This document shows positions 1-64,000 of a stretch of 64,000 nucleotides of DNA, in pieces. The stretch spans positions 12,955 to 76,954 of the forward strand of contig VXYV01000037.1 of NCBI GenBank assembly GCA_009845835.1. The letters are read 5' to 3'. Every line of letters starts with the position of its first letter. Positions within the stretch are counted from its first letter, which is position 1. The stretch comes from Gammaproteobacteria bacterium. GTDB lineage: Bacteria; Pseudomonadota; Gammaproteobacteria; Pseudomonadales; Azotimanducaceae. The notes below the pieces were generated by a model. That model did not search any database. It was not told the DNA's origin and saw nothing but the letters and a program-made list of their open reading frames with translations. Both the position numbers and the translations under genes were made by a program.

Positions 1-1284
1 CGATCGTTTGAACTGCCAATAAGCGTTCACCAGATGCGTTGGTAAATCTCTTGGTTGGCTCTCCAAGACCATATTGCAAGACCCTTCGCACTTCGATATG
101 ACTTGGGAACGTTGCTGGATGTACTTCGATAGTCCCAGTACTGTTAATGCTTGTTGCTCAGTTTTAACTTCCATGCTATGTACCAAGTCAACCACGTTCT
201 CATAGAGATTGGCGAGTACAACTGTGTGTCTGGTCGATAATAATTTGAGTGCGACCGGTAGATCGGCATCGTCGTCTCGCAAACACGTGAGTACTAAGAC
301 CATTGAACGTTTCCGATGCCGCGCGAGCGTCTCTTCAGCCGCGGCAATGTAATCGGAGGCATACGCACCAGTCTGAATGTCGTATGTGTGATTTAACAGT
401 CGCGGGATGGAAGAAAATCCGTTGATAGATTGAATCCATCTTTGTGTGTAGCCAAAACACATGACCGATACCGTGTCTCCCTGTTGCAGAGCAATATAGG
501 ATAGTAGCAATAAGCCATCGAGAGCACTATCGAAGAGAGCTGCTCCAAGTTCGTCAGTGTGCATACGCGAACCGGTATCAATCATGAACAGCAGATGTTG
601 TTCTTTTTCATCTTGGTATTCACGCGAAATCAGCGTTCGCCGCCGAGATGTCGCGTTCCAGTCGATATGATTTAAAGCGTCACCTTGACGGTACTCTCTT
701 AGCTGATGAAAGTCTAATCCAATCCCACGTCGGCGTTGTTTTTTCAATCCTAGTTGATGTGTTTGATGGGCGAGTAAAAAGCTCAAATATTTCGTAATTT
801 GAGAAAAGTCAGGATACACTCTTACCTTATCAACACAAGATACGTGAAAGAACCGTTGCCAGAATCCCAAGGGCGACGTTAACTGAAAGTCGACGAATTC
901 GAACTCAAATTCTCCGCGCATGGTCGGTTCTATGGTGTATTCTAAGTGAAATTCCTCTCTAGGATTAAGATTCGCCTTAGCACTTGAACTTTGTGGATAC
1001 AGTTCAAGAGGACAGCGATCCTGTATGGCGAGAACACACGGCTTTCGATGTAAATTCTTTACGATCAAATAGACTTTACTTTTGCAACGGATTGCTAAAG
1101 AAGTGGCGATATTTCGGTAGACGGACAACTGACCAGCTTGGAGACTACGAGCCGCTAAAGCATCAAGGAGTACGATCAAAACAAATATACCGATTATCAC
1201 ATAAACCAACATTCGGATGTTTGGAAATAGTAAGAAGATCGAAAGACATAGGACGATCCAGATGAGAGAATAATTGGGTTTCAT
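1..1284 (-). CDS. DUF58 (VWA-like) protein, MoxR partner; the 3' end runs off the window
   Basis: Absent from the ORF track because it has no stop inside the window. My own minus-strand translation from ATG 1284 (ATGA overlap with the MoxR stop) stays open to nt 1 (428 codons): MKPNYSLIWIV... It has two N-terminal TM helices, the DUF58 signature LDFHQLREYRQGDALNHIDWNATSRR, and a VWA-like strand LLFMIDTGSRM. Confidence 0.85.
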   Translation of the reverse strand, partial: MKPNYSLIWIVLCLSIFLLFPNIRMLVYVIIGIFVLIVLLDALAARSLQAGQLSVYRNIATSLAIRCKSKVYLIVKNLHRKPCVLAIQDRCPLELYPQSSSAKANLNPREEFHLEYTIEPTMRGEFEFEFVDFQLTSPLGFWQRFFHVSCVDKVRVYPDFSQITKYLSFLLAHQTHQLGLKKQRRRGIGLDFHQLREYRQGDALNHIDWNATSRRRTLISREYQDEKEQHLLFMIDTGSRMHTDELGAALFDSALDGLLLLSYIALQQGDTVSVMCFGYTQRWIQSINGFSSIPRLLNHTYDIQTGAYASDYIAAAEETLARHRKRSMVLVLTCLRDDDADLPVALKLLSTRHTVVLANLYENVVDLVHSMEVKTEQQALTVLGLSKYIQQRSQVISKCEGSCNMVLESQPRDLPTHLVNAYWQFKRS

Positions 1285-2258
1285 TCGCGCGGAGCTTCAA
1301 CTTTCTCGAGTACTTGTTCTAAGATATTGTCCGTTGTTTGTCCTTCGATTTGATACTCCGGGCTTAGTGCAATGCGATGCCTTAAAACCGGTAGTGCTAT
1401 TTCACGAATGTCGTCAGGAGTGACATAGTTACGATTGTTAACGAGGGCCGACGCTCGTCCCATGCGGACTAAAGCAATGCCTGCTCGTGGGCTCGCGCCT
1501 TGTACGATTCCGGGAAACGATCTGGTCGCCCGAACAATCTCCACCGCGTAATCTCGGACAGCTTCGTCAAGTTCAATTTGGGAAGCGACTGCTTGTGCTT
1601 GGCTGATATCAGCAGCCGAAGCAACTGCTTTCACATCAGTGACACTGAGCTCGTCCACCGGTCGATTTGTTGTGACTTGATCTAATATTTTTGCTTCGTC
1701 TTCCATCGTCGGATAATTAATGAACACATTGACCATGAATCTATCTAATTGCGCTTCAGGTAATGGATAAGTTCCTTCATATTCAATTGGGTTTTGTGTG
1801 GCTAACACCATGTAGGGAGCTGCGACGGCAAAACTTTCTCCCTCAATAGTCACCCGCCGTTCTTGCATGACTTCAAGTAACGCTGATTGTGTTTTCGCTG
1901 GCGCTCGATTGATTTCGTCTGCTAATAAAAGGTTGGTAAAAACTGGACCTTTGCGAATGATAAATCGCTCTTCTTTTAAGTTGTATTGAGCATGACCTGT
2001 GACATCGCTAGGCATCAGATCTGGTGTGAACTGTATTCTCGAAGTATCGCATTGGATGCTCTTCGCTAACGCTCGTACGAGCAAAGTTTTACCCAAACCT
2101 GGGACACCCTCAAGTAAAACATGTCCGTTGGCTATGAGACACTGCACTACTTGCCGAATAACCGGGTACTGTCCTATCACTACTTGACTAACAGTGTCCA
2201 TCAGTTCTTGAAGATTGCGCATGCGGTCCTGGATTTGGTGATCTAGGTCTTCATTCAT
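1281..2258 (-). CDS. MoxR-family AAA+ ATPase
   Basis: 325 aa. Walker A is GVPGLGKT and Walker B/sensor is LLADEINRAPAKTQSALLE. The length and C-terminal lid are typical of MoxR. Confidence 0.93.
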   Translation of the reverse strand: MNEDLDHQIQDRMRNLQELMDTVSQVVIGQYPVIRQVVQCLIANGHVLLEGVPGLGKTLLVRALAKSIQCDTSRIQFTPDLMPSDVTGHAQYNLKEERFIIRKGPVFTNLLLADEINRAPAKTQSALLEVMQERRVTIEGESFAVAAPYMVLATQNPIEYEGTYPLPEAQLDRFMVNVFINYPTMEDEAKILDQVTTNRPVDELSVTDVKAVASAADISQAQAVASQIELDEAVRDYAVEIVRATRSFPGIVQGASPRAGIALVRMGRASALVNNRNYVTPDDIREIALPVLRHRIALSPEYQIEGQTTDNILEQVLEKVEAPRE

Positions 2259-3537
2259 TGTTTGGGTTCTCTTTTGGTTTAGGGTTCTTGGAGTGAAACA
2301 GATTATTCCGTAACAGTCGTTGTAGTTTTCTCACCACTCTGACTAATGAAGCATTATTGGACGGATTAAGTTCAGTTGGATCACTTAATTCGTAAGAAAC
2401 ATTATTTGGGTTAAATTGTTCCTGTCGTTGCACACTTCCTTCGGGTTTGAAAGTCCGTTCAGGTTGTTCTGCTATCTGGTGTAGCGCGCGGATGTGATTT
2501 TCGATTTGTTTGTTGTGCCAAGCAAATTGGGACGCACTGTTTACGTAGTCCAATATGTGCTTTTGCTGAGTTGAAACGGAGTAAACCGGCGGCGATATTC
2601 GAATGCTCCAGGCTAGGATGGCTAGGATGAAAGCGACAAAACAACCTAAGATTGTTTGCCACGAGTGAAGCCAAACAAGAGTAGCTAGTTTGGGGTAAGA
2701 TTGAACGATCCAAACAGTAAGAGGCGTGAGACTTTCCTGCAAAATGTTTGAGGTCCTATGAACTAAAAGCAAAAATAACAACGCATGGTCTGCGCAAACA
2801 ACGGTGTCGTTTCTCCACATTCGAAAACTATTGACAAAATAGACGTTGCCTAGCCCTTCAGAGATGTGAAGAAGATTTGACGGTGCGATTTCATTCATAG
2901 AATGCTTGAAGGGAGAATATTTGGTTTCAAATTGATATCCCCCTGCGGCAGTCTTGTCCATATTCAAAGCTAAACCCATGTCAAGAACGAATGGTTCTAT
3001 CGAATCAGAACAATTGGGCGTCGTTTGCATCCCGCGATTAATCCATTCGTCCACAAATGCAGGTAAGTCCATTTGTTCCATTTCTTCTATTGGTTCGATG
3101 ACTCGATACACTGCATACTTAGCGGGGAAGTAATTCAAACGAGAAAAATAGTCCGCAGGAGGCTCACTCGAGTCTAAGGTATCAACTTCAACGAATAGTG
3201 TACCGCCACGACGAACCCAATTTTCTAATTGCTCGCTGGCTTGCCTATTCCTAATCAACTCTTGAGGCCTTGAGATAAACAGTGTGTCGTTGATTGAGGG
3301 TTCTTCTTCCGAGAGGAATGGGTTGATAGTATGTACTTTGAAGTTATATTCTTTGCCCAATTCTTTGAGCGCAAAGTACGAGTCGAAAGCTGCTTGGTCG
3401 GTTAGCGTAGGGACATTCACTGGTTCCGTGGTCGCTCGCACATAGAACTGAACTAACCCCACGAATATTGCGACGGTCACGAGCACACATATGAGTACCC
3501 ACCCGCCTACCGGGACTTTACGTAAAAGATGCTTCAT
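2251..3537 (-). CDS. Membrane protein, DUF4350-like (assigned by architecture and cassette position)
   Basis: 428 aa with an N-terminal TM anchor (WVLICVLVTVAIFVGLV), a large extracytoplasmic domain and C-terminal TM helices. It overlaps MoxR by 8 nt. This is the position normally held by DUF4350 in MoxR/DUF58 cassettes. Confidence 0.55.
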   Translation of the reverse strand: MKHLLRKVPVGGWVLICVLVTVAIFVGLVQFYVRATTEPVNVPTLTDQAAFDSYFALKELGKEYNFKVHTINPFLSEEEPSINDTLFISRPQELIRNRQASEQLENWVRRGGTLFVEVDTLDSSEPPADYFSRLNYFPAKYAVYRVIEPIEEMEQMDLPAFVDEWINRGMQTTPNCSDSIEPFVLDMGLALNMDKTAAGGYQFETKYSPFKHSMNEIAPSNLLHISEGLGNVYFVNSFRMWRNDTVVCADHALLFLLLVHRTSNILQESLTPLTVWIVQSYPKLATLVWLHSWQTILGCFVAFILAILAWSIRISPPVYSVSTQQKHILDYVNSASQFAWHNKQIENHIRALHQIAEQPERTFKPEGSVQRQEQFNPNNVSYELSDPTELNPSNNASLVRVVRKLQRLLRNNLFHSKNPKPKENPNNE

Positions 3538-4966
3538 ACGTTTGAACTAAGTCGTTATAAGTTGGTGTTTCGATAGCTTTATGAGCGTATGCAACCAGTT
3601 GCCAACATTCTGTAATTGATGCAAATGCCGAGAGTACACCAGGTACATTCTGAGCGACTAGTTGCAGGCAAGAAGCCTCAGTGTGACTTAGATTGATAGG
3701 ACAATCAAAACGCGCGACAAGGCAATAAAGTGCCCCTCGGTACAACAGTGATATAGCTTCTCGATAGTCACCAGAATCCCAAGCGTTACGTGAGCTAGCA
3801 ACAATATTTTCCGGTAGTTCTAATTTTTGAAAGATTTCCTCGATAATGTGAGTACGTTGAGTTCCGAGATCTACCTTACGCGGTTTGAATCGACTAAAGT
3901 CTAATTTTCTCAATTGCCACAGTAAGTAAACAATCAATGCGATTGTGACAGAGATAATAAGAATTTGCACTACCCTTGCGAAGAAGGTCGCTAAACCTAA
4001 GTCTATCGTGGGAGCGTTGCTCCTTGGTTGTGGACTTCTCGATTGTTTCTGTTGACGTATCGTCGTTTCCGTTACTACCTGCTCATGATAGATTTTTTCG
4101 ATTTCACTACTGACGGTTTCGTGCACTGTTTTTTCATCTCCCATATTTCCTGGATGAACCTGTGCATAAATCTGTTCGCCATTCGTGAGAACTAAGACAG
4201 TCGCGATCAGGACTATCGATATTCGACTAATTAGACGGCGAAATCCAAGATCAATATCCCATCCTTCCAACTCGATTCGTTTATTCAGGTAGATTGCAAA
4301 ACCACAACATATATAGAAAGGAGCAATCACTGCAAAACTTACAAAAATTAACGTCTTGAACACGTGACTACCGATAGCACTAATGAAAGCAAATATAGCT
4401 TGCGGATTAAAAGTTGGTAATTCAGGGGTAATCGAGAATATTATTGACGATACCCAAGTTATCACTGTAAGAAAAAACACCACAAGAGAGATTTCCATAC
4501 AGAACATCAACAGATGTAGTATCAAGTAATATCCTATGATTCGATCTCGAATCAAACGTCGTCGTATGCCAATTCGAATTGGCGCTGATTCAGTGTTTTC
4601 AAGGGCCGCGATGGGTGTGAGAGTACTACGGCCAGGAAACAGCCGAAACAAACTTAACCATAACCAAGTGTCGCCCATGAAAATCGTACGCAAGGTTTGT
4701 TGCGCGGTAGCTTGTTGATCAAACAACGTTGAAGCAATAAAACGAAGGGGAATTCGTTCGTATAACGGTTTGAAAAACCATAACAAAAAGATAGACCAAA
4801 ATAAATTTGGTATAAACCAGACGACTATGAATACTGGCACGGCAAGAACTAACCAACCAGCAAGCAATTCCCACCAAAATTTTCTGGCGAGAAGCGCACC
4901 GGCGCCGATCGCCTCGAAATTTGTACGATGTCGAAGTGCAAGTTTAGCGGTGGGAATGTTTGTCAC
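3518..4966 (-). CDS. Polytopic membrane protein with C-terminal DUF4129-like domain
   Basis: 482 aa with multiple TM helices. The C-terminus AWDSGDYREAISLLYRGALYCLVARFDCPINLSHTEASCLQ matches the DUF4129 pattern (W..G.Y.EA...LYR.....L.......T..E). It overlaps the downstream gene by 20 nt. Confidence 0.6.
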   Translation of the reverse strand: MTNIPTAKLALRHRTNFEAIGAGALLARKFWWELLAGWLVLAVPVFIVVWFIPNLFWSIFLLWFFKPLYERIPLRFIASTLFDQQATAQQTLRTIFMGDTWLWLSLFRLFPGRSTLTPIAALENTESAPIRIGIRRRLIRDRIIGYYLILHLLMFCMEISLVVFFLTVITWVSSIIFSITPELPTFNPQAIFAFISAIGSHVFKTLIFVSFAVIAPFYICCGFAIYLNKRIELEGWDIDLGFRRLISRISIVLIATVLVLTNGEQIYAQVHPGNMGDEKTVHETVSSEIEKIYHEQVVTETTIRQQKQSRSPQPRSNAPTIDLGLATFFARVVQILIISVTIALIVYLLWQLRKLDFSRFKPRKVDLGTQRTHIIEEIFQKLELPENIVASSRNAWDSGDYREAISLLYRGALYCLVARFDCPINLSHTEASCLQLVAQNVPGVLSAFASITECWQLVAYAHKAIETPTYNDLVQTYEASFT

Positions 4967-5924
4967 GGCCTACGAACAAGAAGTAATAAAAAACTGCTAT
5001 CCAAAGTAGTATCCCCACGCTATATTTGATGGAGTTAGGTAAAAAATCGCTAGGAGACCAAAACGCTTCGATAAAAGCGGCAAGAATAAACATGGTAAAG
5101 AAACCACCGCAAAGCAGGAATGCTTCTTTGGAGGCTATCTTGATGGATGTTTTGCGGGCGTAAACACCTGGAATAAACACTCCTTTTGCCATTCGGAGTC
5201 CGGCAGCACCAGCAATAACTATCGCCGTAAGTTCGAAAGCCCCATGACCAACTACAAACGGTAAGACCGTCGAAGAATAACCAGCGATACACAAATAAGT
5301 TATGACGCTACCAATGAAGATTCCATTAAACGCTAGGGCAATGATCGACCCGATGCCAAAGACCAGTCCGTTAATAAATACTAGCAATCCGATTGAAGTA
5401 TTATTCAAGATGTAATGGCCAAACATTTCTATGTTCTCGATTGCTGTGCGCTTCACACGTCGACGTTCACTATTAGGATCGTACATTTCTTGTAATTGGT
5501 ATAGTTGCTCATCGCTTAGGACTGTATGCACGAATTCGGTTTGCGTGGAGATCATATATGACATGCCCAATCCAGGGCCAACGAAGGCAAGAACCGAGAG
5601 CAGAATGTACAACTTTTGTGAACGAACCGCTTGAGGAAATGAGTAAGTAAAAAAGTTCAGGAAACCGTGTACCCATCCAAATCTTTTTGTGTAAAGTAGG
5701 TTGTGACCTCTTTGGACAAGATTGTTCAACCTATCAATCAATTGATTACTGTAACCGCGAGTTCGAGCGATTGTCAAATCGTGTGCAATGCGTCGGTACC
5801 GATCCGTAAAACCGTCTGCATTAGTGGATTTACCCCTATTCCAACGACTTTCCAACCGATCTAAGGACGTAAGAAATTCCGACCAGTCGGATTCTTTAGT
5901 GTGGACGAAGTACGACTCTTTCAC
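4944..5924 (-). CDS. Stage II sporulation protein M-like (SpoIIM/DUF95) membrane protein
   Basis: 326 aa. A cytosolic region of about 100 aa is followed by a hydrophobic core (GIGSIIALAFNGIFIGSVI ... GHGAFELTAIVIAGAAGL) typical of DUF95. It overlaps the downstream gene by 23 nt. Confidence 0.65.
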   Translation of the reverse strand: MKESYFVHTKESDWSEFLTSLDRLESRWNRGKSTNADGFTDRYRRIAHDLTIARTRGYSNQLIDRLNNLVQRGHNLLYTKRFGWVHGFLNFFTYSFPQAVRSQKLYILLSVLAFVGPGLGMSYMISTQTEFVHTVLSDEQLYQLQEMYDPNSERRRVKRTAIENIEMFGHYILNNTSIGLLVFINGLVFGIGSIIALAFNGIFIGSVITYLCIAGYSSTVLPFVVGHGAFELTAIVIAGAAGLRMAKGVFIPGVYARKTSIKIASKEAFLLCGGFFTMFILAAFIEAFWSPSDFLPNSIKYSVGILLWIAVFYYFLFVGRDKHSHR

Positions 5925-6811
5925 TTTACCCCTCGAATCGAGTTCGCGTATTCCATACAGGCACGAACCGCCGATTCTCCCTCCAAACCATGCAGCGGGT
6001 AGAGAATCTCAGCAAGTTCAATAGCTCTTCCCTCAGAAAACGAGCCGAGACGATCCTGAAATTCCAACAGCAAGAGTTGTTCGTTCACCTTCAATGGCTG
6101 TGGAATTTGTCTTACCGTAGCTGTGGGTTCTCGTTTTGCAAATTCTGGTGTGTTGGTGTGGATAACCATCGTATTGGCTAAGTGGTCGCCAAGCCGGCGA
6201 AACCGAGCTGAAAACAGGATAAATAGTGCTCCCGGCATCCCTACGCCGCCAAGTGGTAAACCGACCATAAATAATGAAACACTATCGATAGGTCGGAAGA
6301 GATTTCGAACTGCCGCAGAGTACAAACTGAGTGGAGTTCCATCCAGGTTTACGGCTTTTGCTTTTACCATCATTTTTCCGGGAGTCATACCGTCGTTAAA
6401 CCATTCAAAAATAAACCCGTACAACCAGAGAACAACAAAAACGATAATTAAATGTAATCCAGAAAGATTGAGTCCGATCAATCCCAGATATTGGAAGACT
6501 AGCTGCAAGAAAAAGAAAACAAGCAATTTGATAATTTCGTCGACCAAAAAACCGGTACCACGAGCAACAATGCCAGCTGGACGCAACACAATCTGAACCC
6601 CCTCCGGCGTGTCGTGATCAAATCGGGAGTCAATCGTATGCGCGGCGTCAAAATCCCGATAGCTATAGCGTGTATGGGAAGTTTCGAGGATATTTTCTGG
6701 ACGATCGATATTGGTGTTCCTTGAAGATTGACGAGACGGTCGTGACTTGATGTTTTTCAAAACTTCGTCAATAGTCTTGTTTAAATGGTAAGGATTGTAC
6801 AAGAAAATCAT
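5921..6811 (-). CDS. RDD-family membrane protein
   Basis: 296 aa. The RDD-type core runs RPAGIVARGTGFLVDEIIK ... TPGKMMVKAKAV ... RRLGDHLANTMVI. The stop/start overlap with the SpoIIM-like gene is 4 nt. Confidence 0.7.
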   Translation of the reverse strand: MIFLYNPYHLNKTIDEVLKNIKSRPSRQSSRNTNIDRPENILETSHTRYSYRDFDAAHTIDSRFDHDTPEGVQIVLRPAGIVARGTGFLVDEIIKLLVFFFLQLVFQYLGLIGLNLSGLHLIIVFVVLWLYGFIFEWFNDGMTPGKMMVKAKAVNLDGTPLSLYSAAVRNLFRPIDSVSLFMVGLPLGGVGMPGALFILFSARFRRLGDHLANTMVIHTNTPEFAKREPTATVRQIPQPLKVNEQLLLLEFQDRLGSFSEGRAIELAEILYPLHGLEGESAVRACMEYANSIRGVK

Positions 6812-7952
6812 GATCTAAGCGGACGTATTCTTCTTCATCTTCCAGGAAACTAATGATTGCCTGACGAAAATTTTGATTACTGATGTAGTGAGCGGAATAG
6901 GTTGTAACAGGTTCGTACCCTCGTGAAATCTTGTAGTTTCCCTGAGCCCCACCCTGGATTGTCTTAAGACCGTGATGGATAGCGTATTCGATCGCTTGAT
7001 AGTAGCATAGTTCGAAGTGTAAGAATGGGTGATGTTCGATACACCCCCAGTTTCGACCGAAAAGTACATCTTGACCGATGAAATGTAAGGAACCGGCAAC
7101 GTAGTTCTTACTTGACTTTGCCAAAATCAACAAAATCTGCTCCTGCATCATTTCGCAGATCAAACTAAAAAACCTTCTGTTCAGATACGGTCTACCCCAT
7201 TTTCTTGCACTCGTATCTAAGTAACACTGGTAAAACACGTCCCAATGGCTTTCCAAAACATCTGAACCAGTTAACCACTCAACAGTCAAAGCTTCATTTA
7301 CCGCGAGTTTACGTTCCCGTCGAATGTTTTTTCTCTTTTTGGTGGAGAGATTCGACAGGAAATCATTAAAGGAAGAATACCCTCTATTCTGCCAATGTAA
7401 TTGCGTGTCCGTCCGTTTCAAAAATTGTGTACTAGCACAGACCCGATTGCATTGTGTTCTGTCCAAAAAAGTCAAGTGCGCTGAACTTAGCGCATTCTGT
7501 TCGACGATTTCTACTATTGTTTTCGTAAAGAGTGATTCCAATTCTTGTTTTCGATACTCTTCAGCTAGCAGAATTCGCTTGTCGGCGACGGGTGTAAAAG
7601 GCACGCACACTTGTAGTTTTGGGTAGTAATTACCACCCGCATTCTCCCATGCTCCAGCCCACTGGTAGTCGAAGACAAATTCCCCCATTGAGTGTGCCTT
7701 GAGGTACATTGGCATCACACCAACTGTCCGATTCGAAACACGCAATTCAAGGTGCATAGGTTGCCAGCCAGTTGTATTCATTACGCATCCACTATTTTCT
7801 AGTGCATGGAGGAATCGATAGTCGATAAACGGAGAAACCGACTGAGTAATACAACGGTTCCAGTTGTGCATACCAATGTTTTCGATACTCCTCTGAACTT
7901 CGATTTTTGCAGAAGATATATCAATCTGTCGTTTACCTTGGGTATCGCTCAA
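6768..7952 (-). CDS. FemAB-like / GNAT-fold protein (COG3146, DUF482 family)
   Basis: 394 aa. The N-terminal FIDYRFLHALENSGCV..TGWQPMHL and central KKRKNIRRERK plus the C-terminal half are characteristic of the PF04339 family. Confidence 0.75.
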   Translation of the reverse strand: MSDTQGKRQIDISSAKIEVQRSIENIGMHNWNRCITQSVSPFIDYRFLHALENSGCVMNTTGWQPMHLELRVSNRTVGVMPMYLKAHSMGEFVFDYQWAGAWENAGGNYYPKLQVCVPFTPVADKRILLAEEYRKQELESLFTKTIVEIVEQNALSSAHLTFLDRTQCNRVCASTQFLKRTDTQLHWQNRGYSSFNDFLSNLSTKKRKNIRRERKLAVNEALTVEWLTGSDVLESHWDVFYQCYLDTSARKWGRPYLNRRFFSLICEMMQEQILLILAKSSKNYVAGSLHFIGQDVLFGRNWGCIEHHPFLHFELCYYQAIEYAIHHGLKTIQGGAQGNYKISRGYEPVTTYSAHYISNQNFRQAIISFLEDEEEYVRLDHDFLVQSLPFKQDY

Positions 7953-7986
7953 GATATGTCACTCGATTTTTTAGTTACTCTTCAAC

Positions 7987-8769
7987 TCAAACATTTTCCA
8001 TCTTTTTGTACACCATGACTCCGATACCCAAAAGTACAATGGTATAAACGATTAACACACTTATGTGTAAAAATATGTTCACGCTGTTCGAAGCATCTAT
8101 TGCACTGAGTGCCAATTGAACAGAATGAAATGAAGGTAGATAGTGAGCTACACTTTGCAACCAAGGCGGAAAATAGGTGTAAGGAACGATGATTCCACTC
8201 AGAAACAACATTGGCAAATAAATCAGATTCACAATTGCATGAGCAGAATTTGCGCTGACTGCGCAACCCATTACAAGACCTAACATACAAAATGGTAACG
8301 AACAGAACATTTGAGTAACGATGAGAACAAAAATTTGTTGGATGCCCAGATCTGCCGACCCGAAAATTAACGAAATACCAACAAGTAAAGATGTGATCAG
8401 GGCACAAAACACCATCGCCATGAAGGCTTTTGCTAGAAAATGAATGTAAACTGGTAGGGGGCTGACTCGTTTTAGCAACAACCAACCTTGTCCCCGTTCG
8501 ATCGCGATGTATACACCAAATCCAAAAAGCGAGGTCCCAATCATTCCGATAGAACTTGCAGCGACCAACCAATAATGATCGGCGCGAATTTCTTGCACAT
8601 CTATGTCGATGAGTACACCACAGACGATGTAGACAATTAACGGGAATGACAAGATTGAACTAGAAAATGCGGGTAGTCGCAAGCACTTTATTACTTCTAG
8701 TTTCGATTCTGTGTAGAGAATACGTAATAATTGAACGAGGCTATACCCCATCGCACCTTTAGTTGTCAT
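7987..8769 (-). CDS. ABC-2 type exporter permease
   Basis: About six TM helices directly downstream of an ABC ATPase. I chose the start at the internal Met (MTTKGAMGYS...). The track start at 8829 would overlap the ATPase by 71 nt. Confidence 0.75.
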   Translation of the reverse strand: MTTKGAMGYSLVQLLRILYTESKLEVIKCLRLPAFSSSILSFPLIVYIVCGVLIDIDVQEIRADHYWLVAASSIGMIGTSLFGFGVYIAIERGQGWLLLKRVSPLPVYIHFLAKAFMAMVFCALITSLLVGISLIFGSADLGIQQIFVLIVTQMFCSLPFCMLGLVMGCAVSANSAHAIVNLIYLPMLFLSGIIVPYTYFPPWLQSVAHYLPSFHSVQLALSAIDASNSVNIFLHISVLIVYTIVLLGIGVMVYKKMENV

Positions 8770-9679
8770 GTTCAGTGTGGGTAAGTAGGTGTAGATAGGC
8801 ATCTTCGATTGTTGCACATTTAATCTCAAGTTGACTGGTAGAGCTATCCTCAGAAAGTATGTGTCTCACGGTGTTTTCCACTTCATTCACAAACAGTCGC
8901 GTCAGGTTACCTATTTTTTCGACGCGTTTTACATGAGGGAGTTTGATAAGTTCACGCGGATCAAGTGACGTATCGCAGGAAATTCTCGAGTCAGCGAAGT
9001 TGGCTCGTAAATCTTCAGGTGTTCCGTTCAGAATGATATTTCCTTCATGAAATACGATCACATGAGATGCTAAGTGTTCAGCTTCCTGAAAGTCATGGGT
9101 TGACACAACGAAAGTACAACTGTTAGCTCTCAGTTTATCAATTTGTTCCCATAGTTGAAGTCTCGATTGAACATCTAGAGAAGAACTTGGTTCATCCAAA
9201 AACAGTAATGAGGGTCGACCACATATTGCCAAAGCAAAGTGCAACTTTTGTTTTTGACCAACACTTAGTGCACTGTACTTTTTCTTTTCTAATCCGCCGA
9301 GTTGGGAGAGTTGTATTACTTCAGTAAAACTAAGTGGTTGAACGTAGTAACTCCTGAATGAGTTAATGTGTTCCGCTACTGTAAGTGTCTGCGGGACCCC
9401 TGATATCTGCAACATAACACCCGTTTGACGACGGGTCGCAGGGTGGCCTGCAGAGTTATTTAACACGGAAATTTGTCCCGCTGAGGGTTGTAGTGCACCA
9501 GCAAGCAAATTCAGTAGGGTGCTCTTTCCAGCGCCATTTGGTCCTAGTAACACACAATTCGCCCCTGCCTTAACCTCGAAAGAAACTCTATCCAACGCTA
9601 CTTGATTCGAGAACCTTTTGGTGACGTCTGAAACGCGAATAACGACACTGTCAATCGGACTATGCGTCTCTAAATTCAC
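8759..9679 (-). CDS. ABC transporter ATP-binding protein
   Basis: Walker A is GPNGAGKST, the signature is LSVGQKQK and Walker B is LLFLDEPSS. Confidence 0.92.
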   Translation of the reverse strand: MNLETHSPIDSVVIRVSDVTKRFSNQVALDRVSFEVKAGANCVLLGPNGAGKSTLLNLLAGALQPSAGQISVLNNSAGHPATRRQTGVMLQISGVPQTLTVAEHINSFRSYYVQPLSFTEVIQLSQLGGLEKKKYSALSVGQKQKLHFALAICGRPSLLFLDEPSSSLDVQSRLQLWEQIDKLRANSCTFVVSTHDFQEAEHLASHVIVFHEGNIILNGTPEDLRANFADSRISCDTSLDPRELIKLPHVKRVEKIGNLTRLFVNEVENTVRHILSEDSSTSQLEIKCATIEDAYLHLLTHTEHDN

Positions 9680-9792
9680 TATTTCAATAGAGCCAGGAAG
9701 TGATTGTGTTGTATCATTTTTGGTTTGTAAATTATGCTATCACTATATCTAGGGCAAGGGTAATTTTCGCGAATGTACAATCGTTTGTGAAA

Positions 9793-9869
9793 TGGTCGGA
9801 GTGGCCGGATTTGAACCGGCGGCCCCTGCCTCCCGAAGGCAGTGCTCTACCAAGCTGAGCTACACTCCG
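9793..9869 (-). tRNA. tRNA-Pro (anticodon CGG)
   Basis: The hand-folded cloverleaf has acceptor CGGAGTG/CACTCCG, D stem GCTC/GAGC, anticodon stem CTGCC/GGCAG with loop TTCGGGA, T loop TTCAAAT and an encoded CCA. Length is 77 nt, and it lies 19 nt downstream of ispB. Confidence 0.93.
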
Positions 9870-9888
9870 AATTCCTCCAAAGTCAGAT

Positions 9889-10890
9889 TTAATGCATCCG
9901 ACAGACCGTAACATTAGCCAACGCTTCCAGACCAAATCGGAACGGATTGGGTGGTAGACTTACTAAAGATTCTATACACAGGGTAGTATGTTTTTGCGCC
10001 ATTTTATGACAGTACTCTAAACTTCCCGTTGCTTGCACCGCTTGCATCACTTCTGACAAATTTTCACTACTTCTCTGCAAAATTGCTTGGCGCACGATTT
10101 CTTTGTTTCTAAAGTCACCGTGTTGTAAAGTATGGATTAAAGGAAGAGTGGCTTTACCTTCTGCTAAATCGTCACCCACGTTTTTCCCCATCTCGACATC
10201 GTCTCCAACAAAATCAAGCCAGTCGTCGATCAATTGAAATGCCATACCTAAATGTAAACCGAACTCTCGAAGCGCGTACTGTGTGGTTTGGTTAGAACCA
10301 GCTAGTGCTCCAGCTGCCTGTGCCGAGGCTTGAAACAGCATTGCGGTCTTGTATCGAATGATCTCTAAATATTCTGCTTCTGTTAACTCAGCATTTCCGA
10401 TGTGTTGCAACTGCAAAACTTCACCTTCAGCAATCACATTAGTCGCATCACAAATAATCTCCAACATCGGCATCGAACGAATATCGACCATCAATTGAAA
10501 CGCACGGGAATAGAGGAAATCTCCAACCAAAACACTAGGAGCATTCCCCCAGACGACATTTACGGTTTGTTTTCCGCGGCGACGGGTCGAAACATCAACA
10601 ACATCATCATGTAAAAGAGTCGCGGTATGTAAAAATTCAACAAGAGTAGCTAGTTTGATATGGTCTTGACCCGAATAATTGCATACCGCAGCAGCGAGCA
10701 GGACGACTAATGGTCGGAGACGTTTTCCACCGGCACCGACTATGTACTTTGCGACTTCGACGACAAGTGGTATATCGGATTGTAAATCACTATGAATCCG
10801 CTGGTTAACCGTCTCGAAATCACTTTTTACAAGAGCGAAAACTTGATCGATACTGGGATCGCTAAGTAATTCGGCAAGTTTGGTGTGCAT
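9889..10890 (-). CDS. ispB: Octaprenyl-diphosphate synthase
   Basis: The polyprenyl synthase DDxxD motifs LLHDDVVD and LIDDWLD are present. The gene is divergent from rplU-rpmA, as in other Gammaproteobacteria. The start is set at the second Met (MHTKLAELL). Confidence 0.9.
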   Translation of the reverse strand: MHTKLAELLSDPSIDQVFALVKSDFETVNQRIHSDLQSDIPLVVEVAKYIVGAGGKRLRPLVVLLAAAVCNYSGQDHIKLATLVEFLHTATLLHDDVVDVSTRRRGKQTVNVVWGNAPSVLVGDFLYSRAFQLMVDIRSMPMLEIICDATNVIAEGEVLQLQHIGNAELTEAEYLEIIRYKTAMLFQASAQAAGALAGSNQTTQYALREFGLHLGMAFQLIDDWLDFVGDDVEMGKNVGDDLAEGKATLPLIHTLQHGDFRNKEIVRQAILQRSSENLSEVMQAVQATGSLEYCHKMAQKHTTLCIESLVSLPPNPFRFGLEALANVTVCRMH

Positions 10891-11285
10891 CTTTTTAACG
10901 TATCTTGTTTCGAACAAAGACTGAATGGTTAAGCTAGGCAAGCCACATCGAAAATTTTATTTTCCTAAGAACTCTGGCGAAAGTACGCGTTGTACCAATC
11001 TGAGTTTTGGTTTACTCACATTAGGCATTCACTTAACCTTTTCGTTGAGGTAACTTAGTTTTTTGGGGAACTGAAAATCAACTACCGTAAGGAGTTAATA
11101 TTAAATCTTGCGATCGACTTTAACAGACGGTAACCTCATTAGAGGCGTATGTACATTGGGCATGAAAATAAGCTGTTTGTGAATTCGATTAAAATTATCC
11201 GTTCACTTAAGTAATGTTCTAGTCTGATCGCTGAGCTGGAACGAACCTACCACTAATTTATCATTTCAGCAATTTGGATTCATTT

Positions 11286-11621
11286 ATGATAGCGGTAATC
11301 GAAAGCGGCGGGAAACAACATCGAGTATCCCCTGGCTACCGACTCTCTCTCGAACGTTTAAATGCACAAACTGGTGAAGAAATTGATTTCGCTTCAGTTT
11401 TGCTCGTCGAAGATGACGATCGAGTTGAGATTGGGAAACCTTATGTACCTAATGCTAGTGTAAAAGCTCGAGTTCTCTCACATGTACGCGATCCTAAAGT
11501 CATGGTGCTTAAATTTAAGCGACGAAAGAATTACTTGCGTCGCCATGGTCACCGACAACACAAGACGATCATAGAAATTTTATCGATTAATGTAGGAAAG
11601 GATGTAAAAGATGGCACATAA
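11286..11621 (+). CDS. rplU: 50S ribosomal protein L21
   Basis: [14 protein letters not shown] is the canonical N-terminus. ATG 11286 is preferred over the upstream TTG 11274. Confidence 0.95.
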
Positions 11622-11871
11622 AAAAGCCGGTGGTAAAACTCGTAACGGGCGAGATTCAGAATCAAAACGTCTTGGTGTAAAAAAGTATGGTGGACAAACC
11701 GTCCGCGCTGGTAATATTCTGGTTCGACAACGTGGTACCAAGTTTCACCCAGGTATGAATGTAGGGTGCGGGAGAGATCACACGCTCTTTGCCAAAGCCG
11801 ATGGAGTTGTTCAATTTCGACTTCATGGCCCCTTACAACGTAACTACGTGAGCGTACTACCTACCGCCTAG
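11611..11871 (+). CDS. rpmA: 50S ribosomal protein L27
   Basis: The sequence begins [24 protein letters not shown]. It overlaps rplU by 11 nt. Confidence 0.96.
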
Positions 11872-11905
11872 TTCTTGTTTCTCCACTTCCGAGAGAAACA
11901 ATTCC

Positions 11906-13057
11906 ATGAAATTTCTCGATGAAGTCTCCATCACCGTATGTAGTGGTCGAGGTGGCGATGGGTGTATGAGCTTTTTACGACGCGCCAATTTCGCCAAAGG
12001 TGGTCCCGACGGTGGAAACGGAGGACACGGTGGTTCTGTATATCTTGTTGGTGATTCTTCACTCACTACACTTGTTGATCTTCAGTATCAACCAATACAG
12101 AAGGCCGGGAACGGGCGGCCAGGTGGTAGCGCGAATAAAAGAGGTGCACAAGGTTTTTCACTAGAAATCTGCGTCCCATTTGGTACTACCATCGTCGATG
12201 ATGAAACTTTAAGTGTGTTAGGCGATGTCACACACGAAAATCAGCGAGTGAAGGTGGCAGAAGGGGGTAGTCCAGGACGAGGTAACGCCTCCTTTAAGAC
12301 TAGTACCAACCGCGCTCCACGCGAGTTTACTACCGGAACTTCTGGAGTCCGTCGAATACTTCGTCTACAGCTTAAAGTTGTCGCTGATGTTGGACTACTA
12401 GGTTTACCTAACGCGGGAAAAACCACGTTGTTAAGTCGAATCTCTGCAGCGCACCCGAAAATTGCGGACTATCCGTTTACAACTCTGCGACCACATTTAG
12501 GTGTGGTGCGTCCTCAATCAGACAACAGTTTTGTAGTCGCCGACATTCCGGGATTGATTCGGGGCGCGTCGGAAGGCCTAGGGTTGGGGACTCGGTTTCT
12601 ACGACATTTAAGTCGAACTTGCATGCTAGTACATTTAATCGAAGTAAACCCACCGGATGGGTCAGATCCTATTCAAAATCTGCTTGATATTGAGCAAGAG
12701 CTTGCCCGGTATAGCACAATTCTTACGACTTTTCCTATCGTAATTGTTTTGTCCAAAGTGGACTTGTTACCAAAATCGGAATGGACATCTAAAGTCAACG
12801 CGTTAAAGCAACGATTTCCTGACAGGCAGATTCACGCCATATCGGCAGTTAGTAATATTGGGATTGAACAACTGCTCACTGAGTTATCGACCACGGTACA
12901 GAATCTGAGAAATGGATCTACGGAAGACTTAGATTCAGAACTAGAAGAACGCGATAGACGTGCTCAACTTGCAAAAGATGTATTGGTACATTCGATGAAG
13001 GATCGAACCAGAATTCAAGCCAAGGACGATTCGGAATTGAGGAATTCCTGTCCTTGA
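11906..13057 (+). CDS. obgE: GTPase Obg/CgtA
   Basis: The Obg fold starts MKFLDEVSI..GGDGC, with G1 GLPNAGKTT and G3 DIPGLI. It follows rpmA as usual. Confidence 0.95.
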   Translation: MKFLDEVSITVCSGRGGDGCMSFLRRANFAKGGPDGGNGGHGGSVYLVGDSSLTTLVDLQYQPIQKAGNGRPGGSANKRGAQGFSLEICVPFGTTIVDDETLSVLGDVTHENQRVKVAEGGSPGRGNASFKTSTNRAPREFTTGTSGVRRILRLQLKVVADVGLLGLPNAGKTTLLSRISAAHPKIADYPFTTLRPHLGVVRPQSDNSFVVADIPGLIRGASEGLGLGTRFLRHLSRTCMLVHLIEVNPPDGSDPIQNLLDIEQELARYSTILTTFPIVIVLSKVDLLPKSEWTSKVNALKQRFPDRQIHAISAVSNIGIEQLLTELSTTVQNLRNGSTEDLDSELEERDRRAQLAKDVLVHSMKDRTRIQAKDDSELRNSCP

Positions 13058-13091
13058 TAAAAGTTATGTTATATTTACCGAAAACGAGTCA

Positions 13092-13361
13092 TTAAACGCC
13101 GGCTAACGTTTTAATTTTGCTATTTAACTTAGACTTATGTCGTGCTGCTTTATTTTTATGGATTAGTCCACGATTAACCATAGAATCGATCACTGGGACT
13201 GCGGCACGATACGATTCGTCAGCTGCTACGGCATCCCCTTCTGTTATATGGGATTCAACTCTCTTGATGAATGTACGGTATTTTGAACGATGCGTGGAGT
13301 TTATTTGCCGCCGAGCCTCTGCTTGACGGGCACGCTTCTTTGCTTGGGGGCTATTTGCCAA
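13092..13361 (-). CDS. rpsT: 30S ribosomal protein S20
   Basis: The sequence begins MANSPQAKKRARQAEARRQIN. The gene is divergent from murJ. Confidence 0.95.
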   Translation of the reverse strand: MANSPQAKKRARQAEARRQINSTHRSKYRTFIKRVESHITEGDAVAADESYRAAVPVIDSMVNRGLIHKNKAARHKSKLNSKIKTLAGV

Positions 13362-13465
13362 ATGTGTACCTATAGCAAATCCGAATTGGTGGAAATGAAT
13401 ACTGATGTATCCGTGAGAGTGGAAATTATAAGGAAGCCTGTGAAATCTCGATTAGTTGATTCATT

Positions 13466-15061
13466 GTGACAGCAAACAAAATTGAACGACCCGCTTTAGA
13501 CACTAGACAACTTGGCGTCAAAAGTTTAACCGTTGGCTCTCTTACTGGAGGGTCACGAGTTCTTGGCCTGGTTCGAGAAATCGTGTTTTCTTATACGTTT
13601 GGGGCTAGTTTGATTGCCGATGCCTTTTTTGTTGCGTTTCGCATCCCCAATTTTTTTCGACGACTACTAGCTGAAGGCGCTTTTGCGCAAGCTTTCGTTC
13701 CAGTGCTGGCGCGGTACCAAGGAAATAAGCAATTTGACGAACTACAACTATTTGTGCGCACGATCGCGGGTAATTTCGGACTCTCGTTACTGGTTATTTG
13801 TGCGTTAGGAGTTGCACTAGCTCCAGCACTAATTACGGTATTCACCTTTGGTGCTTGGCATGGAGACGAACAACAGGGATTAGCAACTAGTTTGCTAATG
13901 ATCATGTTCTCCTACTTAGGCCTGATTTCCTTTACGGCATTTTTAGGTTCAATTCTTAATAGTTTTGGTCGTTTTTCGATACCGTCATTTTCACCTATTG
14001 TGTTAAACGTGGCGATTATTCTTGCCGCTCTATTGGGCTCTATAACTGCTGATCAACCAGTTTACTTAGTTGCATGGTCGGTAATCGTCGCGGGCGTAGT
14101 CCAACTGTTACTTCATTTGCCTTCTTTGATCAAACTTCGCTTGTTCAAATTACCGAAGTTGGACTGGAAACATGTAGGGGTACAGCAGTTATTGAAATTG
14201 TTAGGGCCAGCAGTATACGCTGCATCTGCTGGTCAGATAAACATTTTGGTTGGTACTGGTTTAGCAGCATTACTCACAACTGGTAGTGTTTCATGGCTCT
14301 ATTACGCTGATCGCTTGATCGAACTACCGGTCGGCATGATCGCAATTGCGGTTCAAACTGTCGTGTTACCACGGTTTAGCTATTTGTACGATCGTAAGAA
14401 GTATGATGAGTACAGGGCAGGAGTTAGATGGAGTTTGGAGTTAGGAATCTTGCTTGGTGTACCTGCTACACTAGGTTTAAGTTTACTTGCCGTTCCATTA
14501 GTTGCGACGATTTTTTATCATGGAGAATTCAACAGTATTGATCTACAAATGGTAGCACGCGCTCTGCAAGCTTTTTCCATCGGCGTATTACCACTTATGT
14601 TAGTTCGTATGCTAGCGCCAGCTTTTTTTGCACAACAAAACACGAAAACACCTTTTAAGTATACGACGATTAGTGTTGCCACGAACATCATTGTGAGTGT
14701 AAGTTTGTTTAAACTTATCGGTCATGTTGGGATAGCGATTGCAACTAGCGTAGCGGCAATCGTACATATTGTGTTATTGGTTCAAGGATTAATCAAACGA
14801 AACGTCCTCAGTTTGAATCGTGAGTTGTATTTTGTCTGTCTGAGAGTAGGAGGTGCAGGGATCGCTATGAGTTTATTCCTAGTCTTACTCCGCCCTGAAC
14901 AGGTATATTGGTTTGAAAGTTCTGCTTGGGATCGAGTCGTGTGGCTATTTTTGCTTGTTAGCACTGGAACCATCACGTATTTTGGAATTTGTTTCATACT
15001 TGGTTTACGTCCGAGACAGTTCATCGGTCAAAGGGATCAGAGAATTCGTGAGAGTCATTAG
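13466..15061 (+). CDS. murJ: Lipid II flippase MurJ (MviN)
   Basis: 531 aa with about 14 TM helices. The N-terminus SRVLGLVREIVFSYTFGAS..DAFFVAFRIPNFFRRLLAEGAF is diagnostic. The start is GTG. Confidence 0.93.
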   Translation: MTANKIERPALDTRQLGVKSLTVGSLTGGSRVLGLVREIVFSYTFGASLIADAFFVAFRIPNFFRRLLAEGAFAQAFVPVLARYQGNKQFDELQLFVRTIAGNFGLSLLVICALGVALAPALITVFTFGAWHGDEQQGLATSLLMIMFSYLGLISFTAFLGSILNSFGRFSIPSFSPIVLNVAIILAALLGSITADQPVYLVAWSVIVAGVVQLLLHLPSLIKLRLFKLPKLDWKHVGVQQLLKLLGPAVYAASAGQINILVGTGLAALLTTGSVSWLYYADRLIELPVGMIAIAVQTVVLPRFSYLYDRKKYDEYRAGVRWSLELGILLGVPATLGLSLLAVPLVATIFYHGEFNSIDLQMVARALQAFSIGVLPLMLVRMLAPAFFAQQNTKTPFKYTTISVATNIIVSVSLFKLIGHVGIAIATSVAAIVHIVLLVQGLIKRNVLSLNRELYFVCLRVGGAGIAMSLFLVLLRPEQVYWFESSAWDRVVWLFLLVSTGTITYFGICFILGLRPRQFIGQRDQRIRESH

Positions 15062-16001
15062 AGGAATTCACAATGTAATGAACACGGATCGTGGCGGTAC
15101 TTGTACCGTCGGTACCTTTGACGGTATCCATTTAGGCCATCAAAGGGTAATTACGACATTGGTTAATCGTGCTATTGAATTTGGTACTCATCCACTTGTG
15201 ATTCTGTTTGAACCTCAGCCCAACGAATATTTTTTGAAAACGGAAGCACCGCCTCGATTAACGAGTTTTCGAGAAAAACTTGTTCTACTTGCAGATTTGG
15301 GTGTACAACATGTACTGTGTATTCGATTCGACGAATCTACACGTTCAATGACTGCAGACTCGTTTATTCGAACCGTACTGGTCGATTCATTGAAGATTAA
15401 GCATTTGGTGGTCGGTCGAGACTTTAAGTTTGGTCGGCAAGCGAAGGGTAACATAGGTATGCTTAGATCGGCAGCGCATGACTATGAGTTCACGGTGGAA
15501 CAGGTAGACGATCTAGAGATTCAGGATACAAAGGTCTCCAGTACACGGCTTAGAAAAGCATTTGAATGTAGTGACTTTTCCTTGGTACGATCGTGTTTGG
15601 GTCGATCTTATTTCATCCAAGGACGAGTCGTGAAAGGTCGACAACTAGGGACTACATTAGGAGTACCTACCGTTAACATTCCATTGAATCGGTCGCGTTC
15701 TCCACTAGAAGGTGTATTTGCAGTGACTATCGACGGTATAGAACGAACCCACTTCGGCGCTGCTTACATCGGTTCCGCAAACTCGGGAAGTTCAAGTGGA
15801 CAGGTGTTAGAAGTACACATTTTTGACTTTGATCGAGATGTCTACGGAAGTGAACTACGTATTACTTTTTTAAAAAAGTTCCGCGCTGATCGACAATTCG
15901 ACGACAACAGGACTCTGCGTGAGTACATGTTAGCCGACATACGCCAGATTAAACAATGGATCCAGGCAACTGTTACCGTACTAGCACCACAAAATTCTTA
16001 A
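15048..16001 (+). CDS. ribF: Bifunctional riboflavin kinase / FAD synthetase
   Basis: VRVIRGIHN...GTFDGIHLGHQ matches the RibF N-terminus. GTG 15048 is chosen because the track start 14913 lies inside murJ. Confidence 0.9.
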   Translation: MRVIRGIHNVMNTDRGGTCTVGTFDGIHLGHQRVITTLVNRAIEFGTHPLVILFEPQPNEYFLKTEAPPRLTSFREKLVLLADLGVQHVLCIRFDESTRSMTADSFIRTVLVDSLKIKHLVVGRDFKFGRQAKGNIGMLRSAAHDYEFTVEQVDDLEIQDTKVSSTRLRKAFECSDFSLVRSCLGRSYFIQGRVVKGRQLGTTLGVPTVNIPLNRSRSPLEGVFAVTIDGIERTHFGAAYIGSANSGSSSGQVLEVHIFDFDRDVYGSELRITFLKKFRADRQFDDNRTLREYMLADIRQIKQWIQATVTVLAPQNS

Positions 16002-16005
16002 GGAG
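16001..16005 (+). promoter_or_regulatory. Shine-Dalgarno AGGAG for lspA
   Basis: AGGAG lies 7 nt upstream of GTG 16013. Confidence 0.6.
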
Positions 16006-16012
16006 TATCTTT

Positions 16013-16531
16013 GTGCATGATCGAGTCAAACAGACAGTTTCTATAGTTTTTCTGTATGTTCCTACTAGTGTAATTATTGTGATCGATCAATTCACGAAGC
16101 ATCTAGCCAGTTCTTATCTGGATTGGATACCCGACAAGATACTACCTTTCTTTTCTCTGACTCTTGCCTGTAACACCGGTGCTGCGTTCAGTATGTTCAA
16201 GGGTGCAGGGGGAATTTTGTTGTGGATTGGGATTGCGTTCTCGTTATTTTTTATCTATCAAATATATCGCTCTAGAAGCGGTCGACTAGTGGAGTTCGCT
16301 GGATATTCCTGTATTTTAGCTGGTGCGGTAGGAAATGTGATCGACCGCTTATTTCGAGGTTGCGTGATCGACTTTTTGCACTTTCATGCAGGTTCTCCAG
16401 GCGAGTTTGGCGGTTATCCGTACAACTTTCCGATTTTCAACGTCGCTGATACCGCGATCACCGTTGGCTTTATTTTGATTATTTGGGTGTTGTTCACCAA
16501 TGCTCGTCGCGAGAAACCAGAGCTTGAGTGA
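16013..16531 (+). CDS. lspA: Lipoprotein signal peptidase II
   Basis: The catalytic Asp motifs GNVIDRL and FNVADTAI are present, with four TM helices. The GTG start follows an AGGAG. Confidence 0.9.
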   Translation: MHDRVKQTVSIVFLYVPTSVIIVIDQFTKHLASSYLDWIPDKILPFFSLTLACNTGAAFSMFKGAGGILLWIGIAFSLFFIYQIYRSRSGRLVEFAGYSCILAGAVGNVIDRLFRGCVIDFLHFHAGSPGEFGGYPYNFPIFNVADTAITVGFILIIWVLFTNARREKPELE

Positions 16532-16575
16532 GTTTACCTTGAAGTGAGAATCTCCAGAAGAAATCGAGACGCGGA

Positions 16576-17499
16576 TTAGCGAATCGGGACACGCGGTTTA
16601 AGTCGTATTTCTTCCCCTCGCTGGGGTTTATCGAGTAATCCAAAAGTAAGTGTGTTTAAGATACTACGATCTTTATTACGAACGCGTGGTTTGATGACTA
16701 ATTCACCATCTTCATTGAATCCTTGATAGTCAGGGAAATTGCGCGCGAGTACTTCGAGAGCATCGTCTCGAGCTTCAGTTAATCCCAATCGATGATTTGC
16801 TTCTACCAAGACGACTAACGCAAATGGTATCACTTCGGTACGAGGATAGTGCTCAATGACTTCGCGGGCACGCGTCACTGCCGAAAGCCAAGTGTCTCTC
16901 TGAAGATAGAAGACGGCGACGGCTAATTCTGACTCAGCCATAACGTTACGTAAGTGATACATTCGTAATTGCGCGTCTTTTGCGTAGATACTGTCGGGAA
17001 ATTGATTCAGAAACTGAGCGAACAGAGTGAAAGCTTCCTTAGCCCCTGAAATATCCCTGAGTGGTTCTGGTGTACCTAGCAAAATGTCGAAAAAACCTCG
17101 ATCTCGTTGGAAACTCGATAACCCTTTCATGTAGTATGCGTAATCGACATTCTGATGTTGTGGATGAAGATTAATGAAGCGGTCTGCTGCGAGGATAGCA
17201 GAGTCATAATCGGTTCGCATATAGTTTGCGTAGATAAGTTCAAGTTGTGCTTGTTCGGCCGAACGACCAAAAGGAAAATACGATTCCAACAGTTCAAGCT
17301 GTTCAATGGCTTCCACGTAATTTCCGATAAGGAGCGCTCGTTGTGCACGTTCGTGTAATTCGGTCTCCGTGATTCCTTCATCAAATTCGGGATCATTTTG
17401 TGAACCTCGGTTACCAGCACAACCATAGAACAACAAGCAAACCAACAGTACTGCGAGGATTTTGTAAATGATTGGCACAATGACACCTGAACTTAACAT
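16576..17499 (-). CDS. bamD: Outer membrane protein assembly factor BamD
   Basis: It has the lipobox LLFYGCAG and TPR-like repeats. It is divergent from rluD, a conserved pairing. Confidence 0.88.
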   Translation of the reverse strand: MLSSGVIVPIIYKILAVLLVCLLFYGCAGNRGSQNDPEFDEGITETELHERAQRALLIGNYVEAIEQLELLESYFPFGRSAEQAQLELIYANYMRTDYDSAILAADRFINLHPQHQNVDYAYYMKGLSSFQRDRGFFDILLGTPEPLRDISGAKEAFTLFAQFLNQFPDSIYAKDAQLRMYHLRNVMAESELAVAVFYLQRDTWLSAVTRAREVIEHYPRTEVIPFALVVLVEANHRLGLTEARDDALEVLARNFPDYQGFNEDGELVIKPRVRNKDRSILNTLTFGLLDKPQRGEEIRLKPRVPIR

Positions 17500-17952
17500 G
17501 GGTAGTATTTTAGTCCTCAGTATTTGGTATTTCAGTAACTTCGATTTTAGATAGCCATACCTTGCTTTGCCGAGTTCATAATCATTAAGAGAACAAAAGT
17601 TGTGTAGTGGGTTCGTTAAGATAAGTACACCGACCCGTTAAACCCGTTTTCTCGGAGGTGGTGTTAGGCACTCCCGATATTTGCTTGGTCCGTCGTACTT
17701 GCGGTGTTTTTCACTTACAGTCGGAATCGATGGTTTGATTGACGAAGAGACTTTGCATTGAATAACAAAACCTTCGCAAGTTTGATTTGACCAGTATTCT
17801 TAATAATCACGGTGGTTCCGGTTTATTATCCTAACTGTATCGTTGTTAAACGCGGTATGAAAGGATATTATGTATGCTACAAGCCACGCATAATTAGGCA
17901 CTCTTGAATGCAATTTGAACGAAACATCTTCGACCATATCGAATGATTAACG

Positions 17953-18918
17953 GTGGAATTATTTAAAAGCAAATATAAGATTCCAAGTGAATACGAAGGT
18001 GAGCGTATTGACAAGGTGTTAGCTAAACTATGTGTTGGCGTATCGCGGTCGCAGATTAGTGCTTGGATTCAAAGTTCTACAGTGTTCGTGAACAATTCTG
18101 TAGTTAAAGCATCGTATCGGGTGAAGGGTGGTGAGTTAGTTGCTGTGGGAGGGATGCTGAATCCGACGCCAAATTGGACAGTTACCGCAGACGTAGATTA
18201 CAAGATTTTGTTTGAAGATGAACACTTAATCGTTGTTGATAAACCTGCTGGGCTAGTTACCCATCCTGGCAAAGGGAACGAACGGGGCACTTTAGTGAAC
18301 GGGTTAATTGGTCATCGAACAGAACTTGCGAACTTACCGCGTGCTGGTATCGTTCATCGTTTAGACAAATATACGTCTGGATTACTAGTCGTGGCGGTTT
18401 CAAGAACAGCACTTAACGAATTGACCCTCGCGATCAGTAAACACGAGATATCAAGACGATATGTTGCAATAGTCGAAGGTATACTTGAACACAATGTAAG
18501 GGTTGATCTACCTATAGGCAGACATGTAACACAACGTACCCTTCGTCAGGTCAGAAACGATGGAAGACCAGCTGTTACTGATTTTCAACCAATCGAACGG
18601 TATTGCAAACACACTTTGGTAGAGGCAAAGTTACATACTGGAAGAACTCATCAAATTCGAGTGCATGCACAAGCTCTGTCAATACCTATTGTCGGCGACG
18701 TTGCTTATGGAGCGCGCGGCTTGTTACCGAAGCTACCAAGTGTAGAATTATCGAAGACTGTGAAAGCATTCGGTCGACAAGCGCTTCATGCCAAGAGGTT
18801 GCAGTTTAGGCATCCTGTCACGCAGAAGGACATGAAATTTGTTAGCCAAACACCAACTGATATACAGGAGCTCATCTACGTACTGCAGCGAGATGCAAAA
18901 ACGTCGAGTCGTGCTTGA
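17953..18918 (+). CDS. rluD: 23S rRNA pseudouridine(1911/1915/1917) synthase
   Basis: It has an S4 domain at the N-terminus and the catalytic HRLDKYTSGLLVVA. The RluA-family C-terminus is HQIRVH. Confidence 0.92.
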   Translation: MELFKSKYKIPSEYEGERIDKVLAKLCVGVSRSQISAWIQSSTVFVNNSVVKASYRVKGGELVAVGGMLNPTPNWTVTADVDYKILFEDEHLIVVDKPAGLVTHPGKGNERGTLVNGLIGHRTELANLPRAGIVHRLDKYTSGLLVVAVSRTALNELTLAISKHEISRRYVAIVEGILEHNVRVDLPIGRHVTQRTLRQVRNDGRPAVTDFQPIERYCKHTLVEAKLHTGRTHQIRVHAQALSIPIVGDVAYGARGLLPKLPSVELSKTVKAFGRQALHAKRLQFRHPVTQKDMKFVSQTPTDIQELIYVLQRDAKTSSRA

Positions 18919-19083
18919 CATTGGCGAGTAGCACCTGTTAACTTGAAGTGTATCTGCAAAATTTGTTGCAGTGTTCCTCTATCGTTTAGGAGTTATGCAT
19001 CTCAACATAGCACAATTGTGTGAGTATTGAGACACCTATCTTGCGGAAAAACAGGCATTGAATTGACAATCGAGGTGAATAAA

Positions 19084-20103
19084 TTGAAGATTTACTACGA
19101 CAAAGATACAGATCTATCGATAATTCAAAACATGAATGTGGCCGTTTTAGGATACGGCTCGCAAGGATTTGCTCATGCACACAATCTTCGACAAAGTGGG
19201 ATCAAGAATCTGGTGGTTGGTCTTAGAGAAACCTCTAGTTCTGCCACCAAGGCTCGGGAAGCAGGATTTTCCGTTGCAACCGTCTCGGATGCGGTGCAGA
19301 ACTCTCATTTTGTAATGATCTTGTTACCGGACGAAAACCAAAGCGATGTATATCGTACCGAGATTGAACCTCATCTTAACGAAGGCGCTACTATCGCCTT
19401 TGCACACGGTTTCAATATTCACTATGAGTTAATCGAACCACGATCTGACTTAGACGTGATCATGATTGCACCTAAGGGACCGGGACATACAGTACGCGCT
19501 AATTACGAGAAAGGTATCGGTATCCTAGCTTTAATCGCGATTGCCCAAGATAAATCCCACCGGGCGCGTGAAACCGCGTTATCGTACGCTGCTGCAATAG
19601 GTGCAGGTCGCGCAGGTATTTTGGAGACTACGTTCCGCGAAGAAACAGAAACTGATTTGTTCGGGGAACAGGTGGTATTGTGTGGTGGTGCCGCTGCTCT
19701 CGTTCAAGCCGGTTTTGAAACCTTAGTGGAAGCAGGTTATGCGCCGGAAATGGCTTACTTTGAATGCTTGCACGAATTAAAGTTAATCGTAGATTTTTTC
19801 TATGAGGGAGGAATCACCAATATGTGGTATACAGTTTCCAATACCGCTGAATATGGAGGATTATCTCGAGGTCATAGGATCGTTAATGAAGAATCAAAAA
19901 AAGAAATGAAACGTATCTTGGAAGAAATACAAACCGGTGTTTTTGCAAGTGAATTTGTGACCGAGAGTTTGGCGGGAGCACCCGTTGTGAAGTCTAAGAG
20001 ACGCCTAGCCGAAGCTCATCAAATTGAGAAAGTAGGTTCTAGGTTGCGTGCACTCATGCCATGGATTAACGAAGCGAAACTAGTTGATCGAGATAAAAAT
20101 TAA
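19084..20103 (+). CDS. ilvC: Ketol-acid reductoisomerase (class I)
   Basis: (L)[13 protein letters not shown] and [17 protein letters not shown] are present. The TTG 19084 start gives 339 aa, which is class I length, and is preceded by GAGGTG. The track start 19027 adds 19 atypical residues. Confidence 0.9.
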
Positions 20104-20214
20104 CAAGTTGGTGAACTAATCTTTAAACACGGGCTTCTGATGATAAGTCGACGTACCAAACTACGGGGAAATGAGACTAGTTGCTTTGTTGTCGTGAAGT
20201 TGTGGCGTGAAACC

Positions 20215-20343
20215 CTATTTCCAGAATACGAAGGTTGTTAAGGCAACAATAATAGTTAGCAAAATCAGGCTAAAAATCACTCCTCTTTTTTGTCTAGAGA
20301 AGCCAATCAAACTTTCGATCAACGATATGATTAAATCTAACAT
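20215..20343 (-). CDS. Possible small hydrophobic peptide (42 aa); speculative
   Basis: My own reading gives ATG 20343 ... TAG 20215, encoding MLDLIISLIESLIGFSRQKRGVIFSLILLTIIVALTTFVFWK. It has one clear TM helix and sits in an otherwise empty 290-nt gap. I saw no obvious SD. Confidence 0.25.
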   Translation of the reverse strand: MLDLIISLIESLIGFSRQKRGVIFSLILLTIIVALTTFVFWK

Positions 20344-20397
20344 AGCGTACCTAAGGGGTCAACTATTGAACTAATAAGTCAGGGTGAGTTTACCGTC

Positions 20398-21060
20398 TCA
20401 AAATAGCGGTGCGGTTGAGATAGCTAATGAGACTTCGATATCTCGAATAGCATTTACTACACTTTGACCGATCAAATCTAGTTGTCGAATGTCTTCTACT
20501 CGATCCGCGAGTTTGACCAATTCATTTGCCGGTAGTAGGACATTAAGAATGCCGGTCGCATGAGCTAAACAAAGTAGAATGACGTCCCGCGGTGAAGGAA
20601 TCGCATCCGAAAACAATACCTCCATTAGGCGAAGTTTTACTTCGCGTTCTTGTTTCCCATCCAAGATAGGATACTTTCGCGACTTAAACACCCACAGGAT
20701 ACGTGAATCACGACATTCCAGTATCCCTTTTCCGATTAATCCGTCTAGAGCATCTTGACGAATTTCGTCGGATCGATCGGAAAGATACTCAATCCAATAA
20801 CGGATATCGCGAATTTCTTTTTCTGATTCAATCGTATCCAAGATATTATTGGCAAGCGGGTGGTTTAATGGTTCGCGATTGATTACAGTGAGTTGTTTCA
20901 AATCAGTGTCGATTCGACCAGCTTCGGCAAATTCCATCAAAATAGCACCGCTCATCGCATAACGGTTGGTCCAATTTGGTACATGAATGAAAGCCCCACC
21001 TTCGTCGCACAATTGGAGGAGGATAATTTCTTCGGCGATTGTAAGTCTAGAGGATTGCAT
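20398..21060 (-). CDS. GPP34/GOLPH3-family protein
   Basis: 220 aa. The N-terminal LTIAEEIILLQLCDEGG and the all-helical repeat organisation are typical of PF05719. Confidence 0.7.
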   Translation of the reverse strand: MQSSRLTIAEEIILLQLCDEGGAFIHVPNWTNRYAMSGAILMEFAEAGRIDTDLKQLTVINREPLNHPLANNILDTIESEKEIRDIRYWIEYLSDRSDEIRQDALDGLIGKGILECRDSRILWVFKSRKYPILDGKQEREVKLRLMEVLFSDAIPSPRDVILLCLAHATGILNVLLPANELVKLADRVEDIRQLDLIGQSVVNAIRDIEVSLAISTAPLF

Positions 21061-21395
21061 TCTTTATCAAGTAATTCATATGAGGGTACACTTAGGACGG
21101 TGTATGGAATTGTTTAATTTTACAATGAATTAGGTTACACGCAACAATACTTTTCCGGTTAATACACAAAGTTAACGTCACCCTGGTCTCATTATTCGAA
21201 CTTTACTGGCTTCGAACCATTTTTTTCGAGGTTTGTACTAGCGCCGGCGAATATTCGGTCTGGTGGCGATTCGTGATTAAAATTTTATGAAGTGGTAAAG
21301 GAAAACACTTCAAATCTGAAAAAATTGAGTTTAACAGTACGGCGCTACCCGACCAATTTTAAGCTGACGTCAAATGAAATAAATAGGTACTTAGC

Positions 21396-22349
21396 ATGAT
21401 TCTCATCAAATCGAAATCTGACATTCTCTCCTCAGAAATTACACCCGAAGCTATTTATAAATCGCGCAGAAAGTTTATCGGGCAATCGGCGGCTTTAGCT
21501 GCGTTGGGTTGTATGTATCCATCTGTAGCTAGTGCACTACCCACTGGTTGGTTAGATGACCAGGGATATGAACCGGCCGAGCCTACCGACGAAGAAATCA
21601 CACCAGAAAAAACCGCGACCACTTATAACAACTTTTACGAATTTGGTACAAACAAAGGAGACCCATCAAAGCACGCCCATCGACTAACTACGGACCCGTG
21701 GACTGTACAAGTAGGTGGATTGGTTCAGAAGCCTAAAGATTTTGCATTAGAAGACTTATTGAAAGACATTGATCTTGAAGAACGTATTTGTCGACTGCGG
21801 TGTGTCGAAGCTTGGTCAATGGTCATTCCCTGGATTGGTTTTCCAGTCAAGAAGATATTAGACAAAGTCGAACCGCTTGGCGATGCAAAGTACGTCAAGT
21901 TTACGACGGTACTCAGAAAAAATGAAATGCGAGGAACGTTTGCCTCGTCCATTGACTTCCCTTATGTTGAAGGATTACGGTTGGACGAAGCCAACCATCC
22001 GTTAGCAATATTCGCGGTCGGCATGTATGGAAAAATCTTACCGAATCAGAATGGAGCCCCATTCCGTCTCGTCGTACCGTGGAAGTACGGTTTCAAGAGT
22101 ATAAAGTCAATTGTGAAGATTGAGTTGGTGAAGCGAGAGCCAAGAACGACGTGGAACAAGTCGGCGCCACATGAATACGGCTTCTATTCGAATGTCAATC
22201 CACATGTAAACCATCCTCGTTGGTCGCAAGCAACCGAGAGGAGGTTACCTTCAGGACTTATACCACGTAAGATCGAAACCAAGTTATTTAATGGCTATGA
22301 CGAAGTGGCTAGTCTCTATGAGGGAATGGATCTGAAAAAACATTTCTAG
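21396..22349 (+). CDS. msrP: Protein-methionine-sulfoxide reductase, Moco catalytic subunit
   Basis: It has the Tat signal SRRKFIGQSAALAALG and YNNFYEFG. The sulfite-oxidase-fold core is RCVEAWSMVIPWIGF. Confidence 0.92.
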   Translation: MILIKSKSDILSSEITPEAIYKSRRKFIGQSAALAALGCMYPSVASALPTGWLDDQGYEPAEPTDEEITPEKTATTYNNFYEFGTNKGDPSKHAHRLTTDPWTVQVGGLVQKPKDFALEDLLKDIDLEERICRLRCVEAWSMVIPWIGFPVKKILDKVEPLGDAKYVKFTTVLRKNEMRGTFASSIDFPYVEGLRLDEANHPLAIFAVGMYGKILPNQNGAPFRLVVPWKYGFKSIKSIVKIELVKREPRTTWNKSAPHEYGFYSNVNPHVNHPRWSQATERRLPSGLIPRKIETKLFNGYDEVASLYEGMDLKKHF

Positions 22350-22360
22350 CGAAAACATCT

Positions 22361-23029
22361 ATGAAGCAGTCGGCTAGGCGGTCACCTAGATTTCCGTGGT
22401 TAGCAACGCGAACCGCAAAATGGGTTGTTGGATGTTTCCTAGCCCTTCCATTGTTGTTTATTCTCAATGCGGTCGTGATGGAGTTCCGTTTACCAGGGTC
22501 GGGGCTAGGTCCAGATCCGGGACAGGAACTTGTCGAACGATTGGGTGATTGGGCTATTCGAATGCTGTGTTTTACTCTAGCAATTTCTACACTTTCGCGA
22601 CTTCTCAAGGTGCCACTATTGGTACAACATCGAAGAACGTTTGGTCTCTGGGCGTTTACCTATGTCTGTCTACATTTTATCGGTTACGCTGTCACTTTGG
22701 CAGGGTTAGATATCACGACGATATTTGGTGACTTCACAAAACGTCCTTACATTATTTTTGGTTTGATTGCTTTGTCCTTAATGATTCCTATGGCAATCAC
22801 TTCTACTCGTGGTTGGCGACGGAAACTTGGGTTAAATTGGCGTCGACTTCACCGGGTAGTTTATATAATAGCCGTGTGTGCTGTCATTCATCTATGGTTG
22901 CAAGAGCGGGCATCCATACAAGAAACTCTACTCTACGGTTCGATTTTGTCGCTATTATTAATTGAACGCTTAGTCCGTTGGATTACCAAACTTGTACAGC
23001 GGAAAAATTACGCCTCGAGTACCAATTGA
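22361..23029 (+). CDS. msrQ: Protein-methionine-sulfoxide reductase heme-binding subunit
   Basis: 222 aa with six TM helices (ferric-reductase-like) and conserved His residues. It lies immediately after msrP. Confidence 0.9.
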   Translation: MKQSARRSPRFPWLATRTAKWVVGCFLALPLLFILNAVVMEFRLPGSGLGPDPGQELVERLGDWAIRMLCFTLAISTLSRLLKVPLLVQHRRTFGLWAFTYVCLHFIGYAVTLAGLDITTIFGDFTKRPYIIFGLIALSLMIPMAITSTRGWRRKLGLNWRRLHRVVYIIAVCAVIHLWLQERASIQETLLYGSILSLLLIERLVRWITKLVQRKNYASSTN

Positions 23030-23031
23030 GT

Positions 23032-23814
23032 ATGAATTCTTTTTATTCAGTTCGTACAGAATCATCAAACACTTCAATTCGATGTACTGTCCTTCTAGCG
23101 GTATTTTTATTTGTCGTGTGTTGTTCGAGTATCTACCTCTTTGGAACGACTGTAAACCAGGTATTACCTATTCACGACGCTGATACCGAATCTAATTTTG
23201 AACACCTATCGTTATTTGAGCAAGAATTGATCAATGAAGCACTTAGCAATAGTGGTGTGGAACTTAGTTCCAATTGTGAGTCGCAGGTGAATTCGAAAGG
23301 TCGATTAGCAGCGTTTTTTAAGACGCGAAATGTAGAAGATAGTTCTGACGAATTTCAACCTGTCAACTATCGATATCCATACCCATTCAGTGAAGAGCAG
23401 GGTATCGCTAAAACTATTCCTATAGACCTAAACACTGTTTTGAAGAAAGGTAAGCCGAACGAAGGACAAATTACTTATACCGCACACCCTTCAAATCTTC
23501 TATATGAGGGAATGTCCGAGGAAGACAAATTACTTGATCTCGAAGGCTTAAGTGTCGAATTCACGATTGACTTAGACACACGTCTACTGAAATCGATGGA
23601 GTTAAGACTGATAAAGCCAACCAAAGTGTACTTTGGGATAAAGATAAGAGAATTACAAATGGATTATTCATTTGAATACGTGGCTGAAGTCGGAAGCAAT
23701 GTAGTGACATCGTTCTCGCACAAAATGAAAGGCAGGATATGGGTTGTATTCAATCCTTGGTTTGAGGTAACCGAACGATATTCGTACCGCGAGTGCAAGG
23801 AGCAAATCAATTGA
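23032..23814 (+). CDS. Hypothetical secreted/anchored protein
   Basis: ATG 23032 lies 2 nt after the msrQ stop. It has an N-terminal hydrophobic anchor (CTVLLAVFLFVVCCSSIYLF) and no motif I recognise. Confidence 0.6.
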   Translation: MNSFYSVRTESSNTSIRCTVLLAVFLFVVCCSSIYLFGTTVNQVLPIHDADTESNFEHLSLFEQELINEALSNSGVELSSNCESQVNSKGRLAAFFKTRNVEDSSDEFQPVNYRYPYPFSEEQGIAKTIPIDLNTVLKKGKPNEGQITYTAHPSNLLYEGMSEEDKLLDLEGLSVEFTIDLDTRLLKSMELRLIKPTKVYFGIKIRELQMDYSFEYVAEVGSNVVTSFSHKMKGRIWVVFNPWFEVTERYSYRECKEQIN

Positions 23815-24022
23815 ATTTATGAATTGTACGACTAATTTACCAATCCACCAATTTAGGCGACGGTGAATTAACATGCCGATACGTTTCTACTTCAAATAGG
23901 TCAAGTAGGTACGCAAACTTAATTTCAATTTGCTTTGAACGACTAGTTAAAAGATACCTACAATCTAGGCAGGATTCCCTTTTTCCCGTGTACCACACGA
24001 CACACAACGGAGGTGAACACAA

Positions 24023-24370
24023 TTGCACATTCTAAAAGATTTGAAAATCGAAAGTTTAAGTTCAGAATCTAAAGCTATTGATCCAGAGAGAATTCCCGCT
24101 TTGTTAGACAAGATCCCCGGCTGGAAACTCGAAAGTATAAGCGACGGTCAACTAGTTTATCTCATTCGTGAGTATAGAATCAATTCGTATGAACGTGTGT
24201 TAGCATTACATGCGAAAATCGGTGAATTCGCAGAATCCGTCCAACACCATCCCGAAATGATTTCGCAATACTCTAGCTTAACTGTCAAATGGTGGTCACA
24301 TTCCGTTGGTGGTTTACACCTAAATGACTTCATTTGTGCAGCACACTGTGATGAATTTGTTTGCAACTGA
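24023..24370 (+). CDS. phhB: Pterin-4a-carbinolamine dehydratase
   Basis: The full PCD signature E-x3-HHP-x5-Y-x9-H-x8-D is present (AESVQHHPEMISQYSSLTVKWWSHSVGGLHLND). The start is TTG. Confidence 0.88.
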   Translation: MHILKDLKIESLSSESKAIDPERIPALLDKIPGWKLESISDGQLVYLIREYRINSYERVLALHAKIGEFAESVQHHPEMISQYSSLTVKWWSHSVGGLHLNDFICAAHCDEFVCN

Positions 24371-24419
24371 AACATTGGTCTTGATACAATGTACTTTTAT
24401 TCTCAGATTGAGTTAAATA

Positions 24420-24626
24420 GTGCCTAGAAAGATTACGGCGACGGCCGCCTCAATGCGGAAGTCGCGCGAGGAACTTGAGCGAGACTTAAAGGTGTTTTTG
24501 GACTCCGGGCAAAGAATTACTTCGGTGAAAGCCGGCGAAACTGGACAAGACGAAAAAAATCGTAGCAAGCATATTGTGATTACCAGAAAGGTTCAACCTC
24601 CGCGTAAAAAGAAACCAAAGCTTTAA
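24420..24626 (+). CDS. Small basic protein, SutA-like C-terminal module (tentative)
   Basis: 68 aa with a GTG start. REELERDLKVFLDSGQRITSVKAGETG ... PPRKKKPK resembles, from memory, the C-terminal part of Pseudomonas SutA (..AMEEFLSRGGKVQEIEPNV..PPKKP..). Confidence 0.4.
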   Translation: MPRKITATAASMRKSREELERDLKVFLDSGQRITSVKAGETGQDEKNRSKHIVITRKVQPPRKKKPKL

Positions 24627-24729
24627 CAGATTTAATACGCGAATTGATAAAAAATTCGTTTTCGACGGAGAATCTTGAACAAAATTCTAAGTTATTGGAA
24701 GTTTGTAACTTTCACTCACTACTTGTCCC

Positions 24730-25407
24730 ATGAAGGAAGTCTGGCTTCATAAAATCGGCGTCGATGTTTGCCGACTTCGTCGGGAGGACATAAAGATGGT
24801 TTGTCAAGAACCTCAATCGTCAAAACCGACTGAAACGCATACTGCCAATCAACAAACTGAACCTGAAAGGTCCTCCCATACGACTCCAAATACAAAAGGA
24901 CTTAAGGATGACCTATTTTCTCAATCTAAAGGAACTGTTCCAAAGGTTTCGATTAGAAATACAAAGAATCAAACCATAGAAAGTGCAACTAACGTAAAGA
25001 AGAGTTTCCGAATCTGCGTTTATACCACTTCTGAGTTCTCGATCCTTTACGATCATACGTTGAGTTTGAAGAATGAACTCATTCAGGACCTCGCCCAAGT
25101 ACTTCAGTTGTGTAGAACCAACAAACCCAAAGTTCCTAAAGGTGAAACTAGTATTTTCAATTGGCCACCAGAATCAAGTCCTACACTTCCTACGACTGCT
25201 ATCGACGATATTAAATCGGCTGCGCGGGCACTAATGGCGTTTCTGACTGAAAACGCGCGACAATTGCAGACCCTTCTCATAATGGGTGAAACGGCTAATT
25301 CAATTTTGGTTGACAAAGTAGAGAAAGATTTTGATGTTTACCGTGTTCTAGAAATACATTCGCAGAGTGGGTGGAAGAAAAAACTGTGGACCGAATTGCA
25401 ACGTTGA
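24730..25407 (+). CDS. holD: DNA polymerase III psi subunit, long form (probable)
   Basis: The N-terminus MKEVWLHKIGVDVCRLRRED resembles E. coli psi RRDWQLQQLGITQWSLRRPG. The C-terminus KKKLWTELQR resembles ARAALWQQI. The gene sits directly upstream of prfC, and holD is near prfC in E. coli. Confidence 0.55.
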   Translation: MKEVWLHKIGVDVCRLRREDIKMVCQEPQSSKPTETHTANQQTEPERSSHTTPNTKGLKDDLFSQSKGTVPKVSIRNTKNQTIESATNVKKSFRICVYTTSEFSILYDHTLSLKNELIQDLAQVLQLCRTNKPKVPKGETSIFNWPPESSPTLPTTAIDDIKSAARALMAFLTENARQLQTLLIMGETANSILVDKVEKDFDVYRVLEIHSQSGWKKKLWTELQR

Positions 25408-25478
25408 TTCAACGCACTTACTTCTACAAACTTTAGTGCAACACTTTTTGTCGTTTTAACAACGACCTTCCACTGAAT

Positions 25479-27065
25479 ATGAACTCAGAATCTCATACCC
25501 AACGAAAAACGTTTGCAATTATTTCGCATCCCGATGCGGGTAAAACAACCGTAACTGAAAAAATGTTATTGTTGGGCAAAGCAATTCAAATGGCTGGGAC
25601 CGTTAGAGCAAAGAAAAGTAGCCGACAAACCACTTCTGACTGGATGGCCATGGAACGAGAACGTGGTATTTCAGTTACTACTTCAGTGATGCAGTTTCTC
25701 TACAAAGAGACTGTGATTAATCTTTTGGACACCCCTGGGCACGCAGATTTTTCCGAAGATACCTATCGAACACTGACAGCAGTCGACTCAACCATCATGG
25801 TAGTAGATGGCGCGAAAGGAGTTGAACCCAGGACACGAAAACTGATCGAAGTATGTCGTATGCGAGACTCACCTGTCATAACTTTGGTCAATAAATTGGA
25901 CCGAGAATCCTTAGACGCTCTCTCAATGATAGATCACTTAGAAAACGAACTAAATATTGAATGTGTTCCGTTGACCTGGCCTATTGGTTCGGGTCGATCT
26001 TTTCTCGGAATTTACCGGTTCGACCAAGACGAGATTATTCAATTCAAACGGGGACATGGGGCGACTCTTTATGAATATCCCATCATCCAAGGGTTACATT
26101 CAGATGCTGCAAAAGAATTTCTCGGTCTTATGTACGCCGAAGTAGCAGAATCCATTGAATTGGTTAATGAAGCATGTAACACTTTCGACATAGAGGCTTA
26201 CCAAACCGGACAACAGAGTCCAGTATTTTTTGGTAGTGCACTGCAAAACTTTGGTATAACCGAGCTGTTAGACAAGTTTGTCTTGATTGCACCAGGTCCT
26301 CAACCGAGAGAAACAGACAATGGAGTCATAGAGCCTGAAGGTAGTACATTCAGTGGGTTCATTTTCAAAATCCAAGCAAACATGAACCCAAAACATCGAG
26401 ATCGCATCGCTTTCTTAAGAATTTGTTCCGGTATCTATCGAAAGGGGATGAAGATGAAACACGTTCGGCTCGGTAGAGAATTAAAGGTATCGGACGCCGT
26501 CACTTTCATGGCAGGTAGTCGTGCTCAGGTCGAAGAAGCCTACCCTGGAGACATCATTGGATTACACAACCACGGTACGATCAGAATTGGTGATTCCTTC
26601 ACTCAGGGTAGCGATTTGCATTTCCGAGGGATACCAAGTTTTGCACCAGAGCTATTCAGGAAGGTTCGAGTTAAAGATCCCACCCATGCGAAACGACTAA
26701 AAACGGGTATGTTGCAACTATCTGAAGAAGGTGTAACGCAGATATTTAACCCGGTCACGAAACAAGACATGATAGTCGGTGCAATTGGTGTTCTGCAGTT
26801 TGAATTAGTCGTATTTCGTCTACAAGAAGAATATGGTGCAGAATGTATCTTTGAACCGTGCGATATCTTTACCGTACGTTGGGTTAGTTCGGAAGATACA
26901 GAAAAACTAACTCAATTTTCTAATCGAGTAAGGAATCAATTAGCGGTAGATGGTGGTGGGCACCTGACCTTTCTTGCAACTTCAAGACCGAATTTACAAC
27001 TGGTCCAAGAACGCTGGCCAGAGATTCAATTCTCGGCTATGCGAGAACTAGCAACCTCAGAGTAA
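25479..27065 (+). CDS. prfC: Peptide chain release factor 3
   Basis: It contains AIISHPDAGKTTVTEKMLL, DTPGHADF and NKLDR. Length is 528 aa. Confidence 0.96.
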   Translation: MNSESHTQRKTFAIISHPDAGKTTVTEKMLLLGKAIQMAGTVRAKKSSRQTTSDWMAMERERGISVTTSVMQFLYKETVINLLDTPGHADFSEDTYRTLTAVDSTIMVVDGAKGVEPRTRKLIEVCRMRDSPVITLVNKLDRESLDALSMIDHLENELNIECVPLTWPIGSGRSFLGIYRFDQDEIIQFKRGHGATLYEYPIIQGLHSDAAKEFLGLMYAEVAESIELVNEACNTFDIEAYQTGQQSPVFFGSALQNFGITELLDKFVLIAPGPQPRETDNGVIEPEGSTFSGFIFKIQANMNPKHRDRIAFLRICSGIYRKGMKMKHVRLGRELKVSDAVTFMAGSRAQVEEAYPGDIIGLHNHGTIRIGDSFTQGSDLHFRGIPSFAPELFRKVRVKDPTHAKRLKTGMLQLSEEGVTQIFNPVTKQDMIVGAIGVLQFELVVFRLQEEYGAECIFEPCDIFTVRWVSSEDTEKLTQFSNRVRNQLAVDGGGHLTFLATSRPNLQLVQERWPEIQFSAMRELATSE

Positions 27066-27073
27066 CTGACCAT

Positions 27074-28933
27074 TTAGTCACACATGTCCAGATAAGGATT
27101 TTCGAAGTCTAAGTCGACGTGCTTCTGCCATCCGTCGACAATAATTTTCTCTTGTTCGATTTTTATATCTTCTCCATCAAGGACATCTTCTCCAAATTTG
27201 TAGACTGTAGGAATACCTGATCGAGTCGCCTTGTGGTCGTATTCATTAATTTTCTGTACCGTTAATGAGTTTCGTTCCCAGTATTGGGAAATTTCCTCCT
27301 TCCCAAACCGGTTTTCTAGCATCTTTAAAGTCTTTTGTGGGGATAGTAAGATACCGGTCGCATTGTTACCACCAAATCCCTTTGAGTTCACAAATGCAAC
27401 CTCCATCGGATTCTTTGGATCTGTTTCAATATGTTCGGTTGAAATTTTCAAGTTACTGTGGAAAACGTCATCGGCAATGTGATCGATAGTCGTAATCCCA
27501 GGAATCCAACCATCGTTCCAGGTACCTATAGCTGATGCTACTTGATCGCCTGAAGCTGCTGCTAAGGTGTGACCTAAGTAGGACTTTATCGCAGCGACTT
27601 GCCAATCTTGAACTCCAAAAACCTTAGCAACTTCGTTCAGAATATGTGATTCGGTTACTCGATTTTGCGGTGTACCAGTACCGTGAGCGTGGATAAATGA
27701 CCGTTGTTGTATGGATTCACTACCGACGATAGCTTGCGCGAGTGCTACAGCTTGAGCTACAGTGAGATAATTTCCCACGCCCGGACCTGGAATCGACTTT
27801 TTGAAGCCATCGGAATTTACGAATACAGCGGGTACAGAACCGTAAATGGTTGTACCCAGTTCAAGCGCAAGTGATTCTTCCATTAACACTACATAAACCG
27901 AGGCTTCTGCTAATGTGAATCCAGCATTGGTCGAAAAAGGTCGGCAAGAACGACGATGATTCGGTGTGTCTGTCCCATCTAACTGCATCAGATCTTCGTC
28001 AGCCGAGAGTGCCCCCATAATACGGTAACATTCCATCAATTCTGGTGTGATTGGTGCTTCAGCACCACCTGCAATCGCAATACGAGTTCTTCCCCGCATA
28101 ATCGAATCGACAGCTTGCTTCAAGTTATACAGAAAAGTAGCACATGCGCCGATGATTCCAGCTGTCGGTCCAACAGAACCGACAACGTAGGCATTGACAA
28201 AGTCCGCTGGCATTTCAGACAATCCAAACGCGGCTTGTTTAGATGTAGGACGTTTACCGAGAAACGGTGCCTGCAGCACACCGGCAAGCGAGTTTTCGTC
28301 ACACTGTCCCATTGCACTGCCAGCGAATACTGAGATCTCGGTGGGTTTGACGTGAGTTTTTACGGCTTCCCATGGTATTCCCAGAGAATGTAACGCGTCG
28401 GATGCTCCAACCAATGCTAGTTGAAGACCACGAGGATGATTGCGGCTGGGGTATGTTGTACTTGGATCAAAACCCGTAGGTAACCGACCAGCAGATGTGA
28501 CACGCGCAACTTGACGATCCGGAAACAACACTTTTACTGGTCCAGTTAACTCGACTCTCGTCCTAGTCTTTGTTTGTTCAACGATTCGACAATTGTCAGG
28601 TAAGGTGCGTGGGAAATGCCGTGTAGGTATGTCAAACTGAACCTTTTCTTCTTGATTAGGTTGAATCGTCGAACGTCGATGAAATGGAACCCCATTTTTG
28701 CCAATACTCTCTAATTCTCGGACTAAAGTGTGCTTTAGGATGTAGTCACGTGTTGTTTGATCGCGACTCGATGAATCTAAACACATCAACCCCTTTAGAG
28801 AAGCGAATGTTGCGTCTTCTTTGTCAGCAGAAAGTGCCTCGATGACCGTTCTTCGGTAGGCATGATGACATGAAATTCGACCGGCAGGGTTAACTCCTCC
28901 AAGACTAACAATTAAAGGAAGATGCAGTGTCAT
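27074..28933 (-). CDS. fabY: FabY-type beta-ketoacyl-ACP synthase (KAS I/II-domain initiator enzyme)
   Basis: 619 aa. The N-terminus LPLIVSLGGVNPAGRISCHHAYRRTVIEAL resembles P. aeruginosa FabY (PA5174). The active-site Cys is GACATFLY and the His pair is HAHGTGT / GHTLAAA. Confidence 0.8.
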   Translation of the reverse strand: MTLHLPLIVSLGGVNPAGRISCHHAYRRTVIEALSADKEDATFASLKGLMCLDSSSRDQTTRDYILKHTLVRELESIGKNGVPFHRRSTIQPNQEEKVQFDIPTRHFPRTLPDNCRIVEQTKTRTRVELTGPVKVLFPDRQVARVTSAGRLPTGFDPSTTYPSRNHPRGLQLALVGASDALHSLGIPWEAVKTHVKPTEISVFAGSAMGQCDENSLAGVLQAPFLGKRPTSKQAAFGLSEMPADFVNAYVVGSVGPTAGIIGACATFLYNLKQAVDSIMRGRTRIAIAGGAEAPITPELMECYRIMGALSADEDLMQLDGTDTPNHRRSCRPFSTNAGFTLAEASVYVVLMEESLALELGTTIYGSVPAVFVNSDGFKKSIPGPGVGNYLTVAQAVALAQAIVGSESIQQRSFIHAHGTGTPQNRVTESHILNEVAKVFGVQDWQVAAIKSYLGHTLAAASGDQVASAIGTWNDGWIPGITTIDHIADDVFHSNLKISTEHIETDPKNPMEVAFVNSKGFGGNNATGILLSPQKTLKMLENRFGKEEISQYWERNSLTVQKINEYDHKATRSGIPTVYKFGEDVLDGEDIKIEQEKIIVDGWQKHVDLDFENPYLDMCD

Positions 28934-28978
28934 GACAATATCATTGGTTGTTGGTAACTTTACACCGAGAATCTTTTT

Positions 28979-30130
28979 CTAATCGCGTTCGAGGGCAATT
29001 GCTGTCCCCTCACCGCCACCTATACAGAGCGCGGCGATTCCACGACGAAGATTTTTTACTCGTAAAGCATGTGTTAGTGTCACAATGAGTCGACTCCCAG
29101 TTGAACCCAATGGATGACCTTGAGCGCAAGAACCACCATATATGTTCACTTTACTAGGGTCTAACTTGAGGTGGTCGACTGCTAGCATAGTCACAACCGC
29201 GAAGGCTTCGTTTATCTCAAACAAATCCACAGAATCTATGTCCCATCCGGTTTGTTTAAGTAAAGTTTGAATGGCATAAATTGGTGCAAGAACAAACTTT
29301 TGTGGAGCTAATGCAATTGAGGCATGGGCAACAATGCGACAAAGGGGTTCGTGATTTTCAGCTTCGACTAATGAATCGTTTGCAAGTAGTAAAGCCGAGG
29401 CGCCGTCGGAAATTGAACTAGTACTTGCAGCAGTAATGGTACCATCTTTCCGAAATGCCGGTCGTAGACGTGGAATAGCCCCGACGTCTGACTTCCGCGG
29501 TTGTTCGTCTTCATTTAAGTCGTTTATCGGTGCGATCTCATGTTTTAGATCTTCCCTGTCCATCGCCTTTCGTGCTTTCGTTAAAGAACCAATCGCAAAT
29601 TCATCCATGCTCTCTCGAGTTACTTGATATTCATCAGCAGTTAATTGGGCATAGTCCCCCATCGTTTTGTTGGTTTCAGCATCCTCCAGACCGTCGGTGA
29701 ACATCGAATCAAGCACTTCTCGGTGCCCCAATCTATACCCTTGCCGAACACGAGGTAACAGGTGAGGCATATTTGTCATACTTTCCATCCCACCAACGAT
29801 GATACAGGAAGCGTTCTCCGATTTAATTGAGTCATGTCCAATCATGGTTGCTTTCATCCCAGAACCACACACTTTATTGACAGTTGTCGCAGGAGTAGTA
29901 TCATCCAGACCAGCTTCTCGCATTGCTTGTCTCGCAGGTGCTTGGCGTAATCCAGCGCTAACCACATTACCCATATAAACTTCATCAATCCGACTTGGAT
30001 CGATTGCTAAGTCTAGCGTGACTGACTTTATCGCATGAGCTCCTAAACTAGTCGCCGTCAATTTAGAGAACATTCCTTGAAAACTACCAATAGGTGTTCT
30101 TTTCGCCGCGAGAATAAAAGTATCGTTCAT
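28979..30130 (-). CDS. Acetyl-CoA C-acetyltransferase (thiolase II)
   Basis: 383 aa. The nucleophile Cys is NKVCGSGMKA, with GHPLGSTG and the C-terminal CIGGGEGTA. Confidence 0.9.
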   Translation of the reverse strand: MNDTFILAAKRTPIGSFQGMFSKLTATSLGAHAIKSVTLDLAIDPSRIDEVYMGNVVSAGLRQAPARQAMREAGLDDTTPATTVNKVCGSGMKATMIGHDSIKSENASCIIVGGMESMTNMPHLLPRVRQGYRLGHREVLDSMFTDGLEDAETNKTMGDYAQLTADEYQVTRESMDEFAIGSLTKARKAMDREDLKHEIAPINDLNEDEQPRKSDVGAIPRLRPAFRKDGTITAASTSSISDGASALLLANDSLVEAENHEPLCRIVAHASIALAPQKFVLAPIYAIQTLLKQTGWDIDSVDLFEINEAFAVVTMLAVDHLKLDPSKVNIYGGSCAQGHPLGSTGSRLIVTLTHALRVKNLRRGIAALCIGGGEGTAIALERD

Positions 30131-30636
30131 GAGTTGCTTGTAACCTTTAATCGGTCAATTACTTCGGCAAAATTACAGGGTTCGTGCATCGGATTTAATT
30201 GTTCATCAAGAATCTTACCCCAGGCAAGTTGACAAGCTCGTAATGAGCCAGGTAAAGCAACAATCAACGTTTTGTTTGTTATTCCAGCAAAGGCTCGCGA
30301 TTGAACCGTCGAAGATCCAATATCGGTATACGACAACCAGCGAAACAGTTCTCCGAAGCCAGGGACAGGTTTCTCCAGTAATGGTTCAATGGCGTCTGGG
30401 GTACTATCTCGCCCACTAAAACCTGTTCCCCCGGTGCAGATGATTGCATCAATACTTGGTTGTTTAATCCACTTTTGCACTATATTTTGAATTTCATCAA
30501 TGTTGTCTTTTACAATTGCCCGAGTGAACACAGAATGGGTACTGGTAGCAATCTGTTCCGCCAGATAAGCTCCTGAAGTATCGGTGTCGAGAGTCCGTGA
30601 ATCGGAAATCACGAGAATAGCTATTTCCATTTTCAC
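30127..30636 (-). CDS. moaB: Molybdenum cofactor biosynthesis protein B (MoaB/MogA fold)
   Basis: 169 aa containing ILVISDSR...[13 protein letters not shown]. It has an ATGA overlap with the thiolase start. Confidence 0.85.
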
Positions 30637-30749
30637 AACATTTCTGTTCGCAAAATTACAATGTACTTATCGATTAACAGACTCATTCGAACCTACTATA
30701 GTATCGTTTCTAACCGTACAATCATTATTATTCCGATTGATTCTATTGA

Positions 30750-33700
30750 TTGATACGACAATTTCGTTCTTTAAACTATGGTGACAGGTTGAAAACCGAA
30801 CGTTTGTTTCTGACAGCCGAACGGATTGCACAAGAGTTCAATTTGTTCCCTACGGCCGATCCTAAATCACTGTATTCAGTACAGGGATTGCTGTCGGAAC
30901 AACAGATTCAAGAAAGACTTAGTCAACTCCACGCATTAGATGTTGACAGTTACATTGAACAAGTTGTTGTTCCCGCTGAGTCACCTAATCGCACTCCCGC
31001 CTCTGTTATTGTGCAGAATTTGGGTCGCGTTACCCAGTTAAACTCCGTTGGACCTTATCTCGACGCAATTGTCGAGATGGACTTTTCCTCGGCTTTGGGT
31101 AAGAGAATGGTAGCTTTTCTAGCTCAAGATCGCGTTCACACTAACGGTGTTTGGGGACCAGAAGAACACGCGCGCGCAGCGGAGTTCGTGCAAGCTACAG
31201 CGCGACGTTCAATCCCGGTAGTCAGTCTTATGGACACCCCTGGGGCGGCAGCGGACGAGAGTGCTAATCGTGGAAACCAAGCACATCATATTTCCCGACT
31301 TATTGCTGTCATGTCTGATCTTGATGTACCAAACATTGGTGTTATCTTGGGTATCGGGTATTCTGGGGGAGCTATACCGCTAGCGGCGAGCAACATGATT
31401 CTCTCAGTTCGTGATGGCGTTTTTAGCACTATTCAACCACGTGGTCTGGCAAGCATTGCGCGCCGACTCAATTTATCTTGGCAAGAGTGTGCGAAACATG
31501 TTGGACTATCGCCGTACGAACTGCTGCAACAAGGCAATATCGACGGTGTGATTGACTATGTTCCAGGAGAATCAGGCACAAACCTAGAAAACTTTCGTCG
31601 CGCGATCGTAACTGGTATCGCTTCAATCGAAGCAAGTACTAAGGCATTTGTCGCACAGGAAGAAATGTTCGTTCAGGAGTACCAAAATGTCTTAAATCGT
31701 TATCTCAATCCTACGGAACGGATGAAACAAACAGAAAGCGCTTCGTTATTTGAGTTCGTTGAAAACCCAACTGATTACCTTAACGTATTTGGGTTAGCGT
31801 ACCGACATTCTCGATACTTGCGGGTACGGCGCCGGATCAAGTCAACAAAAACCAGCGTATATGGTCGCTTAGCACAGCGAGAGTTACCAGAAGGTGAGTT
31901 GCTGCAACGCATCGAATTTGATCGACGTAAAGATTTCTTGTTATGGTTACAGGATCCTGATCGTATTGTTTACGACGACACAATTAAAAGTGCTTGGCGC
32001 AATTATTTGGCACGTAAAAGTGCGCTGGGCGATCAGCGGAATCGCTTACAACGCGCCCTATTTGGGGAACCAAAGAAAAACCTTACTGTCGCACAGAACA
32101 GTCTATTTGGTGTCGTGTGTGCTTACCTTGTTAATCGTTGGAAAGTAAGTGCTGCCGATAATCTCAAATTGTTGATTGGGTTCTTGCGTAACGAGTCGCG
32201 GCGCTTTGATCTCGTTCATCCCCAGGAAATAATGAATCCACGTGATCTGTTGAAGCAAATTGAAAGCAATGACAAAGTAGGAGAAGAACTGCGCAAACGC
32301 TTCACACATCATGGCTCGAAGTTGGTTAGAAGTAGCGAGATCGAGCGCTTAACCGACGAGCAATTGACAGAACAAATAGCGTTAGAACTGAATTTAGCTC
32401 TTACAGGTAGCTTGCTTCCCGTTTACTCGCATGAATCAGAGCAAGTCGTAGAAGACGATATCGACGTAACAACGCATAACCGGAAGCGGATAGAGAAAGA
32501 ATTTGGACGTTTTCTACGTGGTCGCAGTGTTGGATTTGCTGTCGTCGCAGAAGAAGCGACCATTAATATTCTCGACATCCTTCAACAACCTGATCTCAAA
32601 TCACTTTTTGTTGACGAACTAGAGCATCATTTAGTTTTTGATCAAGTTTACGATGGCGTCATTCGCTCGCTTGACAAGCTCGCTGCAGAAGCGAAAAATA
32701 CGCACGCGTTTGAAGCTTACACTATTCGTAATTTGTTGCTGAAAGAAACTGAAAGTGCGATCCGTGATATCAAGAATATTCCAGATGCAGACTTGACTGA
32801 AATCGAACAACACCAACAAGAGTTTTTTGCTTGGTATTTGCGGTTTGCAAGTAACGCAGTCTTTCGAAAGTATTTGGTAGCGGTTGAAGAATGGAAAAAA
32901 GCAATGTATTCGAATCTGTCGGACACGTTGTTCGTTGTCGTGACGTTTATATTCGAAAAACTCGTTGTGTCCTACTTGAAATATGAGAGTGAAAATTCAC
33001 GCTACAACGGTCGCATTACACCTCGTAATATAGGGCGTCGACGGGATTTCTGGAATAGACTGAACAACGCGTATCGAGATCTTCAAATCCAGGAAGTCTT
33101 GAAAAAATGGAGACAGACTCATCCGATCTCCTATGACGGATTCATTGAGAAATTCTTTGATGACTTTGAGCATTTGTTCACCGATCAACTGAGTAGTGAC
33201 CCAGTTCACTTCCCGGGATTTCGCATGTCCATTGAAAAAGCGATGGACAACCAATTACAACCTTGTGGAGTAGTAACTGGGATTGGTACTTTCAGACATC
33301 TCGACGTTGAGTTGCGAGTTGGGACTGTTATTTCCAACACCGCATTTCAAGCGGGTGCTTTTGATATGGCTAGTGCAGAAAAATTTTGTCGTTTGCTTCA
33401 CACTTGTGCAGATCGTCGATTACCTGTAATCTGTTTTATTTCCTCTGGGGGTATGCAAACAAAAGAAGGTGCAGGAGCTCTGTTTTCCATGGCTGCGATT
33501 AACGATCGAATTACTCATTTTGTTCGAGACTACGATCTTCCAATAGTAGTTTTTGGGTACGGGGATTGTACCGGTGGAGCCCAAGCGAGTTTTGTTACAC
33601 ATCCATTGGTCCACACGTATTACTTTGCAGGAACCAGTCTACCGTTCGCAGGTCAGATAGTAGTACCGAGTTATCTACCATTGGATTCCATTCTCTCCAA

Positions 33701-35672
33701 TTATCTAGTCAAAGTACCAGGTTCAATGCAGGGTCTAGTGCGACATCCATTTTTCGATAACTTAGACGAAGATTTACAGAAGATCGACCCAGACATCCCT
33801 GTATCTGAAGATTCAGTAGAAGATGTTGTCAAAGGTGTGATGGAAGGAGCATTGACCGCTGTACGGACGGTCGAACTACCAGTCGAACAACAGCAAAAGT
33901 CAATCAAGGAGGAAGATCTATATCGTCCAATCAAGAAGGTTATGGTACATGCGCGCGGCTGTGCCGCTGTCAAAATTGTTCGTATTGCTCAGCGTCAGGA
34001 CATTGATGTCGTTTTAGTGCAATCAGATCCGGATATGGAATCGGTTGCGGTGGATCTCTTACGAAGTCAAGATGAACTAATTTGCATCGGTGGGAGTACG
34101 CCAGATGAAAGTTATTTAAATGCCCGTTCCGTCTTGATGGTAGCCGATCAAACAAAAGTCGATTCATTACATCCGGGTATAGGGTTTCTTTCGGAGAATA
34201 GTCAATTCGCTCGACTAATTAGGCGACATGGGATCAATTTCGTCGGACCACCGGTAGCTTCGATGGAAACCATGGGTAACAAATCTAATGCGATCAATAC
34301 CGCCCTAAAACTCGGAATTCCGGTGGTACCGGGTAGTCACGGTATCGTAGATAACGTCGAACGTGCTATAGAACTCAGCCTCTCTATAGGATTTCCGATG
34401 CTCATCAAAGCGGTTCACGGTGGTGGCGGTAAAGGAATTCAACTAGTAGAATCGCCGAATGATTTCGTCGAACTATTCCAACGAGTTTCAGTCGAAGCGC
34501 GTGCCGCCTTCGGTAGTGGCGATGTATATCTCGAAAAATACATTACTAATCTTCGTCACATAGAAGTACAGATCTTGCGAGACAGTCATGGAAATACAAA
34601 GGTACTGGGCATACGTGACTGTAGTGTCCAGCGGAATCGACAGAAAATCTTCGAGGAATCTGCGTCGACGATGCTACCATCAAAACTTGAAAGAAGTGTC
34701 CACGACTATAGCGCAAAGATCGCCGACGAAGTCGGCTACGTTGGCGCGGGAACAGTTGAATTCATTTACGATCTCGATTCTAAGAACGTATACTTTATGG
34801 AGATGAACACACGGTTGCAAGTCGAACACCCTGTTACGGAGCTTGTATCAGAAGTCGATATCGTTGCCCAACAATTTGCTATTGCTTCAGGCGCTAGTAT
34901 CAGTGATCTACGTGTCGGTAGTAAAGGCTATGCTATTGAAGCCAGAATTAACGCAGAGACAGTCGCACGCGATAGTAGTGGAAAGGTAGTCTTTCGTCCA
35001 AGTGCTGGTCGCATCACGAAGTGTGAATTGCCAGAAGATCCTCGTGTCGAAGTGATTTCGATTGCCGCTAAAGAAAAATTTATTTCACCATATTACGATA
35101 GTATGATCGCGCAGATTATTGCCCACGGTTCTAGTAGAAATTCTGCTGCTGATCGGCTTTTTGCTTTTCTTGACCAAGTAAGACTTGAAGGAATTGGTAG
35201 CAATGTAGCTTTGCTTAAACGCATCTTACAAGATGAAGTCTTTCGCGGTGGCAATTACTCCACTGATTACCTACCGGACTTCCTCGAACGTACCGACACC
35301 GCAAGCTTGATTACAGAAATGCAAGACATGTGTGGGAAATCGGACTCGGAAATAGATACAAGTACTATTACGATAGAGGGTAGCGATGAATTACGAGTGT
35401 TATCGCCCACTACCGGTATTTTCTACTCTAGACCTTCACCCACTGAGACAGATTACGTTAACTCGGGAGACATCGTTGACATTGATGCAATTCTTTGTCA
35501 AATTGAAGCGTTCAAAGTTTTTGCACCGCTCCGTTTACGAGATTTAAACACAACCGGTAATGAAGAGCTATACCCAAATTCCAAGAAGTATAAGGTTACT
35601 CGTATCAATGTTGCGACTGGTCAACAGATCAATACGTCGGACTTATTGTTCATCGTCAAACCTCAAGATTAA
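30750..35672 (+). CDS. Single-chain multidomain biotin carboxylase: AccA-like CT / long linker / AccD-like CT / biotin carboxylase / BCCP
   Basis: 1640 codons. The AccA-like part is PVVSLMDTPGAAAD..GIGYSGGAIPLA. The AccD-like part is GVVTGIGTF..FQAGAFDMASAEKF..PVICFISSGGMQTKEG. The BC ATP-grasp part is GFPMLIKAVHGGGGKGIQ and MEMNTRLQVEHPVTE. The BCCP part is SPTTGIFYSRPSP...CQIEAFKVF. The start codon is uncertain because there is no in-frame ATG before codon 110. Confidence 0.85.
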   Translation: MIRQFRSLNYGDRLKTERLFLTAERIAQEFNLFPTADPKSLYSVQGLLSEQQIQERLSQLHALDVDSYIEQVVVPAESPNRTPASVIVQNLGRVTQLNSVGPYLDAIVEMDFSSALGKRMVAFLAQDRVHTNGVWGPEEHARAAEFVQATARRSIPVVSLMDTPGAAADESANRGNQAHHISRLIAVMSDLDVPNIGVILGIGYSGGAIPLAASNMILSVRDGVFSTIQPRGLASIARRLNLSWQECAKHVGLSPYELLQQGNIDGVIDYVPGESGTNLENFRRAIVTGIASIEASTKAFVAQEEMFVQEYQNVLNRYLNPTERMKQTESASLFEFVENPTDYLNVFGLAYRHSRYLRVRRRIKSTKTSVYGRLAQRELPEGELLQRIEFDRRKDFLLWLQDPDRIVYDDTIKSAWRNYLARKSALGDQRNRLQRALFGEPKKNLTVAQNSLFGVVCAYLVNRWKVSAADNLKLLIGFLRNESRRFDLVHPQEIMNPRDLLKQIESNDKVGEELRKRFTHHGSKLVRSSEIERLTDEQLTEQIALELNLALTGSLLPVYSHESEQVVEDDIDVTTHNRKRIEKEFGRFLRGRSVGFAVVAEEATINILDILQQPDLKSLFVDELEHHLVFDQVYDGVIRSLDKLAAEAKNTHAFEAYTIRNLLLKETESAIRDIKNIPDADLTEIEQHQQEFFAWYLRFASNAVFRKYLVAVEEWKKAMYSNLSDTLFVVVTFIFEKLVVSYLKYESENSRYNGRITPRNIGRRRDFWNRLNNAYRDLQIQEVLKKWRQTHPISYDGFIEKFFDDFEHLFTDQLSSDPVHFPGFRMSIEKAMDNQLQPCGVVTGIGTFRHLDVELRVGTVISNTAFQAGAFDMASAEKFCRLLHTCADRRLPVICFISSGGMQTKEGAGALFSMAAINDRITHFVRDYDLPIVVFGYGDCTGGAQASFVTHPLVHTYYFAGTSLPFAGQIVVPSYLPLDSILSNYLVKVPGSMQGLVRHPFFDNLDEDLQKIDPDIPVSEDSVEDVVKGVMEGALTAVRTVELPVEQQQKSIKEEDLYRPIKKVMVHARGCAAVKIVRIAQRQDIDVVLVQSDPDMESVAVDLLRSQDELICIGGSTPDESYLNARSVLMVADQTKVDSLHPGIGFLSENSQFARLIRRHGINFVGPPVASMETMGNKSNAINTALKLGIPVVPGSHGIVDNVERAIELSLSIGFPMLIKAVHGGGGKGIQLVESPNDFVELFQRVSVEARAAFGSGDVYLEKYITNLRHIEVQILRDSHGNTKVLGIRDCSVQRNRQKIFEESASTMLPSKLERSVHDYSAKIADEVGYVGAGTVEFIYDLDSKNVYFMEMNTRLQVEHPVTELVSEVDIVAQQFAIASGASISDLRVGSKGYAIEARINAETVARDSSGKVVFRPSAGRITKCELPEDPRVEVISIAAKEKFISPYYDSMIAQIIAHGSSRNSAADRLFAFLDQVRLEGIGSNVALLKRILQDEVFRGGNYSTDYLPDFLERTDTASLITEMQDMCGKSDSEIDTSTITIEGSDELRVLSPTTGIFYSRPSPTETDYVNSGDIVDIDAILCQIEAFKVFAPLRLRDLNTTGNEELYPNSKKYKVTRINVATGQQINTSDLLFIVKPQD

Positions 35673-36424
35673 AAGGATTGTGTCACTAGTTCCCAAACAC
35701 CTTGTAGAACACAAAGTATCGATACGAGGCGAATAATCCACGGTACCAGATTTTGAAAGGTCTGTTCTGGTACCCGGTGCAAAATTTGCACTCCACACCA
35801 GGTACCTAACATCGACACAACGACAGCTACCAAAGTAAGACCCAAGATTTCCTGGCCACTAGATAGCCAATTGAGTTGTACCGTAATGTATAGATAGTAA
35901 CCCATCTTACACACGTGTCCTATTGTTTGGGTGAATGCCTTCGTGGCGACAATTTCGAAGCGATTGAGCTGTGATTTTTGAAAAAAGAGATCTAGTATTG
36001 GTCCCGAAGTACCCGCTAGCAGTTGGGTAAATCCAACAGTTGCGCCGCAGAGGAAACTTACCCAAGGTTTTTTAATGTCAAGCCCCCAATTTTTAGGAAT
36101 GTTGACTCCAATGAGAGTGACAATTCCGATGAGTAGTAACAGCAGTCCCTTGTGAGGAACGATAGTTAGTAATACAAATGGAACTAATGCGGTAGCAGTA
36201 CCGAGAAAATAGACGGGAAGTGTAGACCATACTACATGTTGACGGATCAACAAGAACCGCGACCCGTTAGCAAATGCTTGAACGAGACCATGCAAAAACA
36301 TCGCATTCGGCACGCTCATTAGACTTACTAGGATCGCGAGCAGAATGATGCCGCCAGCCATACCGACTACACCTGACAAAAGGCTTGTCAGGAACACAGA
36401 GATGGTTACCAGCAGATACAGCAC
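35669..36424 (-). CDS. TSUP (TauE/SafE) family anion exporter
   Basis: 251 aa with about 8 TM helices. SGVVGMAGGIILLAIL and GTSGPILD are typical repeats. Confidence 0.8.
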   Translation of the reverse strand: MLYLLVTISVFLTSLLSGVVGMAGGIILLAILVSLMSVPNAMFLHGLVQAFANGSRFLLIRQHVVWSTLPVYFLGTATALVPFVLLTIVPHKGLLLLLIGIVTLIGVNIPKNWGLDIKKPWVSFLCGATVGFTQLLAGTSGPILDLFFQKSQLNRFEIVATKAFTQTIGHVCKMGYYLYITVQLNWLSSGQEILGLTLVAVVVSMLGTWCGVQILHRVPEQTFQNLVPWIIRLVSILCVLQGVWELVTQSF

Positions 36425-36492
36425 CGAGCCTACTGTGCTAATGGCTGCAGTTCGAGTCTGCCTGTCGAATATTCGCTTGAGTCAGATTTGAA

Positions 36493-39400
36493 CTAGGAGT
36501 CAGTTGCAAGCGGCGGTGGTGAACGTTCGGCCTGAGGTTCAAAATTGGCTACGACACTCCAACTACTGCGTGCCCAACGTACAAACACCACTGCAAGCCA
36601 AAGCAACCACATGACGATCAATGCCAGATATACCCATTGCGGTAGCGCAAGCAACCAAACAACGGGTAGTGATTCTCCTACTTCATCGACATACCAACTA
36701 AAGTAATTGTGAAACATATTTCCACTGGAAACATCCACCAAAACATTGATTACCAAGTAAATGACAACGATGCCAAAAATGACACCTAGCAGAACGAAAA
36801 TGCTTTGTATTACACGAAAAAGTATCTTGTACTTCGAATCTTGTTGGTTGTGCGACCGCCACCAGACCACTAATTTCCATACCCCGATCACAAAAAAGAT
36901 CCATGGATTAGTCAGCGCTGAGCCTATTGCTAAGAGAATCACTTCCACGACTGACATTCCAATATTCGGGACACGTACTAAGCAGAGTCCGAGCACAATC
37001 AAACCTGCCGCCGTGAGCCAAGTCAACACATCAGGATTCTGTGCTAAACCACCGGTCCAAATTACCCAACGATTCCGTGGTACCGACACGGTATAACTCA
37101 TATTTAAGGCTTGTTGATTCAGAGTAATAGTTGGCGATTTTTCTAATATGTCAACACCTGAAGCTGTTTCCCACTCAATTTGGTAACGGCCTAAACCGTT
37201 ACTAATCGGTAACAGTATTGTTGACGATGGTGGTATCGGTTGTTGATCGTTGTTGGCGAGAATATCTTTAATTATTGCGTTTTCCGGAATACTAATAGAA
37301 AATTCGCTCGCTTGTGTCGCTTGGACAGATAAGTACAGTGTTGTTTCCGTTGTACGCTCTTTCACGCCCATTGCTAGATGAGCCCTTTCAACCGTTAGCG
37401 TAGTACCGGGTACTCTGCTTGGCTGCGAAAATTTCAAGTCCAAAGTTTCACCTGATAGCGGTACAAAAATGGTCAAACGATTGTCGGATTGAATGGGAGT
37501 TATTCCGGCAAAATCAAGTAACCAAAACTCCGAAGTCCGAATCGACCATACTTCCGATCTTTCCGTTAGATCAGGGGCGCGCAGTTGTAGGTCCATTTGG
37601 GCATTGAACAGACTTTCCCATCTGAATGAACTTTGCCAACCTGCGAAATTGATAACCATCTCTCGAATTTCCATTAAGTCACTGTGTTCGAGTACCGCCT
37701 CGTTTGGAAGCAACGGTATTCGAACAGTAAATTCGCCGGTTTCCGGTGCGATACGCTCAACGACCGTTTCCATTCTTGGTTCATACTCTAAGTAAATCTT
37801 TCGAGTTACCGATACATAGGGATAGATGAATTGACGAGACTTCATTAATGAGTTGGTTTCATCGTCATCGTCCGTATCGCGCACTGTTTTTCGAAGCGAA
37901 AAAGATTGTTGTTGTAATTGATTTTGATTGATTCCTTCTACCTGCCAGCCTTCAGTATTCAGATAGATGTAACTGGGTAACAGTGGGAATCGAAAGTCAA
38001 GTCGGTACAAGTTGCTAATGTTTGCTATGACTGTAACATCATGGACACCTTTATCCAAAACCGTATAGAGGTGAGTTCGTTTGCGTAACAAAGGTAAGTC
38101 TACTTCATCAAGGGAAATCTCCTTAAGGTGCCAGGTATCCTCGCTCGTTGGTAATGGAACCGCTACTCGGTTGAGTGTGTGAATGCGAAGAACCATTGTC
38201 ATTTGGTCGTCATTTGTCGTAACCGTTGCTTGTTCCATATAGGCACAATCGCCTTCGCATTCCATCGCATCCAACAGTCGATCTTCAAGATCCTCAAGCA
38301 GGTCGCTGTCAGGTATCTCTGCATGTAAGTCGTTGGCCGTATTCAACATGAGACCAACCAGCAATAGACATGGCACAATGCGCACGACTCGTTTAATTAA
38401 GTTTGGTAATTGGGCGACTGTTTGCGGTACTTGAACTAATAGAAAGAATATCGAGACTACCGCCATCAGAATCGCGCCAATACCGATTGCAGTACGTGAG
38501 ACCCATGGTGGTAGTAGCACAAAATTTAGATTTTGATTGGTACTAACTGAGCCATCCCAATCAAACTGTACTGAATTGTGCCGCCAGAATGGCGTCCCTG
38601 GGCCGGTTTGTACATTTACAGCTCGAGTGTTCGTAGGTCTTGTTTGGGTACTTGAAGTGTCCCCAGTTAGATCATCTCCTGTATCACCGATATAGGCGGT
38701 CTGAGGGTTAGTGGAACTGAACTGTTGTGGAATCTTTCGGAAGAAGTCGTCAATCGTAGTCGCACCGGTTGCGGCACTGTCTTCTGCCTCATAGATGACC
38801 ATATTAGCAGTGCTACCCCCTTCTGGTAGCCGCGACCCTGTAGCAACAACCAGCCTGTCAGGTTTCGGTAATCTTCTCTGCAACTCAACGGATACAGTAT
38901 CGATTAAAGAGTAGTTATAGTTTTGTTCTTGACCGAGTTGGGGGTACAGGGCATCGCGGGCGAGAAAAGTAGCTGTGTAAATCGTCATGAGTGACACTAC
39001 AATGAGAACCACACCATAGCAGATTCGTAGAATTTTTTGTAGGTGGTTTGAACGAACAAATCGAAGCAACAGACCTAGGCTGGCAAGCCCGATCCAACCG
39101 ATCATCGGTTCGAAACTATAAGGGAAACTTAGCAATATTGTGACCGCTAGTACGGTCGTCCACAAAGTACCTCCTAGACGAAAGACTAAGATGAGTAACA
39201 GGAGAGCAAGGAATATGCTCGCGATCGACCAATGCGACACCCATGAATTTTTAACTTGATCCGAACCTTGCGACCAAAGCATCAACCAACCGGGTGGTAG
39301 ATGCATGGTCATGTTTAGACCCTGGGCTTCAATGTCCCAGCCAATCGCAGGAATGGAATTGCTTTTTTTGAACTGTGTTACCGCTTCGATTTCAGAAATG

Positions 39401-40701
39401 TCTTCCGAAACCGTTACTCCTGGTAATCGTTCCTGTTCCGGGTCGTGGAAGGTCAGTAGACGAAATTCACCGTCGACTTTTACTCGCCCCGGCAGATATT
39501 TTGAAATTAACGGTTCGGTGTCCACGGCATCGAGATAAAAAGTGTCTTCAGCAATGAACGACTCCCCTGCAAAATTTAACCATAATTCGCGTTCGACGTA
39601 GTAGTCCGTCGGACGGGGGTTAACGTCGCCCCGTTGTCCTTCCGTGAACACTAAATCTGCATCAGCCGAAAGAACAAAGCCGGTTTTTTTATCCAGTCTG
39701 TATGCGATTCGCACCGGAATATCGATTTGGTCAAGATTGGTTCGTGGTGGTCCTGCCATACTAATTACTCGAATTGCTGGATTAGGTTCTACCATCCAGA
39801 CCTCTTCGGCAGGCCAATCTTCAGAAATTTGTTGATAACTGAAACGGTTGAACTGTTCAACTGCACGGGCCTCGATCTGTACCCAATTGTTACCAACTTC
39901 GACGGCTAAGGTTACATTTCCCGATTCATCAAGAAGTGCTGGTCTACTCGATTCCAAGTGAGTTGCAAGAAACCCCGCGGGTAGTACTTCGCCGAGTGTT
40001 ATAAGGCGAGAACGACCGGTGACAGTCAGTTGAACATAGGTAACAAGCATTTGGGGCACACTATCTTCAAGTGACCGGAAAACGCGAAGTTTTTGCGTGT
40101 CTTTAGCATCAGATTCTTCAGACGGTTCAGCTGGTTTTTCCAACACTTGTGTGAGCCATAGTTTTGTTCCATGATTAGTCAGGACAGGCTGTACGATAGG
40201 CTCACCATCAATGCGAAAATTCACGATACCCGCACCGGGTAAATCGACGTATTCCAATGTGAATTCTGGATCCCAAGTTAGCTCTAAAGTTACGATGTGA
40301 ACGCCTTTGGTTAGAAATACCATCGGTTGGTTGTTACCGCCCATCACCGGTACTCTGTTACCATCAGCAAGGACGTTTCGCGGTTTAATCGAAGCTGCTA
40401 CGGGTAATGACACCTGCGTGTCCGCGAAAGCGTCCACATTCATACGAATTTGGAGTATCGGGCTGGAACTGGTTTGGAGATGTATGTCGATTTCGCGAAT
40501 CCAACCACAGTCCAAGCGAGTCCCGTTATCGAACGTCTGTGGGCAACTAATCTGCGGGTTTTGTTCTAATACCCAGTCCACCCATGGTTTGAGTACTTCT
40601 GGGACATAAACATCTTGTGTAATATCCTGTGCGTGTGCTACATATGCGCACAAGAATACACAAGCAAATAATTGCAACTTTATAAATAAATTTGTCTTCA
40701 T
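36493..40701 (-). CDS. Giant envelope protein of unknown function (internally duplicated module)
   Basis: 1402 aa. It has a signal peptide (FACVFLCAYVAHAQD), a beta-rich region of about 450 aa, a TM bundle, a Thr/Gly/Asp-rich spacer, a second signal-like helix, a second beta-rich region and a C-terminal TM bundle. Confidence 0.8.
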   Translation of the reverse strand: MKTNLFIKLQLFACVFLCAYVAHAQDITQDVYVPEVLKPWVDWVLEQNPQISCPQTFDNGTRLDCGWIREIDIHLQTSSSPILQIRMNVDAFADTQVSLPVAASIKPRNVLADGNRVPVMGGNNQPMVFLTKGVHIVTLELTWDPEFTLEYVDLPGAGIVNFRIDGEPIVQPVLTNHGTKLWLTQVLEKPAEPSEESDAKDTQKLRVFRSLEDSVPQMLVTYVQLTVTGRSRLITLGEVLPAGFLATHLESSRPALLDESGNVTLAVEVGNNWVQIEARAVEQFNRFSYQQISEDWPAEEVWMVEPNPAIRVISMAGPPRTNLDQIDIPVRIAYRLDKKTGFVLSADADLVFTEGQRGDVNPRPTDYYVERELWLNFAGESFIAEDTFYLDAVDTEPLISKYLPGRVKVDGEFRLLTFHDPEQERLPGVTVSEDISEIEAVTQFKKSNSIPAIGWDIEAQGLNMTMHLPPGWLMLWSQGSDQVKNSWVSHWSIASIFLALLLLILVFRLGGTLWTTVLAVTILLSFPYSFEPMIGWIGLASLGLLLRFVRSNHLQKILRICYGVVLIVVSLMTIYTATFLARDALYPQLGQEQNYNYSLIDTVSVELQRRLPKPDRLVVATGSRLPEGGSTANMVIYEAEDSAATGATTIDDFFRKIPQQFSSTNPQTAYIGDTGDDLTGDTSSTQTRPTNTRAVNVQTGPGTPFWRHNSVQFDWDGSVSTNQNLNFVLLPPWVSRTAIGIGAILMAVVSIFFLLVQVPQTVAQLPNLIKRVVRIVPCLLLVGLMLNTANDLHAEIPDSDLLEDLEDRLLDAMECEGDCAYMEQATVTTNDDQMTMVLRIHTLNRVAVPLPTSEDTWHLKEISLDEVDLPLLRKRTHLYTVLDKGVHDVTVIANISNLYRLDFRFPLLPSYIYLNTEGWQVEGINQNQLQQQSFSLRKTVRDTDDDDETNSLMKSRQFIYPYVSVTRKIYLEYEPRMETVVERIAPETGEFTVRIPLLPNEAVLEHSDLMEIREMVINFAGWQSSFRWESLFNAQMDLQLRAPDLTERSEVWSIRTSEFWLLDFAGITPIQSDNRLTIFVPLSGETLDLKFSQPSRVPGTTLTVERAHLAMGVKERTTETTLYLSVQATQASEFSISIPENAIIKDILANNDQQPIPPSSTILLPISNGLGRYQIEWETASGVDILEKSPTITLNQQALNMSYTVSVPRNRWVIWTGGLAQNPDVLTWLTAAGLIVLGLCLVRVPNIGMSVVEVILLAIGSALTNPWIFFVIGVWKLVVWWRSHNQQDSKYKILFRVIQSIFVLLGVIFGIVVIYLVINVLVDVSSGNMFHNYFSWYVDEVGESLPVVWLLALPQWVYLALIVMWLLWLAVVFVRWARSSWSVVANFEPQAERSPPPLATDS

Positions 40702-40781
40702 ATTGGAACCACCGTCTCCAAGTTAAACGCATGAGGTGACTTAAATTTAACTAGCATTTCATTAGATTGTAGGAATATTGC

Positions 40782-41789
40782 TCATGTCGTAATATTTAGC
40801 TGTTGCAGAATCCAAGTAGACAAAAAGCTAATCCAGTTCTTGTCGGAATTCAAACAAGGAATCAATTGGAACGATTTACCACCATTTATCATAAACGTGT
40901 TCTTTCCTTGAATTCCGATTTCTTCGAGTGTTTCGAGGTTGTCAGCGGTGAATCCGGGACAAACAACCGCAAGATTCTTGACATTTTTTTGTGCCAATCT
41001 TTTAAGGCTAAATTCGGTTGTTGGCTTGAGCCACTTAGCACGTCCTAAACGAGACTGAAAGCTAATCGAGTAGGGTAGTCCGAGCGACTCGCCGAGTAAT
41101 TTCGCAGTATGAAGACATTGATGCCGATAACAGGTTGAATGTGCAATCGACCCTATTTCACAGCAGTTTGAATCGATAAGGCAATGCTTGTTTGTTGGGT
41201 CGGCGTTCTTAATATGCGACTCGGGTAAACTATGAAAACTTATTAGTAAATGATCGATAGGATTCCGTAGATGTTCTTTCGTATGGTTTACCAACACGTT
41301 GAGATAGTTTGTGTCATTGTAAAAGGGTGGGGCAACGATCAGTTGCTTGTTTTCAATCAATTGTTCTGTATATCTGATCGACGTCGTTCTCGTGGAATCC
41401 GCATGTTGCGGATATTGCAATGCGAGGAAGATTGTTTGGTAATCCTGTAGTTGTTGAATCGCGGCATGTATCGATGGTTCCCCATATCTCATTGCGGGCA
41501 GGGTTTTGATTCCCGTAGTCTCTTCAACTTGGGCTGCAACCTGACAGGTAATCGTTCTTAATGGACCTCCATCTGTGTTCCAGATGGAACGGTAAGCTTC
41601 GGCGGAGCGGTACTTTCTGAACGGAGTAATACAAGCTTTGACCAGCGGGTATCGTATCCAAGTGGATAGATTGATTACATAGGGATCCGTAAGAAACTCG
41701 TTGAGATATTTTCCAACATCATTTGGTTTCGGGGATTTAGGAGAACCAAGATTGACGACAACTATGCTTACTGACGATTTTTGCATCAA
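40782..41789 (-). CDS. hemH: Ferrochelatase
   Basis: 335 aa containing VVNLGSP..P, LLISFHSLPE and the C-terminal LETLEEI motif. Confidence 0.9.
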   Translation of the reverse strand: MMQKSSVSIVVVNLGSPKSPKPNDVGKYLNEFLTDPYVINLSTWIRYPLVKACITPFRKYRSAEAYRSIWNTDGGPLRTITCQVAAQVEETTGIKTLPAMRYGEPSIHAAIQQLQDYQTIFLALQYPQHADSTRTTSIRYTEQLIENKQLIVAPPFYNDTNYLNVLVNHTKEHLRNPIDHLLISFHSLPESHIKNADPTNKHCLIDSNCCEIGSIAHSTCYRHQCLHTAKLLGESLGLPYSISFQSRLGRAKWLKPTTEFSLKRLAQKNVKNLAVVCPGFTADNLETLEEIGIQGKNTFMINGGKSFQLIPCLNSDKNWISFLSTWILQQLNITT

Positions 41790-41842
41790 GATTACGTTTT
41801 AACTGTTATGAATATTATCAAAAGTTCACACACACTATAAGA

Positions 41843-41848
41843 AAGGAG
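41843..41848 (+). promoter_or_regulatory. Shine-Dalgarno AAGGAG for the quinone oxidoreductase gene
   Basis: AAGGAG lies 9 nt upstream of CTG 41858, which begins the conserved (M)KAVV N-terminus. Confidence 0.55.
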
Positions 41849-41857
41849 ATTGATAAA

Positions 41858-42826
41858 CTGAAAGCTGTTGTTCAAAAAAATCAAATACTAGTATGGGATG
41901 AAGTACCAGATTTAATTCCAGATCGAGGTGAAGTCCTGATCAAGATAAAGGCTAGTGCAGTTAATCGGGCAGACTTAGCGCAACGACAAGGCCGGTACCC
42001 ACCTCCACAAGGAGTTACGGAGGTTATGGGGCTTGAGTGTAGTGGTATTGTCGCAGGTGTTGGTCGGGGAGTAGGCAGGTTCAAGATTGGTGATCAGGTT
42101 TGTGCACTTTTGGCTGGTGGAGGATATTCCGAATACGTTACCGTTGCTGCTGGACAGGTAGTATCCATTCCTGCGAATCTTTCTTTCGAACAAGCTGCTT
42201 GCTTACCAGAAGTTTTTGCAACGGCTTATTTAAATCTTTATCTGGAAGCAAAGACACTTCCAGGGGAAACGGTTTTACTTCACGCAGGTGCTAGCGGTGT
42301 TGGGACCGCAGGGATTCAACTTTGCCGTGTACTACAAAACCGGTGTTTCGTTACGGTGGGTGATCGACAGAAGCTTGCGAAATGTAAGGAATTAGGTGCG
42401 TGTGAAGGTTGGATTCGAACTGATTCTAACTTTGCTGAAGAAGTAATGAAGTGCACGAAAGGTAGAGGAGTTGATGTGATTCTAGATCCTGTTGGTGGTT
42501 CCTATTTGGAGCAAAATTTAAGCTGCCTTGCAACGGATGGTCGTTTAGTTCTCATAGGGGTAATGGGAGGAGCTGAAGCCAACCTTCATATCCGACAATT
42601 AATGGTAAAACGACAAAGGATTATCGGGTCGACATTGCGCGCTCGATCTATCGCTAGTAAATCGCAGGTGATGGATGAACTCAGTTCGCGCATCTGGCCC
42701 TACGTCAAAAGAGGGGAAATAGTCCCCATCATTCACCGAGTTTATCCTATTCAACAGGTAGATGAAGCACACCAAGAAGTCGCTTCCAACAAAACCATTG
42801 GTAAAGTAGTCTTGCAGGTCAACTAA
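41858..42826 (+). CDS. NAD(P)H:quinone oxidoreductase (zeta-crystallin/PIG3-type MDR)
   Basis: The track starts at Met 42026. However, the frame is open and homologous from 41858: (L)KAVVQKNQILVWDEVPDLIPDRGEVLIKIKASAVNRADLAQRQGRYPPP..GLECSG. The Rossmann motif is GASGVGTAG. No ATG/GTG/TTG occurs in frame upstream. Confidence 0.8.
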   Translation: MKAVVQKNQILVWDEVPDLIPDRGEVLIKIKASAVNRADLAQRQGRYPPPQGVTEVMGLECSGIVAGVGRGVGRFKIGDQVCALLAGGGYSEYVTVAAGQVVSIPANLSFEQAACLPEVFATAYLNLYLEAKTLPGETVLLHAGASGVGTAGIQLCRVLQNRCFVTVGDRQKLAKCKELGACEGWIRTDSNFAEEVMKCTKGRGVDVILDPVGGSYLEQNLSCLATDGRLVLIGVMGGAEANLHIRQLMVKRQRIIGSTLRARSIASKSQVMDELSSRIWPYVKRGEIVPIIHRVYPIQQVDEAHQEVASNKTIGKVVLQVN

Positions 42827-45612
42827 ATTTCTTCAAGCGCGGCGCGAACTACTTGCTCTTGTTGTTCGAGCGATGTTAGCTGGGTAATCAATTCACGCGA
42901 TTTTTGTTGTTGAGCTTCAACTACGGAGTGTGGCGCACGTTGAATGAAATTAGGATTCTCAAGCTTGCCATTCACTCTTTCCAATTCCAGTCGAACACGA
43001 TTCGATTCTTTTGCTAAACGACTGAGTTCATTAGTGATCTCATTGTTATCGAGAAACGGTACGGTCAGTTCCATCCCCTGAACAATTTGAGTCGAACCAT
43101 AAGTGGTAGAATCTAAATTATTGCCCCATTGGATAGTCGATATTTTTGCCATTTTGCAAAGAAGCGGTTTAAAGTTATCTAGCAATTGTTGGTCTTCTTC
43201 TGTTCCGTTTTTTAATAAGACCGTGACTTCTGTTTGGGGCGGTATTCGTCGTTCGCCACGAATCGATCGAACGGTATTTATTACCTCCTTTAACCAATCG
43301 ATACACTTTTCGGCTTGGGTGTCCACAGCAAAATCTTCTGCCTTCGGATACTCAGCAAGCATCACGGTATCGACCGATCGTTCGAGTTTTTCAGCTACTG
43401 TTTTCCAGAGCGATTCGGTAATGTAAGGTATAACCGGGTGAGCCAGCCGCAAAATTGCATCGGAACACTCTAAGAGAACGTGTTGAACGCCGAGGCAAGC
43501 TTCGTGATCAGATGATGAGTACAGGGTTGGTTTCGTTAGTTCCAAATACCAATCGCAGAACTCATGCCAAACAAATTCGTAGAGTGCTTGTGCATATAAA
43601 TCAAACCGATAGGAATTGAGATGTTTATGGCAAGCTTGAACGAGTCGATGTAACCGCGAGCGAATCCATTTATCGATAGTCGACAGGGTAAACTCGCCAT
43701 TCTGATTCCAATCCTGTGTATTCGTTTCGACATACCGTAAGCTGTTCCAAAGTTTGTTACAGAAGTAGTGGTATCCTTCAACCCTGGCTATGTCAAAGTT
43801 GTAGCTGCTGCTCGGGGAGGCCATCGCACATAAAGTAAAGCGTAAAGCATCGGTTCCGTAAGCTTGGATACCTTTTGGGTACTCGCGACGGGTAGTTTTC
43901 TCGATTCGTTTAGCTATGCTAGCTTGCGGTAAATTACTAGTCCGTTTGCTGACTAGTTCGTCGAGTGAAATACCATCGACAAGGTCAAGAGGGTCAATGC
44001 CGTTACCTTTGGTTTTGGACATTTTTTGACCTTCGGCATCGCGAATCAATCCGGTAATGTACACATGCGAAAATGGCACTTTGTTTGTGAAGTGCTTGGT
44101 CAGCATGATCATGCGAGCGACCCAGAAAAAGATGATGTCATGGCCGGTTACAAGGACATCGGTTGGGTGATATCGTTTGAAGTCGTCAGTGATTTCTGGC
44201 CATCCTAGAGTACCGAATGTCCACAAGGCGCTAGAAAACCACGTTTCAAGAACATCAGGATCTTGCGTCAAGTCTAAATCATTGGCGAGTTCATATTTGT
44301 TGCGCACTTCACTTTCATTTCTACCGACGTAGATGTTCCCATCGGGATCGTACCAAGCAGGAATTCGATGACCCCACCAAAGTTGTCTACTGATACACCA
44401 ATCCTTGAGGTCGTGCATCCAACTAAAAAAGACATTTTCCCAACGTTTTGGAAAAAATCTAACTTCTTCAGACTCTACTGCTTTGATCGCTGGAGTTGCT
44501 AGTTTTTTGATGTCAACAAACCATTGATCGGTGAGTAATGGCTCGACTACGACTCCAGACCGTTCCCCACGAGGGATTTGCACTTCATAAGATTCGGTAC
44601 CTTCTAATAAATCCAGTGATTTCAAAGTAGAAACAACTTTGTCTCGTGCCTGAAAACGGTCTAGTCCTCGGAATTCAGCGGGTACATTGTCATTCATATT
44701 GCCCGCAAAGTCGATTACCGTAATTGCAGGCAGATCATGTCTCAGACCAATTTCGTAGTCGTCAAAGTCGTGTGCTGGCGTGATCTTAAGACACCCGGTC
44801 CCAAACTCGGGGTCGACATGGTGATCGGCGATGACCGGAATTTTGCGATTTGCTAACGGTAGGCTTACATACTGACCGACGAGATGCTTGTACCTGGAGT
44901 CGTCTGGATGAACCGCAACAGCTGTATCACCAAGCATAGTTTCTGGACGAGTAGTTGCGACCACTACATACTCATTTGAGTCTTCAGTAGCTAAAGGGTA
45001 CTGTAGACTCCATAGATTTCCCTGTTCGGGTTCGCTAAGAACTTCTAGATCGGAAAGCGCAGTCTGGAATTTCGGATCCCAATTGACTAATCGTTTGCCA
45101 CGATAGATCAAACCTTCTTCGTACAAACGTACAAAAACTTCAATCACTGCGGTGGAAAACCCTTCATCCATCGTAAATCGTTCACGTTGCCAATCTACGG
45201 ATGTGCCGAGGCGTCGCATCTGATAAGTAATGTCACCGCCAGACTGTTCACGCCATTTCCAAACACGTTCGACAAATTTCTCGCGCCCTAGTTCGTGTAA
45301 CGACACACCTTCTTGCTTCAATTGTTCCGTGACTACCATTTGTGTAGAGATACCAGCGTGGTCAGTTCCGGTTTGCCATAAAGTATCAAACCCGGACATA
45401 CGCTTATAGCGAATAAGAGTGTCCATGAGTGTTTGTTGAAACGCGTGCCCCAGATGTAAAGTCCCGGTAATGTTGGGAGGTGGAATAGCAATCGAATAGG
45501 GTGTGCCACCAGCGCGCGGCGAAAAATACCCTTTAGACTCCCAATGCTGGTAAAGCTCAGTTTCAATTTGCTTGGGTGCAAACGATTTGGCTAGTTGTTT
45601 GTTAGTTGTCAT
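42823..45612 (-). CDS. valS: Valine--tRNA ligase
   Basis: 929 aa with PPPNITGTLHLGHAF and KMSKTKGN. It has a C-terminal coiled coil. Confidence 0.97.
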   Translation of the reverse strand: MTTNKQLAKSFAPKQIETELYQHWESKGYFSPRAGGTPYSIAIPPPNITGTLHLGHAFQQTLMDTLIRYKRMSGFDTLWQTGTDHAGISTQMVVTEQLKQEGVSLHELGREKFVERVWKWREQSGGDITYQMRRLGTSVDWQRERFTMDEGFSTAVIEVFVRLYEEGLIYRGKRLVNWDPKFQTALSDLEVLSEPEQGNLWSLQYPLATEDSNEYVVVATTRPETMLGDTAVAVHPDDSRYKHLVGQYVSLPLANRKIPVIADHHVDPEFGTGCLKITPAHDFDDYEIGLRHDLPAITVIDFAGNMNDNVPAEFRGLDRFQARDKVVSTLKSLDLLEGTESYEVQIPRGERSGVVVEPLLTDQWFVDIKKLATPAIKAVESEEVRFFPKRWENVFFSWMHDLKDWCISRQLWWGHRIPAWYDPDGNIYVGRNESEVRNKYELANDLDLTQDPDVLETWFSSALWTFGTLGWPEITDDFKRYHPTDVLVTGHDIIFFWVARMIMLTKHFTNKVPFSHVYITGLIRDAEGQKMSKTKGNGIDPLDLVDGISLDELVSKRTSNLPQASIAKRIEKTTRREYPKGIQAYGTDALRFTLCAMASPSSSYNFDIARVEGYHYFCNKLWNSLRYVETNTQDWNQNGEFTLSTIDKWIRSRLHRLVQACHKHLNSYRFDLYAQALYEFVWHEFCDWYLELTKPTLYSSSDHEACLGVQHVLLECSDAILRLAHPVIPYITESLWKTVAEKLERSVDTVMLAEYPKAEDFAVDTQAEKCIDWLKEVINTVRSIRGERRIPPQTEVTVLLKNGTEEDQQLLDNFKPLLCKMAKISTIQWGNNLDSTTYGSTQIVQGMELTVPFLDNNEITNELSRLAKESNRVRLELERVNGKLENPNFIQRAPHSVVEAQQQKSRELITQLTSLEQQEQVVRAALEEI

Positions 45613-45640
45613 GTATTATCGAAGTTTTTTGGGTACGACA

Positions 45641-46099
45641 CTATTGAATCAGAGTGGACGTTTCCCAATCATCAACATGTCTATGATGAATTGGTATTTT
45701 TTGTTGTTGGTAAGCTCGAAATTTTTCACGTGCCGCGGTAAGTTGAATGTGTTCGCGAGTCGCAATCTCATAAATCGAAGCAACGGAATTCCTTTCGTCT
45801 AGAATCTTTGATGTCAAGTTTATCAATACATCGGTCTTAGGTATTGTTTTGCAGTTGGAACTGATAGTCACCAAACAGTTAGGTATAGAATGGTTAGCGA
45901 CGCTATGTGGTATAAATCGATGGTCGGGGTACACCCACATTGTATCGTCTATTTGTGTGGACATGTCTTGGTTTTCGGTGAGAATGTGTACGTTTTGCTT
46001 GCCCCGAGTCAATTCTCCGGTCAACAAACATATCAGTCGAACTAGATCCAGATCGGAATTTATGGGTACAGATAGGAAAGTAACAGTAAACTCAGACAT
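45641..46099 (-). CDS. holC: DNA polymerase III chi subunit
   Basis: 152 aa directly upstream of valS, in the conserved holC-valS arrangement. The size and flavodoxin-like start (FTVTFLSVP...) fit. Confidence 0.75.
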   Translation of the reverse strand: MSEFTVTFLSVPINSDLDLVRLICLLTGELTRGKQNVHILTENQDMSTQIDDTMWVYPDHRFIPHSVANHSIPNCLVTISSNCKTIPKTDVLINLTSKILDERNSVASIYEIATREHIQLTAAREKFRAYQQQKIPIHHRHVDDWETSTLIQ

Positions 46100-46199
46100 T
46101 TTTTATTTTCTAGGAAGGGGATGAAGATTGGTTTGACCATGGAATACTTGAACAAATGGTAGGAATTTTCAAAATTGGAGATCCTATCCAAAGTAAAAA

Positions 46200-47276
46200 T
46201 TGTACAAGACCCTTAAATTGACTATTGCATACCGTCATATCGTTAAAGAACTAGGGCTAGTTCTGATCGCTGTTTTTGTCGTGTTGATGATTGTCAGTAT
46301 TGGTGCCCGATTCACAGGTTATATGCAAGAAGCGGCCGCTGGAAAGTTTAGTGCCGACTTACTTTGGACACTAATGATTCTACGACTACCTGAGTTCGTT
46401 CAACTTGCGCTACCATTTTCGTTAGTTCTAGCGATTATCTTATCTTTTGGTCGTTTACATGCAGACCAAGAGTACGTAGTCTTGACGATGGGTGGTACAT
46501 CACCACAAAAAATGATTCTGTGGATTTCAAGTGTGATTGTCCCGGCTGCTTTAGTTGTCGGTTTTTTTAGTTTGATCATTACCCCTACGTCACGTCAGAT
46601 GTTTGTGCAGCAGCTTGCCGATACGGCGGTTACTAACGAATTCGATGCTATTGTGGCAGGAGAATTCAGAAGTTTATCGAATGGGAATCGAACAGTATTT
46701 GTTGAAGCAGTTGATCGCGATAACCGAATACTACATGGGGTTTTTCTTTACGAGATTAGTCCTACTCCGTCGATTGCGTTAGCGAATTCAGCTACCTTTC
46801 TGCTTGATGACGATAGTGGGAAACGTTTTATGCAACTACAAGATGGTGTTCGGTATGAAGGATTGTATGAGAACAACCCGCATTTGGTGATGAGTTTTTC
46901 AGAGTTGTCGATTTTGTTGGATATCGAAGAAGATCTGAGTATTCCGTTGGAAGTCGAGGCGATGGATACGTTGGCGCTTGAACGTTCAGACGCTGTTCAA
47001 TTACAGGAGTTTGATTGGCGTGTATCGCTACCTTTAATGACCTTGATCAGTGGATTGATTGCATTTGGCATATCGCGAACTCGACCACGGTCAGGTCGAT
47101 ATGGACAAGTTGTCCCTGGTTTATTCACGTTCTTAGGGTACTACTTATTACTTGTAATGATACAACAGACGACAACTGATTCAACCATAGCGAGTACACT
47201 GCTAATTTATGGTGCCCATACGATGTTGTTTGGACTAGCTGTGTTTTTGATTCGACATCAGAATCGACCTCAGTAA
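46200..47276 (+). CDS. lptF: LPS export ABC permease LptF
   Basis: A YjgP/YjgQ-family protein with 6 TM helices and a periplasmic beta-jellyroll insert. It is paired with lptG. The start is TTG 46200 or TTG 46218. Confidence 0.88.
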   Translation: MYKTLKLTIAYRHIVKELGLVLIAVFVVLMIVSIGARFTGYMQEAAAGKFSADLLWTLMILRLPEFVQLALPFSLVLAIILSFGRLHADQEYVVLTMGGTSPQKMILWISSVIVPAALVVGFFSLIITPTSRQMFVQQLADTAVTNEFDAIVAGEFRSLSNGNRTVFVEAVDRDNRILHGVFLYEISPTPSIALANSATFLLDDDSGKRFMQLQDGVRYEGLYENNPHLVMSFSELSILLDIEEDLSIPLEVEAMDTLALERSDAVQLQEFDWRVSLPLMTLISGLIAFGISRTRPRSGRYGQVVPGLFTFLGYYLLLVMIQQTTTDSTIASTLLIYGAHTMLFGLAVFLIRHQNRPQ

Positions 47277-48328
47277 TGATTAAACGTTTCGACTTTTACA
47301 TCATCCGAACACTGTTGGTGAGTATGTTTGCCGTAATGTTGTGTTTGTTGTTACTCATGACAATGTTTGGTTTTGTCGATGAGGCGCGAGGGGTCGACGA
47401 AACACGTTCCTTTCTCAGTATTTTGGCGATCGTATTACTTGATGTCCCTTCGTCTTTAGCAGAATCGGTTACTTACATCGTTTTAGTAGGGGTATTGATC
47501 GGCTTAGGTGCAATGAGTCAAAATTCGGAAATCACAGTATTACGTGCTTCTGGCTTGTCGCCTTGGCGATTGTGTATTTCGGTTGCAGCGGCTTCGTTGA
47601 TCTTTTTTAGTGGGGTTGTGTTAGTCAGTGAACTGATGAAAAATCCTGTTCTTTCTCGCCTTTTTTTGCCAGAAGCTGCTAGTCAGAGTGACGAAGGAAC
47701 CTGGTATCGAGAAGGTAAAACGTTCTATCAGATCCGTGCCTTTGACGAAAGTGGAAACCTGTATGGAATGGAACAGTTTACCTTTCAACCAGATAGTACC
47801 TTAGAAAGTATATTACAAGCTGAGATTGGTGTTATTGAACCGGTTAACAAATCGTTTGTCCTAGCGAATGTTACTGAGAAAAACTTCACTTCAGAGAACA
47901 TTCAATTCAGCCGTTCACCAAGTGGTAGTTGGGTACCACATAGTGATCCATCGTCGCTGAAGAGGCGGATACTTACCGATCCGTCACAACTTTCATTAAA
48001 TGATTTATTTGATCAAATTGAGTATTTGCATAACGAAGGCAAAAGTACTCGACTACTAGAAATTACAGCTTGGACTCGTTTGACGAAATCGTTGTCAATT
48101 ATTGGTCTCGTGCTCGTCGCAGTAGGATTCGTGATTGGTCCCCTACGTGAAACTGGTATGGGGACACGCATAGCAGTAGGATTGGGTGTGGGTATTGTGC
48201 TTGAATATCTCAACCGAATGCTCGTTCCGTTAGCGTTGCTCTATGAGATCCCGCCTGTGGTGGTTGTACTACTTCCGCTTTTTATCATTTTTACCTGTGG
48301 CATTTACCTGTTGCGGAAGGTCAATTGA
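47276..48328 (+). CDS. lptG: LPS export ABC permease LptG
   Basis: The N-terminus MIKRFDFYIIRTLL is YjgP/YjgQ family. It has a TAATG-type junction with lptF. Confidence 0.9.
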   Translation: MIKRFDFYIIRTLLVSMFAVMLCLLLLMTMFGFVDEARGVDETRSFLSILAIVLLDVPSSLAESVTYIVLVGVLIGLGAMSQNSEITVLRASGLSPWRLCISVAAASLIFFSGVVLVSELMKNPVLSRLFLPEAASQSDEGTWYREGKTFYQIRAFDESGNLYGMEQFTFQPDSTLESILQAEIGVIEPVNKSFVLANVTEKNFTSENIQFSRSPSGSWVPHSDPSSLKRRILTDPSQLSLNDLFDQIEYLHNEGKSTRLLEITAWTRLTKSLSIIGLVLVAVGFVIGPLRETGMGTRIAVGLGVGIVLEYLNRMLVPLALLYEIPPVVVVLLPLFIIFTCGIYLLRKVN

Positions 48329-48772
48329 AGGTTTTTCGTACCTGTAGCGAATAACATAACTGTTGGAGAATAAATCGGACCACGATCGACGGTTTTTGTC
48401 AAACCAAATCCAGTAATATCCAAGTCCAAGAGTAAGTATTGAGAGCAGTTCTCCACAAAATCGAAAAAGAGCACTTCTTAATGTGAAGGTGGAAGAAGAT
48501 TTAAGTCGTAGCTTCCATGCCAACATGCCGATTGTTTGTCCACGATGGATCCAGAAAAAACAGAAAAATACAAAAGTCTCGACTAATAATATGCTCTGAA
48601 GTAAAGCACCTGTTACTTCACGGCCATTAACAAGCACGATAAGAGAAGTTGTAACAGCCCATAATGCAACTACAATCAACGTGTCATAACACAGTGCAAA
48701 AATTCGAAATCGAAACGGCGATGGACCCATTTCAAGAAGAGTGGTTTCTCGTTGTTTTTTAGGTTTCATCAC
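48269..48772 (-). CDS. RDD-family membrane protein (small)
   Basis: 167 aa containing RIFALCYDTLIV and GQTIGMLAWKLRL, with three TM helices. It converges on lptG. Confidence 0.7.
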   Translation of the reverse strand: MMKPKKQRETTLLEMGPSPFRFRIFALCYDTLIVVALWAVTTSLIVLVNGREVTGALLQSILLVETFVFFCFFWIHRGQTIGMLAWKLRLKSSSTFTLRSALFRFCGELLSILTLGLGYYWIWFDKNRRSWSDLFSNSYVIRYRYEKPSIDLPQQVNATGKNDKKRK

Positions 48773-48824
48773 ACGGTGTAGTATATCGCTGTCGCGCGGA
48801 CGAACGGACTATAATTTCTGTTGC

Positions 48825-48911
48825 GCCTGAGTGGCGAAATTGGTATACGCGCCAGACTCAAAATCTGGTGGTGGCAACACCGTGAGAGTTCGAGTCTCTC
48901 CTCAGGCACCA
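48825..48911 (+). tRNA. tRNA-Leu (anticodon CAA)
   Basis: The hand fold has acceptor GCCTGAG/CTCAGGC, anticodon stem CCAGA/TCTGG with loop CTCAAAA and a long variable arm (type II). The T arm is GAGAG-TTCGAGT-CTCTC with an encoded CCA. Length is 87 nt. Confidence 0.92.
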
Positions 48912-49675
48912 TATCGTACTCGTCTTTTCGATTGTCGATAACGTTCCGTTGGAGGTTCTTCGCATAACAGCATACCATAGTTTTGGAGTAGGTTATCAGT
49001 TTGTTTCCAGTTTGGTAGTTGTTCGGCTAGTAGCTCATAGAATGCGCGACTATGATTTCGATGTATGAAATGGCAGAGTTCATGCATGATCACTAGGTCT
49101 ATAGCTTCCATTGGAACTTTGACTAGATGAGAATTTAACTTTACTTTACGATCACGGTTACAGCTCCCCCAAAGGCTAGACATGAATCGATGCGACCATG
49201 GCGGTACTGCGTCGACAAAATTAGCTTTTTCGCACATTTGAACAATCCGTTCCTGAAAAATCGCGGTTGCATGAATTTTGTACCAAGCAAATATCACTCC
49301 TTTCAACGAAACGTCAAGAGGTTTCTTTATCGTTAAGCGGTTATTTTGATACGAAGGTTGGATTCGATTACTCGTCCTCACCGTGACGCGAACCGGTTCA
49401 GACAAAACCAAAATCGTACAACCATCTTCATAGTTCAATGGGTAACAGATTTGTGGGTCGGCTTGTGCCACTTGCATCAGTTTGTGGATTCTGTTTTCGT
49501 TATTCTTCACGAGGTTGAACAGTTCTTTGCTAGAAACTTGGGTTGGTGTAGTAACAAACAAAACTTTTTCGGGGTGATAGTGAAAACTCGCTCTACTTTT
49601 TCGAGCCCGGCTTGTTCTTTGTTCAACCCTTATCTTTTGTCCAAGAACGGACATATAGAGACAAGGTAATTTCAC
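48902..49675 (-). CDS. YgjP-like metal-dependent hydrolase (DUF45, SprT-like)
   Basis: The HExxH motif sits in the DUF45 context: DLVIMHELCHFIHRNHSRAFY. The start may be Met 8 (49654). Confidence 0.75.
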   Translation of the reverse strand: MKLPCLYMSVLGQKIRVEQRTSRARKSRASFHYHPEKVLFVTTPTQVSSKELFNLVKNNENRIHKLMQVAQADPQICYPLNYEDGCTILVLSEPVRVTVRTSNRIQPSYQNNRLTIKKPLDVSLKGVIFAWYKIHATAIFQERIVQMCEKANFVDAVPPWSHRFMSSLWGSCNRDRKVKLNSHLVKVPMEAIDLVIMHELCHFIHRNHSRAFYELLAEQLPNWKQTDNLLQNYGMLLCEEPPTERYRQSKRRVRYGA

Positions 49676-49712
49676 TTAGAGGAATTACGCGAGTTTTCGT
49701 GCGACCAAGACG

Positions 49713-50135
49713 CTAGGACGATGGTTGGATGACAACGACGGGAATTTCTCTAGAGGTCATTTGGCGATACTCTTCGTAGCGAGGAAAAATATCGGTCATT
49801 AATGTCCACAATCTCTGACGTTCTTTACCTTTCGATGTTCGCGCTACAGCATCATGTTTTGTTGGACCTACCTGTATTTCAACCTTAGGTTCATTGACTA
49901 GGTTTTTATACCAATATGGATGGTCTGTATGCCCACCTTTCGACGCGACCACCACAAAACTGTTCTCATCTTTCCCGTAGATCAGTGGAATGGTAAGTGT
50001 TTTTCCCGTTTTTCTACCGCGAGTCGAAAGTAGTAAACAGTAGAATCCGTTCCACTCGTGTCCTTCTGCTCCGTTACTTTTGATATATCGTTGTGTATGC
50101 TTTGCTGATGAGTCAATAAAAGGGTTTTGAGACAT
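49713..50135 (-). CDS. Deazaflavin-dependent nitroreductase (Ddn/PF04075) family protein
   Basis: 140 aa. LLSTRGRKTGKTLTIPLIYG..FVVVASKGGHTDHPYWYKNL...RQRLW...FPRYEEYRQMTSREIPVVV is the typical split-barrel Ddn-family pattern. Confidence 0.75.
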   Translation of the reverse strand: MSQNPFIDSSAKHTQRYIKSNGAEGHEWNGFYCLLLSTRGRKTGKTLTIPLIYGKDENSFVVVASKGGHTDHPYWYKNLVNEPKVEIQVGPTKHDAVARTSKGKERQRLWTLMTDIFPRYEEYRQMTSREIPVVVIQPSS

Positions 50136-50326
50136 AGTTTGTTGTGGTTTAGTGAAATTGAAAAAGTATTTACGTCAGCTATGACTATATCGTTTAGATT
50201 GTATAGAAAACAATCGTTCGGATTGACCTGCCACTGTAATCAAGCCGAACACGATACCTCAAAGTTACTTACATTGGTTGGAAGAGTAAATAGTTACTTG
50301 AGATCAACTAAATTTGATTGTGATTG

Positions 50327-51871
50327 CTACCAGACGAGGATCTCAAGTTCGCGCGCAACTTGTTCGAATTCATCCAATTTCACCGATTGTCTGAAATCAA
50401 GAACATTCTCTTCATTGATATAGTCGATTGCTTGTTCGCAATTGATGTAGTCCGAATCCGGCTGGTCACTTGGCTTTGATTGTGGTCTTGAATGTTCGTC
50501 GTTGAGTTGTTTTGCTCGAATGGCGTTCATATTAAATGCACCGCAAATTCGATTACAGAGATGGTCGACAAGCCATTGTAAATCGTATTGATAACCTAGT
50601 TCATCAAATTGAACTAATCCTTGTATACTTTCTTTGAGTACATTAATCAATTCCTTTAGCGGTTCGTTCGAGTGTTCAATCGTTCCACCAAATTGAATGG
50701 CACTTTGATTAAATGAAACAATGTCGGTCCATGGATATTCTTGACGCAAATACGATTGTATTTCTGTAGTATGTGGGTGTTCAAGATTAAATACAACTGT
50801 TGATAAACTCGCCGTGAAATCCCCAAAATGTGCGGCAATGGCAAACATAACCTTGGATAGATTCTCCGCAATCACATGTGTATACCGAGCATCGGGAACT
50901 TCGTCTAAGGAAACTCCCAAAGCATTCCCTATTTCCATGAGTTTATCGTAGGTTTTGCGATCAACATCTTCCGGCGAGAACAGCAACTTTTCGAGTCCAA
51001 ATTCAGCACATTTTTTGTTCATCCAAATTGAATATAGAAGCGATTCGGAATCGTTGGCTGAGACACGATCAAATTGATTTTGGTTAATTATTCCTTGTTT
51101 GTTTGTTGCCCAAATGATTTGTGTGTTTTTGTTACGGGCAATTATTCTCTCAATACTTGGTCGAGGTGTATTAGGATATAAGCTTTCTTCGTCTACGTAC
51201 AGACTTCCTCTATATAGAGATCTAAATTCTTCGTACACTCCATCGAAATGCAATGTATTAGTCTGAACTCCACAGGCGTCTGTAAACGCGGCGAAGGCAG
51301 TAAACGATTCTGCGTGACAAGCTTTATTAAGTTCAGGAGATAAAAAGGGTACTTCAGTAAACAGACACTCTTCTTGCTTTAACGCTTCAAGAACAAGATC
51401 GCGATCTGTCTGTGGCTGTTTAAAAATTCGTTCATTGGACATTGTTTCAGGAATTGTGATCCACGTCGAACCGCGATGCCCGACGTATTCACGGGCGTCA
51501 AAATACTCTTCCAAAGTTTGCCAGCATTCGTTGGTGAAAATTGACAAATCTGAATTTTCAAAACTGTTGCGTGTAATTATGTGACTATCGGGACACACGC
51601 GGAGAACGTCGAAGCGATTTATATTCGGTTCAGTGCGATTGTTTATGACTTTGGATGTTTGTGGTGATTTACTCGTATTTTCTAATTTCGTTTCTAAGTG
51701 TTCTATTTCGGGTACAGATTCTGCGATATTTGAACTCTTATCGGACTTTAGCAAAATTATTCCAAAAACGCTAACCAAGAATAAGCCAAGGAATACACTA
51801 GCTAACATCCCGATCATGTACAGACCTTGAACTTTCTTCACGAGTCGTCTGCTCCATGGAAGGTAGAGCAA
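50327..51871 (-). CDS. Hypothetical membrane-anchored/secreted protein (orphan)
   Basis: 514 aa with an N-terminal anchor (MIGMLASVFLGLFLVSVFGIILL). It is Cys-containing and acidic, with no motif I recognise. The start is 51871 or Met 19 (51817). Confidence 0.65.
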   Translation of the reverse strand: MLYLPWSRRLVKKVQGLYMIGMLASVFLGLFLVSVFGIILLKSDKSSNIAESVPEIEHLETKLENTSKSPQTSKVINNRTEPNINRFDVLRVCPDSHIITRNSFENSDLSIFTNECWQTLEEYFDAREYVGHRGSTWITIPETMSNERIFKQPQTDRDLVLEALKQEECLFTEVPFLSPELNKACHAESFTAFAAFTDACGVQTNTLHFDGVYEEFRSLYRGSLYVDEESLYPNTPRPSIERIIARNKNTQIIWATNKQGIINQNQFDRVSANDSESLLYSIWMNKKCAEFGLEKLLFSPEDVDRKTYDKLMEIGNALGVSLDEVPDARYTHVIAENLSKVMFAIAAHFGDFTASLSTVVFNLEHPHTTEIQSYLRQEYPWTDIVSFNQSAIQFGGTIEHSNEPLKELINVLKESIQGLVQFDELGYQYDLQWLVDHLCNRICGAFNMNAIRAKQLNDEHSRPQSKPSDQPDSDYINCEQAIDYINEENVLDFRQSVKLDEFEQVARELEILVW

Positions 51872-52926
51872 GGTTCAATTTTTTGCTTGATATCGTAATT
51901 AGGATTCGGAGGACTGCCTAATAATTCATTCGCACCTAAATTCCCTAGTTCATCTTCAAAGTAAGCTTCCAACTGAGCGTCAGAGTAATCGTCATCTTGG
52001 CTAATCTCTTTTGACTTTATCAAATTATCTCGTAAATCACTAATTAGTTCAAGAAGTTCGGTTTGATCTTGAAAAAGATATCTAGGTTCTATTGCATGTG
52101 CTGAATCTATTAGGTTGTAAGTTTCTTCTTGTACCCAGATTTCCTCGCTAAACTTTTGGTCAAAAGGGACATCAACCTCGTTACCATCTTTATCTACAAA
52201 GATTCTAAAAGCTTTGTTAACTTGGTGTTCCTCAACATGTAGCAATTCGTGGAGAATTGATTGATAGACAGTAGTGTAGAGATCGTGTGGATAATCCATA
52301 CCCGAAAGCTTGATTCGGACTGGAATAGTACCTTCTATTGGCAGCATGTCAGCGTTTTTACCGTAAAGTTGGTCTGCCGTAATTTCAAAATCCAGAGTCT
52401 TGTTTATATCGATTTCACTGACAACACAATCCGATATACGTTTCACAAATTTGTTTAAGGCTTTTCGTTTTTCCTTTTGAATATAGTTATAGGTTTCAAT
52501 TGAAAGAAACCCAGCGGGTTTAGACATATCGTCAGATGCTTCGTTGAGGTCAAGATGTTTGGGGCCCCAATTAGAGTAATTTGTTGGATTTTGTACGGCA
52601 TCCAAGATATCCATGAGATTGTCCATCGCTGATGACATCTTTTCGTCGATTTCTTCGCATGTAGCCAAACAACTATCTGCAAAACAAAAAGACTGAAACT
52701 CGAACAAGTTAACATCTCCCCACATTTGAAGAATGTTGTCGTAAGGAAATTCTTCGCCTTCACACAAAGAAGTTTTGAATGCAATTACAGAGGTATCTAC
52801 CGAAATGGATGACGAGTATACCGACGCACTTCTTAGTACGAAACAAGTTAATATAAGAACTAGCCCATTAATCGTTAGCACACGGGCATGCGAGATTGAT
52901 TTGGTCATGAGTGTAACGTTTGTCAA
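51838..52926 (-). CDS. Hypothetical secreted protein with HExxH motif (possible zinc metallopeptidase)
   Basis: 362 aa with an N-terminal anchor (VLTINGLVLILTCFVL) and a Cys-rich N-domain. It has a single HELLH (YQSILHELLHVEEH) and an acidic C-terminal tail. Confidence 0.6.
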   Translation of the reverse strand: MTNVTLMTKSISHARVLTINGLVLILTCFVLRSASVYSSSISVDTSVIAFKTSLCEGEEFPYDNILQMWGDVNLFEFQSFCFADSCLATCEEIDEKMSSAMDNLMDILDAVQNPTNYSNWGPKHLDLNEASDDMSKPAGFLSIETYNYIQKEKRKALNKFVKRISDCVVSEIDINKTLDFEITADQLYGKNADMLPIEGTIPVRIKLSGMDYPHDLYTTVYQSILHELLHVEEHQVNKAFRIFVDKDGNEVDVPFDQKFSEEIWVQEETYNLIDSAHAIEPRYLFQDQTELLELISDLRDNLIKSKEISQDDDYSDAQLEAYFEDELGNLGANELLGSPPNPNYDIKQKIEPCSTFHGADDS

Positions 52927-52995
52927 ATCATTGATTAAATTTCTGTATTCTAATCGACTGACTTTTTAGTTTTACATTAACCACAATAGACATTT

Positions 52996-55096
<2,101 letters not shown>

Positions 55097-55230
55097 ATCG
55101 AAACACAAACAAGTGCCGCCCGCTAGTTGGCCTTTAAGTGTAAACTGAATTGGGATTAGTTTTGCAACAACGTATGCGTATGTCTTTCGAATACCATCAA
55201 ACCGATGGTTAGAATCTCACACATTCACAA

Positions 55231-55235
55231 AGGAG
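55231..55235 (+). promoter_or_regulatory. Shine-Dalgarno AGGAG for yajC
   Basis: AAAGGAG ends 7 nt upstream of ATG 55243. Confidence 0.6.
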
Positions 55236-55242
55236 AACTTTC

Positions 55243-55587
55243 ATGAACTTTCTTGAGGCAACAGCTTATGCAGCTGCTAGTGGAGCTGGTGGCGAAGGCG
55301 GTGGAAACATTTTTTTCACATTGCTGATGATCGGCGGATTCATCTTGATTTTTTACTTCCTCCTCATCAGACCACAGTCCAAGCAAAGAAAACAACATCA
55401 GGAACTCATTGCTGCCATCGGTCGTGGAGACGAAGTAGTTATGGCAGGTGGAATCATGGGCATTATCACAAAAGTAGATGAAAATAGTGTCAATGTCAAG
55501 GTTGCTAAAAACACTGAGTTGCATTTTCAAAAGCAAGCTGTGCAAGCCACGTTGCCGAAGGGTACTGTTCAGAACCTAAATGGCTGA
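55243..55587 (+). CDS. yajC: Preprotein translocase subunit YajC
   Basis: It has a single TM helix followed by IRPQSKQRKQHQELI..GDEVVMAGGIMG. Confidence 0.93.
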   Translation: MNFLEATAYAAASGAGGEGGGNIFFTLLMIGGFILIFYFLLIRPQSKQRKQHQELIAAIGRGDEVVMAGGIMGIITKVDENSVNVKVAKNTELHFQKQAVQATLPKGTVQNLNG

Positions 55588-57523
55588 TACCCGAGTTTTC
55601 GGCCAAAATATGTTTGGCACGCAAAGCTCTAGAAAGAACCCCAATCGGTATCCCGTTTGGCGATATGTTGTATCGTTAGTAGCGGTACTGATTGCGGTGA
55701 TTTTCGCTTTACCTAATCTTTATCCACCGGATCCTGCTATCCAAGTGCAAACTGACAATGCAGAAACGAATGGGAAACCCTTCAATATTGGACCAAATTT
55801 TCTCGAGCAAGTTGCTGACTATTTGACCGACAACGGTATTGAACTTATTGGACAAGAATTGCTCGATAATGGTGCGCAATTTCGTGTAACAACGGATGCC
55901 GATCAGTTGCGCGCGAAAACGCTTTTGGAAGATCGGTTGAACCCCTTTGGTAAAGACCGGCAGTTTGTTGTAGCGTTGAATCGAGCAAAAACTACACCCG
56001 CATGGCTACAAAAAATAGGTGGGAGGCCGATGACTTTGGGACTCGACCTAGCAGGTGGCATCCATTTTGTTTTACAGGTCGATATGACTGCTGCGGTTCG
56101 TGATCAATTGGAAAGTGCGGCAGAAGAGATTCAATCTACATTACGGTCCTCTGAGAACCGAATTCGTTATTTGCCTGGGACCGATGTTGTTGAAGATCGC
56201 ACTCTAACTCTTCAGTTTCCCGATTTAGTAACACGCGATGCAGCATTCGAAGTTCTTAGCAATACCTACGGACCTCCTAACTTCCAACTCGATTACTATA
56301 CCGTCGGTGAACAACCAGCTATTCAACTAACTATTACCAGTTCATACATCGAAGAACTGGAGGATGTTGCCATTGAGCAAAACCTCACGGGACTGCGGAG
56401 TCGCGTCAATGAACTCAACGTTTCGGAACCTTTAGTTCAAAGGCTAGGTCAATCACGTATAGTCGTGGAATTACCCGGTGTACAAGATAGTGGCGAAGCA
56501 AAACGGATCTTGGACAAGTTTGCGACACTTGAGTTTAGACTCGTTGCAAAACCTGACGACAAGGAAAGTGATATCGAGACTTTTCCTTACGAAGACAGAC
56601 AAGTCAAATTACAGAAGAAAATTATCGTAACTGGAGAAAATGTCGTTAACGCTCAACCGGGGGTAGATCCTGAAACTAGCTTACCACAAGTCAGTATTAC
56701 GTTGAATAGTGAAGGCGGACAACAACTTCACAGAATCACAAAGGACAACGTAAATGAGCCGATGGGAATTTTGTTTATTGAACAAAAGCCAGTTGTGATA
56801 TCGCAAGTGATAGATGGTGAACGGGTGGAGACAACTAGAATCGAATCTGAACGCCGTCTTATCAGTGTGTCCAATATAGCAGAACCGTTAGGATATCGTT
56901 CCCGTATTACAGGAATTGGTTCTCAAGAGGCGCGTGAATTGTCCATTCTTTTGCGCGCTGGCGCGTTAGCAGCCCCAATGTACTTTGTGGAAGAACGCAC
57001 TGTAGGTGCCTCTTTAGGTGCTGAAAATATAAATCGTGGTGTCGCTGCAGTGACGATCGGCTTTGTCCTCGTTTTGCTCTTTATGTTGGTGTACTACAAA
57101 GTATTTGGGTTTATCGCCAATATTGCATTGACTTTGAATTTGATTGTTTTGATTGCGATTATGTCCATGTTAGGAGCGACATTAACGTTACCAGGCATCG
57201 CTGGGATCGTCTTGACGGTCGGTATGGCTGTCGACGCCAACGTACTTATATTCTCTCGCATACGGGAAGAACTTAAACACTCGACACCTGCTGTAGCTAT
57301 TCCTGCGGGGTACGATAGGGCATTCCGAACGATTTTGGATGCTAACATCACAACTTTATTTGTTGCACTCATATTGTTAACAATTGGAAGCGGTCCGATA
57401 GCTGGATTCGCCATTACACTCTCCATTGGGATTTTGACTTCAATGTTTACCGCAATTTTTGTATCGCGCGGTGTCGTACATCTTGTTTACGGTCGGCGAA
57501 AAGTTGAGAGGTTATGGATCTAA
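55580..57523 (+). CDS. secD: Protein translocase subunit SecD
   Basis: It contains NRYPVWRYVV..ALPNLY and a large periplasmic domain. The C-terminal TM bundle is DANVLIFSRIREE. The start may be Met 11 (55610). Confidence 0.94.
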   Translation: MADTRVFGQNMFGTQSSRKNPNRYPVWRYVVSLVAVLIAVIFALPNLYPPDPAIQVQTDNAETNGKPFNIGPNFLEQVADYLTDNGIELIGQELLDNGAQFRVTTDADQLRAKTLLEDRLNPFGKDRQFVVALNRAKTTPAWLQKIGGRPMTLGLDLAGGIHFVLQVDMTAAVRDQLESAAEEIQSTLRSSENRIRYLPGTDVVEDRTLTLQFPDLVTRDAAFEVLSNTYGPPNFQLDYYTVGEQPAIQLTITSSYIEELEDVAIEQNLTGLRSRVNELNVSEPLVQRLGQSRIVVELPGVQDSGEAKRILDKFATLEFRLVAKPDDKESDIETFPYEDRQVKLQKKIIVTGENVVNAQPGVDPETSLPQVSITLNSEGGQQLHRITKDNVNEPMGILFIEQKPVVISQVIDGERVETTRIESERRLISVSNIAEPLGYRSRITGIGSQEARELSILLRAGALAAPMYFVEERTVGASLGAENINRGVAAVTIGFVLVLLFMLVYYKVFGFIANIALTLNLIVLIAIMSMLGATLTLPGIAGIVLTVGMAVDANVLIFSRIREELKHSTPAVAIPAGYDRAFRTILDANITTLFVALILLTIGSGPIAGFAITLSIGILTSMFTAIFVSRGVVHLVYGRRKVERLWI

Positions 57524-58431
57524 TGAAAATCGATTTCATGTCACGACGATTTATCGCCATGATTAGCTCGGGAGCGTTATTACTTGTGTCAATTGTCTCG
57601 CTCTCGTTCATGCAGTTAAATTGGGGACTCGATTTCACTGGGGGTGTGTTGGTGGAATTGGGATTTGAAGAAGCAATCGAACTTGACGAAGTTCGCGAAA
57701 AGCTTGATGAAAAAGGATACGAAAACGCCGTCGTTCAATATTTAGGAAGTGAACGCGAAGTAGTTGTCAGAGTTCCTCCGTTGGCCGACGTAGATCAATC
57801 CACAATCGGGAATCAGATTCATCGCGACCTTGAAGAAGTTTATGGAACTATCGATCTTAGAAAAGCTGATTTCGTTGGACCAGCGATTGGTTCTGAACTG
57901 ACGGAACAGGGTGGTCTTGCGCTACTCATAGCTCTCATATCAGTGATGATTTACATTATGTTTCGATTCACTGGAAAGTTTGCACTTGGTGCCGTCGCTG
58001 CTCTAATTCACGATGTTATTATTGTCTTAGGTATTTTTTCTCTAATGCGATGGCGGTTTAATTTAGCTGAGTTAGCCGCGCTACTGGCTGTAATAGGTTA
58101 TTCTTTGAACGACACGATCGTGGTTTCAGACCGTATTCGTGAAAATTTTCGGAGTACAAAACGAGGGACTGTGATTGAAATCATCAACCGTTCATTGAAT
58201 CAAACACTTGCGCGAACTTTGGTAACCTCCATTACCACGCTTCTAGTACTGGTAGCTTTGCTAGTCGCTGCGGGAGAACAACTTCGCGGTTTTGCGACAG
58301 CACTGTCGATAGGTGTAGTAGTTGGTACTTACTCTTCGATTTTCGTTACGGCTAGTTCCCTAGTCACATTAAAGGTACGAAGTGAGGATCTAGAACTTCC
58401 TGAGAAGGAAGGCCAACACGCGGTTTCCTAA
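57523..58431 (+). CDS. secF: Protein translocase subunit SecF
   Basis: MKIDFMSRRF begins at a TAATG junction with secD, followed by LGLDFTGG and GYSLNDTIVVSDRIREN. An alternative ATG lies at 57514. Confidence 0.93.
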   Translation: MKIDFMSRRFIAMISSGALLLVSIVSLSFMQLNWGLDFTGGVLVELGFEEAIELDEVREKLDEKGYENAVVQYLGSEREVVVRVPPLADVDQSTIGNQIHRDLEEVYGTIDLRKADFVGPAIGSELTEQGGLALLIALISVMIYIMFRFTGKFALGAVAALIHDVIIVLGIFSLMRWRFNLAELAALLAVIGYSLNDTIVVSDRIRENFRSTKRGTVIEIINRSLNQTLARTLVTSITTLLVLVALLVAAGEQLRGFATALSIGVVVGTYSSIFVTASSLVTLKVRSEDLELPEKEGQHAVS

Positions 58432-58538
58432 GCTTCAATAATTTAACCTGATTCTCTTCGATTAGTAGCTGGAGTAAATGTTACGTCTTACATCAATCAA
58501 CAGGAACAACATGCGATTAAAACAGTCAACACCAAGTA

Positions 58539-59318
58539 CTATTTGTTTATACTCTCACTCAGCGCAAGCGAATTACTGAGCAATCCGAATAGACTCGGAT
58601 TCGAAAAAACAGTGTAAGAATTCGCTGAGCAAGAACCTGTCGCCATGCCACCTGCTTCACTCACAAGAAGTGCACCGATCTGCTTGGTAATTAACGAATC
58701 GATGCTTGCGATACAACCATCATGTTTACCTTGTGCAACTCTTGCGATGTCGAGTGAGGTGCAACCACTCGTACGGAACTCGACTCGATGATGGTAAAGC
58801 AATTTGATGTACTCTACTAATTTCGAGTTTTGCCGAGGATCTGAGGAGTGAAATCCGGATAACGCAATCACGGATTCTGCAAGTTTGTTCGTCGTGGAAA
58901 CTCGTAAACGATTTCGATTGACTTGGGCACCAAGTTCTACGGTCGCGAAAAACTCTTGATCGTCAACATAATGGTAAATCAACGAGTGACGGATAACGCC
59001 ATTTTCATAAATTCCTATAGCAGCACAAAAGTCGTTCAACGATCGCAGAAAATTAGTTTCACCGTCAAGAACTTCAATGAACCATTGCACGGAATCTTTA
59101 GTTGGATTTAACGTAAAGTCACTGGAGACTGAATGAGTAGGGTATGCTCGTATGATTTGATCTTCGAATATGTGCAGCATCTCGGATCGAAGGTTTTTTA
59201 TGAAGGTCTGTAATGCTGTTCTACCCATCCTACCGTATGGAGGTCGATCATAGGTAGGTAATATCTGTTTACCGACCTGTCTGGCTGTTCGAAGCCCGAT
59301 TCGTACTAAAGGATCCAT
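58539..59318 (-). CDS. suhB: SuhB/inositol-monophosphatase-fold protein with degenerate catalytic motifs
   Basis: 259 aa, collinear with E. coli SuhB and divergent from trmJ as in other Gammaproteobacteria. However, the signature reads WFIEVLDGETNF instead of WVIDPLDGTTNF, and the EESG and WD..AG motifs are not conserved. Confidence 0.75.
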   Translation of the reverse strand: MDPLVRIGLRTARQVGKQILPTYDRPPYGRMGRTALQTFIKNLRSEMLHIFEDQIIRAYPTHSVSSDFTLNPTKDSVQWFIEVLDGETNFLRSLNDFCAAIGIYENGVIRHSLIYHYVDDQEFFATVELGAQVNRNRLRVSTTNKLAESVIALSGFHSSDPRQNSKLVEYIKLLYHHRVEFRTSGCTSLDIARVAQGKHDGCIASIDSLITKQIGALLVSEAGGMATGSCSANSYTVFSNPSLFGLLSNSLALSESINK

Positions 59319-59432
59319 GTTCTATCTAGTTGAAAACTTATGATCAAGACTGAGTTCTTTGAAAGCATTCACTCATCTATTATTGTGATTAAGTGAATAA
59401 TACTAGTTTCTTATTGGTAGGTTGGTTGTAAA

Positions 59433-60170
59433 TTGCCTTCTATTCAAATAGTCCTGGTAGAACCCTCGCATCCCGGTAACATTGGGAGTACAGCACGAGC
59501 CATGAAAACGATGAACTTGTCTCAGCTTGCTCTAGTGAATCCGAAAAGATTTCCAGATCCACAAGCGGACTGGCGCGCTGCCGGTGCCCTGCTGATCGTC
59601 AAAAATACCCGAGTCTATGAGTCCATAGAAACAGCAGTCTCACAAAGTGTCGTGGTCGCAGCAACAAGTGTGCGTACTCGACACATTTCTTGGCCAACCT
59701 ACACGTCAGAAGAGTTCGCACAAGAAATTTTATCGAATTACGATGCGACTCAACAAGTAAGCATCTTGTTCGGTAGAGAAGACAGCGGGCTGACGAATGA
59801 AGAACTACAACTGTGTAATGTGCAAGTAACTATTCCGAGTAATCCGGAGTACAATTCGTTAAATCTCGCGATGGCAGTGCAGATCATTGCCTACGATTTG
59901 TTCAAATATTCGGTTTTGAAAGATGGGTCAAAAAAATTAGGCGATCTGGTTGAAGTGGTTGAACAACTGGCAACTTTTACCGAAGTGGAAGCCTTTTATG
60001 ATCATTTGTGGCAGGTAATGCAATTAATAGAGTTTTTGGATCCTGACGAACCGAGAGAAGCTGTAGTTCGTCTCCGTCGGCTTTTTGGACGAATTCGATT
60101 AGAGCACACCGAGGTACAAATACTTCGAGGAATTCTTTCTCATTTTGAACGAGCACTCGAGTACAAATGA
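59433..60170 (+). CDS. trmJ: tRNA (cytidine/uridine-2'-O)-methyltransferase TrmJ
   Basis: The SpoU/TrmH N-terminus is [24 protein letters not shown], with [12 protein letters not shown] further on. The start is TTG. Confidence 0.88.
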
Positions 60171-61321
60171 TGTCAAAGCCCTTGCGTCCAATTTACTTTG
60201 ACTATGCCTCTACCACTCCCGTTGATCCTCGAGTGGCACACCGGATGAGTGACTGCCTGATGTTTGACGGTCAATTCGGTAATTCCGCAAGCACTTCGCA
60301 TCACTATGGTTGGGAAGCAAGTGAACTAGTCGAAGAAGCTAGAGAGAACGTAGCCCAGTTGATTGGTGCTAGCCCACTTGAAATTGTTTGGACTTCGGGT
60401 GCTACCGAATCTGATAATTTAGCCATCAAAGGACTAGCACACACTTCTAAGAAGAAGCACATCGTTACCTCTTCTTACGAGCACAAAGCAGTCCTAGATA
60501 CTTGTCGATTTTTAGAAACTCAAGGCTTCCAAGTAACCTATGTCAAGCCGAATTCATCAGGGTTGATTCCACCGGCGTCTATTGAGACTGAGATCAACGA
60601 AAACACATTTTTAGTTTCCATCATGCATGTCAACAATGAAATCGGGACTCAAAATGACATCAAAACGATTGGAGAATTGTGTGCGAAACGAGGAATAAGT
60701 TTTCATGTTGACGCTGCCCAAAGCGTCGGTAAAGTACCTATCAATGTCGCTGACTGTCATATCGATTTATTAAGTCTTTCCGGGCATAAGATTTATGGTC
60801 CGAAGGGTATTGGTGCCCTTTACGTCCGTCGCGATGCAAACTTAAAACTAGAAGCTTCTATCCACGGTGGTGGTCATGAGCGTGGAATGCGGTCGGGAAC
60901 ACTTCCGACCCATCAAATTGTTGGTCTTGGTGCAGCCTCATGGTATTGCTTGCGAGAACTTCCACTAGAAAGTGAACGTATTTTCCGGCTTCGAGGACGT
61001 TTAATCGAACGGCTATGTACCATCGACAATGTACAAATCAATGGCAGTGAAACTGCTTGTGTTCCAGGAATCGTGAACTTTTCCTTTACCGGAGTCGATG
61101 GCGAATCACTGATTAATGCCCTAGACGATATTGCCATTTCCTCTGGTTCAGCATGTACTTCTGCCGCGGTTGAACCATCATACGTACTACGTGAAATCGG
61201 TGTACCCTACGCTCTAGCCGAAGCATCTCTAAGATTTTCGATGGGTCGGTACACGACTGAACAAGATGTTGATTATGTCAGTGAGCGAGTTAGTGAGGTT
61301 GTACGACAATTACGCTTCTAA
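60167..61321 (+). CDS. iscS: Cysteine desulfurase, IscS-like (short C-terminus)
   Basis: The PLP lysine is [10 protein letters not shown] and the catalytic Cys loop is SSGSACTS. Length is 384 aa. It has an ATGA overlap with trmJ. Confidence 0.88.
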
Positions 61322-61469
61322 CAAAAGCAAATCTGTCTCTATAATGTTGATGATAGGTTACGCATCCATGCTCTGGTTATTTCGTGACTTTATTACGGAA
61401 TACTTTTCCTTCCAATTTTGGTCTTAGCGGTGTCGTCACGGTGTGGACTGAGATACTAAGTTAATATAC

Positions 61470-61889
61470 ATGGAATACACACTTTCAATCGTTAAACCCA
61501 ATGCAGTCAAGAAAAATGTCATTGGGAAGATCTTTGCACAATTCGAGCAGCATGGATTAAGAATCGTTGCTCTCAAAATGGTTCAACTTTCACTGTCTCG
61601 AGCACAAGATTTTTATTGTGAGCACGCGCAGAAACCGTTTTACAACAAACTTTGTGATTTCATGAGCTCCGGTCCGATCTGTGTTCAAGTTTTACAGGGT
61701 GTAAATGCGATTGAACTGAATCGCCAAATCATGGGTGCTACGGATCCAAGTCAAGCTGAAGCAGGTACAATTCGCGCTATGTACGGTGATAGTTTGGATG
61801 AAAATTCCGTCCATGGTTCGGACTCGCCGACCTCTGCACAGCGGGAGATTCAGTTTTTCTTTGAGTCAGAAGAGATTTTGGTACGATAA
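61470..61889 (+). CDS. ndk: Nucleoside-diphosphate kinase
   Basis: It contains [10 protein letters not shown] and the active-site NSVHGSDS. Confidence 0.96.
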
Positions 61890-61892
61890 CTT

Positions 61893-63011
61893 GTGACATA
61901 CATACCCACAGAACCAAGAACAAACCCTTACAGTCTCACTAGAAGTGATTGGGAAGAGTTTCTTGCGCCTATAGATAGTCGTTCATATCGTTCCCATCAA
62001 GTGATGAAGTGGATTTATCACAGCCGCGTGACTGATATACATCAGATGTCAAACTTGTCAAAAGTTGTTCGCGATAAACTCGCAGCTATTACTGATTTCC
62101 GAGTTCCAGAGGTAATTAGCGAACAACAGTCGGTGGATGGTACTGTGAAATGGGTGGTGAAGACAATCTCCGGTGGAGCGGTGGAATGTGTACTCATACC
62201 AGATGGTAGTAGAAATACTCTGTGTGTGTCTTCTCAACTCGGTTGTTCATTTGATTGTGAATTCTGCGCTACCGGGAAGCAAGGTTTCGCAGGTAATTTA
62301 ACCGTGGAAGACATCGTTGGTCAGGTCGTCGTGGTTCATGATTGGCTATTACTTCAATCAGAACGCGGTAAGATTTCCAATGTCGTCTTCATGGGTATGG
62401 GTGAACCATTGATGAATTTTGACGCGGTGATGTCAGCTTGCGACATATTCATGGACAATCTCGCTTTCGGTATATCTAAACGACGAGTTACGATTAGCAC
62501 CGTTGGAGTCGTACCACGGATACTTGATATGTGCTCGAGAACCGAAGCATCGCTAGCGGTGTCTTTACATGCACCCAACGATACCCTTCGAAATCGGCTT
62601 GTCCCTATCAATCGAAAATATCCGATTTCTGTTTTATTGGATGCCTGTCGTCAGTATCTAAATTCATTACATGATCGTCGAATCGTTACCATTGAATACA
62701 CACTGATTCAGGATGTTAATGACTCAGAAGATTGTGCGCGTGAACTTAGTCTACTTTTGCGAGATTTTCGTTGCAAAGTCAACCTCATTCCGTTCAATCC
62801 GATTAGGTTAGGGAAATTGAAGCGGTCCTCGGACGATGCGATCAAGAATTTTTACCAAATCTTACTTTCTCAGGGAATAATGACTACTACACGATCTACT
62901 CGAGGAGAAGACATCGACGCAGCCTGTGGCCAGTTAATGGGTGCCTTTAACGACAAAACTCAGCGTAGAGTTAGAAACTATACGCCATCACTTCATGTAT
63001 CGGAAGGTTGA
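61893..63011 (+). CDS. rlmN: 23S rRNA m2A2503 / tRNA m2A37 radical-SAM methyltransferase
   Basis: It has the radical SAM CSFDCEFCATG and GMGEPLMN, with the C-terminal Cys in DIDAACGQL. The start is GTG. Confidence 0.94.
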   Translation: MTYIPTEPRTNPYSLTRSDWEEFLAPIDSRSYRSHQVMKWIYHSRVTDIHQMSNLSKVVRDKLAAITDFRVPEVISEQQSVDGTVKWVVKTISGGAVECVLIPDGSRNTLCVSSQLGCSFDCEFCATGKQGFAGNLTVEDIVGQVVVVHDWLLLQSERGKISNVVFMGMGEPLMNFDAVMSACDIFMDNLAFGISKRRVTISTVGVVPRILDMCSRTEASLAVSLHAPNDTLRNRLVPINRKYPISVLLDACRQYLNSLHDRRIVTIEYTLIQDVNDSEDCARELSLLLRDFRCKVNLIPFNPIRLGKLKRSSDDAIKNFYQILLSQGIMTTTRSTRGEDIDAACGQLMGAFNDKTQRRVRNYTPSLHVSEG

Positions 63012-63017
63012 AATCAC

Positions 63018-64000
63018 GTGAACAGCCAATCTGAAGATCAAAGTTCGTCCTCGCCAGTTCCGGCATTTGGTGAACTTCTACGACAAGCGCGTGAAGAACG
63101 TGGAATTTCGATTGAACAGTTGTCGGAACACACACGTATTTCTCGACAACATATTTACGATCTCGAAAACAATGATGCATCGGGAATTTCTTCTTATGGT
63201 TATGTCATTGGGTATTTGAACACTCTTGCAAATTTCCTAGCCATTGATGCCGATGCGGTGATCAATGCGTTTAAGGTAGCAAGTAATCAAGATACTCGAA
63301 CGTCCACTTTAGAAGAATTTGTCGAACCTCAAGCGACTGGAGGGCTTCCCAAAGATTACTCGAAAGTGTTGCTCGTCTCGGTGTTGAGTATCCTTGTACT
63401 CGCGATTGGGGCGGTTCTTGCTTATTGGTTCCTTGTTATGCAGAAAGAGCAACAGGATGATTCACTATCTTCTCGGGAAGACGTTACTGAAGAACTGTCA
63501 GATCCCAGTGAGGTTGAAGAGATTCGCGAAAACCAAGATATTTCGCAAACGAAGCCAGCTGAAGAAAATGGTCAGTACAGTGTAGAGGACGCTTTAAAAG
63601 ACTTTGTTAATAACCGAGAGAACGCAATTAATGACGAAACAACACTTCCCAATGACAGCACTGTTCTACAGGTACCGTTAGGCGATGATTTTTCATCAGA
63701 TAACGTTCAAGTTTTTCCATTTCAAGTACCAACAAACGGAGAAGTATTCAATACTGACTTAGATCAAGAAGATACTCATGAGTTATCCGTCGAAGATCAG
63801 ACCGTAGAGGACGACGAACTTAACGAATCAGTTGTAGAAAGCGAAGGAGCAGAAGACGGCGAAGCCTTAGTTTTCGAATTCGCTGAGGAATCGTGGTTGG
63901 TTGTCCGAGATGGTGGTGGCAATATTTTGGTAAATGGTGTTCAAGCGGCAGGTTCGACGCTTGAACTTGATGGTGAACAACCATTTTCGATTCGTTTAGG
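63018..64000 (+). CDS. rodZ: Cytoskeleton protein RodZ (5' part; runs off the window)
   Basis: Absent from the track because it has no stop in the window. My translation from GTG 63018 gives an HTH (FGELLRQAREERGISIEQLSEHTRISRQHIYDLENND), a TM helix (VLLVSVLSILVLAIGAVLAYWF), an acidic linker and the start of the DUF4115 domain (ESWLVVRDGGGNIL). It follows rlmN as usual. Confidence 0.85.
   Translation, partial: MNSQSEDQSSSSPVPAFGELLRQAREERGISIEQLSEHTRISRQHIYDLENNDASGISSYGYVIGYLNTLANFLAIDADAVINAFKVASNQDTRTSTLEEFVEPQATGGLPKDYSKVLLVSVLSILVLAIGAVLAYWFLVMQKEQQDDSLSSREDVTEELSDPSEVEEIRENQDISQTKPAEENGQYSVEDALKDFVNNRENAINDETTLPNDSTVLQVPLGDDFSSDNVQVFPFQVPTNGEVFNTDLDQEDTHELSVEDQTVEDDELNESVVESEGAEDGEALVFEFAEESWLVVRDGGGNILVNGVQAAGSTLELDGEQPFSIRL

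Follow-up and report, generated by a model that had tools for sequence, protein, structure and literature searches.

A divergent ortholog of the Pseudomonas aeruginosa Arc2 cluster in an uncultured gammaproteobacterium

Organization and genomic context of the cassette

The window analyzed here, a stretch of 64,000 nucleotides from an uncultured gammaproteobacterium, harbors at its beginning six consecutive minus-strand genes, all annotated from their longest-ORF starts and preceded by a gene encoding a FemAB_like/GNAT protein:

7952-6768, minus strand: FemAB_like/GNAT gene (Pfam FemAB_like, E=8e-147)
6811-5921, minus strand: RDD gene, longest-ORF start
5924-4944, minus strand: SpoIIM-like gene, longest-ORF start
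4966-3518, minus strand: DUF4129-protein gene, longest-ORF start
3537-2251, minus strand: DUF4350 gene, longest-ORF start
2258-1281, minus strand: MoxR gene, longest-ORF start
1284-<1, minus strand: DUF58 gene, running off the window edge

Each gene overlaps the next, by 4 nt (GTGA) at the RDD/SpoIIM-like junction, 23 nt at SpoIIM-like/DUF4129, 20 nt at DUF4129/DUF4350, 8 nt at DUF4350/MoxR and 4 nt (ATGA) at MoxR/DUF58. Coordinates and overlaps are those of the original prediction, which had rightly described a single, tightly coupled cassette. In relatives, too, NTGA start/stop overlaps are available at the RDD-SpoIIM (60/81), DUF4129-DUF4350 (55/72), DUF4350-MoxR (54/71) and MoxR-DUF58 (39/66) junctions, against a chance occurrence of at most about 15-35%, a rough estimate reached by inference rather than simulation. 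Conservation of the overlapping junctions across relatives suggests stoichiometric co-production of the six proteins.

The start of the RDD gene is uncertain, with candidate start codons at codons 1, 4 and 18 (positions 6811, 6802 and 6760); its homologs start at a site corresponding to residue ~59, a position at which no start codon is present in the window. The upstream FemAB_like gene overlaps the RDD ORF by 44 nt, and may thus extend the transcription unit in this lineage. It adjoins the cassette only in close relatives (L001-L004) and is a lineage-specific neighbor, outside the conserved cassette. The whole set lies among core genes (ispB-like, obg, rpmA, rplU, aspS/asnS-like) in a region of uniform GC content.

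Features of the encoded proteins

Pfam searches support four of the six predicted domains outright, namely RDD (E=5.7e-16, aa 79-213), SpoIIM (E=5e-30), AAA_3 (E=2.1e-63) and DUF58 (E=4.5e-19). The DUF4129 (E=1.3e-3, aa 408-478) and DUF4350 (E=2e-5) matches fall under the Pfam cut-offs, yet both calls are backed by homologs that carry the domains, with precomputed PF13559 on most of 167 profile hits of the former and PF14258 on homologs of the latter, and in the case of DUF4350 also by predicted fold.

The RDD protein has about three transmembrane (TM) segments by hydropathy. An alignment of 12 cassette RDDs with two non-cassette paralogs revealed a C-terminal extension of ~80 aa specific to the cassette-linked proteins. 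The SpoIIM-like protein belongs to a family with 3715 homologs at E<=1e-5 and carries an N-terminal DUF8413 domain of ~100 aa (precomputed PF28475 DUF8413 + PF01944), together with invariant polar residues within its TM regions (N174, N175, N200, H227, E231 and E286).

The DUF4129 protein is predicted to consist of an N-terminal polytopic module (aa ~1-241) with no Pfam family, an internal signal-peptide-like TM segment, a short periplasmic linker, another TM segment and a C-terminal helical bundle (aa ~371-481) bearing the DUF4129 domain. Positive-inside patterns and AlphaFold2 (AF2) models place this bundle in the cytoplasm. Residues R230, W236, T429 and E430 are invariant and the motif YLNRRxxLEGWD is conserved (alignments A2/A3). 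Its all-helical AF2 model (pLDDT 82) yielded no significant match among PDB folds, and in four loci (L011, L049, L053 and L083) a split at the internal TM segment divides the gene.

For the DUF4350 protein, of which an exhaustive profile search recovered 272 representatives at E<=1e-3, the predicted topology comprises an N-terminal TM anchor, an alpha/beta domain (aa ~47-278) that the same patterns and models assign to the periplasm, a second TM segment (~284-311) and a cytoplasmic helical tail of ~110 aa. Foldseek comparison of its AF2 model (pLDDT 85.5) matched the middle domain of GH164 (E 2.5e-4), the IFT52 N-terminal domain (E 1.9e-2) and, more weakly, GH42 middle domains (E 2e-2 and above), consistent with a GldG/IFT52-like (flavodoxin-like) predicted fold. 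An earlier HHpred result on archaeal DUF4350 agrees with this fold (Makarova 2015, PMC5898192).

The MoxR protein has an intact Walker A motif, GVPGLGKT at aa 51, and an intact Walker B motif, LLLADE at aa 110. It also shows an AAA_lid_2 domain (E=5e-22), closely resembles a solved MoxR structure in its ATPase core (PDB 2R44, 7e-81), and has weaker similarity to Pfam bpMoxR (4e-11) and to Mg/Co-chelatase subunits. Of the DUF58 protein, 431 aa long on the parent contig (L001 12254-13549), 428 codons lie in the window. Hydropathy indicates that an N-terminal TM hairpin precedes a soluble region ending in the vWA-like DUF58 domain, presumably cytoplasmic according to positive-inside patterns and AF2 models; no solved relative was found by sequence. 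Its MIDAS position reads DTGSR, non-canonical as had been predicted, and an alignment of 68 sequences shows the replacement, D-x-G-[RHS]-R, to be clade-wide.

Distribution of the cassette

Of 84 loci, 53 show the order RDD, SpoIIM, DUF4129, DUF4350, MoxR, DUF58 outright, as do almost all of the rest that are long enough, with RDD as first gene in 80+ loci. The six-gene order is kept by nearly all members of a set of 80 related loci in Gamma- and Betaproteobacteria, Desulfobacterota and Myxococcota. Further copies lie in Verrucomicrobiota and on a megaplasmid of Catenovulum. In Pseudomonas it adjoins sbcB/purU/mvaT-like, PilZ and pykA-like genes.

Rearranged versions occur in Rhizobium and in actinomycetes (Nonomuraea; Rv3691-95 layout), in line with the wide spread originally proposed. 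Despite rearrangement, Rhizobium pRL11 and Nonomuraea keep the DUF4350-MoxR-DUF58 core next to SpoIIM and RDD genes, although the upstream DUF4129 gene is confirmed only in Rhizobium. Cassette genes in actinomycetes also appear in a published study (PMC8191103).

Relationship to the Arc2 system of P. aeruginosa

The window operon is, by sequence comparison, a divergent ortholog of P. aeruginosa PA4318-PA4323, which are part of arc2A-G (PA4317-PA4323), the "antagonism resistance cluster 2" (Ting et al., eLife 2022, PMC8926400). This assignment is made because the families and their order match and because published deletion primers map onto Pseudomonas cassette loci. The primers for PA4320 and PA4323 fit these loci with <=3 mismatches, landing in the SpoIIM gene, at the DUF4129 start, in the MoxR gene and at the DUF58 start. 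Primer F1 for PA4320 encodes FGFYIMN, corresponding to the MFGxYIxNN motif of the SpoIIM-like family, and primer F1 for PA4323 encodes TQNPIE, present in the window MoxR as ATQNPIE. The products of the window operon are an inner-membrane arc2B/PA4318-like RDD protein, a polytopic arc2C/PA4319-like SpoIIM-like protein, a two-module arc2D/PA4320-like DUF4129 protein, a bitopic arc2E/PA4321-like DUF4350 protein, a cytoplasmic AAA+ ATPase of the arc2F/PA4322 type and an arc2G/PA4323-like DUF58 protein.

While the six families, their order and the tight junctions are common to both organisms, the window copy is divergent, with 25-58% identity to a Pseudomonas locus (L028; MoxR 58%, SpoIIM 38%, DUF58 36%, RDD 36%, DUF4129 25%) and a DUF4350 protein detectable by profile only. 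A small arc2A-like membrane protein gene, the sole recurrent extra neighbor, accompanies about a quarter of the loci; the window has no arc2A-type gene, and the FemAB_like gene occupies the upstream position instead.

[quoted passage not shown] Deletion of colA, encoding a pore-forming toxin, in the attacker partly restores survival, the specificity of protection for ColA being partial (PMC8926400). According to a 2025 study, it is not known which type of effector Arc2 counters, and arc2 was not among the hits of its CRISPRi screen using A. baylyi or V. cholerae as attackers (PMC12663445). The original description of the cassette as functionally undescribed is therefore out of date at the level of phenotype, and a DUF4350, MoxR and vWA membrane system had already been predicted (Makarova et al. 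2015, PMC5898192). The part of the claim that concerned biochemistry stands: no component of Arc2 has been biochemically characterized according to its discoverers (PMC8926400; see also PMC12663445), and no mechanism is published for an Arc2-type cassette. What is added here to this known, poorly understood system is a distant member in an uncultured gammaproteobacterium.

Comparison with other MoxR-associated systems

As in the cassette, MoxR AAA+ genes adjoin genes for vWA-type adaptors in RavA-ViaA, CbbQ-CbbO and NorQ-NorD. The adaptors of these three systems use a canonical MIDAS, whereas that of the window is membrane-anchored, carries D-x-G-x-R and is accompanied by membrane proteins. 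In the TgpA operon of P. aeruginosa we take PA2875 to be MoxR-like, PA2874 to be a DUF58 protein and the C-terminus of TgpA to be a DUF4129 domain; if true, this architecture makes DUF4129 a recurring partner of MoxR/DUF58. The operon (PA2875-PA2874-PA2873) is a co-transcribed three-gene unit whose last product is an inner-membrane protein (PMC3507681). TgpA, however, is essential and has a periplasmic transglutaminase domain, which Pfam does not detect in the window cassette.

The mycobacterial moxR2 region (Rv3689/90-Rv3695) likewise clusters DUF4350, MoxR, DUF58, SpoIIM and RDD, families also found by profile in Nonomuraea (L090), but the order differs, DUF4350, MoxR and DUF58 being followed by SpoIIM on the opposite strand and then RDD. 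An upstream DUF4129 domain is weakly suggested in this cluster (hhalign E 0.0034, probability 9.6%). Its homologs in M. chelonae are co-regulated (PMC8191103), and no phenotype was found in the literature searched. In archaea, arCOG01314 (DUF4350), MoxR and vWA proteins were predicted to form a secretion or membrane-remodelling system, and a bacterial SpoIIM, vWA and COG0714 neighborhood was mentioned too (Makarova, Galperin and Koonin 2015, PMC5898192). Both systems combine a membrane-anchored flavodoxin-like DUF4350 protein, a COG0714 ATPase and a vWA/DUF58 protein, but the archaeal partners are S-layer/Ig-like proteins and those of the bacterial cassette are RDD, SpoIIM-like and DUF4129 proteins.

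A working model and its alternatives

Taken as one explanation, Arc2 orthology combined with MoxR-centered remodelling at the inner membrane is, in our judgement, an even call. The N-terminal hairpin would anchor the DUF58 protein in the inner membrane, and its cytoplasm-facing vWA-like domain would bring a MoxR hexamer to the membrane; given the D-x-G-x-R replacement, partner binding is probably not metal-mediated. The pair could then act on a hetero-oligomer of the RDD, SpoIIM-like, DUF4129 and DUF4350 proteins, gripping the DUF4129 bundle, the DUF8413 domain, the RDD extension and the DUF4350 tail as cytoplasmic handles, with the GldG/IFT52-like domain as periplasmic face. If function is as in P. 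aeruginosa, ATP-driven remodelling of this four-protein complex may keep the cytoplasmic membrane intact against membrane-damaging, pore-forming toxins of competitors.

Alternatively, MoxR/DUF58 could mature or disassemble an endogenous inner-membrane complex, as part of housekeeping envelope homeostasis or membrane-protein assembly and quality control, the P. aeruginosa phenotype arising indirectly from a weakened envelope. The very wide spread of the cassette, including Verrucomicrobiota, alphaproteobacterial megaplasmids and actinomycetes, the core-gene setting and uniform GC of the window copy, the co-regulation of M. chelonae homologs with glycerol-metabolism genes (PMC8191103) and the generally chaperone-like nature of MoxR ATPases (Snider and Houry 2006, cited in PMC8926400) all favor this possibility. 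It nevertheless seems doubtful to us: arc2 mutants behave as wild type under oxidative, heat, osmotic and detergent stress, and Arc2G is expressed at very low levels except upon Gac/Rsm activation (PMC8926400), both a poor fit to a constitutive housekeeping role in P. aeruginosa. A new secretion or transport apparatus, with the GldG-like periplasmic domain handling a substrate as in the archaeal proposal, is improbable. Its DUF4350 fold, found both here and by HHpred (PMC5898192), the predominance of membrane proteins and the invariant polar residues of the SpoIIM-like helices, which could line a conduit, would suit such a role, but no cargo gene is conserved beside the cassette, which also lacks an outer-membrane component and the archaeal S-layer/Ig proteins, and Arc2 made no contribution to killing of B. 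thailandensis (PMC8926400).

MoxR and vWA pairs are also known to insert metal cofactors or activate enzymes, as in NorQD, CoxDE or CbbQO (cited in PMC8926400), and the weak chelatase similarity of the window MoxR is compatible with such activity on an enzyme encoded elsewhere. This is very unlikely, since the MIDAS serines, which bind metal or an acidic residue of the client, are absent clade-wide, the neighborhood holds no conserved gene for a client enzyme, and every conserved partner is a membrane protein with no recognizable catalytic domain. A role in anti-phage defense or another biological conflict, as a MoxR-vWA ternary system, to which the bpMoxR match and the control of phage defenses by Gac/Rsm in pseudomonads (PMC11888443) could point, is harder still to credit. 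The window MoxR matches AAA_3 far better than bpMoxR, PADLOC families gave no match beyond trivial P-loop similarity, the cassette has no beta-propeller or effector domain, and its stable synteny with core genes is unlike that of a defense island.

Weighing against the Arc2-type remodelling model are the partial specificity for ColA, the negative CRISPRi result of the 2025 study and the missing arc2A-type gene of the window. To our knowledge, moreover, actinomycetes are not T6SS targets, and the presence of the cassette in these bacteria indicates that its ancestral role may have been broader than defense against interbacterial attack.

Organization of the cassette

The first 6.8 kb of the window are occupied by six consecutive minus-strand ORFs, with a uniform GC content of 41-45%:

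Genes of the cassette in the window
6811-5921, minus strand, RDD gene
5924-4944, minus strand, SpoIIM-like gene
4966-3518, minus strand, DUF4129 protein gene
3537-2251, minus strand, DUF4350 gene
2258-1281, minus strand, MoxR gene
1284 to beyond base 1, minus strand, DUF58 gene

Neighboring genes overlap at all five junctions (4, 23, 20, 8 and 4 nt from RDD to DUF58), the last being an ATGA that joins the MoxR stop codon to the adjacent gene for its vWA-type partner. These coordinates and overlaps, already listed in the original prediction, were reproduced exactly on re-check. The DUF58 protein was found by exact protein look-up to be 431 aa long on the parent contig (L001), so that the window lacks only its final three codons and stop. 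The start of the RDD gene is uncertain: its homologues start at the equivalent of residue ~59 and the window offers start codons only at residues 1, 4 and 18, with none at the position homologous to the start of the relatives. In the alignment all homologues begin MLDTxxxETPEG, and compared with them the window protein is longer at its N-terminus by 41 aa or more.

Upstream, a FemAB_like/GNAT gene (7952-6768, minus strand) shares 44 nt with the RDD ORF and is preceded, with tiny gaps, by genes for an ABC-2 permease and an ABC ATPase (the whole neighborhood spanning 6768-9679, minus strand). Since the FemAB_like and RDD genes overlap or abut, the transcription unit may reach further upstream in this lineage. 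These neighbors are confined to the closest relatives (L001-L004), suggesting that they are lineage-specific, though possibly co-transcribed with the cassette. Promoter and terminator predictions on the parent contig were at or below shuffle expectation and thus do not set the operon boundaries.

Domain assignments and folds

The domain annotation of the original prediction was borne out, by Pfam for four of the six proteins and, where Pfam scores are sub-threshold, by homologues for DUF4129 and DUF4350 and by the fold for the latter. Clear matches were obtained for RDD (E 5.7e-16), the SpoIIM membrane domain (PF01944, E 5e-30, 105 bits), DUF58 (PF01882, E 4.5e-19, 68.9 bits, above the 23.4 cut-off) and MoxR (AAA_3, 2e-63; AAA_lid_2, 5e-22). 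Both Walker motifs (A and B) are intact in the MoxR protein, and the solved MoxR structure 2R44 is matched at 7e-81. A DUF8413 domain is present at the N-terminus of the SpoIIM-like protein.

The two remaining families score below their Pfam thresholds in the window proteins, DUF4129 (PF13559) with E 1.3e-3 and 19.2 bits against a gathering score of 24.8, and DUF4350 (PF14258) with E 2e-5 and 25.4 bits against a cut-off of 30.4. Both assignments are nevertheless sound at family level. Precomputed PF13559 annotations occur on most of the 167 profile matches to the DUF4129 protein, and the corresponding region is a confident helical bundle in the AlphaFold model. PF14258 is annotated on close homologues of the DUF4350 protein; only three relatives came out of a first homology search with this protein, and all representatives had to be searched by profile. 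The AF2 model of the DUF4350 protein (pLDDT 85.5) contains a flavodoxin-like alpha/beta domain flanked by transmembrane (TM) anchors. In Foldseek this domain resembles the middle, non-catalytic domain of GH164 (E 2.5e-4) and, less closely, that of GH42 glycosidases (E 2e-2 and above) and the N-terminal domain of IFT52 (E 1.9e-2), in agreement with the GldG/beta-galactosidase-trimerisation-type fold reported for this family by Makarova et al. (PMC5898192).

Five of the six proteins matched no NCBIfam model, and MoxR gave only sub-threshold AAA+ matches there. The PDB sequence search recovered no relative for DUF58 or for the profile of the SpoIIM-like protein, and Foldseek no significant solved relative for the DUF4129-protein model. 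The C-terminal bundle of the latter (window 3518-3870) came closest, without significance, to the four-helix bundle of a HEPN domain (2hsb; E 0.11, TM-score 0.62 on target), read as generic bundle resemblance.

Relationship to the Arc2 cluster of Pseudomonas aeruginosa

The Pseudomonas loci that carry the cassette share a local synteny with genes for exonuclease I, purU-like, H-NS-like and PilZ proteins and pyruvate kinase, which we take to resemble the PA4314-PA4329 region of PAO1. Searching the literature for those locus tags led to the study of Ting et al. (eLife 2022; PMC8926400), in which PA4317-PA4323 are named arc2A-G, for antagonism resistance cluster 2. [quoted passage not shown] The protection is directed in part against the T6SS-delivered toxin ColA, a phenotype described for P. 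aeruginosa only. The proteins themselves are left uncharacterised in that paper, save for mention of a MoxR-like ATPase and a vWF-domain protein, and the cluster is placed in the Pseudomonadaceae and Xanthomonadaceae (PMC8926400). A 2025 study describes the type of effector countered by Arc2 as still unknown, and arc2 was not among its hits when Acinetobacter or Vibrio was the attacker (PMC12663445).

The equivalence of both gene sets was evaluated by mapping the gene-specific parts of the published deletion primers onto the Pseudomonas loci with at most 3 mismatches. Primers mapped to four sites: within the SpoIIM-like gene, where the sequence encodes FGFYIMN, the signature motif of the SpoIIM-like family; on the opening codons of the DUF4129 gene; within the MoxR gene, where TQNPIE is encoded; and on the ATGA shared by MoxR and DUF58, assigning PA4319 to the SpoIIM-like protein, PA4320 to the DUF4129 protein, PA4322 to MoxR and PA4323 to DUF58. 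BLASTP identities between the window proteins and those of a Pseudomonas locus (L028) are 58% for MoxR, 38% for SpoIIM, 36% for both DUF58 and RDD, and 25% for DUF4129, while the DUF4350 proteins are related by iterated profile only (5e-105 to the family HMM). The window cassette and Arc2 thus consist of the same six co-linear families and differ in arc2A, which we infer from synteny to encode the ~270-aa DUF975/BPSS1780-like membrane protein upstream of RDD; a gene of this type was found nowhere in the 64-kb window with the family HMM. Primer mapping and protein identities together indicate that the window cassette is a divergent Arc2 orthologue without arc2A, and its assignment to the Arc2 type is well supported.

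The cassette had originally been described as a functionally undescribed system. That description does not hold, given that Arc2 has already been named in P. aeruginosa, where its regulator and a phenotype are known, and that a comparative-genomic prediction came earlier still: archaeal DUF4350, MoxR and vWA genes were proposed by Makarova, Galperin and Koonin (2015) to form a new secretion or membrane-remodelling system, and a SpoIIM, vWA and MoxR neighborhood in bacteria was also remarked (PMC5898192).

Conservation and rearranged versions

In order to analyze the distribution of the cassette, one genome per species was scanned with conserved motifs of the SpoIIM-like protein, yielding 80 loci, and the cassette genes were sought by iterated profile searches that started from the six proteins of the window. 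Among 84 loci, RDD and SpoIIM genes are present in all, DUF4129 in 82, DUF4350 in 77, MoxR in 74 and DUF58 in 71, the missing genes being mostly due to contigs that end within the cassette. The order RDD, SpoIIM, DUF4129, DUF4350, MoxR, DUF58 is essentially invariant in Gamma- and Betaproteobacteria, Desulfobacterota and Myxococcota, bearing out the original view of a real and conserved unit, and it recurs identically on a megaplasmid of Catenovulum and in another two MAG contigs, of which one bears the label Verrucomicrobiota. An NTGA-type start/stop overlap is available at four of the five junctions in 59-77% of cases, well above estimated chance, suggesting that coupling is a conserved property. 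No other neighbor is conserved across the locus set except the upstream DUF975/BPSS1780-like gene, which occurs in about a quarter of the loci (19 by family HMM, 24 by BLAST clustering). In the Parabeggiatoa locus (L083) only SpoIIM and split DUF4129 genes occur, and in one Pseudomonas (L076) MoxR and DUF58 are not detectable.

Rearranged versions were found on Rhizobium leguminosarum pRL11 (L088 1612-8974), in the order DUF4129 C-terminal module, DUF4350, MoxR, DUF58, SpoIIM, RDD, and in the actinomycete Nonomuraea, where DUF4350, MoxR and DUF58 are followed by SpoIIM on the opposite strand and then RDD. The latter layout is that of M. tuberculosis Rv3691-Rv3695 (moxR2 region), whose M. chelonae homologues are co-regulated (PMC8191103). 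Literature searches on Rv3690-95 and the DUF names recovered no functional study. A DUF4129 domain upstream of the Nonomuraea cassette was not established (no Pfam match; hhalign probability 9.6%). Two DUF805 membrane protein genes precede the Rhizobium cassette, and a DUF805 gene also adjoins that of the Verrucomicrobiota contig (L086 1704-2195). On Curtobacterium flaccumfaciens pCff1 (L091 1780-9113) the whole cassette is frameshifted, every family being broken into several ORFs; this copy, either decaying or a sequencing or assembly artefact, was left out of the comparisons.

Protein architecture and predicted topology

Hydropathy, positive-inside patterns, alignments and two AlphaFold models were combined to derive a topology. 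DUF58 appears to have an N-terminal TM hairpin, and its soluble part, including the vWA-like domain, would be cytoplasmic, alongside MoxR. At the MIDAS position DxSxS is absent and the window protein reads DTGSR. This reading, made in the original prediction, is borne out and turns out to be a conserved substitution rather than a local oddity, since nearly all of the 68 aligned cassette DUF58 proteins have D-x-G-[RHS]-R-M, a few with Ser at the Gly position. The MIDAS position is likewise non-canonical in the Rhizobium and archaeal (Haladaptatus) proteins.

The DUF4129 protein is suggested to be a fusion of two modules. The N-terminal one, which matches no Pfam family, would have four TM helices and conserved arginine-rich cytoplasmic loops, and contains an invariant YLNRRxxLEGWD segment; the second would consist of a signal-peptide-like TM, a short periplasmic linker, a TM and a cytoplasmic four- or five-helix bundle. 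In four loci (L011, L049, L053 and L083) the modules are separate ORFs, divided at the internal signal-peptide-like TM, and Rhizobium carries only the second. The N-terminus of the protein (LRPRxxWEAxDLG; window 4966-4700) loosely resembles the C-terminal part of one arc2A-like protein (L026 8364-9179), but a relationship of the N-terminal module to arc2A-like or DUF805 proteins is unsupported (hhalign probability 1.3% and 0.1%, respectively).

The DUF4350 protein is predicted to be bitopic: its alpha/beta domain would lie in the periplasm and its conserved tail of ~110 aa in the cytoplasm. The DUF8413 part of the SpoIIM-like protein (~100 aa) is probably cytoplasmic. The alignment shows invariant polar residues in the SpoIIM-like TM region (N174, N175, N200, H227, E231 and E286). 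The cassette RDD protein bears a C-terminal extension of ~80 aa that is absent from nearby non-cassette RDD paralogues.

Possible function

By analogy with P. aeruginosa, protection of the inner membrane from membrane-damaging toxins is a plausible role in this organism too, about evenly balanced against all other readings. The mechanistic details, drawn from the protein anatomy and from knowledge of MoxR-vWA pairs, are more tentative: the membrane-anchored DUF58 may recruit a MoxR hexamer, which would remodel a complex of the four membrane proteins via their cytoplasmic domains, partner recognition being presumably independent of a MIDAS metal.

The main rival to a protective role is housekeeping membrane homeostasis or assembly, the loss of which would sensitise cells only indirectly. 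The very wide distribution of the cassette, actinomycetes included, favors it, but in P. aeruginosa the weak basal expression and the absence of stress phenotypes (PMC8926400) speak against it, and we consider it possible but doubtful. A secretion system, one side of the archaeal prediction, is improbable. A metal-insertion chaperone is more improbable still given the absence of a MIDAS, and a metal-chelatase role was rejected on the same loss of the canonical motif. Least probable is phage defence: PADLOC was negative, with trivial P-loop matches to MoxR only (E about 5e-4) and none to the other five proteins. A sporulation role was also rejected, as the likeness to SpoIIM of the DMP engulfment complex, which acts together with the SpoIID/SpoIIP autolysins in endospore formers, reflects family membership only and the host is a gammaproteobacterial MAG. 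Neither the scanned ORFs of window 1-10941 nor the called genes of the parent contig include an autolysin.

A bolder version of the protective role, which we regard as unlikely, is a previously unrecognised ATP-driven machine for inner-membrane repair or toxin removal. Here a MoxR hexamer, docked via a MIDAS-less membrane-anchored vWA adaptor, would tug at the cytoplasmic handles of the four-protein complex, so that pore-forming toxins or other membrane lesions would be expelled, disassembled or sealed off. If true, such a machine would have been kept, in rearranged form, from Proteobacteria and Verrucomicrobiota to actinomycetes and partly archaea.

Few non-immunity defences against interbacterial toxins are known, Arc2 being one of them; the window itself adds just one more, rather divergent, member of the Arc2 type. 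As judged from sequence comparison, the new elements are the breadth of the six-gene core, the apparent dispensability of arc2A to the unit and the loss of the canonical MIDAS throughout the clade; to these are added the division of the DUF4129 protein into two modules and a proposed topology. The unit without arc2A is conserved well past the Pseudomonadaceae and Xanthomonadaceae, in Desulfobacterota, Myxococcota and Verrucomicrobiota. Rearranged versions are carried by Rhizobium megaplasmids and by actinomycetes, as in the moxR2 region of M. tuberculosis. A defined core, an adaptor without canonical MIDAS, a two-module DUF4129 protein and a proposed topology offer starting points for biochemistry and structure determination.

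Additional RDD genes

In the vicinity of the 52%-identity relative's cassette (L004), an ORF of 636 aa that matches neither Pfam nor NCBIfam models is inserted between DUF58 and the downstream RDD paralogues (13578-15488). Three further RDD-family paralogues occur on the parent contig of the window, one of them detected by profile only (window 48272-48808, minus strand) and the other two directly downstream of DUF58, just past the window start (L001 13738-14388 and 14554-15156), both without the C-terminal extension of the cassette RDD. Additional RDD genes also flank the cassette in eight of the fetched loci (L004, L015, L016, L019, L061, L064, L075 and L079).

What the first reader, a model, noticed from the sequence alone, without database searches (positions are those of the whole stretch)
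30750..35672. 1640-aa single-chain biotin carboxylase with a non-canonical domain order (CT-alpha, linker, CT-beta, BC, BCCP)
All four activities of a bacterial acetyl-CoA carboxylase are fused in one ORF. The order I read is AccA-like CT (about nt 30930-31740), an unassigned region of about 500 aa, AccD-like CT (about 33270-33760), biotin carboxylase (about 33930-35290) and BCCP (about 35390-35669). The single-chain carboxylases I know (eukaryotic ACC, actinobacterial long-chain acyl-CoA carboxylase) run BC-BCCP-CT with the beta-like CT half before the alpha-like half. This looks like an independent fusion with the CT halves swapped and the BC/BCCP at the C-terminus. The AccD-like part also lacks the N-terminal Cys4 zinc ribbon of E. 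coli AccD. The BC N-terminus reads VHARGCAAVKIV rather than the usual IANRGEIA. The substrate is not deducible from sequence (acetyl-CoA or another acyl-CoA).
Basis: partly seen in the sequence, partly recalled or inferred. Interest (0 to 1): 0.85.

Follow-up and report, generated by a model that had tools for sequence, protein, structure and literature searches.

The report
Single-chain bacterial acetyl-CoA carboxylase (AccS type)
This gene encodes a real, intact enzyme that carries all four parts of bacterial acetyl-CoA carboxylase in one chain, but it belongs to the AccS family already described in Shewanella oneidensis, whose structure has been solved, so it is a new member of a known kind.

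Summary
Window 30750..35672 (+) is one intact 1640-aa ORF. Its domain order is AccA-like CT, an all-helical central region of about 500 aa, AccD-like CT without a zinc ribbon, biotin carboxylase, then BCCP.

The protein is a full-length homologue of Shewanella oneidensis AccS (SO_0840, 1517 aa). AccS was named in 2016. [quoted passage not shown] Its cryo-EM structure as a holoenzyme dimer is PDB 9KKM/9W4A, released in November 2025.

The window protein keeps every catalytic residue I checked and the biotin-accepting lysine (K1589). An AlphaFold2 model of residues 1-1055 superposes on 9KKM (TM 0.77).

It differs from AccS in three ways:
- A helical insertion of about 110-120 aa (aa 483-601) marks a "long-form" clade.
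- There is no divergent LysR regulator (AccR).
- A conserved divergent moaB-thiolase-large ketosynthase cluster sits upstream.

Family members are far more numerous in marine Pseudomonadales and sponge-symbiont MAGs than the literature suggests; most of the 120 best database hits are long-form.

Most likely function: the housekeeping malonyl-CoA-forming ACC. I could not test whether separate accABCD genes coexist in this genome.

The parts
30750..35672 (+). accS-type gene: single-chain acetyl-CoA carboxylase, 1640 aa including the TTG start. The start is uncertain; in-frame TTGs at 30789 and 30804 are alternatives.
   Evidence: ORF list and translation. Full-length match to PDB 9KKM_A, S. oneidensis AccADCB. 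120 listed full-length homologues.
31026..31649 (+). CT-alpha (AccA-like) half, aa ~93-300. Contains the family-invariant motif G203-Y-S-G206-G207-A-I-P-L, which I infer to be the biotin-side oxyanion hole.
   Evidence: Pfam ACCA aa 131-292 and NCBIfam AccA_sub aa 126-297. Alignments to the AccA chains of 9M70, S. aureus and E. coli. Invariant columns.
31650..33164 (+). Central all-alpha-helical region, aa ~301-805, joining the C-terminus of CT-alpha to the N-terminus of CT-beta. It matches no Pfam family and is the least conserved part of the protein.
   Evidence: AlphaFold2 model secondary structure. The model superposes on 9KKM_A including this region (TMq 0.77 over 1017 columns). Conservation profile.
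32196..32552 (+). Clade-specific insertion, aa ~483-601 (about 110-120 aa, helical with a disordered loop at ~552-572). It is absent from S. oneidensis AccS and the other short-form members.
   Evidence: phmmer maps query 482 to chain 482 and query 602 to chain 494. Representative alignment: 114-140 residues here in long forms, 15-46 in core short forms and 7-10 in the distant fusions. Pairwise borders and no internal duplication. pLDDT about 70-88.
33165..33854 (+). CT-beta (AccD-like) half, aa ~806-1035, with no Cys4 zinc ribbon. Contains the family-invariant motif C940-T-G942-G943-(A)-Q-A-S-F (A944 only nearly invariant), which I infer to be the acyl-CoA-side oxyanion hole.
   Evidence: TIGR00515 aa 806-950. 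Alignment to S. aureus AccD. G942/G943 align with G182/G183 of the propionyl-CoA carboxylase B-subunit chain 3MFM_C. Invariant columns.
33927..35309 (+). Biotin carboxylase (ATP-grasp) domain, aa ~1060-1520.
   Evidence: Pfam Biotin_carb_N, CPSase_L_D2 and Biotin_carb_C; NCBIfam AccC 454-479 bits. 40% identity to E. coli BC. K116, K159, the Gly loop, E201, H209, E211, K238, E276, E288, N290, R292, Q294, E296 and R338 are all conserved here and in 27 of 27 family members.
35382..35669 (+). BCCP domain, aa ~1545-1640. The biotin-accepting Lys is K1589 (codon 35514-35516) in the motif EAFKV.
   Evidence: TIGR00531. Alignment to E. coli BCCP 1BDO places K1589 on K122. The Lys lies in an EAxKx motif in 119 of 120 relatives, with variable flanks (EAFKI, EAMKI, EAFKV, EAMKL).
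30637..30749 (.). 113-nt divergent intergenic region between moaB and accS, the presumed promoter region. No LysR gene flanks it.
   Evidence: Sequence. One promoter-like site, TTAACA-17-TATAGT at 30674-30702, but the number of such sites in the region is not above the shuffled expectation.
27074..30636 (-). Conserved divergent neighbours (context, not part of the enzyme): moaB (30127..30636), acetyl-CoA C-acetyltransferase-type thiolase (28979..30130), and a 619-aa ketosynthase (27074..28933).
   Evidence: Pfam and NCBIfam. The ketosynthase matches PDB 4CW4 over its full length, E 4.8e-168. Synteny is kept in about 30 related MAG loci.

Best explanation
The gene encodes a likely orthologue of Shewanella oneidensis AccS, a homomeric, single-chain acetyl-CoA carboxylase that makes malonyl-CoA for type II fatty-acid synthesis.

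Proposed mechanism:
1. The C-terminal BCCP domain carries biotin on K1589.
2. The adjacent BC (ATP-grasp) domain uses MgATP and bicarbonate to carboxylate the biotin.
3. The BCCP domain then swings to the carboxyltransferase site. That site is formed between the AccD-like half (G942-G943, which would stabilise the acetyl-CoA enolate) and the AccA-like half (G206-G207, which would stabilise the biotin ureido oxyanion).
4. The carboxyl group is passed to acetyl-CoA there.

The helical central region of about 500 aa replaces the non-covalent alpha/beta assembly and the zinc ribbon of the heteromeric enzyme. It probably acts as a scaffold. By analogy with the S. oneidensis holoenzyme, the working unit is probably a dimer.

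Shown here: the domain order, full-length homology to AccS, intact catalytic and biotinylation residues, fold agreement with 9KKM, and a core housekeeping genomic setting.
Inferred: acetyl-CoA specificity, dimeric state, biotinylation, the scaffold role of the central region, and that this is the cell's main ACC.
For: - Domain order and borders.
- Full-length match to PDB 9KKM_A/9W4A 'AccADCB', 1517 aa, E = 0, 1579 bits. The Foldseek entry title identifies it as a holoenzyme dimer from S. oneidensis, mutant E1238A.
- The AlphaFold2 model of aa 1-1055 (pLDDT 74.9, pTM 0.63) superposes on 9KKM_A with TMq 0.77 over 1017 columns. The next best hits are AccA and AccD chains.
- All E. coli BC catalytic residues are conserved. 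The reference sequence was verified as identical to 1BNC.
- The residue mutated in 9KKM (E1238A) aligns with window E1359, which is E. coli E296.
- The CT glycine motifs are invariant across 32 sequences.
- K1589 aligns with E. coli BCCP K122.
- Literature on AccS: SO_0840 is 1517 aa and replaces AccABCD in S. oneidensis (PMC4793157). It is a biotinylated band of about 170 kDa, and the growth defect of low AccS is rescued by E. coli accA+accD+accBC (PMC11602165).
- Context: the gene sits among housekeeping genes (obg, murJ, ribF, lspA, ilvC, prfC, valS, lptFG, tgt, secDF). It is divergent to a large ketosynthase that I take to be a FabY-type initiating enzyme (the 4CW4 = FabY identification is from memory) in about 30 related genomes.
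Against: - No enzymology exists for this protein or for any long-form member. Overall identity to short-form representatives of the Shewanella type is only 44-45%, and Foldseek gives 40% to 9KKM over aa 1-1055.
- The biotin motif is EAFKV rather than the canonical EAMKM.
- The insertion of about 115 aa (aa 483-601) has no counterpart in the solved structure.
- I could not examine the rest of the genome. A canonical accABCD set could coexist, which would make this enzyme accessory.
- The regulator AccR of the Shewanella system is absent here.
- Parts of the CT active-site loops have low model confidence (pLDDT below 50 at 230-248, 901-906, 940-946 and 963-993).
Confidence: 0.85

Rival explanations
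1. It is an accessory acyl-CoA carboxylase that coexists with a canonical AccABCD. It would carboxylate a different substrate (for example propionyl-CoA or acetoacetyl-CoA-related thioesters), or supply malonyl-CoA to a specialised pathway.
For: The genome outside the 64 kb window could not be checked, so coexistence is open; no paralogue lies in the window or within 10 kb in related loci, which says little. JGI names for homologues read 'acetyl/propionyl-CoA carboxylase'. A thiolase gene lies immediately upstream in conserved synteny. The long-form insertion and the non-canonical EAFKV motif distinguish it from characterised AccS.
Against: Both CT halves are of the AccA/AccD type, not the PCC/MCC-beta type. 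The protein shares with AccS the full-length architecture and family-specific motifs (HARGC[AT]A, GYSGGAIP, CTGG.QAS). AccS is the ACC that replaces AccABCD in S. oneidensis (PMC4793157, PMC11602165). The gene lies in a core housekeeping region beside a large ketosynthase that I take to be FabY-type (from memory), which would fit primary fatty-acid synthesis.
Confidence: 0.1
2. It is a previously unknown, independently evolved fusion architecture.
For: The domain order does differ from eukaryotic ACC and LCC. Curated family libraries have no full-length model for it; only per-domain hits were returned.
Against: A solved structure (9KKM/9W4A) and two papers describe the same architecture in S. 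oneidensis. [quoted passage not shown]
Confidence: 0.02
3. The ORF is an assembly chimera or a decaying pseudogene.
For: None found. The only weak points are the TTG start and the MAG-like origin.
Against: The same full-length architecture occurs in the 120 best protein clusters listed, on independent contigs that include single contigs of 2-5 Mb, and in full-length loci on MAG records titled as chromosomes. Synteny is conserved on both sides. There are no internal stops. All catalytic residues are intact.
Confidence: 0.01

Closest known systems
Shewanella oneidensis AccS (SO_0840, 'acetyl-CoA carboxylase multifunctional enzyme AccADCB'; PDB 9KKM, 9W4A)
   Same: It has the same single-chain order: CT-alpha, helical central region, CT-beta (no zinc ribbon), BC, BCCP. 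Homology is full-length (E = 0). The fold agrees (TMq 0.77). In short-form family representatives of the Shewanella type the family-specific motifs are the same: HARGC[AT]A at the BC N-terminus, GYSGGAIP in CT-alpha and CTGG.QAS in CT-beta. The catalytic Glu mutated in 9KKM is conserved.
   Different: The window protein is about 120 aa longer because of a helical insertion at aa 483-601. Identity to short-form representatives of the Shewanella type is about 45% overall and 22-38% in the central region. The biotin motif is EAFKV here and EAMKM in AccS. No divergent LysR AccR is present; moaB-thiolase-large ketosynthase lies upstream instead.
Heteromeric bacterial ACC (E. coli AccA, AccD, AccC, AccB)
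   Same: All four components are homologous, domain by domain. The BC catalytic residues are identical. The CT halves are of the AccA/AccD type. The BCCP lysine aligns with K122.
   Different: The parts are fused in one chain in the order A-D-C-B, with a 500-aa helical insert between A and D. The AccD Cys4 zinc ribbon is missing. ANRGEIA is replaced by HARGCAA. Two positions I recall as E. coli BC dimer-interface residues are charge-swapped: E23 to R/K and R366 to E/D.
Eukaryotic ACC, actinobacterial or Pseudomonas-type single-chain LCC (PDB 4RCN), and the Saccharopolyspora erythraea multidomain ACC (PMC6491548)
   Same: These are also single-chain, multi-domain biotin-dependent acyl-CoA carboxylases with a swinging BCCP.
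   Different: Their order is BC-BCCP-CT, with the beta-like CT half before the alpha-like half, and their CT is of the PCC-beta type. The window CT-alpha part matches 4RCN only weakly (E 4.5e-5). This points to a separate fusion event.
Chloroflexus aurantiacus ACC with fused BC-BCCP (PMC11077971; CT structure PDB 9M70)
   Same: It is another partial-fusion variant of the heteromeric type. Its CT-alpha chain is the best non-AccS PDB sequence match for the window CT-alpha part (7e-16).
   Different: Only BC and BCCP are fused there. CT-alpha and CT-beta remain separate chains.

Membership tests
AccS-type single-chain ACC (S. oneidensis SO_0840 / PDB 9KKM) | One polypeptide with the order CT-alpha, helical central region, CT-beta, BC, BCCP | tested here: met
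AccS-type single-chain ACC (S. oneidensis SO_0840 / PDB 9KKM) | Full-length sequence homology to SO_0840 | tested here: met
   phmmer E = 0, 1579 bits. Query 17-482 and 602-1639 align to chain 17-482 and 494-1515.
AccS-type single-chain ACC (S. oneidensis SO_0840 / PDB 9KKM) | Same three-dimensional arrangement of CT-alpha, central region and CT-beta | tested here: met
   AlphaFold2 model against 9KKM_A: TMq 0.77, rmsd 4.2 A over 1017 columns. The model has moderate confidence. The BC and BCCP part was not modelled.
AccS-type single-chain ACC (S. oneidensis SO_0840 / PDB 9KKM) | Intact BC, CT and biotinylation residues | tested here: met
AccS-type single-chain ACC (S. oneidensis SO_0840 / PDB 9KKM) | Acetyl-CoA carboxylase activity and in vivo biotinylation | not testable with these tools
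   Shown genetically and by streptavidin blot only for S. oneidensis AccS (PMC11602165).
AccS-type single-chain ACC (S. oneidensis SO_0840 / PDB 9KKM) | Replaces AccABCD: no separate accA, accC or accD in the genome | not testable with these tools
   Only 64 kb is available. There is no paralogue in the window or within 10 kb in related loci.
AccS-type single-chain ACC (S. oneidensis SO_0840 / PDB 9KKM) | Divergently transcribed LysR activator AccR. This is a feature of the Shewanella regulon, not of the enzyme. | tested here: not met
   The upstream divergent gene is moaB. No LysR-type Pfam hit was found in any of the 45 ORFs of at least 150 aa that were scanned, out of 48 listed in the window.
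Eukaryotic ACC / single-chain LCC type | Order BC-BCCP-CT with the beta-like CT half first | tested here: not met
   The order here is CT-alpha...CT-beta-BC-BCCP.
Heteromeric AccABCD | Separate subunits, and a Cys4 zinc ribbon at the AccD N-terminus | tested here: not met
   There is a single ORF. The stretch read before the AccD-like core (aa ~756-846) contains one Cys (C839) and no CxxC pair. C839 is invariant across the family.

The most novel reading that the evidence does not exclude
The long-form clade is a functionally distinct variant of AccS. It comprises marine Pseudomonadales, 'Ca. Azotimanducaceae', the OMG group and sponge-symbiont MAGs. Its helical insertion of about 115 aa in the central scaffold could add a regulatory or oligomerisation module that the solved Shewanella enzyme lacks. 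Its fixed divergent pairing with thiolase and a ketosynthase that I take to be FabY-type (from memory), without AccR, could mark a compact and differently regulated module at the acetyl-CoA node for starting fatty-acid synthesis.
Probability: 0.15. Interest if true: 0.4.

Novelty: new member of a known kind. Interest (0 to 1): 0.22.

Why it matters
The architecture itself is not a discovery. It was annotated in the S. oneidensis genome, named AccS in 2016, supported genetically in 2024 and solved by cryo-EM in 2025.

The modest value lies in three points.
[quoted passage not shown] The word-indexed search found 1057 proteins with E <= 1e-10. That count includes hits to the biotin carboxylase domain alone, but the 120 best are all full-length. 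The related loci come from marine and sponge-associated Pseudomonadales MAGs.
- Most of those members carry a 110-120-aa insertion that the solved structure lacks.
- In this clade the gene is paired with a large ketosynthase that I take to be FabY-type (from memory) rather than with AccR.

These points are useful for people mining compact ACCs for malonyl-CoA engineering and for studying how ACC subunit fusions evolved.

Tried and rejected
- Literature searches for 'AccADC' and 'AccADCB', for cryo-EM single-chain ACC, and for multifunctional ACC in Alcanivorax, Marinobacter or Hahella found no dedicated paper. '9KKM' appears only in a map-processing benchmark. The AccS papers surfaced only through a broader query. 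No primary publication of the 9KKM structure was found in the library.
- Lombard & Moreira 2011: the passages returned for my search terms do not mention this architecture.
I used aa 1-1055 instead.
- The listing of cluster members gave almost no names or organisms for the representatives.
- Checking for separate accA/B/C/D in the same genome was impossible.
- The promoter and terminator scan gave no more sites than shuffled sequence, so no regulatory claim is made.
- The insertion at aa 483-601 is not an internal duplication.
- The identity of PDB 4CW4 as P. aeruginosa FabY rests on my memory. It could not be confirmed in the paper library.
- The 1402-aa downstream ORF has no Pfam, NCBIfam or PDB sequence match.
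Full report
**1. Observation**

Window 30750..35672 (+) is a single uninterrupted ORF of 1640 codons that starts at TTG.

Pfam and NCBIfam place the domains as follows:
- AccA-type carboxyltransferase at aa 126-297 (PF03255 2.7e-27; NF041504 AccA_sub 8e-34).
- A weak but specific AccD match at aa 806-950 (TIGR00515 1.7e-11).
- A very strong biotin carboxylase at aa 1061-1513 (AccC models 454-479 bits).
- A BCCP match at aa 1545-1592 (TIGR00531 2.2e-8).

Searching each part alone against PDB sequences confirms the assignments:
- CT-alpha matches the AccA chains of 9M70, S. aureus and E. coli (7e-16 to 1.6e-13).
- CT-beta matches S. aureus AccD (6.3e-13).
- The C-terminus matches E. coli BCCP.

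So are the two side remarks. The AccD-like part has no Cys4 zinc ribbon: the stretch I read before its core (aa ~756-846) contains one Cys, C839, and no CxxC pair. The BC N-terminus reads HARGCAA where E. coli has ANRGEIA.

The start codon is uncertain. TTG 30750 is simply the first start after a stop. In-frame TTGs at 30789 and 30804 exist, and homologues align from residue 14-17.

**2. What it is**

The decisive result is. The whole protein matches one PDB sequence over its full length: 9KKM_A/9W4A, 'Acetyl-CoA carboxylase multifunctional enzyme AccADCB', 1517 aa, E = 0, 1579 bits. The Foldseek library gives that entry's title as a cryo-EM structure of the holoenzyme dimer from Shewanella oneidensis, mutant E1238A, released 2025-11-19.

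Two papers describe the protein:
- Luo et al. 2016 (PMC4793157) list AccS = SO_0840, 1517 aa, as the single-protein ACC of S. oneidensis. They state that E. coli AccABCD homologues are not found and are replaced by AccS, although an extra AccB homologue, SO_0511, exists.
- Xu et al. 2024 (PMC11602165) show that AccS is a biotinylated band of about 170 kDa. Lowered accS expression slows growth, and E. coli accA+accD+accBC rescues this. The divergent LysR regulator AccR activates accS. [quoted passage not shown] The architecture is therefore a known, named and structurally solved family.

**3. Is the window protein a functional member?**

BC domain. I aligned it with E. coli BC, using a reference sequence verified as identical to 1BNC. 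Identity is 40%. K116, K159, the glycine loop, E201, H209, E211, K238, E276, E288, N290, R292, Q294, E296 and R338 are all conserved here and in 27 of 27 family sequences. The residue mutated in the deposited structure (E1238A) aligns with window E1359, the equivalent of E. coli E296.

CT halves. Across 32 sequences down to 51% identity, the motifs G203-Y-S-G-G-A-I-P-L (alpha) and C940-T-G-G-(A)-Q-A-S-F (beta, A944 only nearly invariant) are invariant. G942/G943 align with G182/G183 of the propionyl-CoA carboxylase B-subunit chain 3MFM_C. From established knowledge of PccB (Diacovich et al. 2004, recalled), those residues form the acyl-CoA oxyanion hole. The alpha-half Gly pair corresponds to the biotin-side hole. 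This assignment is an inference.

BCCP. K1589 aligns with E. coli BCCP K122. The flanking residues vary within the family (EAFKI 53, EAMKI 36, EAFKV 19, EAMKL 8 among 120 relatives). A Lys in an EAxKx motif was found in 119 of the 120.

Structure. An AlphaFold2 model of aa 1-1055 built on a 32-sequence alignment (mean pLDDT 74.9, pTM 0.63) shows two alpha/beta CT halves separated by an all-helical region at aa ~277-802. It superposes on 9KKM_A with TMq 0.77 over 1017 columns. The next hits are stand-alone AccA and AccD chains.

**4. How it most likely works**

By homology, the BC domain carboxylates biotin on K1589 using ATP and bicarbonate. The BCCP domain then carries carboxybiotin to the CT site formed by the AccD-like and AccA-like halves, where acetyl-CoA becomes malonyl-CoA. 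The helical central region links the C-terminus of the alpha half to the N-terminus of the beta half. It takes the place of the zinc-ribbon N-terminus of AccD, and I infer that it is a scaffold. The S. oneidensis enzyme is deposited as a dimer, and I infer the same here.

Two positions that I recall as E. coli BC dimer-interface residues are charge-swapped across the family: E23 to R/K and R366 to E/D. This suggests a remodelled BC-BC contact, but it is speculation.

**5. Differences from S. oneidensis AccS**

(a) Insertion. Query residues 483-601 have no counterpart in 9KKM: query 482 maps to chain 482 and query 602 to chain 494. A search of 1.84 billion cluster representatives with aa 1-1055, followed by an alignment of the full-length hits, separates two forms. 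The long form is 1608-1640 aa and has 114-140 residues in this interval (the window protein, P0121, P0123, P0127, P0128). The short, Shewanella-like form is 1405-1551 aa and has 15-46 residues there. The insertion is predicted to be helical with a disordered loop. It is not an internal duplication and is among the least conserved parts of the protein.

(b) Regulation and context. There is no LysR gene next to accS, and none among the 45 ORFs of at least 150 aa that I scanned out of 48 listed in the window. The divergent upstream genes are moaB, an acetyl-CoA C-acetyltransferase-type thiolase and a 619-aa ketosynthase. The ketosynthase matches PDB 4CW4 over its whole length (E 4.8e-168). I recall 4CW4 as P. 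aeruginosa FabY, the initiating condensing enzyme, but I could not confirm this in the paper library. The arrangement prfC | ketosynthase-(thiolase)-moaB <-> accS | TauE is kept in about 30 related loci, down to 53% AccS identity.

(c) Distribution. The word-indexed search found 1057 proteins with E <= 1e-10. That count includes hits to the BC domain alone, but the 120 best are all full-length. The genome scan places the relatives in MAGs labelled Gammaproteobacteria, Pseudomonadales, 'Ca. Azotimanducaceae', OMG group, K189A clade and Spongiibacteraceae. The closest (98%) is JAPPMF010000012.1, isolate RHO3_bin_3. This is broader than the published statement of 'a small number of genera'.

More distant proteins with the same domain order also exist. 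P0164 has canonical INRGEIA and GEGGSGGA motifs. P0143, P0160 and P0168 are others. They hint at older or repeated A-D-C-B fusions. I did not resolve this.

**6. Rivals**

- An accessory carboxylase with another substrate cannot be excluded, because the rest of the genome is out of reach. The AccA/AccD-type CT, the family-specific motifs shared with AccS and the housekeeping setting argue against it. The large-ketosynthase neighbour adds to this only if my recollection that 4CW4 is FabY is correct.
- A chimeric assembly or pseudogene is excluded by the many independent full-length homologues, conserved synteny on both sides and intact catalytic residues.

**7. Verdict**

The gene is a new member, in a long-form clade, of the known AccS family. 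Interest is low to modest.

Noticed in passing
window 27074..28933 (-), with 28979..30130 (-) and 30127..30636 (-): A 619-aa ketosynthase matches PDB 4CW4 (639 aa) over its full length, E 4.8e-168. I recall 4CW4 as P. aeruginosa FabY, the FabH-replacing initiator of fatty-acid synthesis, but could not confirm this. With a thiolase and moaB it lies divergent to accS in about 30 related Pseudomonadales MAG loci. If the recollection is right, ACC and the initiating condensing enzyme are paired.
   Followed up: partly
window 36493..40701 (-): A 1402-aa ORF has no Pfam, NCBIfam or PDB sequence match. It is nevertheless conserved at 33-35% identity downstream of accS/TauE in many related loci. It is a large conserved protein of unknown function.
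   Followed up: partly
window 20398..21060 (-): A 220-aa bacterial protein matches the GPP34 (Golgi phosphoprotein 3) family over nearly its full length (Pfam PF05719, 1.6e-39). This family is better known from eukaryotes.
   Followed up: no
window 50327..52926 (-): Two adjacent ORFs (514 and 362 aa) have no Pfam match. They lie in the lowest-GC stretch of the window (0.39-0.40 against about 0.44 elsewhere). This could be a horizontally acquired islet.
   Followed up: no
window 1281..6811 (-): A MoxR-type AAA ATPase is followed by DUF4350, an unassigned 482-aa ORF, and SpoIIM-like and RDD-family membrane proteins. The run resembles a MoxR-associated membrane gene cluster of unknown role.
   Followed up: no
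window 35669..35672: The accS stop codon overlaps by 4 nt the 3' end of the convergent TauE-family gene (35669..36424, -). No intergenic space is left for a terminator between the two, and no terminator-like site was found there.
   Followed up: no
representative proteins P0143, P0160, P0164, P0168: These are distant proteins of 1479-1760 aa with the same CT-alpha...CT-beta-BC-BCCP order. Some have canonical AccC- and AccA-like motifs (INRGEIA, GEGGSGGA). They may be older or independent A-D-C-B fusions outside the core AccS family.
   Followed up: partly

What the first reader, a model, noticed from the sequence alone, without database searches (positions are those of the whole stretch)
36493..40701. 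1402-aa envelope protein built from two tandem copies of a signal / beta-domain / TM-bundle module
Reading the protein against itself at an offset of about 752 residues gives matching landmarks. The signal peptide FACVFLCAYVAHAQD matches the internal signal-like VPCLLLVGLMLNTANDLHAE (nt ~38341-38391). CGWIREIDIHL..ILQIRMNVD..VSLPV matches CAYMEQATVT..TMVLRIHTL..VAVPLP. FLTKGVHIVTLEL (aa ~130) matches VLDKGVHDVTVIA (aa ~882). PPGWLMLWSQG...SHWSIASIFLALLLLIL matches RNRWVIWTGGL...LTWLTAAGLIVLGLCLV, and each is followed by a multi-helix bundle. The gene therefore looks like a fusion of two paralogous genes, with an uncleaved second signal peptide becoming a TM helix. The copies are joined by a Thr/Gly/Asp-rich spacer (IGDTGDDLTGDTSSTQTRPTNT). 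I recognise no described domain in either module.
Basis: seen in the sequence. Interest (0 to 1): 0.7.

Follow-up and report, generated by a model that had tools for sequence, protein, structure and literature searches.

The report
Internally duplicated giant inner-membrane protein
This gene encodes a 1,402-residue bacterial inner-membrane protein built from two anciently duplicated halves, each showing a large beta-sandwich domain to the periplasm; it belongs to a large, widespread family that no database describes and whose function is unknown.

Summary
The ORF is real: window 36493..40701, minus strand, 1402 aa. The two-module reading is correct, but only family-level evidence proves it.

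- **Single sequence:** the halves are not significantly similar (BLAST E 0.35; Smith-Waterman z 0.5 to 2.2).
- **Family profiles:** profiles from 31 homologues align aa 63-587 with 817-1323 (hhalign probability 98.2 %, E 5e-14; reversed control 0.2 %).
- **Structure:** AlphaFold models of both halves hit the same fold best, Ost1/ribophorin I of eukaryotic oligosaccharyltransferase.
- **Family:** about 2,900 clusters at 50 % identity. The full-length ones are about 1,330-1,470 aa. There are no Pfam, NCBIfam, PADLOC or PDB sequence matches, no conserved gene neighbours in 85 loci, and no unfused single-module genes.
- **Inferred topology:** signal peptide, periplasmic domain, 4 TM, periplasmic loop, TM5, a short cytoplasmic joint, a signal-like TM6, second periplasmic domain, 4 TM, hairpin, TM11.
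the Thr/Gly/Asp spacer is a hypervariable insert inside the first module, not the joint between copies.
- **Internal signal peptide:** it keeps an AxA-like cleavage motif across the family, so the protein may be cut into two paralogous subunits. This is untested.

My best guess at function is a non-catalytic periplasmic binding platform.

The parts
36493..40701 (-). Whole CDS: 1402 aa plus stop, ATG start. A divergent member of an unannotated family of about 1,400-aa inner-membrane proteins.
   Evidence: ORF list and translation. 37 full-length homologues. 2,920 clusters at 50 % identity with E <= 1e-3. 96 % identical copy in a Gammaproteobacteria MAG, JAPPMF010000012.1.
40630..40701 (-). N-terminal Sec signal peptide, aa 1-24 (MKTNLFIKLQLFACVFLCAYVAHA|QD). 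Basic n-region, hydrophobic core, AHA at -3/-1.
   Evidence: Sequence. Family alignment shows a variable signal peptide in every member. Low conservation, 0.25.
39232..40629 (-). Periplasmic ectodomain 1, aa 25-490. It has an amphipathic helix (VPxxLxPWVDWVL), a conserved Cys53/Cys65 pair and successive beta-sandwich domains (about 66-155, 201-292 and 293-470). It ends in the LHLPPGW motif.
   Evidence: AlphaFold model, mean pLDDT 79, blocks of 87-95 in the beta domains. Foldseek best hits are ribophorin I/Ost1 and the M1 aminopeptidase N-domain. Cys 99-100 % conserved.
38959..39231 (-). Membrane bundle 1: TM1-TM4, aa 491-581.
   Evidence: Hydropathy. AF2 helices 493-510, 512-528, 531-548 and 552-585. 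Positive-inside pattern of the loops across 227 sequences. Aligned with TM7-TM10 by hhalign.
38623..38925 (-). Hypervariable periplasmic insertion, aa 593-693, containing the Thr/Gly/Asp-rich 'spacer' (aa 671-692). It lies inside module 1, between the conserved YPQL motif and the QTGPG hairpin.
   Evidence: Mean top-residue frequency 0.12 and 55 % gaps in 227 sequences. Coordinates.
38509..38622 (-). Conserved periplasmic beta-hairpin, aa 694-731 (QTGPGxPxW ... LxWxGxV ... LLxP).
   Evidence: Q698, T699, G700, G702, P704, W706, W715, G717 and V719 are 94-100 % conserved. AF2 strands at model residues 9-14 and 17-22, but with low pLDDT of 40-49 there.
38431..38508 (-). TM5, aa 732-757 (out to in). 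Last helix of module 1.
   Evidence: Hydropathy peak at 738-756. AF2 helix at model residues 39-63. Long hydrophobic window, median 28.
38320..38430 (-). Joint between the copies, aa 758-794. It consists of a short basic cytoplasmic loop (758-773) and then the internal signal-peptide-like segment: n-region K770, R771, R774; h-region I775-L786; c-region N787-A794. The candidate signal-peptidase site is LHA|EIP, after A794.
   Evidence: Family alignment. Ala 57 % and small residues 76 % at the candidate -1 position; Pro-rich at -6 to -4; Leu-rich core. Conservation 0.27, like the N-terminal signal peptide, against 0.38-0.70 for the other TMs. Loop K+R mean 3.8.
37036..38319 (-). Periplasmic ectodomain 2, aa 795-1222. 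It has an amphipathic helix (PxxxLLxELxxRLL), a conserved Cys815/Cys819 pair and beta-sandwich domains (about 820-905, 962-1042 and 1043-1218). It ends in the DRW...GGP motif.
   Evidence: AlphaFold model, mean pLDDT 78. The eight best Foldseek hits are all Ost1/ribophorin I, E 2e-8 to 8e-7. hhalign with ectodomain 1 gives probability 97 %.
36724..37035 (-). Membrane bundle 2: TM7-TM10, aa 1223-1326. Contains the invariant Q1299.
   Evidence: Hydropathy. AF2 helices. Conservation.
36640..36723 (-). Conserved periplasmic beta-hairpin 2, aa 1327-1354. The family motif is GNxSxxxxLxWYxD...LPxAWVxSxP.
   Evidence: AF2 strands at model residues 640-648 and 656-661. Conservation 0.58.
36496..36639 (-). 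TM11 (aa 1355-1380, the most conserved helix, Trp-rich) and a basic cytoplasmic tail (aa 1381-1402).
   Evidence: Conservation 0.70. Tail K+R mean 2.6.

Best explanation
**What it is.** The gene encodes a divergent member of a large, unannotated family of stand-alone bacterial inner-membrane proteins of about 1,400 aa. The family arose by an ancient tandem duplication of a module of about 700 aa.

**The module.** Each module contains, in order:
- a Sec-type signal or signal-like segment that goes in to out;
- an amphipathic helix followed by a conserved disulfide pair;
- a periplasmic ectodomain of about 430-470 aa made of successive beta-sandwiches, whose fold most resembles Ost1/ribophorin I and the N-domain of M1 aminopeptidases;
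- a four-helix membrane bundle, a conserved periplasmic hairpin and one more TM helix.

**Topology.** The two modules give a 1+5 / 1+5 topology, with both ectodomains in the periplasm and almost nothing in the cytoplasm. I infer that the halves pack as a pseudo-heterodimer. This would be within one chain, or between two chains if signal peptidase I cuts the conserved AxA-like site of the internal signal peptide after A794.

**Function.** The protein has no cytoplasmic domain, no catalytic motif, no conserved intramembrane charge pair and no conserved partner genes. The most likely role is therefore a membrane-anchored, non-catalytic binding or scaffolding platform for a periplasmic or membrane-surface ligand (polypeptide, glycan or lipid-linked). 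An energised transporter or an enzyme is less likely.

**Shown:** the ORF, the family, the duplication and the fold-level resemblance.
**Inferred:** the topology, the pseudo-dimer, the cleavage and the binding-platform function.
For: - **Duplication:** hhalign probability 98.2 %, E 5e-14, with a clean control. About 130 of the 150 listed hits match the module-1 profile in two or three stretches.
- **Parallel structures:** both AF2 models show a helix, then beta-sandwiches, then a helical bundle. Both hit Ost1/ribophorin I best.
- **Equivalent Cys pairs:** C53/C65 and C815/C819 are 96-100 % conserved. This argues for an oxidising, periplasmic location.
- **Topology:** predicted cytoplasmic loops are rich in K+R and poor in D+E across 227 sequences.
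- **Ancient and fixed:** the full-length members are about 1,330-1,470 aa. They come from Gammaproteobacteria (Methylococcales, Pseudomonadales, Thiofilum, Leucothrix), Planctomycetota (Novipirellula) and Desulfobacterota (Desulfococcus).
- **Stand-alone:** among 626 neighbouring ORFs in 85 loci, the largest cluster occurs in 8 loci. The clusters I annotated are generic regulators and enzymes.
- **Not an enzyme or pump by sequence:** no HExxH. The conserved polar residues within or at the edges of the TM helices include D495 (88 %; Ser in this protein) and Q1299, and none form an acid/base pair. There is no similarity to AcrB.
- **Internal signal peptide:**
Against: - Function rests on the absence of features and on a fold resemblance with low TM-scores (0.13-0.26).
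- No ligand, partner or phenotype is known.
- The full-length protein was never modelled.
- The TM bundles alone are not significantly similar (E 0.027). The hairpin plus last TM shows no detectable similarity. The duplication of the last part of the module therefore rests on topology only.
- The loose AxA rule also hits 62 % of random windows. The cleavage argument depends on positional conservation, not on a validated predictor.
- This protein's clade differs from the family consensus at many near-invariant positions, so it may not share the function of the majority.
Confidence: 0.55

Rival explanations
1. The protein is an energised transporter built on the RND plan. It would have twelve membrane segments as 1+5 / 1+5, with two large periplasmic loops that capture a substrate, and it would be driven by the proton-motive force.
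For: The inferred topology (a signal or TM segment, a large periplasmic domain and five TMs, all twice) is the same plan as RND, SecDF and Patched proteins. The internal duplication is also typical of such transporters.
Against: - No Pfam hit to any family, RND-type families (ACR_tran, MMPL, SecD_SecF, Patched) included, even at E <= 1.
- hhalign of the family profile against E. coli AcrB gives probability 0.2 %.
- The ectodomains are all-beta sandwiches, not alpha/beta porter domains.
- There is no conserved intramembrane acidic/basic pair. The conserved polar residues in or near the TM helices include D495, at a helix edge and Ser in this protein, and Q1299.
- No membrane-fusion or outer-membrane-factor genes recur next to it in 85 loci.
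Confidence: 0.12
2. One reading: a fusion of two adjacent paralogous genes, in which the second signal peptide is simply retained as an uncleaved, inert transmembrane helix. The protein then works as one 155-kDa chain.
For: - The duplication is real.
- Natural cleavage of internal signal peptides in bacteria is rare (my own knowledge).
- The c-region in this protein is rather long, at 8 residues.
- AF2 models the segment as a helix next to TM5, though with a low pLDDT of about 60.
Against: - The segment keeps a basic n-region, a short Leu-rich core, Pro at -6 to -4 and Ala or a small residue at the candidate -1 position (76 %) in a fixed register before the conserved Pro, down to 23 % overall identity.
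- Its sequence conservation (0.27) equals that of the N-terminal signal peptide (0.25). It is well below every other TM (0.38-0.70), as expected if it does not pack in the bundle.
- No unfused relatives were found, so the fusion is not recent.
Confidence: 0.25
3. There is no true duplication. The matching landmarks are chance similarities between two hydrophobic, beta-rich stretches of a long protein.
For: Within the single sequence the similarity is not significant: BLAST E 0.35; Smith-Waterman z 0.5 for the ectodomains and 2.2 for the modules.
Against: - The profile-profile alignment is collinear over 475 columns with E 5e-14, and the soluble parts alone give E 1e-10. Reversed-profile controls score 0.2-0.4 %.
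- Independent AF2 models of the halves give the same order of secondary-structure elements and the same best PDB fold.
- A module-1 HMM finds a second stretch in most family members.
Confidence: 0.02

Closest known systems
Ost1 / ribophorin I (RPN1), the non-catalytic subunit of eukaryotic oligosaccharyltransferase (PDB 6ezn_A, 8agb_E, 6s7o_E, 8pn9_E)
   Same: It is the best Foldseek match of both modules, found independently: E 2e-8 to 8e-7 for module 2 and 8e-6 to 5e-4 for module 1, over 365-680 aligned columns. Both have tandem beta-sandwich domains on the non-cytoplasmic side of the membrane, anchored by C-terminal helices, and both lack catalytic motifs.
   Different: - No sequence similarity: the Ribophorin_I Pfam model does not hit even at E <= 1.
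- TM-scores are only 0.13-0.26 and rmsd is 15-33 A, so the resemblance is in local fold, not in global arrangement.
- Ost1 has one TM helix and works inside the OST complex. This protein has five helices per module, is duplicated, is bacterial and has no conserved partners.
N-terminal beta-sandwich domain of M1 zinc aminopeptidases / leukotriene A4 hydrolase. The same fold class includes the bacterial periplasmic DUF4424 domain of Legionella lpg2210 (PMC3848476) and the ITIH1 VIT region.
   Same: It is the second tier of Foldseek hits for both modules: 165-190 aligned columns, rmsd 6-8 A, probability about 1.0 for module 2. The matched domain is a non-catalytic beta-sandwich. PMC3848476 describes a bacterial domain with this fold and proposes a role in building complexes.
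   Different: There is no HExxH catalytic domain and no Pfam hit. lpg2210 itself was not among the listed hits. Here the sandwich is part of a polytopic membrane protein.
RND-superfamily transporters (AcrB, SecDF, Patched)
   Same: Both have an internally duplicated 1+5 / 1+5 membrane plan with a large periplasmic domain after the first segment of each half. For the RND side this rests on my own knowledge of its topology.
   Different: There is no sequence relationship: hhalign against AcrB gives probability 0.2 %, and there are no Pfam hits. The ectodomains are all-beta. No conserved proton-relay residues are present. No adaptor or outer-membrane partner genes recur nearby.
Bacterial membrane polyproteins split at an internal signal peptide, such as the Bradyrhizobium japonicum FbcH cytochrome b/c1 precursor. 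This precedent is cited from my own knowledge; it was not found in the searchable library.
   Same: A polytopic N-terminal part is followed by an internal signal peptide with an AxA-type site, which leads a periplasmic domain.
   Different: Cleavage here is only a hypothesis. The two products would be paralogues of each other, not unrelated subunits.

Membership tests
The unannotated ~1,400-aa family itself (homologues P0001-P0180, loci L001-L087) | Full-length collinear similarity, including both ectodomains, both bundles and motifs such as VPxxLxPWVDWVL, LHLPPGW, QTGPGxPxW and DRW..GGP. | tested here: met
   37 full-length hits, E from 0 to 1e-71, covering 93-100 % of the query for all but five of them (41-82 %, three of those being truncated sequences). 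Alignment invariants. This protein's clade departs from the consensus at many near-invariant positions, so it is a divergent member.
Ribophorin I / Ost1 (Pfam PF04597) | Sequence match to the family profile. | tested here: not met
   No Pfam hit at E <= 1 for this protein or for 18 other members. PDB profile searches do not retrieve Ost1 or RPN1.
Ribophorin I / Ost1 (Pfam PF04597) | Tandem lumenal (extracytoplasmic) beta-sandwich fold. | tested here: inconclusive
   It is the best Foldseek hit for both modules, with probability 1.0 and E down to 2e-8. However, TM-scores are 0.13-0.26 and rmsd is 15-33 A.
Ribophorin I / Ost1 (Pfam PF04597) | A single C-terminal TM helix and membership of an oligosaccharyltransferase complex. 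| tested here: not met
   There are five TM helices after each ectodomain. No conserved neighbours of any kind were found in 85 loci.
RND superfamily | 1+5 / 1+5 topology with two large periplasmic domains and an internal duplication. | tested here: met
   Hydropathy, AF2 helices and the positive-inside rule across 227 sequences, plus the duplication. The first segment is probably a cleaved signal peptide rather than a TM helix.
RND superfamily | Sequence or profile similarity to RND families. | tested here: not met
   hhalign of the family profile against E. coli AcrB gives probability 0.2 %. No Pfam or NCBIfam hits.
RND superfamily | Conserved charged residues within TM helices that form a proton relay. 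| tested here: not met
   The conserved polar residues in or near the TM helices include D495 (88 %; Ser here; at a helix edge) and Q1299. None form an acid/base pair.
M1 zinc aminopeptidases | HExxH...E zinc-binding catalytic domain. | tested here: not met
   No HExxH or HxxEH in the protein. Only the non-catalytic N-domain fold is matched.
Sec/SPase I signal peptide (applied to the internal segment aa 766-794) | Basic n-region, hydrophobic core of about 10-15 residues, and small residues at -3/-1. | tested here: met
   K770, R771, R774; core I775-L786; L-H-A at 792-794. In the family, Ala is 57 % and small residues 76 % at -1, positions -6 to -4 are Pro-rich, and the core is Leu-rich. The hydrophobic window has a median of 18, against 19 for the N-terminal signal peptide.
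Sec/SPase I signal peptide (applied to the internal segment aa 766-794) | Actual cleavage by signal peptidase I. | not testable with these tools
   This needs protein chemistry. No signal-peptide predictor was available, and the loose AxA rule is not specific, hitting 62 % of random windows.
Known anti-phage defence proteins (PADLOC) | Match to any defence-system model. | tested here: not met
   0 hits at E <= 0.1 for this protein and two relatives.

The most novel reading that the evidence does not exclude
The family may be a bacterial membrane polyprotein. After TM5 re-enters the cytoplasm, the conserved internal signal peptide would re-initiate export and be cut by signal peptidase I after A794 (LHA|EIP). 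One gene would then yield two paralogous subunits in fixed 1:1 stoichiometry, which assemble into a heterodimer. That heterodimer would carry two Ost1/ribophorin-I-like arms, a prokaryotic counterpart of the non-catalytic lumenal platform of the eukaryotic oligosaccharyltransferase. It might handle nascent exported polypeptides or lipid-linked glycans at the outer face of the inner membrane.
Probability: 0.3. Interest if true: 0.7.

Novelty: new variant of a known kind. Interest (0 to 1): 0.5.

Why it matters
The gene marks a large family: about 2,900 clusters at 50 % identity, spread over several bacterial phyla. These are very big envelope proteins that Pfam, NCBIfam, PADLOC and the PDB all miss, and that NCBI simply calls 'hypothetical protein'.

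Three results give a concrete starting point for experiments:
- the protein is an ancient internal duplication;
- its ectodomains have an Ost1/ribophorin-I-like fold;
- its membrane plan resembles RND transporters without being related to them.

The conserved internal signal peptide also offers a cheap, decisive test. If the protein is cut into two paralogous subunits, it would be one of very few natural bacterial membrane polyproteins. That would show one way in which a homodimer becomes an obligate heterodimer.

Tried and rejected
1. **Plus-strand reading of the coordinates:** full of stops. The gene is on the minus strand.
2. **Pairwise self-comparison of the single sequence:** right register, but not significant. 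Family profiles were needed.
3. **Pfam, NCBIfam and PADLOC:** scans of this protein and up to 18 relatives found nothing above noise. The source names 'DUF998 domain-containing' (P0037) and 'Bacterial Ig-like domain' (P0025) were not reproduced.
4. **PDB sequence-profile searches:** no hits for the whole family or for module 2. Module 1 gave E 2e-6 to the designed 'Pizza' beta-propellers. I reject this as an artefact: several identical designed blades each add a weak score to one profile region, and AF2 models that region confidently as a beta-sandwich.
5. **hhalign of the hairpin plus last TM of each module:** no signal. My by-eye match of IQTGPG... with IxGNGS... is therefore unsupported.
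6. **Conserved gene neighbourhood:** patatin lies downstream in two loci and amylase or pullulanase upstream in two. Clustering 626 neighbouring ORFs from 85 loci showed no recurrent partner.
7. **Unfused single-module genes:** the shorter hits end at scattered profile positions, many of them mid-domain. Several have Arg/Gly/Pro-rich junk tails, so they are fragments or frameshifts.
8. **Relationship to RND pumps:** rejected by hhalign against AcrB.
9. **A second word-indexed homologue search with the alignment:** added nothing new.
10. **The search for related loci with the full alignment:** failed for lack of conserved stretches. A single-protein scan of genomes found only the source MAG.
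11. **Literature searches:** searches for internal signal peptides and polyproteins, and for FbcH, returned nothing usable.
12. **Promoter and terminator scan:** nothing in the 80-bp and 68-bp gaps to hemH and the TauE gene.

Full report
**1. The object**

The coordinates 36493..40701 hold a single ORF of 1402 codons with an ATG start, on the minus strand. The plus-strand frame is full of stops.

The gene sits between a ferrochelatase gene upstream (40782..41789, minus strand) and a TauE-family permease gene downstream (35669..36424, minus strand). The gaps are 80 bp and 68 bp. The wider surroundings are housekeeping genes: valS, holC, lptF, and a giant fused carboxylase on the opposite strand. 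A 96 %-identical copy with the same neighbours lies in a Gammaproteobacteria MAG, JAPPMF010000012.1.

**2. Is the internal repeat real?**

Judged from this sequence alone, it is not significant.
- Smith-Waterman scores against 300 shuffles give z = 0.5 for the ectodomains and z = 2.2 for the whole modules.

Homologues settle the matter.
- The protein has 37 full-length relatives of 1,333-1,470 aa, at 23-95 % identity. I aligned 31 of them.
- Sub-alignments of the two halves align collinearly by hhalign. Residues 63-587 match 817-1323 over 475 columns, with probability 98.2 % and E 5e-14. The reversed-profile control gives 0.2 %.
- With all membrane segments removed, the two soluble domains still give probability 97 % and E 1e-10. 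The control gives 0.4 %.
- An HMM of module 1 alone, run against 1.84 billion representative proteins, matched two or three stretches in about 130 of the 150 listed hits. The single-stretch hits are almost all truncated sequences.

Two pieces are not significant on their own. These are the four-helix bundles (E 0.027) and the last hairpin plus TM. For those pieces the duplication rests on equal topology only.

**3. Anatomy and topology**

AlphaFold models were built with 19-sequence alignments. Module 1 has mean pLDDT 79 and module 2 has 78, with beta domains mostly at 85-95. Both models show the same order of elements:
- a signal or TM helix;
- a short amphipathic helix (VPxxLxPWVDWVL in module 1; PxxxLLxELxxRLL in module 2);
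- a conserved Cys pair (C53/C65 and C815/C819, 96-100 % conserved);
- successive beta-sandwich domains;
- a W-rich pre-membrane motif (LHLPPGW in module 1; DRW..GGP in module 2);
- four TM helices, a periplasmic beta-hairpin, and one more TM helix.

Across 227 sequences the loops that this model places in the cytoplasm are rich in K+R (means of 1.2-3.8) and poor in D+E. The short periplasmic turns have almost no K or R. The conserved disulfide pairs also fit a periplasmic location.

The inferred topology is therefore:
- signal peptide (aa 1-24);
- ectodomain 1 (25-490);
- TM1-4 (491-581);
- a periplasmic loop (582-731);
- TM5 (732-757);
- a cytoplasmic loop (758-773);
- the signal-like TM6 (774-794);
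- ectodomain 2 (795-1222);
- TM7-10 (1223-1326);
- a hairpin (1327-1354);
- TM11 (1355-1380);
- a cytoplasmic tail.

The Thr/Gly/Asp-rich spacer (aa 671-692) lies in a hypervariable insertion at aa 593-693 (conservation 0.12, 55 % gaps). That insertion is inside the periplasmic TM4-TM5 loop of module 1. The copies are actually joined by the short basic cytoplasmic loop.

**4. The internal signal peptide**

In all 31 aligned members, the segment before ectodomain 2 has four features:
- basic residues at its start;
- a short Leu-rich core;
- a Pro-rich stretch;
- small residues just before the conserved Pro of the following helix.

I anchored 217 sequences on that Pro. Ala is 57 % at P-3, and A, G, S or T together are 76 %. 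Ala is 35-40 % at P-4 and P-5. Positions P-7 to P-9 are Pro-rich, P-11 to P-14 are Leu-rich, and Asp or Glu follows the site in 59 %. This is the classical -3/-1 pattern with a helix breaker at -6 to -4. PMC3509430 treats AxA as the canonical prokaryotic motif (abstract seen).

In this protein the candidate site is L792-H793-A794 | E795.

Two further observations point the same way.
- The segment's sequence conservation (0.27) equals that of the N-terminal signal peptide (0.25). It is far below that of every other TM helix (0.38-0.70).
- Its hydrophobic window (median 18) equals that of the N-terminal signal peptide (19). It is shorter than TM5, TM7 and TM10 (26-28).

One caveat applies. My loose AxA rule also fires in 62 % of random windows, and no trained predictor was available. 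I therefore treat cleavage by signal peptidase I as a hypothesis, at about even odds, and not as a finding.

**5. What family is it?**

No sequence library recognises it.
- No hits in Pfam-A (2025 copy), NCBIfam (2026) or PADLOC for this protein or up to 18 relatives, even at E <= 1.
- No credible PDB sequence hit. The only formal hit is E 2e-6 to the designed 'Pizza' propellers. I regard it as an artefact of identical repeated blades.
- Names supplied by the sources are 'hypothetical protein'. Two exceptions could not be reproduced.

The family is large: 2,920 clusters at 50 % identity with E <= 1e-3, and 1,782 with E <= 1e-30. Named carriers include Methylococcales, Pseudomonadales, Thiofilum, Leucothrix, Thiolinea, Novipirellula and Desulfococcus. 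Metagenomic carriers come from sediments, soils, wetlands and marine samples.

This protein and its closest relatives (P0003-P0011, 32-57 % identity) form a divergent branch. It departs from the family consensus at many near-invariant sites. Examples are W106K, G139L, P149L, D322N, R397P, D495S, G1222N, W1254V and S1329M.

**6. Fold-level relatives**

Foldseek against the PDB gave Ost1/ribophorin I as the best match for both modules, independently.
- Module 2: the eight best hits are all yeast Ost1 or human RPN1 chains (E 2e-8 to 8e-7, 365-660 columns).
- Module 1: RPN1 at 8e-6 and 1.4e-5, and Ost1 at 5e-4.
- The second tier in both cases is the non-catalytic N-terminal beta domain of M1 aminopeptidases and LTA4 hydrolase. 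ITIH1 also appears for module 2.

TM-scores are low (0.13-0.26). The resemblance therefore concerns the type and succession of sandwiches, not their global arrangement. I cannot claim homology. A bacterial periplasmic domain with the LTA4H-N fold, DUF4424, has been described and proposed to build complexes (PMC3848476).

**7. Context and function**

I looked up five relatives individually and fetched 80 metagenomic loci. I called ORFs and clustered 626 neighbours from 85 loci.
- The largest cluster occurs in only 8 loci, at varying offsets.
- The clusters I annotated are generic paralogous families and unrelated enzymes: sigma-54 activators, GGDEF/EAL proteins, MCPs, a Mur ligase and others. 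One further recurrent cluster corresponds to an ABC ATPase already annotated.
- Patatin downstream (two taxa) and amylase or pullulanase upstream (two taxa) do not generalise.

The gene is therefore a stand-alone unit.

The protein has almost no cytoplasmic mass. It has no HExxH or other catalytic signature. It has no conserved intramembrane acid/base pair; the conserved polar residues in or near the TM helices include D495 and Q1299. It has no similarity to AcrB, even though its 1+5 / 1+5 plan with two large periplasmic domains is the RND plan.

Conservation is spread evenly over the ectodomains and bundles. It peaks in TM11 and in the two membrane-proximal hairpins.

My best reading is a pseudo-heterodimeric, membrane-anchored, non-catalytic periplasmic binding or scaffolding platform. 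The architecture part I hold at about 0.9 and the functional part at about 0.3. The main rival for function is an RND-like transporter (0.12). The main rival for processing is an uncleaved single chain (0.25).

**8. Unfused relatives**

None were seen. All 80 metagenomic loci carry the full two-module gene. The 31 shorter proteins among the database hits end at scattered positions of the family HMM, many of them mid-domain. Several have junk tails, so they are fragments or frameshifts. The duplication predates the spread of the family across phyla.

**9. Verdict**

The thing itself is an uncharacterised, widespread protein family with a clear and testable architecture.

It is a new variant of a familiar evolutionary theme: an internally duplicated polytopic membrane protein. 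Its interest is moderate. That interest would rise if the polyprotein idea, or a real link to Ost1/ribophorin I, were borne out.

Noticed in passing
window 30750-35672 (+), with 27074-30636 (-): A 1640-aa single polypeptide combines carboxyltransferase (ACCA/Carboxyl_trans) and biotin carboxylase domains. It sits next to a MoCF_biosynth-domain gene, a thiolase and a 619-aa ketoacyl synthase. The same block, together with the TauE gene, is syntenic in the 34 %-identical relative's genome (L002). It looks like an unusual fused carboxylase/condensing-enzyme cluster.
   Followed up: no
L003 12098-13288 and L004 12322-13374: A patatin-like phospholipase gene lies immediately downstream of the homologue in a Pseudomonadales MAG and in Desulfococcus. 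Alpha-amylase or pullulanase genes lie immediately upstream in Desulfococcus and in L006. Neither pairing recurs in the 85-locus survey.
   Followed up: partly
L003 6292-7986 (+): A 564-aa ORF with no Pfam match ends 14 nt before the homologue's start in the Pseudomonadales MAG. It could be a lineage-specific partner.
   Followed up: partly
window 36493-40701 (-), many codons: This protein and its near relatives replace many residues that are 85-98 % conserved in the rest of the family. Examples are W106K, G139L, P149L, D322N, W335R, R397P, E430T, R432S, D495S, W975P, G1222N, W1254V, G1326S, S1329M and R1359L. The branch may have a modified or relaxed function.
   Followed up: partly
window aa 72-158 of the protein (nt about 40228-40488): The module-1 profile matches the computationally designed 'Pizza' six-bladed propellers in the PDB at E 2e-6. 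The score is probably summed over identical blades, and AF2 models this region confidently as a beta-sandwich.
   Followed up: partly
window 42026-42826 (+): A zinc-type alcohol dehydrogenase ORF of only 266 aa has an ADH_N match that starts at profile position 36. Either the listed start codon is too far downstream or the gene is truncated at its 5' end.
   Followed up: no
window 35500-42100: Only one sigma-70-like promoter match was found, against about 11 expected from shuffles, and none lies in the intergenic gaps flanking the gene. The organism may use divergent promoters, or hemH, this gene and the TauE gene may be co-transcribed.
   Followed up: no

What the first reader, a model, noticed from the sequence alone, without database searches (positions are those of the whole stretch)
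50327..52926. Pair of orphan secreted/anchored proteins, one with a lone HELLH motif
Two consecutive minus-strand ORFs (362 aa and 514 aa) each begin with a hydrophobic anchor. Both contain several cysteines, consistent with a periplasmic or extracellular location, and have acidic tails. They match nothing I recognise. The upstream one has a single HExxH (YQSILHELLHVEEH, with further acidic residues 20-35 aa downstream that could supply a third zinc ligand). This suggests a novel zincin-like peptidase, with the downstream protein as a possible partner, substrate or inhibitor. They are the least housekeeping-like genes in the window, wedged between a Ddn-family gene and queA.
Basis: partly seen in the sequence, partly recalled or inferred. 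Interest (0 to 1): 0.6.

Follow-up and report, generated by a model that had tools for sequence, protein, structure and literature searches.

The report
Multi-copy zinc-protease and partner cassette
The two "orphan" genes are one copy of an undescribed two-gene cassette found in many copies only in one genus of marine-sponge bacteria: an exported protein with a conserved zinc-protease motif, followed by a membrane-anchored, cysteine-rich helical partner of unknown fold.

Summary
Two overlapping minus-strand genes lie between a Ddn-family gene and queA: A (51838-52926, HELLH) and B (50327-51841, or 51871 as the longest ORF). Neither matches Pfam, NCBIfam or the PDB.

They are not singletons.
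- B belongs to a family with eight conserved cysteines and an N-terminal membrane anchor. This genome has about 30 copies. The family occurs in 18 of 29 genomes of the genus and in 0 of 399 other Gammaproteobacteria.
- A is a divergent member of a roughly 350-aa exported family. That family almost always lies directly upstream of a B gene: 14 of 16 loci here, and 28-29 of 31 loci from other genomes of the genus.
- Across 36 A-family members, E227 and H230 are invariant, H226 is present in 29, and E262 is kept in at least 90%. This is a gluzincin-type HExxH...E signature.
- A and B diverge together (24 pairs, r = 0.82).
- The cassette changes position between relatives. In five relatives an SGNH-like gene sits where this copy lies.

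The closest relative is a Pseudomonadales/HTCC2089 MAG from the sponge Rhopaloeides odorabile.

Best reading: an exported zincin-like peptidase with a cognate anchored partner, most likely a guard or inhibitor. Foldase and substrate roles remain open. The fold of A could not be modelled, and activity is untested.

The parts
51838..52926 (-). Gene A: exported HExxH protein. The longest ORF is 362 aa. The likely start is the ATG at 52908, giving 356 aa.
   Evidence: ORF. Public gene call of 356 aa. It belongs to a roughly 350-aa family found directly upstream of B-family genes. dN/dS is 0.17.
52834..52881 (-). A's N-terminal hydrophobic segment, V16-L31 (VLTINGLVLILTCFVL), followed by RSASVYSSS. 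It is a Sec signal peptide or a signal anchor.
   Evidence: Paralogs in the same genome carry classic signals such as KIIVVLLILLGVSTYA|LD. No signal-peptide predictor was available, so this is a heuristic reading.
52237..52251 (-). HELLH (H226 E227 L L H230): the putative zinc-binding and catalytic motif.
   Evidence: Sequence. E227 and H230 are invariant and H226 is present in 29 of 36 family members.
52141..52143 (-). E262 (in FSEEIW): candidate third zinc ligand, 32 residues after H230.
   Evidence: It aligns with the E of the family motif E-[VIL]-E-A and is at least 90% conserved in alignment A6.
51838..51841 (-). GTGA overlap: A's TGA stop and B's GTG start share bases. This is a translational-coupling junction.
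   Evidence: The other cassettes have gaps of -78 to +72 nt between the stop-to-stop frames. By called start codons, six copies in this genome have spacers of 5-24 nt.
50327..51841 (-). Gene B: membrane-anchored, all-alpha protein with eight conserved cysteines. It is 504 aa from the GTG start. The longest ORF reaches 51871 (514 aa).
   Evidence: Family alignments A2 and A4. AlphaFold model with pLDDT 74 and pTM 0.71, all-alpha. dN/dS is 0.28.
51749..51823 (-). B's N-terminal transmembrane signal anchor, about L17-L41, preceded by KK.
   Evidence: the family's hydrophobic run is 19-28 residues (median 21) with no AxA site. AlphaFold models helix 8-42.
50330..51616 (-). B's extracytoplasmic helical domain, residues 86-514. 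It carries conserved C93, C116, C169, C185, C200, C288, C439 and C478, and the conserved C-terminal motif LDEFEQVARELEILVW.
   Evidence: No fold or sequence match in the PDB or BFVD. Two paralogs fuse this domain to a TonB C-terminal domain, which places it in the periplasm.

Best explanation
The two genes form one operon and are one copy of a lineage-specific, multi-copy 'A-B cassette'.

A is exported by the Sec pathway (shown only as an N-terminal signal-like segment). It is a member of a new family carrying a gluzincin-type zinc-peptidase signature: HExxH, followed about 30 residues later by a conserved Glu. It is inferred to be a zinc metallopeptidase acting outside the cytoplasm.

B is translated from the same mRNA, with its start overlapping A's stop. 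It is held in the inner membrane by an uncleaved N-terminal anchor. Behind a variable linker it presents a helical domain to the periplasm, which is inferred to be disulfide-stapled.

Each A has its own B and the two diverge in step, so B is inferred to bind its own A. The most likely role is a guard, or immunity-like inhibitor, that keeps the protease harmless in or at the producer's envelope. B genes kept without A would then protect against related proteases from neighbours.

Shown: the gene pair, the families, motif conservation, strict gene order, co-divergence, restriction to one genus, movement between sites, and purifying selection.

Inferred: zinc binding, proteolysis, A-B binding and inhibition.
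For: **Cassette**
- 14 of 16 A-family loci in this genome are followed at once by a B gene. The other two lie at contig edges.
- 28-29 of 31 loci from other genomes of the genus show the same order.
- Junctions overlap or are short.
- 24 distinct pairs co-diverge: r = 0.82, Mantel p <= 2e-4.

**A belongs to the family**
- Same size, same position and an N-terminal export segment.
- Four matching cysteines and a matching C-terminal NP-Y...C motif.
- hhalign scores are E 6e-6, 3e-8 and 0.005, all colinear.
- The family profile scores A at 1.6e-60.

**Zincin signature**
- E227 and H230 are invariant, H226 is present in 29 of 36, and E262 is kept in at least 90%.
- The only weak Pfam hits with a known function are zincin families: Zincin_1, DUF2268 and SprT-like.

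**Location outside the cytoplasm**
- Signal or anchor segments.
- Even numbers of conserved cysteines: 4 in A and 8 in B.
- TonB_C fusions of the B domain.

**Guard or immunity-like role**
- B occurs without A in 9 genomes: B in 18 of 29, A in 10 of 29.
- Tandem arrays contain only B.
- Decayed A copies sit next to intact B copies: C25 and C53 here, and an HEFVH remnant in L010.

**Both genes are under selection**
- dN/dS is 0.17 (A) and 0.28 (B).
Against: - No structural support for A. The AlphaFold model had pLDDT 32.6, and no PDB or Pfam match was found.
- With no fold, the HExxH...E motif alone does not prove a zincin.
- Seven of 36 family members lack the first His (E four times, T, M, D). 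Some copies may therefore be inactive.
- B is far larger (about 450-500 aa) than typical protease inhibitors or immunity proteins.
- A carries only a Sec-type signal and no known delivery domain. The T6SS sheath gene is absent from this genome. How A could reach another cell's periplasm is therefore unexplained.
- Co-divergence is also expected from simple co-inheritance of adjacent genes.
Confidence: 0.4

Rival explanations
1. B is a private, membrane-anchored steric chaperone (foldase) for its own A, as the lipase-specific foldase Lif is for lipase. B folds or activates the exported protease in the periplasm before release.
For: - The architecture and gene order match. The enzyme gene comes first, and the partner follows with tight coupling.
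- The partner has an N-terminal membrane anchor, a variable Pro/Ser/Thr-rich linker and an all-alpha periplasmic domain.
- Pairing is one-to-one and the partners co-diverge.
- One secretin gene is present, so a type II pathway may exist for release.
Against: - Nine genomes and many loci keep intact B without any A. A dedicated foldase should decay once its client is lost.
- B has no sequence or fold similarity to Lif or to any solved structure.
- Dozens of copies per genome is unlike known enzyme-foldase pairs.
Confidence: 0.2
2. B is the working product and A is its dedicated processing protease (a sheddase). A cuts its own B in the variable linker and frees the cysteine-rich domain from the membrane.
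For: - B is the more widespread and better preserved partner: 18 against 10 of 29 genomes.
- The region between B's anchor and its first conserved cysteine is hypervariable. It could carry a cognate cleavage site.
- Pairs co-diverge.
- A decays more often than B. Among copies in this genome not cut off by a contig end, 3 of 13 A copies are decayed against 2 of 29 B copies.
Against: - No conserved cleavage motif is visible in the linker.
- B-only copies would need another protease or no processing.
- Two B paralogs are fused to TonB_C. This suggests the domain works while tethered.
Confidence: 0.2
3. The HExxH motif is not catalytic. A and B are two subunits of a variable envelope or surface structure, a contingency or antigenic-variation type family used in contact with the sponge host. 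The motif serves only as a structural metal or helix feature.
For: - Seven of 36 members lack the first His.
- There are many fast-diverging copies in small symbiont genomes, with mean pairwise distance 0.75 for A and 0.65 for B.
- Copies often lie at contig ends and next to IS elements.
Against: - The Glu of HExxH, the second His and the downstream Glu are the most conserved non-cysteine residues of a family that is otherwise about 25% identical. That pattern is what an active site gives.
Confidence: 0.12
4. The pair is a recent, non-functional insertion or a pair of spurious ORFs.
For: - GC is low compared with the rest of the genome.
- The pair replaces another gene at this site in relatives.
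Against: - The frames stay open across 45-52% amino-acid divergence.
- dN/dS is 0.17-0.28, like the flanking housekeeping genes.
- The conserved family features include cysteines and motifs.
Confidence: 0.02

Closest known systems
Gluzincin metallopeptidases (MEROPS clan MA(E): HExxH plus a downstream Glu as third zinc ligand, as in thermolysin-like and minimal gluzincin families)
   Same: - HExxH with invariant Glu and second His.
- A nearly invariant Glu about 30 residues downstream.
- A hydrophobic context suited to a helix.
- An extracytoplasmic protein.
   Different: - No significant sequence match to any Pfam or NCBIfam family or PDB chain.
- The fold is unverified.
- The family has its own four-cysteine pattern and a C-terminal helical tail.
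PVC-metallopeptidase / DUF4157 / eCIS_core (PF13699), signature HExxHxxQ...E (Zhang et al. 2012, PMC3482391)
   Same: Most A-family members read HExxHxxQ followed by E-x-E-A. This is close to the published signature and to the HE..HvvQQ...lEreAD seen in 30 domains fetched here.
   Different: - The PF13699 model does not hit any A locus.
- Profile-profile alignment covers only 17 motif columns, at probability 40%.
- The window's A has E where the signature has Q.
- A-family proteins carry Sec-type signals, stand alone and pair with B. They are not N-terminal modules of contractile-injection toxins.
Lipase with its lipase-specific foldase (LipA-Lif of Pseudomonas and Burkholderia; from general knowledge)
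   Same: An exported enzyme gene is followed by a coupled gene for an N-terminally anchored, linker-bearing, all-alpha periplasmic partner specific to that enzyme.
   Different: - The enzyme is not a lipase.
- B has no similarity to Lif.
- B has eight conserved cysteines.
- There are dozens of copies.
- B often occurs without A.
Toxin-immunity cassettes with orphan immunity arrays (polymorphic toxin systems, PMC3482391; from general knowledge also periplasmic helical-repeat immunity proteins of T6SS lipases, and serralysin-Inh pairs)
   Same: - The enzyme or toxin gene comes first and the partner second, with overlapping codons.
- Pairs co-diversify rapidly.
- Partner-only loci and arrays occur.
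- Decayed enzyme genes lie next to intact partners.
- Cassettes differ at the same chromosomal site between relatives.
   Different: - There is no delivery domain or dedicated secretion system. T6SS is absent and A has only a Sec-type signal.
- The partner is very large and deeply conserved.
- No toxicity data exist.

Membership tests
Zincin / gluzincin metallopeptidases | HExxH motif conserved across homologs | tested here: met
   E227 and H230 are invariant and H226 is present in 29 of 36 members. The motif is also conserved in P0002.
Zincin / gluzincin metallopeptidases | Third zinc ligand: a Glu some 18-70 residues C-terminal to HExxH | tested here: met
   E262, 32 residues after H230, is conserved in at least 90% of alignment A6. 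The family motif is E-[VIL]-E-A. This is evidence at sequence level only.
Zincin / gluzincin metallopeptidases | Zincin fold: a beta-sheet, the active-site helix and a ligand-bearing helix | tested here: inconclusive
There are no PDB or Pfam matches. The only function-bearing weak hits were sub-threshold: Zincin_1, DUF2268 and SprT-like.
Zincin / gluzincin metallopeptidases | Zinc-dependent proteolytic activity | not testable with these tools
   This needs biochemistry.
PVC-metallopeptidase / eCIS_core (PF13699) | Significant match to the family profile | tested here: not met
   PF13699 at E<=10 hits no A-family locus in this genome. hhalign of A6 against 30 PF13699 domains aligns only 17 columns, at probability 40%.
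PVC-metallopeptidase / eCIS_core (PF13699) | HExxHxxQ...E signature | tested here: inconclusive
   The signature is present in most A-family members, but the window's A reads HELLHVEE.
PVC-metallopeptidase / eCIS_core (PF13699) | N-terminal module of larger toxin proteins linked to contractile injection systems | tested here: not met
   A-family proteins are about 350 aa, carry a Sec-type signal, have the motif at residues 210-250, and have no further domain. The genome was not searched for injection-system loci.
Lipase-foldase (Lif) type enzyme-chaperone pairs | The partner resembles Lif in sequence or fold | tested here: not met
   B or its paralogs have no Pfam hit. There is no Foldseek match in the PDB: best E 0.08, TM about 0.1.
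Lipase-foldase (Lif) type enzyme-chaperone pairs | Enzyme gene followed by a coupled gene for an anchored all-alpha periplasmic partner | tested here: met
Polymorphic toxin-immunity cassettes | Toxin gene followed directly by its cognate immunity gene, with orphan immunity genes elsewhere | tested here: met
   B-only loci, arrays and genomes are. That B acts as 'immunity' is an analogy, not a result.
Polymorphic toxin-immunity cassettes | N-terminal trafficking domain or a dedicated delivery system (T5SS, T6SS, T7SS, Rhs and the like) | tested here: not met
   A has only a Sec-type N-terminus. The T6SS sheath family PF05943 is absent from this 96%-complete genome. Other systems were not searched.
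Polymorphic toxin-immunity cassettes | Toxicity of A that is neutralised by its cognate B | not testable with these tools
   This needs expression tests in a laboratory strain.

The most novel reading that the evidence does not exclude
The A-B cassette is a previously undescribed conflict or interface system of sponge symbionts. It pairs a new zincin family, exported by Sec, with a membrane-anchored guard of a new eight-cysteine all-alpha fold. The system has expanded to 15-30 co-diversifying copies in the reduced genomes of one HTCC2089 genus. It is swapped between chromosomal hot spots and sets compatibility between symbiont strains, or between symbiont and host matrix. On this reading, the B-only genomes are strains that keep only the protection.
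Probability: 0.3. Interest if true: 0.75.

Novelty: new variant of a known kind. Interest (0 to 1): 0.6.

Why it matters
**A large share of a small genome.** Roughly 45 genes (about 16 A and about 30 B) in a 2.5-Mb symbiont genome belong to two families that no database describes. That is a large investment for a reduced genome, so it should reflect something important for life inside a sponge.

**Possible biological role.** If A is an active protease with a private anchored partner, the cassette is either a new enzyme-guard (or enzyme-foldase) design or a new type of competition system that works without a known delivery machine.

**Structural interest.** B's model is moderately confident (pTM 0.71) and matches no solved or viral structure, so it is a candidate new fold.

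**Practical point.** Gene-by-gene annotation calls these genes 'hypothetical singletons'. Only the comparison of neighbours showed the system.

Tried and rejected
- **Family scans.** Pfam and NCBIfam scans of A, B and their paralogs gave no significant family. The exception was TonB_C on two B paralogs.
- **Exhaustive search for A.** HMMER with A plus P0002 against 1.84 billion representative proteins found only P0002 and one spurious repeat protein. A alone is too divergent to reach its own family.
- **Word-based search.** A search with the family profile found only 7 proteins.
- **Structure of A.** AlphaFold from a 2-row alignment was unusable. This used the last structure job before the family was recognised, so the deeper alignment A6 could not be folded.
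- **Fold of B.** Foldseek against the PDB and BFVD gave nothing below E 0.06. PDB sequence searches with the A and B profiles gave nothing.
- **Membership of PF13699.** Tested and rejected.
- **Legionella-type effector idea.** An early idea, prompted by the acidic tails, was a Legionella-type injected effector. I dropped it. The organism is a Pseudomonadales/HTCC2089 sponge symbiont, and both proteins have export signals and conserved cysteine pairs.
- **tRNA-Leu island idea.** This is rejected for YgjP and Ddn, which are syntenic in five relatives. Only A-B is new at this site.
- **Promoter and terminator scan.** The result was at background level.
- **Broad alignment for a genome scan.** The search for related loci with the broad alignment failed because it had no conserved block.
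- **An artefact of mine.** The tgt dN/dS value came from an out-of-frame coordinate that I chose. It should be ignored.
Full report
**1. Observation**

One search confirms two consecutive minus-strand ORFs. A is at 51838-52926 (362 aa) and B is at 50327-51871 (514 aa).
- A contains a single HExxH: HELLH at residues 226-230, nt 52237-52251.
- Both begin with a hydrophobic segment.
- A has 7 cysteines and B has 9. Both are strongly acidic, with net charge -36 and -29, and both have acidic tails.
- A's TGA stop overlaps a GTG that public gene calls use as B's start (GTGA at 51838-51841). With that start B has a KK-then-hydrophobic N-terminus like its relatives.
- Neither protein matches Pfam or NCBIfam.
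- The flanks are a Ddn-type gene (PF04075, 1.4e-41) and queA.
- GC is 38.5% (A) and 40.1% (B). The mean for long ORFs of the genome is 44.6% with sd 2.4, so these lie in the lowest 1% and 4%.

**2. The genes are real**
- A sister genome (G028) carries the same pair in the same place at 97-99% identity.
- dN/dS between the two copies is 0.17 for A (5 substitutions) and 0.28 for B (33 substitutions). The neighbouring genes give 0.14-0.24.
- A third copy, 52% (A) and 45% (B) identical, lies in a related species (L001). That species' ClpB is 86% identical to this genome's.

**3. B is a member of a large family restricted to one genus**
- B alone finds 19 places in its own genome and matches in 18 of 29 genomes of the genus. 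It finds none in 32 other genera of the same family and order.
- A 22-sequence profile finds none in 399 other Gammaproteobacteria from 320 genera.
- A local HMM search finds about 30 B loci in this 2.5-Mb genome. Many lie at contig ends, so the family probably breaks the assembly.
- Members share several features:
  - an N-terminal hydrophobic run of 19-28 residues with no signal-peptidase site;
  - a variable Ser/Thr/Pro-rich linker;
  - eight conserved cysteines (C93, C116, C169, C185, C200, C288, C439, C478);
  - motifs such as IFxDPxxD...PEC and AAxLGD;
  - a conserved C-terminal FE-VA--L-VY.
- AlphaFold with this alignment gives an all-alpha model with pLDDT 74 and pTM 0.71.
- That model has no match in the PDB (best E 0.08, TM about 0.1) or in BFVD. 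The profile finds no PDB sequence.
- Two paralogs carry a C-terminal TonB_C domain (1e-13 to 1e-14). That places the B domain in the periplasm.

**4. A is not an orphan either**

A with its one close homolog finds nothing else in 1.84 billion representative proteins. The genes upstream of the B paralogs gave the answer. They encode a family of about 350 aa with the following shared features:
- a signal peptide, for example KIIVVLLILLGVSTYA|LD;
- four conserved cysteines;
- HExxH at the same relative position;
- a downstream E-x-E-A;
- a PP[YFL] motif;
- a C-terminal N-Y...C.

A shares all of these. The statistical support is modest but consistent:
- hhalign of A plus P0002 against the family gives E 6e-6.
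- The most A-like paralog against the family gives E 3e-8.
- A against that paralog gives E 0.005, colinear from residue 141 to the C-terminal cysteine.
- The family profile A6, whose 23 rows include A and P0002, scores the A locus at 1.6e-60.

**5. The motif**

In 36 distinct members from about 10 genomes, with mean pairwise identity about 25%:
- the Glu and the second His of HExxH are invariant;
- the first His is present in 29 members and is replaced by E four times, and by T, M and D once each;
- the Glu equivalent to E262 is kept in at least 90%.

Most members read HExxHxxQ...E-x-E-A. That recalls the 'HExxHxxQ-E' signature of the PVC-metallopeptidase (PMC3482391). Membership of that family failed. 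PF13699 hits no A locus, and profile-profile alignment with 30 fetched domains covers only the motif, at probability 40%. No other family or PDB chain matches, and only sub-threshold zincin hits appear. The AlphaFold model of A was unusable: it came from a two-row alignment made before the family was found, and had pLDDT 32.6. The fold is therefore unverified.

**6. The pair is a unit**
- In this genome 14 of 16 A loci are followed directly by a B gene on the same strand. The other two are cut by contig ends.
- In 31 loci from other genomes 28-29 show the same order.
- Junctions overlap or are short. Gaps between stop-to-stop frames run from -78 to +72 nt, and six copies here have spacers of 5-24 nt by start codon.
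- Over 24 distinct pairs, the A distances track the distances of their own B: r = 0.82, Mantel p <= 2e-4.
- The reverse does not hold.
  - B occurs in 18 of 29 genomes and A in only 10, with two different profiles.
  - B-only loci and tandem B arrays are real.
- A decays more often than B.
  - Here C25 has multiple stops, C53 has a frameshift and C117 holds a remnant, and the first two lie next to an intact B.
  - In G007 a 108-aa HEFVH remnant precedes an intact B.

**7. The cassette moves**
- In five relatives the order is YgjP, Ddn, an SGNH/GDSL-like gene, then queA. In this genome and G028 the SGNH-like gene is absent and A-B lies in its place. YgjP and Ddn are therefore native, and only A-B is new here.
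- In L001 the window-type cassette lies between a CMAS-type methyltransferase gene and an NfeD/Band-7 pair, and is flanked by IS elements. In this genome that same site holds two other, divergent A-B cassettes (contig C68 end and C62 start).

**8. Organism**

The near-identical relative is 'Gammaproteobacteria bacterium RHO3_bin_3'. Its authors list it as Pseudomonadales; HTCC2089; g__bin55, from the sponge Rhopaloeides odorabile (PMC8163846, supplementary file 9). Other columns of that stored table did not look consistent with this genome, so I use only the name, size and taxonomy. The T6SS sheath gene is absent and one secretin gene is present. The ORF upstream of the secretin looks like GspC, but I did not verify that.

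**9. Mechanism**

Shown:
- an operon of an exported HExxH...E protein and an anchored, cysteine-rich helical protein;
- multi-copy, co-diverging and mobile cassettes;
- both genes under purifying selection.

Inferred:
- A is a zinc peptidase.
- B binds its own A.

I rank a guard or inhibitor (immunity-like) role first, because B persists without A and next to decayed A. A Lif-like foldase role or a substrate role for B fit the architecture about as well. They differ only in predictions that need co-folding or bench work.

The main weaknesses are:
- there is no fold for A;
- no route is known by which a Sec-exported protease could act on neighbouring cells;

**10. Novelty**

Both families are undescribed, and B has no detectable structural relative. 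The general kind, an exported zincin with a cognate partner gene, is known. I therefore file this as a new variant of a known kind, with a fair chance that it is a distinct system.

Noticed in passing
G000 contig C74:1974-5349 (outside the window): Two tandem B-family paralogs carry a C-terminal TonB_C domain (Pfam 1.4e-14 and 3.2e-13). An MMPL/RND-type transporter gene follows them. They look like TonB-like proteins whose periplasmic spacer is the B domain.
   Followed up: partly
window 48772-48902, compared with L018-L023: Between the RDD gene and YgjP the window holds only tRNA-Leu(CAA). Five relatives carry 3-9 kb of extra DNA there. This is a second variable spot in the same neighbourhood, and its content was not examined.
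   Followed up: no
L001:6927-7100 and 7060-7992: The related species' copy of A has its N-terminal anchor in a different frame from the rest of the gene, an apparent 1-nt frameshift near CEGEEFPYD. It lies between IS elements. This is either a real pseudogene or an indel error in a 2.2-Mb long contig.
   Followed up: partly
L017 (G028 contig C13) 2808-10549; also G000 C110, L002 and L003-L005: The closest paralog of B has no A upstream. Instead it follows an N6-adenine-type DNA methyltransferase gene (NPPY motif) and a conserved 83-aa membrane protein with two cysteines. In L017 a 536-aa protein with a thioredoxin WCGPC motif lies downstream, followed by another B paralog.
   Followed up: no
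window 48902-49675 (-): A YgjP-like (PF01863, 4.6e-38) HExxH metallopeptidase gene lies two genes away from A. Its ORF end overlaps tRNA-Leu by 10 nt on the other strand. It is syntenic in relatives and unrelated to the A family.
   Followed up: partly
window 52996-55096: The longest ORFs of queA and tgt overlap by 110 nt (53903-54012). The real tgt start is probably further downstream.
   Followed up: no
genus-wide: Except for G027 (3.8 Mb), A-B cassettes are found in the smaller genomes of the genus (1.9-2.8 Mb). Most genomes of 3.2-3.8 Mb have B only or neither. The expansion seems tied to the genome-reduced lineage.
   Followed up: partly
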